Part shown: positions 1-64,000 of the stretch, piece after piece
Position numbering within the stretch: position 1 is the first letter of the stretch
Layout: each line of letters begins with the position of its first letter
DNA from: Seison nebaliae
Lineage: Eukaryota
Reading direction: 5' to 3'
NCBI GenBank assembly: GCA_023231475.1
Contig: JALJEE010002436.1
Location: 62,001 to 126,000, forward strand
Length of the DNA stretch: 64,000 nucleotides
Made by a program: the position numbers and the translations under genes
The notes under the pieces: generated by a model
What the model was told of the DNA's origin: nothing
The model's input: only the letters and a program-made list of their open reading frames with translations
Database searches by the model: none

Positions 1-993
1 TTTGATTGTCGTATGATGCATAATGTCCTTCATTCATCGGATAATTCCTTCCCATATTATTATTACGTCCTTGCATTCCCCCTCCATATGGTGGCATATT
101 TCCACCAAAACTTCTTTCATTATGTCGACCATTCTGACCGGGAGCGGCCATTTTACGGAAACGATTATATGGCATATCTTTCGGAATGGCTTTCTTCACA
201 TCCAAATCGATACTTTTAATTCGATGATGTTTTTCTAAAATAATCTTATCTACTGGATCATAATCGCTATATGTGACAAATCCAAATCCTCGAGGTTTTC
301 TCGTCTCTTTATCCGTCATCAAAACACAATCCAAAATTTCTCCATATTGATTGAAATATTGTCGAAGATCCTCCTCACTGATACCTTCCTTTATTCCTCC
401 AATGAACAATTTCTTCACTGTCATTTGTACTTCAGGTCGACCACTCTCTTCACGTGGCATAGCTCGTTTCGGTTCCACTTCTCTCCCATCGATGATATGT
501 GGACGACTCTTCATCAAAGCATCAACCATCGTTGATCGAGAATATGTGACAAATCCGAATCCTCTAGATCGTTTCGTATGACTATCCTTCATTACAACAC
601 AATCTACCAAACTTCCATATTTCTCGAAATGACTTCTCAATGTATTGTCGTCAGTGCGGAAGTTCAATCCTCCAATGAACACTTTACGAAATTGTTCTGG
701 TTCATCCTGAGAAGAAATCGATTAAAATTAATTTTAAATTTAATACAAACCATCTCTTCCGATTTCCTCAAATCATTACTATTATTATTGTTGTGGTTGG
801 GATTGGCAACGACGACTGGATGGACAACGGGATTGTCGTTCGGCATATTGCTGCCGGAAACATCTAACGAGTTGTTCATATTCGCTTCGTTCTTAACTTC
901 CATATTCGACATATTATTTCGTTCTACTGTTGGTAAGTTTGAATATTCTCCCTCGCCCTGAATATTATTATTAATATTATCTCCTGAAATCAT
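1..993 (-). CDS. hnRNP A1/A2-like (Hrp) two-RRM RNA-binding protein; 3' end lies beyond the window start
   Basis: Exon 993-751 encodes an Asn-rich N-terminus. A 44-nt GTTTGT..CAG intron (750-707) follows, then an open frame to base 1: DEPEQFRKVFIGGLNFRT..RSRGFGFVTY..HIIDGREVEPKRAMPREESGRPEVQMTVKKLFIGGIK..KPRGFGFVTYSDYDPVDKII..DVKKAIPK, followed by a G/N/R/Y-rich tail. This is the classic UP1 tandem RRM pattern. Confidence 0.92.
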
Positions 994-1848
994 CTCTTTT
1001 CAACTTATTTGCTGCGTATCTATAAATTCTTCTCCTTCTACGATCTATATATAATATATCTAATATACGATTACTCGATCTCTTCATTATTCAGAAAATA
1101 CACCTATCATCTCTCTCCCCTCTCCCACAATGTATTATTTATGTGCATTCTTCATTACATGTAGGTACACGATGATGCACCCTTCACCAAACAAACATAT
1201 CAACTTCGGTACAGTTGTACGTGGACAAAAAAAAACATTCCATCAATCCAACTTGTACATGCGAAATTTGATTGGGACAGCGGGAAAAAAGAGAAAGAAA
1301 CAATATATTTCATATGTACCTTCAATACTAATGTATGTACATTCACTTTCTACAACGAGATATTCATGCGAGATATTCAAACAAGCCCTCTCATATCTTA
1401 TCTTATTCGACGTACATGTGTTCTACATTCGCTAATTCGATCACATCGACATCTCTCTCAAACACAAATGAAAATAGGCAGACACAATCAGAAATGAGTA
1501 CAAGATATAACTAAAGTAATAGAGGACAAGAAAATGTTATTTAATGTATCGTGATGGATCGTCCAATAAACAACACGAGTATTCATGGATGAATTTCCAT
1601 TTAAAAATATTTGCAGAATGAGAAAATATAATTTTTGCTAAATAATCAAATTCAAATGTCAAGCTTCACATTGTAATTTGCATGTTATTCGAATCAATTC
1701 ATTTTATTCTCTAATAAACGTTTTTTACCTTTCTTTAAGTATAAAAAATAAAAATGAACATTTAAATTTTTGGCTTTTAATCGAAAATTCAAAAATTTTA
1801 AATTTCTCCATACACAACTTTACATAATATTCTAAAATTTTTTACGGT

Positions 1849-3008
1849 ATGGCATCGAAGAAGATTCGCAGTGAATATAATTTGAATGAATTGAATAAAA
1901 TGGCGAATGAAGTTTGAATTGATCGGATCCGTTCTCCTATAGTGGAATTTGCAGGAAGTTCAATGTTCATTTGAAGGATATGATATTACAGCTGACGATC
2001 GTCACGGAGTTCATTTACTTCTCCATCAAGTTATCCATTATTTGAATTGTGATTGAAAAAAAATTAATTTTCAGAATTTTAAATATTTAAAAGATTTCCC
2101 ATTTGAAGCAGTCACTGGATATTTGATAGAGGAAGGAAGTGCTACAGTTCTGAGGAATGAAGCGGCTGTGGGAACGTCAATTAGGTTGACTGCTCCATCC
2201 ACAACCATTTCCACCGATTCCGAAATGAACGGAAATAAAAAGATGGATGACGAAAAAGATGGCGATGATGATGATGAGGAGGAGGAAGAGGACGATACAG
2301 TTTATGCAGTGACTGGTCTCATTCCTTTACAAATTCGAACGAATTCCGTTAAATTTTAATTTTTTTATTAAAAATTTTTAAAATATCTCATTTTTTCAGT
2401 ATCGAGAAAATTTGTCTCCATTCTTTCGAGAATTAGCTGGAAATGATTCGAAGAATAAGAAATTGTTAGAGAAATTAAACGGATATTTGACACCGGAAAC
2501 TTTATTTTTAATTAATTTACGTTTCTTAAATATTCCGATGCATGTCTTTATGCCCCTCATCAATGAATTAGTGTTAGTTCTAAATTGACTAAATAAAAAA
2601 AAAAGATTAATTCTAATCTTAAAAAAAATTTATTTTAGAGAAAGTGAATATGAGAGTGAATATTTGATTTTAATGTATCGAGTATTCAAAGAATCGAATA
2701 AGAAGAAAAATTCAATAATATATATACAAGATGAATATGAATTATTTGAGAAATATTCCGTGCTCCATTTCACCACGAAACCATTCGATAACATTTCATC
2801 GAATGAGAATATGGGAATAAATATTTCGATGAAGAAAACTAACGATCTCAATAGTGACGTGACGAATAAATCAAATAATGAGAATGATACCGATTATTCT
2901 GTTCATTTAACTGTTTGTGTATTTCCTGTGAATCGTTTGAAAGATGTTTTGGACGAAATGTCGAAAATTTTAGAACGTGAAACATTTGATATAAATAAAT
3001 TAAATTAA
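1849..3008 (+). CDS. BCCIP: BCCIP/Bcp1 family protein (BRCA2- and p21-interacting; ribosome biogenesis), 5 exons
   Basis: ATG at 1849; introns 1912-1954 (or -1942), 2030-2074, 2348-2399 and 2573-2638. The spliced product has EVQCSFEGYDITADDRHGVHLLLHQ, an acidic run followed by VYAVTGLIPL, LINLRFLNIPMHVFMPLINEL and IIYIQDEYELF, which match BCCIP motifs. Confidence 0.8.
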
Positions 3009-4286
3009 TTGAGTTGCCAATAATTCTTTTAAAGTTTCTCTCTTTCGAATTAATTGAATTGAATTATCTTTTTTTATTAACAATTCACTTAAACGAAAAT
3101 GAGAATTGTAATTTGACGACATTGAATATACATATGCTCCACAATTATAAATAGCTAACATGTCATTAATTTTAGCGGAGCCATTCCATTCTTTCCGAAT
3201 CGTATCCGTTTCACATATACATCCAACGATGGAATATCTTTCAAATTCATCAACAGATGATTGACATTCAATATTGTCAATTCGATGATAAGATCCATAA
3301 AACATTGGACGAATAATATGATTGAAACCAGTATTAACTCCAATTAATCGATTATCTTCTTTCACCGTTTGGACGGTAGTGAGAAGAACAGCCGATTCAC
3401 TAATAATCCATTTTCCTGGTTCTATATGAATTTCCAAATGAGGAAAATTCGATAATTTTTTATCTATCAATTTAAATGTCTCCACCATATTCCGATAAAT
3501 CACATCGATTTCATCATTTTCATATGCCACATTAATTCCTCCACCAATATCAATAAATTCGATGGGTCGTTTTTGCATCTTTTCAATTCCATTTTTCCAT
3601 TCCATTACTTGTTGAATGACAGAATTGATGGATTTAGATGCATTAGTCAATTCGGATCCTAAATGGAAATGAATTCCACTCAAATATAAATTATTTGAAT
3701 ATTTTTCGAATAATTTCTCCAATTTTTCAAATTGGTCAAATAATATTCCGAATTTACATTGTCGATAACTCGTATGAATTTTCCTATTCGATGTAATATC
3801 ATCGAATGGGAGTGATGGATTGATTCGAATTCCAAATTTAATTTTTGAATTTTTTGAATTAATTTTATCATATTTTTTCATAATTGATTCCAATAGATTC
3901 ATATCGTCAATTATGAGAATTCCAATATCCATCGAGAAGATTTGTTCAATTTCTTCAAAATTGACACAATTCGGTGTAAATGTAATATTTTGAGAGAGAT
4001 AACCAGATAATTTAGCTATATGACATTCATTCACACTAACGGTATCGATATGATGGATTTGATATGATTTTATTAATTCTAATAATTTTATATTTGAATT
4101 AGCTTTCATGGCATATTTGATGACGAATGGATTTTTAGTGAGATATTGTGATAAAGTTCTTTGTAGAATTTTTATTCGATTCTCGATTATCTCCTCTTTA
4201 TAAACGATGAGAGGTGTCGAATAATTTTTCCCAATTGATCGTAATTGATCAAAAGAGAATTTTGTAGCGATCATCTTTTTGTCCAT
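3000..4286 (-). CDS. lysA: Diaminopimelate decarboxylase (PLP-dependent fold III), intronless, bacterial-type
   Basis: Single 428-aa ORF with YAMKAN (PLP lysine), IRINP, KFGI, HFHLGS, IDIGGG, EPGK, GFNHIIRPMFY, VGCICETD and GAYVYSMSSNYN. The RPxxY and ICE motifs favour DAP decarboxylase over ornithine decarboxylase. Confidence 0.93.
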   Translation of the reverse strand: MDKKMIATKFSFDQLRSIGKNYSTPLIVYKEEIIENRIKILQRTLSQYLTKNPFVIKYAMKANSNIKLLELIKSYQIHHIDTVSVNECHIAKLSGYLSQNITFTPNCVNFEEIEQIFSMDIGILIIDDMNLLESIMKKYDKINSKNSKIKFGIRINPSLPFDDITSNRKIHTSYRQCKFGILFDQFEKLEKLFEKYSNNLYLSGIHFHLGSELTNASKSINSVIQQVMEWKNGIEKMQKRPIEFIDIGGGINVAYENDEIDVIYRNMVETFKLIDKKLSNFPHLEIHIEPGKWIISESAVLLTTVQTVKEDNRLIGVNTGFNHIIRPMFYGSYHRIDNIECQSSVDEFERYSIVGCICETDTIRKEWNGSAKINDMLAIYNCGAYVYSMSSNYNSHFRLSELLIKKDNSIQLIRKRETLKELLATQLI

Positions 4287-4462
4287 AAGGTCATAAAACT
4301 TTTATTTATTTGTTTCGAAAAAGAAGAAGAGAATTATCAAAACATTTTCTTAGAAAAATTGAATTTTATGAATAGAAATTGAAGGAATTATTTTTTGTGT
4401 AAATAAAGAGAATCGGAAAAAAGGAGAAATTGTCGACATGGAAATTTGATGATGAACTTTGT

Positions 4463-7400
4463 TCAAGTCGAATAAATAAACTCAGGATGAGAAGATAAGT
4501 CATTTAAATTTACTCGATTCGGTTTCTTAATTTGACAGAAGAAAAGTGGATGAGGTTCGACTTTTTTTTTCGAAATATTTATCTCCTCGTCCACCAACTG
4601 CCGATGACGTTCACATCGTTCGTCATTATCTTGTTCGATGGCTTCTGGTACATTGACATACATTTGAGAATTCTCTTCACTTATCATGTCATTTAATTCC
4701 AATGAGGAGGATGATGATAATTTTCTCATACGAACTGATTTGAAATCGATATTGTCCTTCGTTCTACGATTCTTTTTCCCTTTCATTATTCCATGTTCAT
4801 TCGAACTACTTAATCGTTTCCTCTGTTTTTTCTCAGATTTTTTATTCTGTTTTGAACTTCGATAATGATGATGACGATGTTGATTATTATGGGATTGTCG
4901 ACGATGATGAGTGTGACTCAAATCTTCGTTCTCATATTGATACATTTCCGTGTTCAATAATAATTGACCTGCAATTTGTTTAATATTTTTGTTGAGTTCT
5001 GCGAATGATGGCCGATGTTCAGCGATCTTATTCCAACAACTTCGCATCAAAATATCACTGTAGAAATTATAAATATTAGGAAACAATTAAATTAATTGAT
5101 GAAATTTTTATTTAAAAAAAAAACCATAATTTTTGTTGAAATTCATCAACGATATTATCGGGAACAGTTAATCGATGACCTTGTCGGATGAATCTGACGA
5201 TATCACTGGGAGTTGTTAAATTCTCGTATGGATTACCACCATAACTCAAAATCTCCCACATCAATACTCCGAATGACCATCTATTTAAATTTTTATTATT
5301 TTATTATTTGAAAATTAATATGAAAATAGAAACACGTCTGATTTGGTTGAGTATTTAGCATATAATATACTTTCAATTGCCATCCATTTCAATGGCATTT
5401 GTCCATCATTCGAACCCATATAATAAGCACTGTTTTTAGCCAGACCAAAATCGGCTATTTTCACATGATTATGAGAATAAACTAAAATGTTCCTCGCCGC
5501 TAAATCTCGATGAATTATCTTCAAATTAATTCAAATATTTAAATAAACTAAATTGAAATAAACTTTTTTCGATGCCAAATATTCCATTCCTTTAGCAATC
5601 TGATGAATGAAATTGAACAATTGGAAAATATTCAAAGTATCATCATCAACAGCATTCTCTAAGATATCGAACGGATTTGTAGATGTCGATGTAAATGTTG
5701 TATCGACATCATCACCATTGCCACTATCTGTTAGAGATGTCGATTGTGAATTTGAAGATTTTATCACAGAGTTCTGACCTTCGTTATAAGTGGCGTAACT
5801 GTTGAATTTTTTACGAAATTGTTTTTCAGAAAAAATTTTATCTTTACGGAAAGAAATTGATTGAGAATTATTCTTGTTCGACGCATTTGATGACAGATCA
5901 TCAACGAGATGATCGAAGAACATATGTTTATCTAATTCGTTTGACTGTGATTCGACGTAATCAGAAAAATCGGTTGATATCGATTTGAAATAAAGAAATA
6001 ATTGATTTCCATATTCATTATATAATTTCATGTCATTATTTCTGGTTAGTGATGATTGTCGAGTATAAAAAACGGATCTCATCGGTTTGTGTCTTTGGAG
6101 ATATTTCTTCAAATCACCATGACGACAATACTCCACGAGAATGAAGAGTGGTTGTTCAATATTTTGAATAAAAGTACAAACGCCAAAAAGTGAGACGATA
6201 TTCTCATGTTTTCCAACATATGCTAAAAGTTGCATCTCTTGAATTAATCCTTTCAATTCTTCCGAATTCACTTCTCCACTTTTCAATTGTTCTGATGTAG
6301 TTCGAATGGAAGTATAATGATCTTTCCCATCTTCATCATTCAACATTTTTACAGCCACATGAAATTTCGATTTTTCTTCATCTTTAAATTTAATATTCGC
6401 TTTCCTCACAATACCGAAAGCACCGTTTCCTAATACTTTTCCCAAATGTATTCGCTCTCGCGGATATTCCCACATCGCTGCAAATTGAATCATTTTCGGA
6501 TATTTATTCAAAATATCAAATTTTGTATCAATTAATTGTTTGATTGATTCTTTCGAATTCTTATGAGAATTATTTTCTTCATTTTCCAATTTCATCTTTT
6601 CATAATTCTTCAAATATCTTTTCTTCAATTCATTCAATTGTTTCTGGAAATTGGCTTCTATAATATTTTGGAGCATTCCATTTTGATATGTTGTCGATTC
6701 TTTTTCATTCGGACATTCACTTCGATGATTTCCTGATTTCACTGCATCTATCGTCGAATGAAGATATGCTGTATTCTAAAAAGAATTTTAAAAATAAAAA
6801 TTGAAAAGTAATTTAAATAATACCTTTTTCATTAATGATGTTAATGAATTGGTGTGATCGATTCCATTTAAATCGAAAGAAAATGAATAATTATTCAAAT
6901 TCTTCTCAATCTCCTCGTCCGTCGGAATGATGAGAGATTCGTTCGATTTCAAATCATTCCGATCCATCATATCCAAATTCGATTTAACTAAATATTTATT
7001 GGTGAAAAATCTTTCCATTGTCGACGAGGAATTGACAGATTTATGTTTCTTCGACGATTCACCGAAACAATTATATCTTTCCAGACAATTCGTTTGTGAG
7101 TAAATGAAAACAAATATTAATAATGGAAATAAAATTACTATGGCCACGATTAATATGATTTTATATTTCAAAAATTTATATGATGCAATTACCGGTTCGA
7201 TCACATTAATCTTCCATTGCAACATACATTGACGATGGTCATTAGTGAAATGATCTGTTCTTACGATATATCGGTAAATTCCTTCGTGTTCTTTCGTCAC
7301 GTTCAGATAAACAGCTTTCAATGATGATCGTCGATTCATTTCGCTCTTCAAATCTTTTGTATCCTAAAACATTCCATAAGATTTTCAGTCGATTAATAAA

Positions 7401-9172
7401 ACGAGGGGAAATGGAGGAAATTTCATTTCAAATTCCACAAATCAAATTTTCATATTAAGACAAATAGAAATGAATCGAAATAAAAAATCATTCAACAAAA
7501 AAAACAAGAGGCGTTCACAAATCACATAAGGAGGTTAGGTTCATCGCGTTTATGGTCAAACGATGGAATCTGTAAATTTCTTACCGTCGCTTCACTTAGA
7601 AATGGATTCTCTAACTGACGTTCCCAAAGATGTTTTATAATAGAAAAAAAGTGAAAAATCATAAATTAAATGAAGTGCATTACAAAAGTAGATAAATTTA
7701 ATGATATATCTTGAATAGAAGACATGTGGTGAAAATTGCTCCATAGCTGGAAAAGTAACTTTCCCATCTTCACTGACACCATTTAAATGAAATGCAAAAA
7801 AAACGAAAATCTTCTAACAACAACAAACCTTAATCTTTTCCCAATTCTTCTTCTTCTCATCAAACATCTCCCATCTCGAATGCACCAAACATGTGCTGTA
7901 ATGGTAAATGGGAACGGTTAACATTCCACCAACTTCTACGTCATATTCAGGAATTGAATCGCAAACAAAACTATTATTTTCATAACGACATGTGGATCCT
8001 TGACAAATGACCGTATCGCAATTATCTAAAAGATTTATAATAGTAATTTAAATATTAATTTGAATTTTAATTCATACCAAACGATAACTAACAAGGTACA
8101 ACGAAAGAAATTGCCAATTCATTTGATTTTCCATAAGAATTCTCATAAATGCATGATAATTTCAAATCGTGTTTCGTGAAATATTGAGTGACTAAAGGTA
8201 TCTTATAAGTGTAATTATTTTCTCGAATCAAAAATGCTTTCTAATACACATAAAATTAATGAAAATATGAAGGAGATGATGGAACTTTTTTAAATAAATG
8301 CAGACGATTAAATTCTTTCCATGAATCGACAACTTCCACTTTTGATTTGTCTCCCACTTTCAAATAAGAATTCTTCACCGTCGAATTTCCCAGACAAACT
8401 AGAAAATGTTGTGTTTGACAATTTATCGTCATATTCTCTTTTGACAGTTCCATGTCGAAGGACAGACTAATCAGTTGTGGTGGTTTCTTTGTGATGTTAG
8501 ATAAGAAATCATAACAATCGTCGGTAGCCGGTGGATTGGCATATAAATCAGATTCATAATCAGGATTATAATCGAATTCATAAGAATTTTTAGACGAAGC
8601 GAACACTTTCTCATCAGCGATATGATAATTTTCTGCATCGCAACAAACTTCAATCTTGAAAATTACAATTAATAAATTTTTCATTAAAAATTTTAATTTA
8701 AAAAGGAAATTCAAAACTTTTCTTCTCTCGTCATTATTGTCATTATAAGTGGCAAAGTGTATAATATTAATATTAAAAAATTTCGATTGATTTCTAAAAT
8801 TTATATCACCAAAACGACATTCATATAATCCCGTTGTTTCTGGTGTGACGATCAGTTGGAGCATTGTATGTTCTTTATTGATCATTTTGAAATTCTTCAA
8901 ATTATTTTCATTTGATGAAATTAATCGATTTCGATGGAACCAATGAGTGTCCATCGTCCTACCTAATCGGTTGACTGCTAAACATTCGATTAATAATTTT
9001 TCCTTTTCAATCGACTGATATTCATGTTCGGGTATTTTCTTATAGAAGACTTTAAATGAAAAGTTAAATTTATTGGAATAAGATGGAATTAACTTTCTCT
9101 TGATTTGATGGATGTGAAGATGAAAATGAGAAATGAGAGCAATATCGGAAATTGTCCATTTGATAAGATCAT
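4463..9172 (-). CDS. FGFR-like receptor tyrosine kinase (signal peptide, Ig domains, TM, split kinase), multi-exon
   Basis: ATG at 9172 gives MILSNGQFPILLSFLIFIFTS (signal peptide). Ig motifs: IECLAV..HWF..GLYECRF and NVTKEHEGIY. TM: IILIVAIVILFPLLIFVFIY. Kinase: WEYPRERIHLGKVLGNGAFG, VAVKML, VGKHENIVSLFGVCT, HRDLAARN, DFGLA, MPLKWMAIES, SDVWSFGVLMWEI, CW..RPSF. Some ectodomain exon boundaries are uncertain. Confidence 0.88.
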
Positions 9173-12100
9173 TTTATTTAAAACTTTTCCTTTGGATCGG
9201 TAAGTTTTGAAGGAGAATATTTAAATGAAGAATCGAATGAATGATGTGCGTGTGTGTTGGTTGGTCGGTTGGTCGGTCGGTTGGTTGAGGAAGGCGAAAT
9301 AAAAAGAAGCCAGTTCTAATTATGCTCACGTATTCATGAAATAATTTAGTTTTAATTGAGAAGAAATTTGTAGGGATTGGAATAGTTGAACATATTAATG
9401 AATTCCGACTTCAATATGATTTACGTCAACTGATTGTTTAAAGGAAATTCTGATGATATTTCCCCTCAAGTTTTATCAAGAAATTTCTAATGTTATTCAA
9501 TTTTCAAATGATCTGAAGAATTGGAAGTTGGTTGGAGATATCAAGCAGAAATTTTAATTATTCCAAGATGTTTATCGAAAGCAACATTCCTGTGTATGGA
9601 ATGTTATCATTAATCTTACAATTATTATTATGTTAGCGAACTCGAAAAGGTTAATTTCCTAAATTAATGATGAATATTAAACATCATTTCCTTCCAAATC
9701 AAACCGAACGACATACCCTCACTCACTGAGAGAGACATATGCATCGAAAAAGATATGTGATTAAATGTTCGATTGAACGGAAGGATATTTGATTCGGTTA
9801 ATGACATAAGTATCGTTGAAGTGGATGATTTTTCAAAGTACGTTTGATAATTGATGGTAAACAATCGACTTATCATTCTTACATATTATCAATTTACCGT
9901 TTTACGGAGAATCAGTCTGATATATTCATCTATGTACCTTCATCTCAAGTGCTTCCATCGTCCATATACGGTCTCTTTTGACCTTCCTCCACAAGAAGAT
10001 AAAGTACCACTACGATTAGAAGTAATCAGGAGAAATGGTGATGTTTCTTAAACAAATGCATTACCGGAAATGAAAGACAATCAGGACAATTAGAATTGAC
10101 ATAGATCTCATGATGTTTGTCAGATCATCCACATTCTTTGTTTCATAGAACGACCACTTTTATGGTTAATGAATGAGAAGTTATTTGTATGTGATTAGTG
10201 GGAAAATATTGAAAAAAATGAACATTTCAATGACATGCAAAAGAAGAAATGTTTGGTAAACAACATTCTCATTTAAATATGATTCATCGGATAATTAGAA
10301 CATAATGATAAATAATCATAAGGATGGAAAGGAAAATTTTTGTTTAGCTTGAAGTATATTCTCTTTGGAAATGTCCATCAATCAACTTGAATGAAATGGA
10401 GAATATAAGATGATATCTTTGAACGATTAATTTTATTAGGGGAATCGCCAAAGATGATAAGTCGAAAATAGCCGCATTAAATAATGAACATAAGGAAAAT
10501 ATTTTTATTTACAATCTCCAAATAAACAGACGAGTTAATCCATTGTGAACTAATGCACTAATGAAGAACATAATGAGATTGGCGGAAGAAAACGAACTAT
10601 ATCATCCTTTCAATTGCAACTACTCGATGAAAGATGTTTTTTGCGGTTCTAGCGTAACTATGATGAGCTTAAGAATGATTCACTACTATCGGAGAAAAGA
10701 ATAAACAGTAGACAATTGGAGATGGATAGAGTGGAAATGATCAGGAGTTAACTATCTCATTACAATGGAAATATAATTATAAGACGTAGGATTTTATGGT
10801 TTCATTCAAAACTACACGAATAATATATCAAATTACATTTATTTGCCATAAACATTGAATTATTGTCGAGTTGGTGGACGGACGGATGGGTGGAGGAGTA
10901 CATAGAACACAACCGTTCCTACTGGTACATCAACAAATATAATAAGTAAATATTTTCAATCATACCTTCCTAACAATATTGATGTACAACGATGTTCAGT
11001 TAGCGAAAGAATCGAAGAATGACATAGGGACTGACTGGTCGAATTTGCCTTCAGTATCATCATCATCATCATTATCATCATGTCGGAGAATGATTGAAGG
11101 AATAGTGACTGTTCAACTTCCGTTACTCATTATATACATATGTTGCTATGTTGATGCTGGTGAAGATGGAAAAGGAAATTTTAATGATAATTATCAAGTC
11201 CATATACGCACGTATGCGAATACCAATTATATTGTTGAACAAATTTACTGGACTAACCGTTGCGAATGATATCGTAACAATCTTACATATCCTATATACA
11301 TTGAAAGTGGATAGTGAGTCGGCCATCAGTCAGTTACAAGACCGGAACATTATAGAATAATTAAGTTTATCATATTTCTTCTTTGATCATGTAAGCTTTG
11401 AGATGAGATTGATCTTGAATATGAGAAGATTACTGTTGTTGGGAAAAGGTGCCTACGATACAAAATCCGTTTTCTCATTCGATTCGACAAGAAAGATTAT
11501 TTTGATAATGAACAATATCTCGAACATAGGCATTCTTGTGGATGATGTGGAGATTCGATTAATTTCCATTCTGAGAAGGAATTATTAATTATGAAGAAAC
11601 TCGAATAAGTTATGAAGTAAATCCGTTTAGGAAGTTGTTCAATATTGATTGCTCCTCTAAATATCCAACACTTATTGACTTAATCATTTTATTGCGTAGG
11701 ATAATGAAGGAAATCGTTCATGTACATATGCTTCCAGATCGTCCGACTGTTAGTTACTTTTATGTCCAGGCGCATTTCCCAACTATCATCACCATCATCA
11801 TGACTGATGGTAGTATGTCTTCCTGTCTATATGTTTTTTCTCATTGAAACAATGAAACGAAAATGATATGTACGTAATTGGGAGGAGAACGGGAGGGATA
11901 TTACATAAGAAGAACGTTTTCTCATCCTTCTCCTCTTCTATTCCCTCCTAATATATTTGTCTGCTAATGCTCCTTAATCACCATCCATCAGTTTGTCTTA
12001 TCTTCAAGTTATTGGAACAAATCTAAACAACATCACTCTCAAAGCAGTATCAGAGAATGAGACTATTCTACAAATATTATTTCAATCGAACACTAAATAG

Positions 12101-14410
12101 AAGAGTTGACTTCGAATAATATGGCTAATAATCACAACAAAACTAGTTGATAAAGTAAATTTTTGAAAAGTTGAGTTCAATGAAATAATTGTTTTTCTTT
12201 CCATACGCTCGTTTCATTGTGCAGAAAACTGTTTCTTTTCTTTTTCATATTGACCAATTCATTCACCTTCTTCCGATACTCATTCTCCCCCCTTTTTTAA
12301 TATGTTTGTTACTTCGTCTAATTCTTCAAAAATTTTACACAATAACAAAGACATACAATGATTATATGTAATAAAATTCTTGCTTGTTAAATGGAAAATT
12401 AAAAGCATGGTCTTAATGAAAATTTCTAGGAAATTCCAGTTCTTCGATTACTGTTCTTATTTGAATGATCCAAATTTGAAGAACAGTCCCTTAAAGTTCA
12501 ACTAGTCTGTTATTTATTCATCAGAAGAATTATGGGTTGTTGAATCGGAAAACTGATAGAAATGCGTCATAACAGACGCACGAAGGGACAATAACTCCTC
12601 CCATTTCTTACAAAAGCTCCTATTTGCTTGCTAACTGGGAGAAAGTGTCATGAAACTGTTGGAGAATGATTTTCTATATTTTCTGTCGACATTAGCAACA
12701 GTTTGCGATGAAACTGTGTGAAAGAAATCGGCTATTTTCATAATTTATTCATTGTCTTTCACAAAATTCAAAGTATGAAGATGAATTCTTTCTCAATCAA
12801 AAGATCATCTCGTGTTATTTGAGAGAAACTGAGGAAGATGTCTATTCTACTTGGTCCATCCGACTATCAATGACGTAGTCTTATAAAGGATTTTCTTTTT
12901 CTCTTCAAAAATATCCTCTTCAATTATGGCGGAGTGGAAGGAGCACTTATCCTCTTAATTTAAAGAATTAAAATGAATGCAGATCAATTTGATATTTTCT
13001 TTCGTGCAATCTCTTTCAAACATTTCTTTAGTTATGTAGAAAATATCTCGAGATTAATTAATGTTTGAGATCCGAACGGAACAAGAGAATTTTTGTGCGA
13101 TCTCTTTCATATACGTTCGTTTTTTATTCAATTATTGCGTCATCCTCATCCGACAAATCTTCGATGACATACCTCGAATGTTTCGATGTATCATAATTCA
13201 AAGAAATTTAATCTTTGTTTTCTTAAATAATTAAACGGAACTTATTGAGCAAATGAAAGGATGAATATCGCGAAAGTGTTCCACAAACCATTTCTGCAAA
13301 CACCTACGATTATTATCGAAAATTCCATAAGAAGTAATCACTTGCAGAGACTTCTTTCTTTTTCCTCTCATAGAAACTTCATATTTTCCCATTGAACTAA
13401 ACAACTAGGTAAATGATTCAAAATTAATATCTTGATAAGAATGGTCATTCAATTAATTAATTTGATTAGTTTGAACAAATCCCTCAAAATTATCTAACAA
13501 TTTTAAGTTTAAGAATAATTTCCTATCATTTCTAGCGAGAATTCTAACAATTACTATATTATATTTTTATTCATTTGCTATGTTACTTAATTTGAAATAC
13601 GAAATTATTTTCAGTTTTCGAACTTTAAATAACAAAAATAAACTGTAACTAATCTCTGGAGTATTATTTGTTAAATTTCTTATGAGAATTTTGAATAAAT
13701 TGTAAATTTGCTTTTCCTTCTTAAAACTATTTTATACATATATACATAATATTTAAAATCGAAGACATTTTAATTTATATTTCTACTTCTAGAATGTTTA
13801 GACATCATCGAAGTCATTCTTACTTTACTTATATTTAAAATGTTTTATTATGTGACAATTTTGTACCTCTAATATTTGAACTAAAATTATAAACATGTTG
13901 ACATACTTCAGGTGTAAAAATGAAACATTAATTTCAGTTTCTTAACAGTTTCTTAAATTTTGAGAAGTTTCATTTGGTTGAAAAACAAATTGATCATTCA
14001 TGGCTCAATTTTAAATGAGTGTTGACGAGCTTTGAATTGTGTGGGAAAGTTGCACATTGCACAAGTGAGTGAGATAAATTTTTTAAAATATAAGCTACAA
14101 TCGTTATCCAAAGCAAATTAGTCACGTTCGATTATTATTGATTTATGAATGATTGCACAATATTCATTCAACATCTCATACGATGACGAGTATTGGAATT
14201 GTGAAATGTTTTAAGGAATTCGTATGAAAAAGTAAGAAATGTTCAAATGAATGTTCAGCTTAGTTACGACGACGTGATCGTTGGAAATTATGAAATTACA
14301 AGAAATATATTAAATTATGATTAAAGTAGGAGTGATGTGGAGGGATATACGTGGATGAAAGTTTTATTTGAAAACCGAAGAAATTATACAAGATAAAATT
14401 TCGAAAAAAA

Positions 14411-16835
14411 ATGTTATTCGTTCACTCGAAATGGAAGATTATTCTCGTTCTCATATTCGTCGTTTTGTGGACGATAATTTATTTAAGTATATTTGGCGAA
14501 TTCTTCAATGATTTGACATACAATTCACAAGTGGTGAAAAGTGGTGGAATTCCGGTTGTCTTACCGGAATCATTCCAAACGATTGATGATGAAATTAGAG
14601 ATATCGATTGGTTCCTTCATTTATCCGATATTCATATTAGTCGATATCATGGAAAAGAACGTTATGATGATATGAAACAATTCTTATCTCGATTCCTCAA
14701 TATTATTGATCCATCTTTTGTATTCGTTACAGGAGATTTAACAGACGCAACAGAAAAGAATAGAAAAGGATCTCAACAATTCCTGGACGAATGGCAATCA
14801 TATCAAACTTTATGGAATTTGACGAATAGTTTCGGATACGATTGGTTCGATATTCGAGGTAATCACGATTCATTTAATGTAGCGAGATATCGAGATGATC
14901 AAGATCTTTATTTGAATTTCTCTTCTCTCAAATATTTGGAGAGAACGAGAAAAATAAAAAATCCATCAAATTCCTTCGAAATGATGAGGAAACGGAAAGA
15001 TATCCGAAATTCTCATTCATTTCTTCTCCAACATCAATTGAATCGATTTGATAAAAATAATCGAAAAAATTTATCGATTATCGCTCTCGATTCAAATCCA
15101 CAACCAGGTCCTCGACGTCCCTTCAATTTCATCGGAGAATTTAGTGAAATCAATTGGAATTGGATGAAAGAGATGATGGAGAAAGTTGTCAATGAGAATT
15201 CCATTTCTTTATTAGCAGCACATCATCCTCTCAATTGTTTGTCATTGACTGATCGGAATGAATTGTTAAATTTAGTAAAGAAATATAGAAAGAAAGATGG
15301 GAGAATATTAAGTGGATATTTGACTGGACATTTACACAATTTCTTCAATGTCGGTGGTCGAATGTTCCGACGTCATATCGACAATTTATATGAGTTCGAA
15401 TTGAATGATTGGAAATATTCGAGAGCGTTGAGATTATTTGCTGTTGATAGTGACTCATTCACTTTCCACGATTATCGTTTCAATAATGGAAAAAGTGAAG
15501 TGAAAAAAAGTGTGAAAAAATTGAAAAATTTTGATGGAACTTCTCAATTGATTGGAGAGAATTCGACAATTTTCCTCATTACAAATCCATCACTTTGGCG
15601 CCATCAACAAAATAATGAGAAATGGTTAAATTATGTTCTCAAAACGAATTATATTCATCTCTTGTTATTCAATCAAAAATCATTTAATGGAATTACTGTG
15701 GAGATTTTTCATAAAGGAAAATTAATTGAAACTTTGAAAAAAATTGATAGGAAATTCAAACCGCTCTATCTCATCAAATGGCAACCGAAATCTTTGTTGA
15801 AATTATGTTCGGAATTTGAATGTTTATTTGAATTGAAATTGAAAATTCATGAGGAGAATAATGATTTGGTGAGTAGTCATTCATTTTCACTTGGCACTAA
15901 TTGGAATGACAGATTACCTCGATTGGATAAGATCTCGTTGTTTATTTTAACATTTCCTCAATCCATTTTCCAAGTCATTTATTATAACTCGATTTGTGTA
16001 GTGATACTTTTCTTCATTTATTGTCGATGGATTAGTGGAAAGAAATTATTGAGTTGTAAACGACCTCGATTATGTGACGTTCCATTGAAATATTGTCCGA
16101 AACATCCCAAATTTTTCTATTCAACATTCATCGATGCTCTCATTCGAGGAACTTATATTTTGTCTTATTCTTATATCGATATGATATATTTATTTATTTA
16201 TATAATTTGGATTGCTGCTTTGCCCTGGTTCATGGTCGACATTACCATCAATGAACATCATAGAGATACATCATTTTTCTTCGCTTATGGAATTTATTCA
16301 ACAAAATCGTCAGTTATGTTAGCACCTGGTATTCAATATATTTATGCAACTTTTATGGTTAATTTGAATTTTTTATCATTTTTAAAATCATCATTATTTC
16401 CATTAGATGATCATTTATTTGATACCCATGCTCATTACGATGGCGTTAGATGCGAATTTCTATTTCGAGGAAGGCAATCGAGGTTTCAATGTCTTACATC
16501 GTCCAAGCATGACGGAATTGGTGAGGGAGAATCAAATTGAAATAAACGAAGTTTCTACCGATGATCAATTGAACGAGAATGACGTCCAACCATCAATAGT
16601 GACGTGCAAGGGCAAATTGTGCGAATTGTGTCGTCGAACTTTTTTCTATTTCTTTTATTATCAGATTTATTTCATAATTTTCATTTCTCTCGTTATCATT
16701 CCATTGTGTATTTCATACAGTTTCCGTCTATTCATTTTTTCACCCGTTTTATTTTGGCTTCCGCTTATTGGCTCTATTCTTCGTCTCACTCTTACCAGAA
16801 GATTAGCTAGTAAACGTATCATTTCTAATTTATAA
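14411..16835 (+). CDS. TMEM62: TMEM62-like membrane metallophosphoesterase, 2 exons
   Basis: N-terminal TM; calcineurin-like motifs SDIH, TGDLTD, RGNHD, HHP and GHLH; GPRRPFNFIG; several C-terminal TM helices. A 49-nt intron (16358-16406, GTTAAT..TAG) joins the 14411 and 16407 ORFs. Confidence 0.88.
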
Positions 16836-18220
16836 TAACAATAGTTTGCGATTTATTCCAATAAAATTTCTTAAGAATATTTTTCAAATAAAAAAAACTA
16901 TCAGGAATGAGAAGGAAGAGAAATGTAAATCCGTTTTAAACGATATGCTGATAAGCCTCCATTCTCCCCGCCTACACATTGCCCTAATGAATTGTGTCAA
17001 ATTCGGGGGCGAATCAACTAATAAAGTTTGTAAATGAAAACAATTGAAAATTTTCCTTACAAAATTCTCGAATTGTCACTGATGATGATGGTGAGGGAGG
17101 AGCAGTAGAGTGGAGATCTGGGAAGTGTTTGATCCAAATTAAAAGATAATTGATAAGATTCCTCTCATTATTCGAAATATTTCCATGAGAATATTTGGAT
17201 TGTTTTCATGAAATTGTCTCTAATGATCTGGTGAGATAATCAACAAATTAGAACATGACAATCTCGACATTGGTCGACGGAGAATGATGATAAGTTTTTT
17301 TCTCTTCTCCCATAATTGATAATTCCTTTCGAATGTCGATCGTCGTAAGAACTTATTCTCTTCTCACTTATTCTGATAGTTTTTATTCTTTTCATAACAA
17401 CAGGACGACAATCTGACACAAATAATTTCGATTCAAGTTAATGAGAAGAGAAATTTTCGCGTCCAAATTTAATTAAATTTCATTCGAACTTTCTCTCTTA
17501 TCCCACATTGTTCGTTTCCCTATTGTTTCTTTTCTTCTGATTAACATTTACGTTGATCAGTTAACTTTATGTAATTATTTCACCGTTTTCTTTTTTGTTA
17601 GTTCCAACAAATCATAATTCCATTTCGACGACGACGATGACGACGACGTCTAGTGAGGACGAGTGATGAGGTCACTCATACATCGAATGACGGATAGATG
17701 AAAGTGAGATTATTATCCGACATATACTCGATCGAGATATATTGGCTGGTGATGAGTAATCAAATCAATTCGCTTTCATGCTATTTAATTTCGAGTAAAC
17801 GAAAGTAACAACGAAGTACGAAAGAGAATACAATCGATCCATCATCCTCATTATGTGGACGATGATCATGATTATCATCATTCTCATATCGATCCGTTCG
17901 TGTATGGCGAGAGTGGTGGAATTTCATTATCGTACAGATGTTTTACGAATTCATCTCATCTTTTATTCGAGCGGCTCCAAAACTCCCTTTCATCATTTCA
18001 ATTTTCCCAACTAACCTTAATCAATAAGAAACATCTCGTTCCTTTTATTCTTCTTCTGATATTCATTTGGATGATAATTTACATTCTACTTAAACTTATC
18101 CATCTCTCCACTTAATCAATCCAACAATTTATTCATTCTCTCATTCTACTTTTTTCTCATTCGTTCGATTTATTAGATCGATTTCTCTCAAACATTTCAT
18201 CCTAATTTTAAATTATCGTC

Positions 18221-19917
18221 ATGTCCTTCCACTTGTTACTTCTCTTCATTTATCTCATTCATTCCGTCCAATCCTCAAAACACAACGTCGAATATCAAGG
18301 TTTCTTTCATTCGTTCAAATTTTTAAATTTTAAATTTTACAAGAAATCATGAATGGTTGTCGAGTAATGGAGAATTGGCTATTTGAACTTTTACTTCCTC
18401 CAATTCCCAAAGAAATTTCTGCCTCTTTAATTCTCAAGAATTGGAATGAGAAGATTCTCCGAGAACATGAGACTGATAAGATCTTCAAATCAGAAAGTAT
18501 GAGATTAGGAAACCAGTTCAATTATCAGCAACTTCAACATCTCCATCAACAAATCAAAGACGAAAGTAATTCGATCGAGAGGAATTTGAGGAATTCTTTA
18601 AAGAAACTTTATAAAAGTCTCAAATATTTCGAACAACTCTCTCGACAAATTCTCGCACTCAACCGATATTACAAATCTAACGTTGAGAAATTATTCGAAT
18701 TGAAACATAACCAATTGACAATTTTGTCATTGTTTGTTGATAAAAATCAAAAAATCTCCACCATCCCTACCACAACCACCACACAGACATCCATTCATGA
18801 TATTCAAGAAAATTTCACAACTTTATTAAATTTCTTCTCACCTTATTCTATCGCTTCATCTTCACAACTCACTACCACATCCGTGAAACCGTTCGAATCA
18901 ATCATTAAGAAAATTTATCCATATTCTCGTTCATTCAAATCTGCCAACATCAATCAAACTTCCACATCGAAAACGGCCGAACGGAAATTTCCCCCACAAT
19001 TCAACCAATTCCAAAACATCATTCCCACATCGACGTCGGGTAAATCATATTTGGAGAATCTTCGCCTTCGACAAACTTCCACCGTTACTTCCACAACAAC
19101 AATAACGCCATGGTTCACTTCCACGACGGAAACCATGATTCCATCATCATCACCATCAACAACAATTTCTCCATCTTTGGGGAAATCATTCAAATTCTCG
19201 TCCACAAAACCATTAAAAGGTTCGATTTCGGTGGTTACTCCAACTCTCTCAACTCGAACCTTATTACGAAGTGGCGTTATACATAATAAGGATTTGATGT
19301 CGAACGTCGAATCGAAAACACCAGATGAATTGATATCTATTCTTCTTGGTCTCCAACCACCAACAACATCATCAAATCGAATTTATAAGAATGAAGACAA
19401 TTCAATGAAAACGGAAGAGAATGAAGATATTAATGACGCATTATATCAATTATCAGAGAAGACATTGACGAGGAATGAGAAAGTGATTACGAATATTAAG
19501 GAATGTCATAGTCGTGGTAGTTGCAATTTCGAACATACAGTCAAATGTGTCACAAATGAAATGTCAAAGACGAATTATATGGAGAAATCGACTACTGATG
19601 ACTACGACGTTTTCTGCATATGCGATACAGCTTATACTGGATTATATTGTGAAAGTTAGTGATTTTTACCTTGTATGAAATTCGTATCTTCCATTTTCCT
19701 AATGATGTTACATGAGAACGAAATTGATGAATTTGTTTATTTTCCTTTTCCTCTAGTCAAATCGCCTTGTTTGTTGACGAATAACACTCATCTATATCCT
19801 CATCCAAACGATGATTCATTATTCATCAAATGTTTCGGAGGACTCAGTTACCTGTTCCCATGTCCTCAACCGATGGTCTACAATGCATATTTGAAACGAT
19901 GTGTAATTGAACGATAA
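18221..19917 (+). CDS. Secreted protein: signal peptide, helical region, Thr/Ser-rich mucin-like stalk, EGF domain, C-terminal chitin-binding type-2 (peritrophin-A/CBM14)-like domain
   Basis: ATG at 18221 (MSFHLLLLFIYLIHSVQS); introns 18300-18343 and 19655-19756 preserve the frame. EGF-like region CHSRGSC..C..CICDTAYTGLYCE, then PC..LYPHPNDDSLFIKCFGGLSYLFPCPQPMVYNAYLKRC. Confidence 0.75.
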
Positions 19918-21126
19918 GAATTTCTTTGAGAATTATAATATATTTCATCATTATGATTTCTCTAAAAATTACACATATTATTGTTACTGATAAATTAATA
20001 AAATTATGCGATTGTTGCCCTTCAATGTCATTCATGGTCGTTTTGCCTTCGAAACTTCTGTTTAATGGAAGGTAAGACGATACGTTTACCATTTACTCTC
20101 AATGATTTAATTCACCAGTTTCTTCCCACACACTATTCAAATTGAATGAAAATAATTTTAAGGAACAATATTCCCACCAGGTGAAAAATGGCAATTATTT
20201 TAGTGCAATCATTTACATCCAGATTTGTATTAATAATTAGACATCACCATTAACTATATACATATAAATGAAGAACGTTGAATTGTATTCTTTCCATTCT
20301 CAGACAAATGTTATGGAAAGAATTTATGATGACATCATTCACAAGTTGACATGTTAAGGAAATTTTTTATAGAAGGGAAACGAGTTTGAGTTTTATGATT
20401 TGATTTGTTAAATCAAAATAAACTTACATCAATGTCTCACCTTGTAATGGAGAAATATGTTATTAATGGTGGGTCACTAACTCTCCACATAATTCATTAT
20501 TTCCATTTTAATTCCACACTTGTGCATGGGAAATATAAATGATTAATTCCCAATCTTGCAGTGATAATTTGAGAGAATTTACATTTTAATTCAAAAGTTT
20601 TTTTATAACGTTCAATAATTTCTCGCGATTATTTTAAGAGCAAAGGATATATTTGTAATTAATGAAAATTCTATTGGAATTGAAACCAATTCGATTCAAC
20701 ATATTTTTTCCTCAATAAACACGTAATCGGTTAACCTTGTCACTGAGAGTTATGTGAGAGAAGGACAAAGGACAATTGCTTATACATTGCTTGACTGAGG
20801 CAGCATTGCAGTTACGTCTCGTAGCAACACAATTTTTATTTACTTAAAAAATTGTAGAATACCATTCTAGACGAATATGTAGGAGCATTCTCTAACAATT
20901 TCTTCCTTTTTCAAGATTTTATTCGTTGAAACTTTATTCTATTCACAAATGGAAGATAAATATAGCTGAAACTGCTCAATCTAATGAAGGATTTTTTTCA
21001 TTTCAATTATTTCGGTTCAATTTATCCATTTATTTAAAACAATTTAAAAGTGTAAAGAAAATAAGTAGTTTGTAAATAATAATTATCCAAATCTCAATAT
21101 TTCGCAACTCGACCAATTCTTTTAAA

Positions 21127-24100
21127 ATGAATTGGAAAAAACTGAAAAACTCTTCGACCGTTTTCTTCATGTTGTTGTGGTTGGAAGTTCTCATTGTCAG
21201 ACGACGTCCTCTCACAATCATTTTTGAAGTGATCGTCATACTCTTATCTCCAATCATATTCATAACGGCACGAGCGATATATGTCGTAAAATATTCGACT
21301 GATCTCGAATATGGCCATTTTAATGATATGCTTCCACCATTCCCTTTAGTCAAAACGCAAGCATTCGTAATCGCATATTATCCACACAATCAATTCACTC
21401 ACGCCATAATGAATTCTTTCGATGTGAAATTGAGTTTCTGTACCGTCAATATACCACATACGGTGGTACATCGCAGTTCGTTTTTTATATCGATATCGAA
21501 AAATTTTAAAATTAAATTAGATTTTACTTCTCAAGAAGAAATGGTTGAGTGGTTGAAAAATAATACTGATTTCATGACGCAAAAAGACCAAGTGATTGGT
21601 GTGACATTCCCTGACATCTCACCAGAAAGTGGTGAGGAATTCAATGCATCGATTAAATTGCAATTTGCGTATCAGAAATTATCGGATTTTAATGAAGCTT
21701 ATGTTCCCGGTGGTTCGACGGAAGGTCGATTTAATATCGACCGATTATATGAGGCGAAACCTCCTTTAGGACCTCGAGTTTTTCGCAATTTAGCCGACGG
21801 TTTTATTCCAGGTTTCAAATTTCCTTCTATTCAAATATAATTGAGGTAAATCTGGAAAAAAACATTAGGTTATGTACGTCATTTTTGGATAACTGTACAA
21901 AGTTTATTGATGAGAGTGATATATATGCACATGTCGGATGATCGAATACCGGCCGAATTTAAAACACATCATTTCTGCTTAATGGGCCCGGCATTACAAT
22001 TAGCGAAATTTCCTCATCCAAAATATCGGAATGACAAAGCTCTTCATATAATTTATGTGTTTCTTACTCTCATCATCACAATCAGTTACTTCGTATTTAC
22101 AACATATTTCACTCGTCTCCTCATTTCCATCCGTTATAAATATGCATTCATCTTATTGAAAATTCCACTCTGGAAATTATGGACGGTGAAATTTATTCGT
22201 GCATTTATCGTCCTAACATTACATAATGGTCTACTATGTTTAGTGTTAGTGATGAGAATCAGTACTCCGGTAGAAAAGATGGTAACAAATCGTACAATGC
22301 CAAATTATCAAGTTTATCATGAACAACGTCAAAATGAACAAATTATAAAATATAGTTCGATTATTTACTTCTTCTTCGCACTCCAATTATATGCCACGTC
22401 ATATTTATTATTCGTTATATTAATCGCTTCATACTTCAAACAATCCGTCATCGGTGCCATGGTCTGTAGTTTGCTTCATTTTCTCATTTATCTACCCAAT
22501 CTAGCTACATCAAACAATTATAATTCTTATGTGACGACTATTATTTTGGAGATTTTCAGTTACGGAGCAGCTCTCGGAGATTTGGGGAAATTATATGCGA
22601 TTTGTGAATCGAATGCTTCGAAATTGACATCGGACGGTAAATATTATTTCTATTTACCCACAGTCAGAATAATATATGTTTGCCAATTGACGAATATATT
22701 TGTAATTTTACTTCTAATAATTCTATCGAATATTACACGAATTAGAAGGATGATTGAACAAAATAAGATATTTCCAATGAGTAATATCGAGAAAGCGATG
22801 AAAGTGTCGAATTTGAATAAAATTTATAAAGTAAATGGATGTTCAAATCATGCATTGAAAGATGTTTCTTTCACCGTCAACGATTTATCATTAAATGCTC
22901 TTCTCGGTCACAACGGTGCCGGTAAGAGTACTCTCTTAAGGATATTAGCGGGAGAATTCCCTCAAGACTCAGGAGAAATTCAATACTGTCAATACCGATC
23001 GACCGTTTTATGTCCCCAACAGAATTGTATAATTTCTTATTTAACATTGGAAGAACAACTTCAATTCTGTGCGAAAATTAGATTGAAAGATCTGGATTGG
23101 AAAATGTCGGAAACAAAAATAAGTGAAATTATTACAAGTTATTCATTATCTAAATTTCTACATAAAAGAACTGGAAAATTATCGGGTGGAAATCAGCGAC
23201 GATTAACTTTGGCTTGTACTGTCATCGGTAACGAAAATTTATTGTTATTAGACGAACCGATGGCGGGAATGGATGTTAATGGAAGGAAAATTGTATGGGC
23301 CGCGTTAAAAGCGGAAAGTAAACATCGAATTGTTATCATGTCCACACATTATATAGTGGAAGCTCAGAAATATGCAGATCAGGCCATCTTCATGTACGAA
23401 GGCTCCACCAACTGGATCAAATCATTTGAAAGAAATAATTCTACTAATCGTCAAAAAATTATTATTAGTAAAAAAACCGAAAGTCTCCCAAATAATCAGC
23501 TTTCCATCTCGAAAAGAAGATCGCGAATTGATGGGGCCCTATCGAATTCCACCATCTCAAAAAGTGAATCAGTTTTAACGGATTTTACTCCTTTCGAATC
23601 GTCGATGTATATTCCAAGTACGGAAACTTCTGGTTTGTCACCGGAAAATTTGGAATTGAACACGACCAAAATTGAAGAAATTTTCGTTAAAAAAGATAAA
23701 AATCGTTTCGATTTAACTGAAATTACAAATGTCATTCAAGAGAACAATCCCAGATGGTTAACACTCAATGATGAGACGTTAGAAGATGAATATGTCGCTC
23801 GATTCTTATCCGATAATTCTTCAGAAAGATCATTTCAAATAGAACAAATTTTAGAGAAAGAAATAGTTTATAATGAAACGAAAGATATTTATTCCATTTT
23901 ATTTCTAAAACAATTCAGATATTTGAAACAAAGAAAACTAATGCAAATCATCATTACCGCATTCTCTCTCGGTGTTATTATGATTGCTTCCATCTATTTC
24001 GTCATCGGATCTCAAAAAGAGGAGAAACTTGAAAGAAGATTCTCTTTCGACGATTATGAGAATAATATCATAATTTATTTTGAAAATTATCTAATCGACG

Positions 24101-26484
24101 AACGATTTGATGATCAGTTCATTGAAATTCTTTTCGACAATTTACAAACTCAAAAAACACATTTTGTCAAAATCGTTCAAAATGGAACGTTACATATTTA
24201 TGATATTGAATTGAACGAATTTGTTAAGTTCGATAAAAACAAATTTCAAGTGAGTAAAGAAAACGATTTTTGGATAGATAAATTTTCAACAATTGAAAAA
24301 TGCAGCGGTAGAAAAGAATCATTCGAACAAGATACTGAACCGTCACCGAAATTCTTTTGGTGTTTAGGCACCGAAGATTATTTATTATTCAAACGAATTA
24401 TTCGAACAGTTGTCACTGTCAAGAACTTCTCACCCAGATATCAAAGAGTGATGGTTTATTTTAATGGTGATTCGTTCCATTCATTACCTCTAGTGAGTCA
24501 GTTTGCTTTGCAAACTTTCTTTTTGGGCTATCGGAAAAGTGTCGATTTAAATTTTACAGGTGTCGTCAAAATCGAATTGATCAATGAACCGATATCTCAT
24601 AATCAGAAAGTGAAATTGAATGAAGATCGTTTATCAGAATTCGTCGTTATTTTATTGATTTCATTAAGTGTCCTACTTTTCCATGCGAATATTGGTTGGG
24701 AAGTTGTAATGGATTTTCCTTCTCGTCATTATCAATTGATGAAAGGTGTTGGTCGAATCCAATATTGGATGACGGTTTTTATATTTAATATTTCCTTATG
24801 TATTGTCTTCGATTTTTGTGTCATCATTATTCTCCTGATAATAACCAGACAACAATTACTACCGGTGAATAGTCAATGGTTGGCGTTATTCGTCACACTT
24901 ATTCTTTTTAGCTTAACAATTATACTCAATTCATATTTCTTGGCATTTCTTATAAGGAACTTAAGTGTATTTTTCGTCGTGAAATTCGCCTATAATGTCT
25001 TATCAGGAATCATCCCATTAATCATGATTTATGTCTTCCAATTAACGAACGAAGTGAAAGAAGATCAAATTGATCGAGTTCTCCGCTTCATATTTCCTGC
25101 ATATGCTCTCTCCAAAGGCATTCTGTCTATAACGGAAAATTATTTTTATTCGAAAATTTGCGAAAATACGAGAGATTGTGGAATTGGACAAAATCCATGT
25201 TGTCCAAGTTAATATTCTCCTCATATTTCCCCGTTAGCTTATAAATGATTTTTAGATGATTGTGGAAAACGTTGTTTCCATTTTACTTCCAATTACTTCG
25301 CCATCAATAACTATAATGGAGTGGGATTATCTCTCATATGTTTCATTATTCATTCCATAATTTATGTTTTCGTTATTTGCATCTTCGAGTTTCTCGCTTA
25401 TCGGAAGAATATTTGGAGAAATGCCATCTATCACAGACAATTAGGAAGGAGTAAATTATTCCTACAAAATTGTAACCATCAATTCTTTAAGATGAATGAT
25501 AAAGGAGAATTGTTGAATTTGAAATTCTTCCTCAATTGTTGCGAATTAGTCGTTGGTGCGAATGGAGCAGGCAAATCGACATTACTCAAAATACTTTATG
25601 GTAAATTGAAACTTAATCCAGGAACGTTAAAATTAATTAATTTAATAGTCGTTTGATTTTTATAATACTTTGAATTTTTGTATTGAGTAAAATAATATTT
25701 TCTGATCAGGATAAATCAGATGTCGGTTATTGTTCGCAGGAGGATGAAGCAATGTTTGGAGAAGAAATGACGGGTTATGAATGTCTTGAGATTTATGCGA
25801 AACTTCATCGCATTAAACATTTTCAACAACATATTCAGGACATTGGCAGATTAATCCATTTAACGAGAGCACTTCGTCGTCCAATTCTGACTTATAGCGG
25901 GGGAATGAAACGACGTTTGTCATTAGCCATTTCACTTATCTCATTTCCCACTATACTCTTATTGGATGAACCGACATCTGGTGTTGATCCTGTGATACGT
26001 CGAGATATCTGGTCGTTTCTCGCTATTTATAAGAAACGTCGAGTTATTATAATGACGTCTCATTGGTTTCTTTCTTTATCAACTATTTCTTTTTCTATTA
26101 TCTAATTTTTGTAGCAAAGACGAAATGGAAATATTGGCAGATCATGTACAGAATTTTGGTGAACATTATAAACGTTTATCGATGAAACAAGAAAGGATTA
26201 ATAATCTGGTTGAGGTGCAACATAAATTGGAACCGGAATCCGATGATCATTTAAAGATTCACGAATTTTGGACGCAATTAAGTAAGAAAGAATTTTTCGG
26301 TACACCGCAGAAATGTACGGATTTGAATTTCTTATGTGTTAATCTCGAAATTCATCGGTCTCGACTCGTCAGTTTATTGAATGAATTGAAGAAGATTGAA
26401 GGATCTATCAATAAAATTGAAATTAGATTCAATGAAGTTTCTATGATCGAAGCTCAAGATGACATCCCTGAAAGTTTATCTTAA
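21127..26484 (+). CDS. ABCA-subfamily full-length ABC transporter, paralog 1 (6 exons)
   Basis: N-terminal FMLLWLEVLIVRRRP..FE plus a TM helix and two TMDs. NBD1: GHNGAGKST, LSGGNQRRL, LLLLDEP, STH. NBD2: GANGAGKST, GYCSQ, YSGGMKRRL, LLLDEPTSGVDP, MTSH. Short introns near 21477, 21812, 25208, 25626 and 26066. Confidence 0.9.
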
Positions 26485-27272
26485 AGAAAATTATAATTTA
26501 TTTTCTACACAATCCGTTCTAATTATTAACACAAAAACAAATAAACGTCAATGAAAGATAAACCATATTAGTTTTCCAACAAATGCTTTCCAGTACTCAA
26601 TTATCGATAATAATCAGTAGAAAAATCTATTAAAATTCTTTGTAATTAGTTGTAAATTGTTATTCATTTTTTTAGTTGTCTTAAAATATCTTCCTTGGCA
26701 ATTTTTCACGGACCTAAAGAAAGTATCATTGAATTCTTACTACAGTTTACTTACTTTTTGAAATTTCAGATAAATTCCTCTTAAGAAATCGGTGGAGATA
26801 TATCGGAAAAACTTCTACTACAATCATTAGACACGGGAATAATAGAGGAGATCGACCCTGACATCGTAAGTCATAATAGCATCTTAAAATATCATATATG
26901 TATCATTTGCAATGATAGTTCGTTATGTTAAGCTTAGTTTGTTTGCCTCGGAGTTAAATGAAAATAATGGAAAATAATTTGAAATTTATTTCATTTAAAC
27001 CAAAAATTGTTTGTTATAAATAGATCTAATTTTTCATTTCAATTTGCGCTAAAATCTTTTTAATCGATTTATTATTTTCAATTTCGTATTTTTTGGTAAT
27101 TTTTTTAAGTTTTCAAACTCAGTTCCCAAGTGAACCTAAACGGCAATACTCGGGACATTGGCATTAGCCAAATATTATTTCACCATTATAGTTAGGAGGT
27201 TTTATGAGAATATGTGAATGATTATGTATTCGTTTAGTTTATTCTTAGTTCGAATAAAGTTTTTCGTAGAAG

Positions 27273-43458: not shown

Positions 43459-45504
43459 ATGATACGTTATCTTCTAATCAGTCTGTTTTTTCCAATCCGT
43501 TTCTCCCTCGCAAAACGGAAAAGTACTTATTGTAAAGAGGAATTGGTGGATCAGCCGCTCAAAAATCAAATGATCTTCTACACTTACGGTAACGTATTAG
43601 ATGGTTATTATACTCACATATTAATAGGTAGTCCACCACAAACCATCCCCGTACTCATCGACACCGGAAGTTCAACATTAGCTGTTGTTTGTGTTGGTCG
43701 AGGTGCGAAGAAGAAGAAGAAGGATCAGATTAAAATGAAGAAACATATCAAATTTCATTACGAGAAATCTTTAACATATAAGGAACATAATAGTTTTTAT
43801 TTCTTTCTAATTTCATATCATATTGAATGGAAAGTTATTATAAAGGGCCAATATTCAAGAGGTGAGTGGACAGGTAGTGTAACGAAAGATGTCATCTCAA
43901 TCACCAAAGAATTACATTCATTAGCTTTTGAGTTAAATCTCAATTCTCTTTTTCTTTTATTCTTTACACATAGTTTCATATAGTTTCTATTTTATTTGTG
44001 TGAGAAGATCCAAACATATTTTTCGACCATCCACTCATTGGAGTGGTATTTTAGGTTTAGCTTATAAAAATATCGGTTATATTCGAAGGAAAAAAAAATG
44101 TAATTTTCTCGATACCGTTCCCACGATGTTATCACGACAATTTACTTTGACTCTCTGTCCTGCTACAATTATCCCAAAATTCAATGAACAATTAGAACGA
44201 ATTGGAACATTAGTTCTTGGAGAACCGGACAAAACGTCTTATCGATATAATTATTTATATACTCCCATTTGGAGGAAATGGTATTATGATATTACAATTC
44301 TTGGAATTTATTTGAATGATATTCCCCTAACAATATCTTGTAATCAAGTTTGGAATTCGATATAATAAATAAAATAATTGATTAGATCAATCAATACAAA
44401 TCGATATTAGATAGTGGAACTACAAATCTTCGATTACCTGCCATCGTTTTCCGTGCATTCATTCAACTATTCCGTCAAATAACTCGACAAAATAATCGGG
44501 AACAATTAAATCAAATTTTCTTTATAAGGAAAAAATCCAAGTTTCGTTATCCGAAGAAGGGACCGAAAATGAATTTCAAAATTCCTCACGGATTTTTCAC
44601 CGGTCAAAAATTACTTTGTGTCGATCATGGTGAGATGCCGTGGCATATATTTCCTGACGTATCGTTCGCATTACCATATGTGGCTGATTTGGGCGGAACA
44701 AGAGTCGAACATTTTTTCAAATTGATATGGCCTCCTCAATTTTATTTATATCGATTCTTCATCGATAAACATGTCAGTCATGGTGTTGATCAGATGAATT
44801 GTTATAAATTTATGATAAGTGAAACGAAATCAAGTTTAATTTTGGGAATGGTATTTCTCACCGCTTTCTCCATCAACTTCCATCGACAAGATAATCTCAT
44901 CGGATTCGCCCAATCAACATGTCCTCGACACAATTTCGAAGTGAAACGAGAAGCCATGGTAACGATGTTGTTTGATATCAATTCTCAGGCATATCAATCG
45001 GAAGATATTTACGAAAATGATTTCTCAATGACATTTTTCCCATCCGGATATTTTTTGAAACAATTTAAACGTTTATTACGATCATCATCTCAACGTTTAT
45101 TCGTTCGACATGAAATCGATCGATTCAAACAAGCAATCAGACCATATCGATATAAAATCGATTTACGTGAATGTCATGGAAAAAAACCGCAATGGGTCGA
45201 ACCATCAGTCGAATCATTATTAATCAATCCGGAAGAAAATTACGTACAATCTTATTTCTCACAAAGAAATGAATTCTTAAAAGTTATTCTACCACAACGA
45301 CTCAAATATTTCGCTATAATGACCGTCATTATACTCATCATATTGGCGATGTGTGGAGTGAATAATATTGAGAAGAAAAAAATAGCACAAAGACGTGAAG
45401 AGGAAAAGGGGGAGATAGAAATACACGAAGAAACGAGTGAAAATAAAGATAGTGGAGAAACTGATGTCACTCAAGGATTTGATGAGAATACTTATGTTTT
45501 TTAA
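43459..45504 (+). CDS. BACE (beta-secretase)-like membrane-anchored aspartic protease, 4 exons
   Basis: Signal peptide; GYY..IGSPPQ..LIDTGSS; WSGILGLAY; YTPIWRKWYYDITI; second catalytic motif SILDSGTTNLRLP (exon from 44386); PWHIFPDVS; IGFAQSTC; C-terminal TM FAIMTVIILIILAMC. Confidence 0.9.
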
Positions 45505-45926
45505 ATTTTCATTTTATTTATATTAATTTGTTTGGAATGTAAATCTCTTAAATTCTCCAATTTCACCATTTCTTTTTTGATATTCGTCAGACAAATTATA
45601 AAAATTCTTTTATGATCATTTCCTTTTGACGTATAATGAAGTACGTTGATTTGTAAACATTCTTTCGATTTTTCTTTATTTTCATTCTTCATCATTTCTA
45701 TCATCGTAATCAGATTGATGATTTGTTCTTTAGTTTCTCCGATAAGAAATGTCATCCAAAATTTACCCGATTCCATACCACAAATATTATTTTTGACTTT
45801 CTGAATTAAATTCTGTTTTAAGAATCGTTTCTCCGCCAAATAATAAACAGACGGTTCCATCTCAAAATCGTATGGCATCATTAATCGAATTTCATCGATC
45901 AGACTCTTAGCCAAATTATTTTCCAT
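45501..45926 (-). CDS. Uncharacterised 141-aa protein, possibly Alba-fold (Rpp25/Rpp20-like)
   Basis: Clean ATG-to-stop ORF filling the space between BACE and the histone-fold gene. The pattern IINLITMIEMMK..LQINVL..IFIICLT loosely resembles Alba domains; the resemblance is weak. Confidence 0.5.
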   Translation of the reverse strand: MENNLAKSLIDEIRLMMPYDFEMEPSVYYLAEKRFLKQNLIQKVKNNICGMESGKFWMTFLIGETKEQIINLITMIEMMKNENKEKSKECLQINVLHYTSKGNDHKRIFIICLTNIKKEMVKLENLRDLHSKQININKMKI

Positions 45927-46148
45927 CCGACAATCGTAAATAGTTAGAATTGCAGATGAAAAAGAAAGTTTTATGGTATTTTAAGAAAGCTGAAAAAAAT
46001 AATAAGCCATATTTTTTAATTGTGATTAGTTTTTGATTTTTAGATATTCTCTTTTGTGAGAAGAAAATTTGGAAATAATTCTGATGACTATTTGAAATTT
46101 AATTCTAGTCCAATTTCCAAAAGAATATCAAAAAGAAAAACTGAATAA

Positions 46149-46448
46149 ATGAAAAATAAGAAGGTAGAAATTGAGAGGAAAGTGATAGAGAATGTCTTTC
46201 CAATCGCTACAATTAAACGGTTAATGAGAATGTCATCATTGCCATTATGTAATATGCTTCTCACTCATCAAAGTGCAATGATAATGGATCGTTTACTTGT
46301 CTTGTTCATTCAAGAATTAATCGATGACTCGTTTGAAGTGATGCAACAAGATACGAAGAGAAAAACTCTAAAAGGCTCCGACGTAATGAATGCTATTGTT
46401 CGACATAAGAAATATATATTTTTAGATTCACTTCCATTGATGACTTAA
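46149..46448 (+). CDS. H2A-like histone-fold protein (POLE4/CHRAC1/NF-YC-like)
   Basis: FPIATIKRLMR..SAMIMDRLLVLFIQELI..KRKTLKGSDVMNAI..YIFLD matches the CBFD_NFYB_HMF histone-fold pattern. Confidence 0.8.
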   Translation: MKNKKVEIERKVIENVFPIATIKRLMRMSSLPLCNMLLTHQSAMIMDRLLVLFIQELIDDSFEVMQQDTKRKTLKGSDVMNAIVRHKKYIFLDSLPLMT

Positions 46449-46544
46449 GAAATTCTCTTTTTTTTCTCTTCCAAAAAGCAAATATATTTTTAAAATTTTT
46501 TATTTCAAATAAAACTTTCAATTTAAAACAAAAACATAATAAAA

Positions 46545-48318
46545 TTAGAAATTGTTTAATAAAGCTCTTTTCATTACTCGATGAACATATTTGTCTAATG
46601 GTTGAATTCCTTTAACCATCTTCAATTTATATACACTTTTCAAACGGAATTGATAATCGATAATCATCTCCGTCTCATTTCCATCTTTAACATTCGATTC
46701 ATCAACATTGACACATCCAATTAATGAAGATTTAACGTAATCCAATTGATTGTTTTCTTTAGAGAAATTTTCGATTTCATCATTCGCCGCTATCCATAAC
46801 AAACCGCGATGAGATGTGACGAAATCGAGAACGAATGAACTGGATTTTCCATCGACCACATCAGTCGCTAACGGTTGTGGGAGGAAGACATGAAGACCAA
46901 AATCGAATGTCTCAATAAACGACTCGCCTTGTAATCGACTTCTTAATTTGACAGTTTTATTTTGAATTTTTTCTTCTTTCAACATCTTACTCATTTTCCC
47001 ATCTTTCTCTGACGATATTATTTGAGTTTTTTTCTCTCTAATAAATTTTGGCATTGGATTCATCGAATTAGATTCGATATACGGATTCATTTCGACGTAA
47101 ATATTCTTCCGATTTTCTTCGTCTTCTTCAATTCTCTTCCGTGTCATAATCTCCTTCAAATCCATTAATCTAAAGTGATTGATTAATAATAAGGAGAAAT
47201 TGAGAAGAACTCTTTATTTTCCACTTTCTCAACATTTATCGAATTATTTTGTATATTTAAATTGAGTTTAAAATTCGAATGAATTTCATTCTCTTTCTCT
47301 TTCTTCAAAAGTTCTACTTCTCTCTATTTCATAAAATTGAGAATTTGATTAAAACAATCAAAAATGAACTAATTCATCTCGATGTTTGTTGGTAAGCCAT
47401 TTATTGGAAGAAGTATAATAATCATTTTGATCGTCAATAACTCGAGTTCTTTCCGAACAAGTTCGATCATATTCCAACAAACGATTCCGATGTATGATGG
47501 CTTGATTGAATGCTTCTTGTGAAAATTTCTTCGGATTATCTTTCTCATTCACCAACTTCTCATACATTTCATTTGCTTTCTTTCCTGAGAGGTTTTGTAA
47601 CTTTTTTTTCGAATTCGAACAAATCACTAATTCCCCACAGAATTTACACGGTCCTTCTCCTTCGAACTTACAAACAATTCGACCACAAGATACACAATTA
47701 TTCACTAGGGCATGTACTCGTCCTTCACAATTACAAATGGATTTATCATCTGCTTCTGAAAAAAAGAAAAAAATAATTTTTTTTAATTTTAAATTTTTTT
47801 TTTAAATTCAAATAAATTTCTGTAACAAACCATTATAATAGTAGCCGAGTGTGTTAATATAGGATATCTCATTCAAATCTTTAATAACAAATTCTTTTTT
47901 CTTCATTTTTCCAATCGATTTCATCTCAACTTTCTTAATTACTCGATCATTCTCTCTCTCAATGAACTGTTTATTTTTCTTCTTATTCTTCAATTTATTA
48001 TTCTCATTTTTCGGACTGATATTCGAAACTCCGAATGTTTTGATGAAAGATTTCTCTTTTGGAATGGATGATTCGGTCGGATATTGATTCTCATGTTGCC
48101 CATCATAAAGTTCGTTAACTTGTTTCATGACTTTATCGTCTAATTGTCGATTGTCAAGATTAGAATTGAAGAAATCATTAAATTCACTTTTCGGTAAAGT
48201 GAGTGCATATCTGAAAATAATTTAATTATTTATTTCCGTAAATGACTAAAAGAAATAACTTCAATAACTCCACATCTAATCCATGTGACATAGCAATGCT
48301 TCTCAATTTATCATTCAT
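46545..48318 (-). CDS. TRIP4: Activating signal cointegrator 1 (TRIP4/ASC-1): C2HC5 zinc finger plus divergent C-terminal ASCH domain, 5 exons
   Basis: CNCEGRVHALVNNCVSCGRIVCKFEGEGPCKFCG; AIIHRNRLLEYDRTCSERTRVIDDQNDYY; C-terminal PQPLAT..TSHRGLLWIAA..SSLIGCVNV. ATG at 48318. Confidence 0.9.
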
Positions 48319-48560
48319 CTCGTTTTTTTACCAATGGATAATTATCATTACGAGAATTAATAATAAACTAAAACTTTAAATTTTTAATTGAAAATTTTCT
48401 TGATAAGAAATCCACAAATTTACCAATTCATTACTAAAGGGATTTCCTAATATTTTGTTATTGAACATCTATTATTTGTCTTTTTTTTATTTACAATTTC
48501 TTCATTCCACAAATATTATCCCAATCACTCTCATATATATTAATTTTATTATAATTAATA

Positions 48561-49007
48561 ATGGATCCATCACAAGACGTAATTGATTACGAAAATACCG
48601 AAGAATTCACTACCGTTGCTGGTCATCCATCAGCCAGTTTAGCTATTTATGCAATTTTTCCAAATGTCATAATTTATGATTTTAGTGAAAGTGTCTGGTG
48701 TACGAAAATCACGTCCAACACCAAATTCGAAACAAGTTGCACGAACGTCGACATCGAATGATGATGATCTTGGATTGGAAGAGGAGAAGAAAGATAAAAA
48801 TCAGAAAACTTTAGTTTCAGGAGCTATCGTCACAGTTTCATTTATTTCTTTCCTTATTTAATTTCCATTCAATTTATTTCGGTTTTTTAGGAGAAAGATC
48901 ATTATACTCCGTCTTCCGTAAAATCTTACCAGAATAAACCGAAACCATCAATTGAGAAACATACGAAAGGAAAACCGTTCCCAACAATCATTAATCAACC
49001 GAAATAA
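48561..49007 (+). CDS. DAP: Death-associated protein 1 (DAP1/DAPL1 family), 3 exons
   Basis: Introns 48637-48685 and 48835-48890 give ..AGHPSAMKVSGVRK..LVSGAIVTEKDHY..QNKPKPSIEKH..IINQPK*. This matches the DAP motifs GHPPAVKAGGMR, ISG..DKD, KP..S..K and IQQPRK. Confidence 0.85.
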
Positions 49008-50091
49008 ACAAACCGTCCTCTTAAAATAACTGACATACAAATCATTTCTCTCGTCATCATTTAAAACAAATCATTTTCTTTCCACTTCATCAACTTCCAC
49101 TTATTTCACAGCTATATCGTTCGATAATTTCAACTAAAATTCACTTCCATTTACCAAAATTGTAATGAATAAATGTTAGAAGAAAATTATGAAATTAATT
49201 AATCAGTGGAAGGATTGGAATATGAAATTTCATTCGTCCGAAAACAACTCAAATTAGGAACATATGGAAATTGAAACAAATCAAATTGAACTTGCCTAAC
49301 ATGTAAATAAGAAGATCTCACGTTGAAGGTCGTCGGTAATTTCATGTTCGTCAACTATTAGGACAGAGTGACATAATAAAATAACTAACGACAATATAAT
49401 TCTTTTCATAATTCTTAAAACAAATTAAAATTTCCCTTCTTTTATTCCAAGTAATGTATTCTCTCAATATATTCTCCAAATGAGGAAGAGTAAAAATTAA
49501 TTTATGAATTTTAACTGTCACTCTTCGGTTACCCTCAAATTATTATTTGGATGTTATCATTTTAAAATTCATCTAAACTTCTTCTAGTCAGTTTTCTTTA
49601 TTAACTAATTGCTTATTAAGTAATTTTTGGTATTAACAAGAAGATAAATTATTTTTCTGATAATTTTAACGAAAATTTTTCGTTATCGCCGAATTGTTTG
49701 TCGTAATTAGAGTGATCGCTAATTTGTCGTTATAATTTTTAATTTTTTTACAATTTGTCATTAGCGTCAAAACAATTTCAATGAAAACTAAATTATATTT
49801 AATTTATTCTGACAAGTTAAATTTTCCAGAAATTTACATAGAAAATAGTAAAATATTCTTCCTAGTTTGTTTACCATTTCTTCTTTTCTACTGTCGCTTC
49901 TTTCTGATCAGCACCGTTTTCTAAGATGCTTTTATTTTTTTTATCAGTCTTTAAAATTTTGTTTAATTTTCATCATATATATTTATAGTTGAACTCCCTT
50001 GAAATTTCAAAGGGACAAATTTTCGACAATTATTTCGAGTAAATTAAATTAAGAACTGTTTTAATTTTAAGATTGATATTTTCCTAATTCG

Positions 50092-51654
50092 ATGCACAAA
50101 ACGGAATTGAACATTCGACTAAAATCGAGCAAGTCAGTAACATTTGCTACTCCGACAGTCCAATATTTCGATGAAGTCGAATCACTCGCTTCCAATAATG
50201 AATGGAAGAAATCATTGTTTGGCTTATTCTCATGGAATATGAACATCGTACCAGATTCATATTTAGAATATGCAGGAAAATACATATACGCTATTGGTTG
50301 TGGTAAATCGTTGAGAATAAAAGAGGATGTTCTTTTTAATAACGAAAGAATTAAAGAGAAATTTGTACGTCGATTATATCGATCAGAAAAATGGTTGAAG
50401 AAACAAATGTGTCATGGAAAGAGTAATTGGTCAGACACAAGCTTGGTGTTAAAGATTCTAATAAATTGGTCAAAAGTTCCTGAATTTGATAAATATGAAA
50501 AAGAAAATATTTTATTAGATAATATCGATAAGATTTTCAATGAGAATTGTCAGACTTGTTTGAAAGAGATATCGGTGGAGGATTTATTCTGTTATTCCAT
50601 GAAATCTTCCATAATCAATTATCAGTTTTATGGAGATAAATATCAGAATTTCTTCGAATATTTATTTATTTCAGTGAAAAATTATTTCTTGAAAATTTAT
50701 TGCCAAAATGAAATTGATGGAATTAAAATGGGTTTAACGGATGACGAATATTTGAGATTAATCAATTCCTGTGAGAACATTCTTCTCACCATTTCCAACT
50801 ATTTCATTGACAATAATATTTTCGAATTCGGGAAAGATGATGAGAAGAAATGTTTAACTATACTCTCCGTTTATCATCAATTATTCCATCACAATCTACT
50901 GTTATGTTTCATTTATAATCTCCATATTTTCGCCATAAAGAAACAGATAAATTTTGAGAATTATTTATCATACAATAAAGATTCATCGAACACTTCGCCT
51001 TTATTATTCAAAAAAATGTTATGGAAGTTCCAACGATATTTATTAATCGATCAATATTCGTTGGAAAAAGATGATGGGAAATTTTTATCTATTTTTCAGT
51101 CACTAATCTCCATGTTCCAATGCATAACATTCGATCAAGAAGAAATAGAAATTCGTTTGAAATCAAATTTGACCCTAAATAAATCACAATCAATAAATAA
51201 CTTGACTTTCCATGAAAAGTTGGCGATATCAAATAAATCATCGACTCATGAAGAGGAAAAGGAAATGAAAGATGATTCCGGATATTTCTTTTCCATTGAC
51301 AATATGCAAGACAACTGTACGAAACTTGATGTAATCGAAAATCGATTCTATTCACACTCTAATTCGAAAGAGACTGATTTAAAGAGGAATATGGAGAAAT
51401 TTCGATTTTGTAATTCTTCCATTTTAATTTTGAAAGATTCTTTTTTCTCATGTCAATGGATTAATGAGAAATCATCTATCAATATCCATATCATCGATAT
51501 GGTCGGTAGTGAATTGATAAAATTGGATGATTTGAAAAATGAACAATTTTTAAATTGTCTCAAAATGCAAGTTAATTTTTTATTATTTTTTTATTACCGA
51601 TGTTGATGATTTGTTCAGATAAATTTGGGATACGATATCTGCGAACGATTAGTG
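50092..51654 (+). CDS. Uncharacterised protein, 5' exons (gene continues downstream)
   Basis: 493-codon exon 50092-51570, intron 51571-51618, then a 36-nt exon 51619-51654 ending at a GTAAGT donor in phase 0. No domain recognised. Confidence 0.6.
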
Positions 51655-53803
51655 GTAAGTCATTTTTAATTTGGTTCTTTGCTTTTTTTTATAATTGCTA
51701 CGACTAACAGAGAAAATTAGAGAGTAACAATTAATTTGCGTCATTCTGTCTCCAAATATTTATTTCTCGATATATTAGGAAGAGGAGAAGTTCTCCTTTA
51801 AAATGGGCAATTGAAGCGCAAAGATGTTTGAATTGGAAGGAATAGAAAGTCTTATAAGATTTATAGGAAAAGTAGGAAAATTCTTTTGATTCATTCAATC
51901 ATGTAATCGAATATTGAGACTGGTATGGTGAAGACTGAGAATGATTTCTTTCAATTTTCCTCTCGTTCTCGTAGTCGTCGGTCGTGGAAAAACAATTAGT
52001 GAACTTCCGAATAAATATGGAATGAAGTATTTGAGTTGGACCGGGTGATAATAATCCGTTTATGCGTTGGTGAACAAAAATGTAAGAAATCTACTTTATT
52101 CTCCAATGCATTTAACGGTTCTCATTTTCGGTGCACATGAGAGAAATGGATGGATGTTACTACTTCTTTCGCATGCAGTTGATATAAGGACTAATTGTTT
52201 CTTCGGTGGAAGGTAATCATGGAAGATGATATACGTATATATACATATTCATTACTTTTACGTCATCAAGTTGTGTCGAATGGAAACTGAAATAATTATT
52301 GAGTAAATTGCTCGTTATATTAGTATGATCAACATTAATCCGAGTAACATTTGATATTGTTAATCGATGACTGTGCAGGAAATATGTACAACGGACATTT
52401 GTTTCCAGACTAAACTATGTTAATCATCAAGTTTACTCGTTATCTAATTGAATTCAAACTTTCTTAAACATCATTCAGAATGTATTTCCAATTTATTCTT
52501 CCTTCTTAATGCTTAATCCGCAGCTTACCTGTTATTGGTTGAAGACTTGAATGTTACATGATTAAATAGAAATGTTCATCGACTGATTAAATTGGAGTAT
52601 GAGAGGGTGATGTGAAGGCAAACAATAAGCGTCGAGAGGTGGAAGTGTTAAGATGTTACGAGTTTTCCCCACGATATTTTTAGCCTGTTATAATTTCTAT
52701 TATGATAATTCTCAATTAATGATATGAGTAATTCACATCCTAAACAGTCATTTAGCTTCATTTAATGTTTCACGATTATTAAAAAGAGCAACGACAACTC
52801 CAACTATAACTAGCAGTCTAAAATTACATTAGAACCTGATGGAAAAAGAGGACGGATATTAGTGAGTGGAAGCGAATGAAGGTTTTTTAAGAAATCGAAG
52901 TCAGTTGAGAAAGAAGAAACTAACTGACTGCTTGTTCTTTTCGTTGGTTTAAGTGAAGGAAATGTCGTTGATGGAAAGGAGTGGAATAATATAATTCGAC
53001 TAAAATGTAATTATAACATATTTGTTGGGAATGATCAAAAGGAAGAAATATATCTGTCTGTTATTTCTGACAAAGAAGGTGAGACGAGATGAATGATTAG
53101 GAGAGTAATCGATAAAGAAATTTCTCCTTTCCCATCAACCTCGACAATTGGTTAAGTAAACTCTAATCGATATTATGTAGCACGTCAGAAATAAAATCTT
53201 CTCTTTTAACCTCAACCATTCATTGAGAGACATAGAAGACAGATAATAGATTGCTCTTGTTCTCTCGTTCACTTTTGAGGTGAATCAATCTTGATTCGAT
53301 GTCGAGTGGTGTTGGCGAGGTTGAATTTTGGATGGACGAGAGAAAGAAAGAAAGAAAGAAATAATTTCGTTTTATTCCATGCGTCACTTCCGAACCGATT
53401 AACTAGAATTGTGTCAATGAACAATAATTTCGTTGAACTGATGAAGATCATTAACTAATATAATTATTTAGGTTTAGGCCAAAAATATTGCCGTAAAGAG
53501 ATCTGAATAAAATAATATTTATTGGCAATGAGATATTGATGGGTGTGTAATGGAAATTTTAAAATGATTTCCATTCATCAATTTATTCCTCTTCAACTAT
53601 CAATCATAATCTTGTGCTGTAGTGATTGAAGTGAAATAATTCTCCAAATCTCCTTAATATATGACTCCATATGACGATGATTACTTTTCCAACATTTCTC
53701 CATCGTATCGAACTTAACTAACATTAAAGATATTATAACAGAAAAATCGTTTAACTCGAGAGAAGTTCACCGTTAAGTGGTGTGAATGTAACGACAGATT
53801 AAG

Positions 53804-55708
53804 ATGGAATCGTCGAATATTTTAAAATCGCTGGATGTTAAAAAAAAATTTTCTCATAGAAATTGCAAACCATCACCAGTGGAAACATTGGAAATTGATG
53901 GTAATCGAATTTTAACGAAATCCATCGACGATTCGGCGACATATTTGGAGAAGAATGTGACCAAGAAACCTTTTTTCTGGACACCATCATTCGTCCGTAA
54001 GAAAACATGTCTTTATCCGATTACTAATGCAAATCACTTAAGCAATTACGTTACACATCTCCCGACGACAACCACGTCAACGGTGACGACAATGGAACGA
54101 ACGAAGAAGGAGATACCGAAATTGAGATTATCCAATATCAGAAATTGGAATGGTACCTGGAAAGTTGATTCGAATGAATTGATAGTCGGACAGAATAAAC
54201 AGAAGGAGGAGAGAGGTTCATTCTTAGAGAATCATTCATCTGATGAATTGATGGTGAGAAGGAAGTGTAGTAGAAATAAATCGGAATCGACAAACATTCC
54301 CAATCAATCTCCGAAGAAGAAAATCAGTTTAATTTCGAAAAATATGAGAAAGATTTCTGCCGTGCATTTCTTCCGCCCATCATCTAATTGTTCGACTAAT
54401 TCAACGACTTGTTCTCCTTATTTCACTAATCAAGATCGACGACATTTCTGGTGGCAAAAGAAGTTAGTTTTGATTATCGTTTAAATTAATTTTTCTAACA
54501 GAAATCATTCGGAGCGAAAGAAGAAAATGAAGAAATTTATTCATCAATCAAATATCGTTAACACTGAAATGAGTGATTATGATGATGTTGAAATGAAAGA
54601 GAATAAAGAGGAAGAAGTGTCATCGAAAAAGGAGAAGATCGAGGGAAATAAATATCATCAAATATACGAGAAGAAAAGTAACTCGTTGATAAATGCATGC
54701 AAACGATGTGAGGAGGAGAATGGGAGTGAAGGGAAATATTCGCATTCGGATTCGAATACGAATATTATTATTGGAAAGAATGCCCCACAACTTATCATAA
54801 CAAAATATATTTCATCATATGGATTATCTAACGAGGAGTATAGTAGAGATGGAGCTACTCTTTCTACACAAGATGACCCGAATGATATTATAGAAAATTA
54901 TCATTCTGTTGAATTTGGCTCAATGTCGTCGGATCAGTCATCGAGAAAAAGAACGGATGATAATTCGAATGTAGACATAGGTATCGATTCGGTAATAAGC
55001 AGTAGTGAGCAGTCGAATGAGAAGAAGAAGATGATGATGATAAAGAATCAAAGAAGTGTTGATCTTGATGTGGAAGGGAAAACATCGTCAACGGATGAGA
55101 TGGGAATGAATTTTAGAAATTTGAATAACAATGAAATGAGAAAATTAATAACGACATCTAATAAAGATGGAATGAATCAGCATAATAATAATACATTACA
55201 AACACCATCACATTCACCCATTTCGGAGAACAGAAAAAAATTCTTAAACAGGAAATGCTCGATGATATCGGAAGGTAAATTGAATGTGATGCAGAAGAAG
55301 ACGTCGGATAAAATCAGGAAATTATCATTATATCTCCAGCCAACCATCAACACTTCTCAATTCTTTGACAGTTTTCGAACATCGTCACTCCAGCTCTCTT
55401 CATCAATCACCACAATCAATTCCTCTATTAATGCATTGTCATCCACACCAAATCTTCAAGATTTGCAACGACAATCTCAATCCAAATTTCCTTCATCAAC
55501 AACATCCAGCGACGTTTGCTCATCAATGTCACAAACATTGACAAATGCGAATGATCAATCGGAAAAATTCGGGAAGATTCGAAAGAATGGTACATTCGAT
55601 CGTTCGTACTCCAAAGCAACAGGAAATATACCTCTGGATCAATTGCATGCATATCAAATGCAGATTACACTCCTCAATCGATTACATCCACATCTTTCAC
55701 ATTTAATT
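53804..55708 (+). CDS. Ser/Lys/Asn-rich low-complexity coding exons of an unidentified gene
   Basis: ORFs of 226 and 406 aa are joined by a short GTTAGT..CAG intron (~54464-54501). The segment ends at a GTTAGT donor at 55709 in phase 0. ORFs this long are unlikely by chance in sequence this AT-rich. Confidence 0.6.
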
Positions 55709-58700
55709 GTTAGTTTTCCTTTCACATTCATCTCTTGGAGAATTTAGCTAAATTTCTCTTCTTCTCAAATTCCAATTATGATATTCTCGTCAGTTCACTC
55801 TATCTCTCCTAATATATTATTAACGAGACAGATGGAAGTAGGAAATTCTGTTTTTCAAATATTCACTTCCAAATGTAACATTCTTCTTCCAATATGAACG
55901 GATACGACATTATCGGTACATTACGTGTCTTCTCCTGACAATTCCGTTTCGACGAGAAATAGTAAAAGTATTTAGGAATTTCTACGTTCGTTCAGAGAAC
56001 GAAAATTAATTGGGTGGAATTTGAAGAATTGAAAATTCTAATAAGTCAGTTGTAAGCACATTTGTTGTCACGTGAAGTGTGGGGAATAACAAATGAATAA
56101 TTTCCGAAAAATACTTACCCGAATGTTAGTTAACCGATCGACGAATGAAAAATAATTATTCGATTTGATCTCTTAATCTTTTCGGATCATCTGAAAGTAG
56201 TCAAACATTAATTCATTTTTGAATGTGTCCAAGGAAAATTTAGAATTAATAAAGTTTCTGTTTCGGCAAATTCGAAACTTCTTAATCGACAACGGAAAAA
56301 TTTTTCGAATAAAAATTTTATTTATGCAAGTCAGACTGATGTCGAAGAAAGGTGTGAATATGGGAGGCATTTCAATAAAAGAAATATGTTACGCAGTTGT
56401 TTGTTATACGATATTTAGAAAATGGATTATTCAATTTTTAAAATTGCTCTGGCTCCCAATTTTTTGAATGTTTCCACGTGTAAGAACATTTCATGAACAT
56501 TTCGATTTGAAAAGATTGAGGAATCTAATCTAATCTAAGAAATATAAATCTAAAAAATTAATTTAATGTCAAATTATTATTCATTCAGAAATACTATTAG
56601 TTGTTAGGTCTATTAATAGGACGAAGGGTCATTTCTTAATAATGTATTTATTCACAATTTACGTGTTTTCATAAAGATATTTTCCACGTGAAATTCTCTC
56701 CCAAAGATATTTCTCATGGTTCTTTTCTATATTCGTTCATTCATATGGTACATTTTTCTGTTTCATCTATTCACCACAAATAACAGAATGATGGTACTAT
56801 TTCCATTATAACGGTTTCTTTATTTGATTTATTCGAAGGACAAACCACTTGCATTGAGTTCGTTTTTAAAGTTTAATTCTTGTAATATTTCATGAACATT
56901 ATTCGACTTGAGAATTGACTGTTCTAACAATCTGATTATTCCATTATAATCCAATGTGACCATTTCTGGACATATTGATCATTTTATAGATATTTATCGT
57001 TTTCCTTATTCTCGTTGTTGTGTCAAATTATTATTTTAATATTTGAATATTCAAATTATTGTGAGAGAACACCGTGTGAGAAATGTGTTTGAAAGAAATG
57101 ACGTTGTTGGGAAATGACACCTCTCCATTAGGAGAAACAGGAAATCTAATCAATAAGAGGACGACCTATTCATAGAAACCGAAAGAATAGTTTCTTTTTC
57201 CTTCCATTACTCCGAGTTGTCGAGAGGACTATAAATATTATTCATATTAGACAATCGGATAGATCAATGAAAGTAACTTACATTTTTTAGATGTGTATAT
57301 GTATATACATTAATAACATATAAATTTAATATGGATCTCGGATCGAATATATGTTGAAGTTAGAGGTTTTTCTTGAAAACTATTGATTGTTGTGGGAGGT
57401 AGAGTTAGCGGGTGGACTAGTTGGTTTGTGCGGGGAAGATCTGAGGAATAAAATTAAATAGATGGAAGAATTAATTGGGGGAAGAAATTCGGAAGTTATT
57501 TTTTTTGAGGAATGAGATCGAATTAGTTATTATTCTTCATATTTTCCGATTCTCTTAATTGTGTCACGTATTTGATTTGAGGAGAAATTGAATCATGTCA
57601 AACTATAATCATATTCTCCTCTCTCCATTATACACCAATGGCATGATATGATACATTAATTGAATATGAGGCGAATGTATCAAATAGATTAGTAGTAGTT
57701 CAATATATAAATGTAATGTTGGTTGCCTGTAGCGGAAATTCTTTTGATTGCATCATAAATCTTCATCAATAACTGTTCCTGAAGTCGTCTTTGTTGGAAG
57801 AGTTGCTCATTATTCGTACTTGCTACATTCAATTATTCCTCTCCTCAAATAATTCTCCCGTATTCATATGCACATGTGTCAACTTATCTTCTTTCCATTA
57901 TCATCCCTCTAAGTGAGGAGGAAGTAGAGATTAGGAATATTGCCAATATCTATGGGCAATTAATAGGGAGTGGAACGAACGTCGAATGCACTTGATCATG
58001 CATCCATCGCATTCCAATGCTCATTCACCTTGTCCTAATCATGATTAGTGTCGGGGCCATCCTTCGTTCGGTCATCTTCCTCGTCAACAGTTGACATTTG
58101 GCCGAAAACCCTAATTATGAAATGTTCGTTGAGAAGAAACAAAATAAATTCTTTAAATTCATTTTCTTTAATTGTCCATCAATTAATATGGCACTCAGAA
58201 AATGACCATTTATCCATCAGAAGGAAGGTGAACCTACATTCGCTTGTCAAGAAGTTCACTCAATTACGTCGACTCAATTAATGCGTGGTCCATATCGTCT
58301 TTCCTCTCTCATTTCTGGTCTAACATTTTTTCATTTTCCCATTCACAACAAGAAGTTCATCAATGCCAACAAATTTTGTTCGGTTTTCTTATGTATGATT
58401 CAATCAATTATCCCCGACAATTGACGTGTTAATGAGACCGAAAGAAATTCTTCTCCAAAATTAAGAAAAGATAATGTCGAGTGTATCATTGAGATGGTTC
58501 TCCCCATCTCATTCATTGTACTCATGATGGGAATGAATGTGTTTGTGTGTTCATTGTGTTCGAGTGTCTGTATGTGTGAATTGTGAGAGATGGTGTGAGA
58601 TGAGTTGAACTAACAAAGTTGTAGTTCTTAGAAGATAAACTTATTACGTAATCAGTAACGATAAGATACGATCGTTGGTTGGAGACGATGGAAGTCAGAT

Positions 58701-59792
58701 TAATCTATTCAGATTATTCGGTTACTGAAATTGCCAATGGTATGGAATTGGATTGATAATAGGAAAATGGCAATTTGTCTATATATTCTCTTTTATCTAT
58801 TTTACCATCTGGCCATTCGAGGTTAATGACTCTTGGAAATCGAATGGCTGCTGTTCTTAGTGGAATTGTAGAAGTTGTAAAAAAAGGGGGGAAGACGAAT
58901 AGATTCCACAGTATTAGAAAAATAATCTCATTCTCTTAATTCTTTCTTGTGTCGGTGAAGAAATATGTTCAATTTACAAATGTTGGATAATCTTTGATAA
59001 TTTCCATTATCCTCCTCTCGATAAATGATTGAATAATTAACGATGATAAATTATGTCCATTCTCGACGATCTGACAACATCTCCCAACTTATAAAAGACA
59101 AACATTAAATTTCCATTCTTTCTCCAAGAAAATAACATTTCATTTGTTTCCGATTTCCATTAACCTCGATGTGCATCAATTCTCCCGATAGCATACCGCC
59201 GCAATTGATGAGGAGGTGGAGATAAGTATATGAGAGATTTTATTCAGTAACATCATAATTAATCATAAATGCATTCAATAAATTATTTTAGTAATCATCA
59301 TAATCAAAGTACACAACAACAATTGGAAGGATAACATAAGAAAAGGAGCTGTTGTTTATTGTACCTTGTTATGTTGTTGAAAAGTTCTGTGCGGCCCTCC
59401 TCATCCATTAACAATCTAATACGTTACTTTTATACATTCCAACAATTATGGCTTTTACCTTACGTATTTTCTCTCAACTTCTTCCTTTTTCCTTTCAACT
59501 TCGCCGACTCACATGAGCAACCTGGAAAAATGAAAACTTTATTTTGTATGTTTTATGAAATTATTTTTATATTTTATCTTATTTTTCATCTATTACTTTT
59601 CATCCAAAAAATAACATGATATTTAAGAAGATACTCCACGAAATTGGGAATACCTTCTCCCGACATTCGACAGCTCAGTAGATAAACATTTTCCTTCAAA
59701 TTTTCCCATCGCGAAATCCATCTGCTTTCATATTTCCTCTAACATCTCCGTTTTCCTTCCTCTTCAATCAAAAGACAGGAGAGAATGCTAGG

Positions 59793-61751
59793 ATGATGGA
59801 TAAACAACGAGATACGTGGAATAAGTTCGGCAACAATATCGATGACATTATAAATCGTCGTTTGCTGAAACCTTTACGAAGTCGATACAAACGAACGAAC
59901 GAATCATATCAAACTGATTACTCGACAGACTCTCCAACACCTTCCCATGTCAATGGAAGAAATAGTGACGATTATCACATGAACATTCCATTCATTCTCG
60001 ATGAATATAATAGTGACGAGATTGGAAAGAAAACGAATCGAACACTTCAAATTCCCATGAATTCAAAATCCAATCACGACGATGTACCTGAAGATTTCCA
60101 GAGACATCGAAGCAATTCTCAAATAGGCAATTATATTTGTTTATTTTTCTTTTCCTTCCATCCTAACTAATTTCGTAATTTTCTATTATTCCCTTCATAT
60201 TCATATCCATATCCATCATCAATTCTATCATCACTTTACGTAGGTGACTTACGACGTCGTTCATCCGATATGAGGAAAACGTCGGATGTTGTTACCAATA
60301 GCGAGTTGATCAATGCCACTCAATGTTTATTTCATAAACTTAATCGTCATTCACAACTGACCAATTCATCGACGTCAACAATTGTAAATAATGAGGAGAC
60401 GACAATCTTGAAGAAGAAGAAACGGAAGAATTCCTTCTTCTTTACCGGAATGGCCAATAATCTCCAAGTACCACAATTGTCATTAAGACGACGTCGATCA
60501 ACTGTTACTTTATACAATGAGAATAAAATGAAAGTTTGATGATTTCTCCAATTCTTTGCACTTTTAAGTGCCTTCACACTACATATTGGAATATTTTGGA
60601 GAATAAAATTTCATTATCTGTCAGTATTATGGAGTTCGTCGAACGAATCCATTATAATATCACCTTGAATTATCAGGAAACTAATTAGTGTTTGATAGGA
60701 GTTTAATGATTTTATTCATAAAAATTATGAGTTTATTCCATCATTCTTAAGAGGATATGATAGATTGATAATCAATTTTCATATGATGGAAATATTTCGA
60801 TGTCAACCTTCTACGTTAGTTAGATTATCATCAATAGCTGCTGTTATGGAATGGACAGTTACATAATAGAAATCTATTAACTTTCTCATGGGAAGATGTG
60901 GGCGATGATCATTTATCATTTTCTTCAATATCTCTTTTTGGCATTTTTGCGTCCGAAAGAAGAAAATGAAGAAGAAAAAAATCGATTTATGAATGATTTA
61001 CTTCCAATAGTCGAAAAATAGAATTTTTATAGAAAAACATTCATCTTTCATGTCTTCATCGTCTGCCACCAATAATGACAGCAATACCATCAACAGTGGT
61101 GATGCTCCTCTCATCATCACATCCTCTCAAGACATTTCCAATGTAATAACGGCATTTAATGTCGATCAGATAATCGATGACTATCAATCTCATAATAAGA
61201 ATCAGAATGAAATAAAATTGGTGAGACAATCGATGAATTATCCGATGGCTGAATATAGCGATCGGATAAAGCGTTTGGTCAAATACAAGTCACGTCCCTT
61301 GAAATCTGATTGCTTAAAAAAGAGACGTAGTATGCCGCACTTGCTAAACGATTTAACACAACGCTTATCTCTCGGTAGTATCGAAAGTTTTCGAAACGTT
61401 AAATTCTTTATTGATCTTGTTAATAATTCTAAAAATTCTGCTCATTCGATTCAAATTCTAACATAATTTTCATTCCTAAAATTAAATAACATTTGAATAA
61501 ATTTCATGGCTTTTTTTTAGGCGACTAACAATGAAACGACGTTAAAGAAGAATGATACGTGTAATAAAGGCCGTTACAGTATGTTCTTAGGCGACGAACT
61601 TAATATCGCCAACAACTTAATTACATCAAAATGTCTAACTACCTCGCTGATTTCAAACGAGAATTCAGAACATCAACCACAACGTAAATCAAGTTTAAAT
61701 GTTCCATTCGATCATATGGCTATGAGACGAAATTCATCAATATTTTTTATT
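59793..61751 (+). CDS. Ser/Arg-rich coding exons of an unidentified gene with multiple RRxS motifs
   Basis: The ORFs at 59793, 60270, 61050 and 61581 can be joined in frame using GT..AG introns (acceptors at 60244, 61010 and 61520). Motifs: LRRRSS, KRKNSF, RRRRST, RRSMP, RKSSL, RRNSS. The 3' boundary is tentative. Confidence 0.5.
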
Positions 61752-64000
61752 GTTCTTCAAACCTTTATTTCTTCAAAAATCTTCTCTAATTCTTCTTTCT
61801 CTTTTTTCCACAATAACGATGTTGTTATTGCCGTTGTCATTATGGTAAATAAAAGGAAGGGAAGAACGATGATTTTATTCATTTTCAAATACTCAATGGA
61901 ACTCAATTATTACTGGAGAACCGAGTGGCATCATTAAATGGAATTTCTTTAAAGTTCGATTAATGACGATCTTTTTTATTTCCCTTTTTTCCTCATCTTT
62001 CCTTCAATTTCATTGACTTTATTTAATCGTCTTCTTATCGCTCATTCCGAATCATATTCTCCACAAATATACATAAGATAAGAACCATCACCGTCACCAT
62101 CAAATGTTGACGAGACGAAAGAATTTGTAAAACTTTATCAAATCTCTTTATCGGAAAAAAAAGGAAAAATTATGAAAAAGAAATATTGTGACGACAGAGC
62201 GAATTACTTTTTCTTTTTCACACAATTCCCAACCAGGAAATGTCAAACACGTAATAAACCACTAGAATACTCATTTGTCACATGCATAGTCTCATTGGAA
62301 TTCTCTCTATTTCTATCAATTCCTTCATTTTCCTTCCACAAACTGCTCTTCTTAGGAACATATATCCTTTCCTCATTAATACACCAACTTTTATGATTCG
62401 ATTTTTATTGCGATCTCCACTTACCATAACTACAACTCATATTCTCTTCATTCTCAGATCTCATTGCAATGATACGATTAAACAAATCGATTCGACGGAA
62501 GAAGTGAACGATTATGACTTCTATTTGAAAGGTTCCAACACTGCCTTAGATTTAACTATGCCAAGTCATTATTTTGCGGGAAGGATTATCGAAGGAAGAT
62601 GTTAGTATCTTGTAATAATTTCGTTTTTTCTCTCAACTTTTATGACACGGAAAATTTCCATTTATCTGATGATGAATAAACAAAATCAGTTCCCTCACTT
62701 TAACATCGACGTGATAGCTCATTTAAGTTGACCCAACGCTTTTTGGGCGAAGACAATCTGAATGTGAAATGTCAAAAAACATATAAATATTTCTATCTCT
62801 GGAACGCTTTACACAGTTGATTCTTGGAGGAAAAAGTCCATTCAAATGAAACTCGTTGACTTACTGCCAAACTCATTCATCCACCAGTTTCCATGTGAAA
62901 TTCGTTTTTAATATGCTAAATTTATATTCTCTAAACCGAATTAACGAATATGTCCAATCGACGTCGTCGTTCGGTTTGTGGAGAGGAGAAACAGTTTTTA
63001 TATTCATCAATTATTTTCGCTTCACTAAGAAATTCATCTCAAGAAGTTATAAGTTGATGAGTGAGAACTTCACAGAGGCACTCGTCTTCATCAGATGTAT
63101 GTGTTTCCCTTTTAACACCCATACGAACTCGAATAATATTCCATTTAATTTAAAACTTCCACGAATTGATAACATGACGTTACATATGATCTTAAGAATA
63201 TTAATCAATAAAAACGATAGAAGTATGTAAATAGTTCATCTGTTTCGGATTGATTTCATTTCTACTTCTTTCTTCCATTTTTACAATATCTCACAAATCG
63301 TATCGTCATCAAAATCAGTTAAAAGAACATTAAACATATCCAATTTCCATCTGATGTCGTCTTATAAATTCAAAATGAGAAACATATCAACATCCTTTCT
63401 TTCTAATAAAAGATGTAATTCCTCTAATTTCCTCTTCTTCCCCCTTCAAAAAAAATATGTACCTTAAAATAAGGTATTGGAGAAGAAACTCCAAAAGAAG
63501 CCTCTCTAATATTCAAAGTAAGTGGTCTTGGAGAAGAATATGATAAATAAAATTTTTATAATTTTAAATAATTGTTTATGGGTCTTTTAGAATTCATCAG
63601 AATTGCAATAGAATCGTTATTATATTGAATATGTAAAGTTGAGAACGTGAATATGAATATCGTCCGAGAAATAAAGTCTTGAAAATTAAGGATTTTTCTA
63701 TTTATTATATCATTCTCCTTATTCGTCAATAACACACGTCCATATGATTTGTGAGGAATGTCGTTAGGAAGAATAACAGATGTTCCCCAGAATATTCGAT
63801 CCATCATCAGATGGAGAACTGCTATGAAGTGGACAATCATCTGAATATGAAAGGAATGTATGTTCATTCTCAATGTTTTTCCTTCTAAATTATAGAATGT
63901 TGACTTTTCCACATCGGTCCCTTTGGAAAATAATATGAACGAAAATGTTGATCACCATTCAAAATAAGTTTATGCAAATGACGATACAGATGAGAGTGAG

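Follow-up and report, generated by a model that had tools for sequence, protein, structure and literature searches.

An apparently undescribed LysA-type diaminopimelate decarboxylase gene, most likely of bacterial origin, in the chromosome of the rotifer Seison nebaliae

That animals need lysine in their diet is textbook knowledge, and the locus described here raises the question of how a gene of the diaminopimelate decarboxylase (LysA) type came to stand among animal genes and what it might do there. Lysine synthesis is reported to have been lost in animals generally (PMC6040629, PMC3287585), and an octocoral host is described as having no diaminopimelate decarboxylase (PMC5976621). The gene lies in a 64-kb stretch of DNA (the window, meaning all 64,000 nucleotides analysed) from Seison nebaliae, a seisonid rotifer found on crustaceans of the genus Nebalia and reported to be strictly sexual and marine (PMC3919803). 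Seison is described as a commensal, with hemolymph as a possible food that varies between species (PMC8351084). The gene content of the window is that of an animal, including troponin, a receptor tyrosine kinase, an aspartyl protease, ABC transporters and DHX15. The features needed for the argument are as follows.

1849 to 3008, plus strand: BCCIP, 321 aa, with exons 1849-1911, 1943-2029, 2075-2347, 2400-2572 and 2639-3008
3000 to 3008: 9 nt shared by the coding ends of BCCIP and lysA, which meet tail to tail, as read from the sequence
4286 to 3000, minus strand: coding sequence of the LysA-type diaminopimelate decarboxylase, a single intronless open frame, 428 aa followed by TAA
4287 to 4462, minus strand: pyrimidine-rich spacer of 176 nt separating the kinase stop from the start codon of lysA, with AATAAA 24 nt before the ATG
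4463 to 9173, minus strand: FGFR/PDGFR-class receptor tyrosine kinase, spliced, with an Ig-like part, a membrane segment and a split kinase; its 5′ end lies outside the mapped part
32786 to 34918, minus strand: DHX15, a host marker 100% identical to NCBI Seison nebaliae SNEBB_002371

It is evident that lysA is flanked by spliced animal genes, as the initial annotation had claimed. On the left, the five-exon BCCIP model is free of internal stops, its four GT-AG introns measuring 31-66 nt, and the Pfam BCCIP family (PF13862) matches two of the four exons scanned, colinearly, each match singly falling below the cut-off. On the right, the best solved-structure match of the spliced kinase is FGFR2 (79.8 bits), with KIT close behind (76.1 bits). 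Because the coding ends of BCCIP and lysA overlap by 9 nt, the 3′ UTR of each gene runs antisense through the coding sequence of the other. The nearest AATAAA and ATTAAA past lysA are at 2674 and 2634, and none is found past BCCIP within 3009-3500. The promoter of lysA may lie inside the kinase gene, or trans-splicing, a process that occurs in bdelloids, may release lysA from a joint transcript. The repeats around lysA are short and AT-rich, and no mobile-element ends were seen among them.

Physical linkage of lysA to host genes is found in contigs, in a second haplotype and in the overlap with BCCIP. Unbroken contigs cross both lysA junctions in the runs X1 (1-12000, on a 21,250-nt contig), X2 (1-8568) and X3 (1863-6273), with 0 differences and flat depth in all three runs containing the stretch that were aligned over 1-12000; the source of the window itself may be among these runs. 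X1 is probably a DNA run, run X6 gave no match there, and no RNA run was listed among those with the stretch. A minor haplotype, at a depth of 3-5 versus 14-28 for the main one, shows the same adjacency. In this haplotype, a 917-nt X3 contig contains the BCCIP exon (2700-3025, with 44 differences in 326 nt) followed by colinear lysA matches at 3196-3224 and 3385-3539. Third codon positions account for 28 of the 33 BCCIP exon differences among those listed. A 910-nt contig from run X5 has the same BCCIP-lysA order up to 3224, with 29 nt on the lysA side only. The parts of lysA skipped between the minor-haplotype matches are of equal length in both haplotypes. The lysA indels amount to a net gain of 9 nt, in frame, and fall in a loop where the bacterial proteins are five residues longer; in one four-codon stretch every codon differs and LTTV is still encoded. 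The minor haplotype fits the two strongly diverged lineages reported for S. nebaliae (PMC8351084). Since this second, diverged haplotype has both the BCCIP-lysA adjacency and the frame, lysA predates the haplotype split and has kept its frame. These short, low-depth contigs support selection on lysA, its magnitude aside. We conclude that lysA is integrated in the animal chromosome and is present in two diverged haplotypes.

The codon use of lysA is also host-like. The initial annotation had described the gene as being as AT-rich as its neighbours; it is slightly more AT-rich than they are. Its GC content is 28.7%, and its GC3s of 0.196 lies below that of all 11 host coding stretches compared, which range from 0.243 to 0.332 and are open frames that may include a little intron. 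The codon-use distance of lysA to the pooled host genes is 0.66, inside the range of the host genes themselves (0.55-1.19), and its distance to the nearest of 82 bacterial subfamily genes is 0.98. Because codon use is fully adapted to the host, lysA is probably old, in agreement with the compositionally adapted transfer that had been proposed.

We then considered what the gene encodes. The product matches Pfam PF02784 (E 1.8e-30) and PF00278 (E 2.7e-13), both above the cut-offs. Pfam, the structural model and the fold search agree on a PLP barrel at the N-terminus and a sheet domain at the C-terminus, as in group IV PLP decarboxylases. Among NCBIfam families, lysA (TIGR01048) is the best for the Seison protein at 279.9 bits and leads the next family by 124 bits; the aspartokinase-LysA fusion model scores 156, DokD 110, the arginine decarboxylase speA 48-50 and the carboxynorspermidine decarboxylase nspC 44 bits. 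Bacterial subfamily members reach 366-389 bits on TIGR01048, and the Seison protein misses the cut-off of 297.9. Since TIGR01048 is the best family but the score is below its cut-off, the protein is filed as LysA-type, without certified equivalog status. Compared by sequence with solved structures, it is closest to Thermotoga LysA (146 bits), followed by DokD (56 bits) and ornithine decarboxylase (29 bits). The AlphaFold model has a mean pLDDT of 80.2, and a fold search with it returns LysA structures at ranks 1-5 and a D-ornithine/D-lysine decarboxylase at rank 6. On these family scores, solved-structure scores and fold matches the protein is LysA-type and not the animal ornithine decarboxylase. 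No signal peptide or membrane segment was predicted by a hydropathy check, and the enzyme is predicted to be a cytosolic PLP-dependent homodimer.

The description of the gene as an intronless 428-aa diaminopimelate decarboxylase holds for the frame and the family. The lack of introns, on the other hand, is weak evidence of horizontal transfer here, because open frames of 700-1100 codons also occur in host genes of the window. The product, searched from two starts, is absent from a collection of 15 billion proteins, though the Seison DHX15 is present there. Because neither an exact nor a near-identical form was found in that collection at 235-749 aa or 750-2140 aa, the gene seems to be unannotated and missing from the public protein set. 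A fused form was likewise not found among 43 longer matches, all of them aspartokinase-LysA proteins, although this is weak evidence.

All six motifs quoted by the initial annotation occur in the Seison protein, but its statement that all motifs are intact holds in part. Of the 97 near-invariant columns, defined as those in which 23 or more of 24 bacterial relatives agree, 69 are kept and 28 differ, several of the latter in the active-site loop. The changed positions include Ser173, Tyr174 and Cys177 of this loop, as well as His396 and Leu399. Catalytic positions, placed by alignment to solved LysA, agree with the bacterial consensus at K61, H208, G248/G250, E289-K292, R326, Y330, C358-E359 and Y385. 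We take Lys61 to hold PLP and His208, the Gly248-Gly250 loop and Glu289-Pro-Gly-Lys292 to bind the cofactor, whereas Arg326, Tyr330, Glu359 and Tyr385 presumably hold the substrate, with Cys358 as the acid. The substrate specificity of the enzyme may nevertheless be altered, since 28 of the 97 near-invariant columns differ, including those in the active-site loop.

The closest relatives of the protein are bacterial. A homologue search scored 7,998 word-sharing candidates, and the best 120 listed are 33-39% identical to Seison LysA; eight of these carry a taxon name, all Bacteroidota, so that no named eukaryote is among them. The signature EPGK is found in 118 of these 120 and ICE[TI]D in 112, both versus 0 of 39 other LysA proteins. 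These counts confirm that the motifs picked out from the sequence are true marks of a Bacteroidota-type LysA subfamily. A tree of 55 rows (LG+C20+F+G4), hand-chosen from the 120 homologues and 156 loci, with no ornithine decarboxylase and no eukaryotic LysA, those of whitefly and mealybug included, places Seison LysA, on a branch of length 2.09 and with an unusual composition, inside a 35-row clade of Bacteroidota-type and Uabimicrobium sequences (support 100/99). Within this clade it is sister to 32 Bacteroidota-type rows with weak support (85/46). Trees of 79, 261 and 160 rows recover the same Bacteroidota-type/Uabimicrobium clade. When Seison LysA was regrafted on 105 branches of a fixed backbone under LG+F+G4, a simpler model than that of the tree, 19 placements were unrejected, all of them on the stem of the clade or inside it. 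The placement of best likelihood is on the stem, as sister to the whole subfamily, and nesting beside P0002/P0003/P0010 has p = 0.37. The next branch out (p = 0.03), the E. coli type (p = 0.006) and the alphaproteobacterial type (p = 1e-7) were rejected. The proposed origin in Bacteroidota is therefore borne out as an affinity to Bacteroidota-type LysA but not as nesting inside Bacteroidota, the protein standing at the base of the subfamily. Signature motifs and clade support agree on membership in the Bacteroidota/Uabimicrobium subfamily. The donor subfamily is well supported; the donor phylum is not.

Candidatus Uabimicrobium, a planctomycete, has the same LysA type and scores 227.6 bits versus 232.7 for the best Bacteroidota genome. 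In samples with less bias than the GTDB scan below, scores of at least 178 bits were found in 19 of 81 Bacteroidota genomes sampled (the rest reaching at most 153) and in 3 of 41 Planctomycetota genomes sampled. Among plasmid matches listed (40 of 96), a Bacteroidota record leads at 197 bits, followed by 169. In a GTDB scan of 4 of 64 parts, 76 of 80 loci were titled Bacteroidota, a count that is not independent because the patterns came from a Bacteroidota-rich alignment. Close relatives of Seison LysA were not found among 5 pattern matches in viral contigs or 107 in metagenomes. None of the 80 loci from a metagenome profile scan is sister to it, the best (L158) being Algoriphagus-like, and atlas searches returned generic bacterial clusters only. 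We further noticed that Uabimicrobium and one more Planctomycetota genome (L014, L126) have LysA of the Bacteroidota type, which most of the 41 sampled genomes do not; the Planctomycetota copies are perhaps the result of transfer between bacteria. Records titled Bosea, Janthinobacterium and Neisseria (L058 (G004), L028 and L043) also have this type. The Bosea title is probably wrong, because the genome so titled drew the same phylum sample as Algoriphagus. Pieces of a subfamily lysA are also present in two IMG/VR contigs (L238:2992-4149 and L239:2-328).

Seison LysA shares its two-domain fold and length with the Bacteroidota-type enzymes (EC 4.1.1.20, TIGR01048) of Cytophagales, Flavobacteriales, Chitinophagales and Candidatus Uabimicrobium, together with the EPGK, ICETD, NHxIRP and TPN signatures and the predicted catalytic residues. 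It differs from them in being 34-40% identical, on a long branch and with an altered active-site loop, and in standing on an animal chromosome with host codon use and no dap neighbours. By score, plant, diatom and fusion-type LysA proteins are more distant: plant LysA reaches 105 bits, diatom LysA 71 and aspartokinase-LysA fusions at most 137, versus 212-245 for the bacterial subfamily, although scores from these searches are only roughly comparable as their E-value scales differ. Choanoflagellate LysA is reported to be of the fusion type (10.1101/2020.06.28.176636).

Eukaryotes that have acquired lysA by transfer, some of them animals, are already known, namely whiteflies, mealybugs, trypanosomatids and ciliates. 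The whitefly Bemisia tabaci and the mealybug Planococcus citri also have a bacterial lysA fixed in an animal genome, and the whitefly copy is reported to be intronless, to group with Isosphaera and to complement a bacteriocyte symbiont (PMC4607527), whereas the Seison gene belongs to another bacterial subfamily and to a marine epizoic rotifer. Trypanosomatids are reported to have the last one or two genes of the diaminopimelate (DAP) pathway only, and DAP replaces lysine in Crithidia (PMC3846528). Ciliates are described as having a transferred lysA plus peptidoglycan-degrading enzymes (PMC13198582). Seison may resemble the trypanosomatids, whose lysA stands alone or with dapF, and the anaerobic ciliates in having the terminal enzyme without the steps before it, but these are protists, and the trypanosomatid copies are reported to group with Actinobacteria (PMC3846528). 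In rotifers and acanthocephalans, 1-6% of genes are reported as candidate foreign genes (PMC7310846). A bacterial gene of the same pathway is known from bdelloids, members of the same phylum, three Rotaria species being reported to have a foreign DAP epimerase; none of the nine "diaminopimel" rows in the foreign-gene list is a decarboxylase (PMC4632278). Seison differs from bdelloids in being strictly sexual and marine (PMC3919803).

By analogy with these cases, the likeliest role of the gene is salvage of lysine from bacterial DAP. Such salvage is plausible because of the trypanosomatid precedent, and it fits the ciliates that have lysA together with wall-degrading enzymes. DAP would come from the walls of bacteria eaten or carried by Seison, and host hydrolases would free it from Gram-negative peptidoglycan. 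The predicted enzyme would turn meso-diaminopimelate into L-lysine, so that a single LysA would complete lysine formation and the rest of the DAP pathway would be unneeded. To the whole reading, an intact lysA-type gene acquired anciently from a bacterium with LysA of the Bacteroidota/Uabimicrobium subfamily, fixed in the Seison chromosome and yielding lysine from wall-derived meso-DAP, we assign a probability of about 0.58.

Other explanations differ in what they ask of the locus. An assembly chimera, a contaminant or a dead remnant is very improbable. The runs that contain the stretch may share DNA with the window's source, and the exact protein is absent from the 15-billion collection in which the species' DHX15 is present. 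These points are set against unbroken contigs with flat depth over both junctions in three of three runs, the 9-nt overlap with BCCIP, host-like codons, a closest bacterial match of only 40% identity, and a diverged haplotype with the same adjacency and frame. It is rather unlikely that the gene came by another way than directly from a bacterium to Seison, by inheritance of an ancient eukaryotic or animal LysA that most animals have lost, as a gene shared with other rotifers, or through a protist. None of the top 120 homologues groups with Seison LysA, none is named as bdelloid, monogonont or acanthocephalan although proteins of these animals are in the collection, and plant, diatom and fusion-type LysA score far below the subfamily. 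An older origin would nevertheless suit a protein with no firm nesting inside Bacteroidota, whose best placement is sister to the whole subfamily, and the tree held no animal or protist LysA, the homologue list being the best 120 of 7,998 word-sharing candidates. LysA-like annotations presumably exist in Trichoplax and other marine invertebrates. The eukaryotic copies placed in the literature fall elsewhere, those of trypanosomatids, Dictyostelium and Capsaspora being reported with Actinobacteria (PMC3846528) and that of the whitefly with Isosphaera (PMC4607527).

Two further explanations accept the transfer and concern the role. The enzyme's substrate could have drifted, for instance towards other DAP stereoisomers or D-lysine/D-ornithine, with a role in catabolism or disposal of wall-derived amino acids. 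The altered loop, the score below the TIGR01048 cut-off and the D-ornithine/D-lysine decarboxylase ranked sixth by fold are consistent with such drift, as is a transferred diatom LysA reported to take other DAP isomers (10.1101/2020.10.01.322594). We regard it as improbable, given that Arg326, Tyr330, Cys358, Glu359 and Tyr385 on the substrate side follow the bacterial consensus and that DokD scores 110 versus 280 bits for lysA in NCBIfam and 56 versus 146 among solved structures. The main rival, unlikely in our judgement, is that the same working enzyme ends a synthesis begun by a resident symbiont or by other transferred dap genes. In Bemisia tabaci, the two steps that Portiera lacks are reported to be supplied by the host's dapF and lysA, both of bacterial origin (PMC4607527), bdelloid relatives carry a foreign dapF (PMC4632278), and the pooled S. 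nebaliae assembly is reported to have held much bacterial sequence (PMC8351084). Neither of the points on the other side is strong: no Seison symbiont was found in the accessible literature on Seison, and there is no second dap gene in the 64-kb window.

Salvage of lysine from wall-derived DAP remains the reading we prefer. A broader form of it is tentative, namely that a free-feeding animal without a bacteriocyte symbiont partly escapes its need for lysine through the wall DAP of eaten bacteria, by a gene from a donor group unseen in the insect cases, and that, with the bdelloid DAP epimerase, rotifers more widely may have a way of making lysine from peptidoglycan. We found no report of lysA in Seison in the literature, where unseen supplements or subscription papers could hold one. 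The string "diaminopimel" is absent from PMC8351084 (text and 2 supplements), PMC12256650 (text), PMC7310846 (text and 9 supplements) and PMC3499245 (text and searchable supplements, file 1 excepted). The Seison lysA therefore appears to be a real, integrated and apparently undescribed case, most likely of bacterial origin, with a predicted function. Among animals, the published exceptions that we found are insects that feed on sap and complete the pathway of a symbiont. If the Seison gene works, these exceptions would extend to a sexual marine rotifer adjoining the parasitic acanthocephalans, and it would offer a one-enzyme, easily assayed test of the bacterial cell wall as a lysine source for an animal. 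The gene also shows that transfer among rotifers extends to the seisonids, a group for which no survey was found in the literature.

A few other features of the window were noticed. The shortest BCCIP intron in the gene model (1912-1942, GT-AG) is 31 nt long, and the other three are of 45-66 nt. Long open frames on the plus strand at 50077-51606, 18334-19659 and 53792-55747, with sizes of 509, 441, 230 and 420 aa, have no Pfam family above the cut-off and no NCBIfam match, the frame at 50077-51606 showing a weak TetR_C_39 match only. Two tandem ABC-A-like transporter genes occupy 21076-32697 and have very long exons, with open frames of 1120 and 1113 codons.
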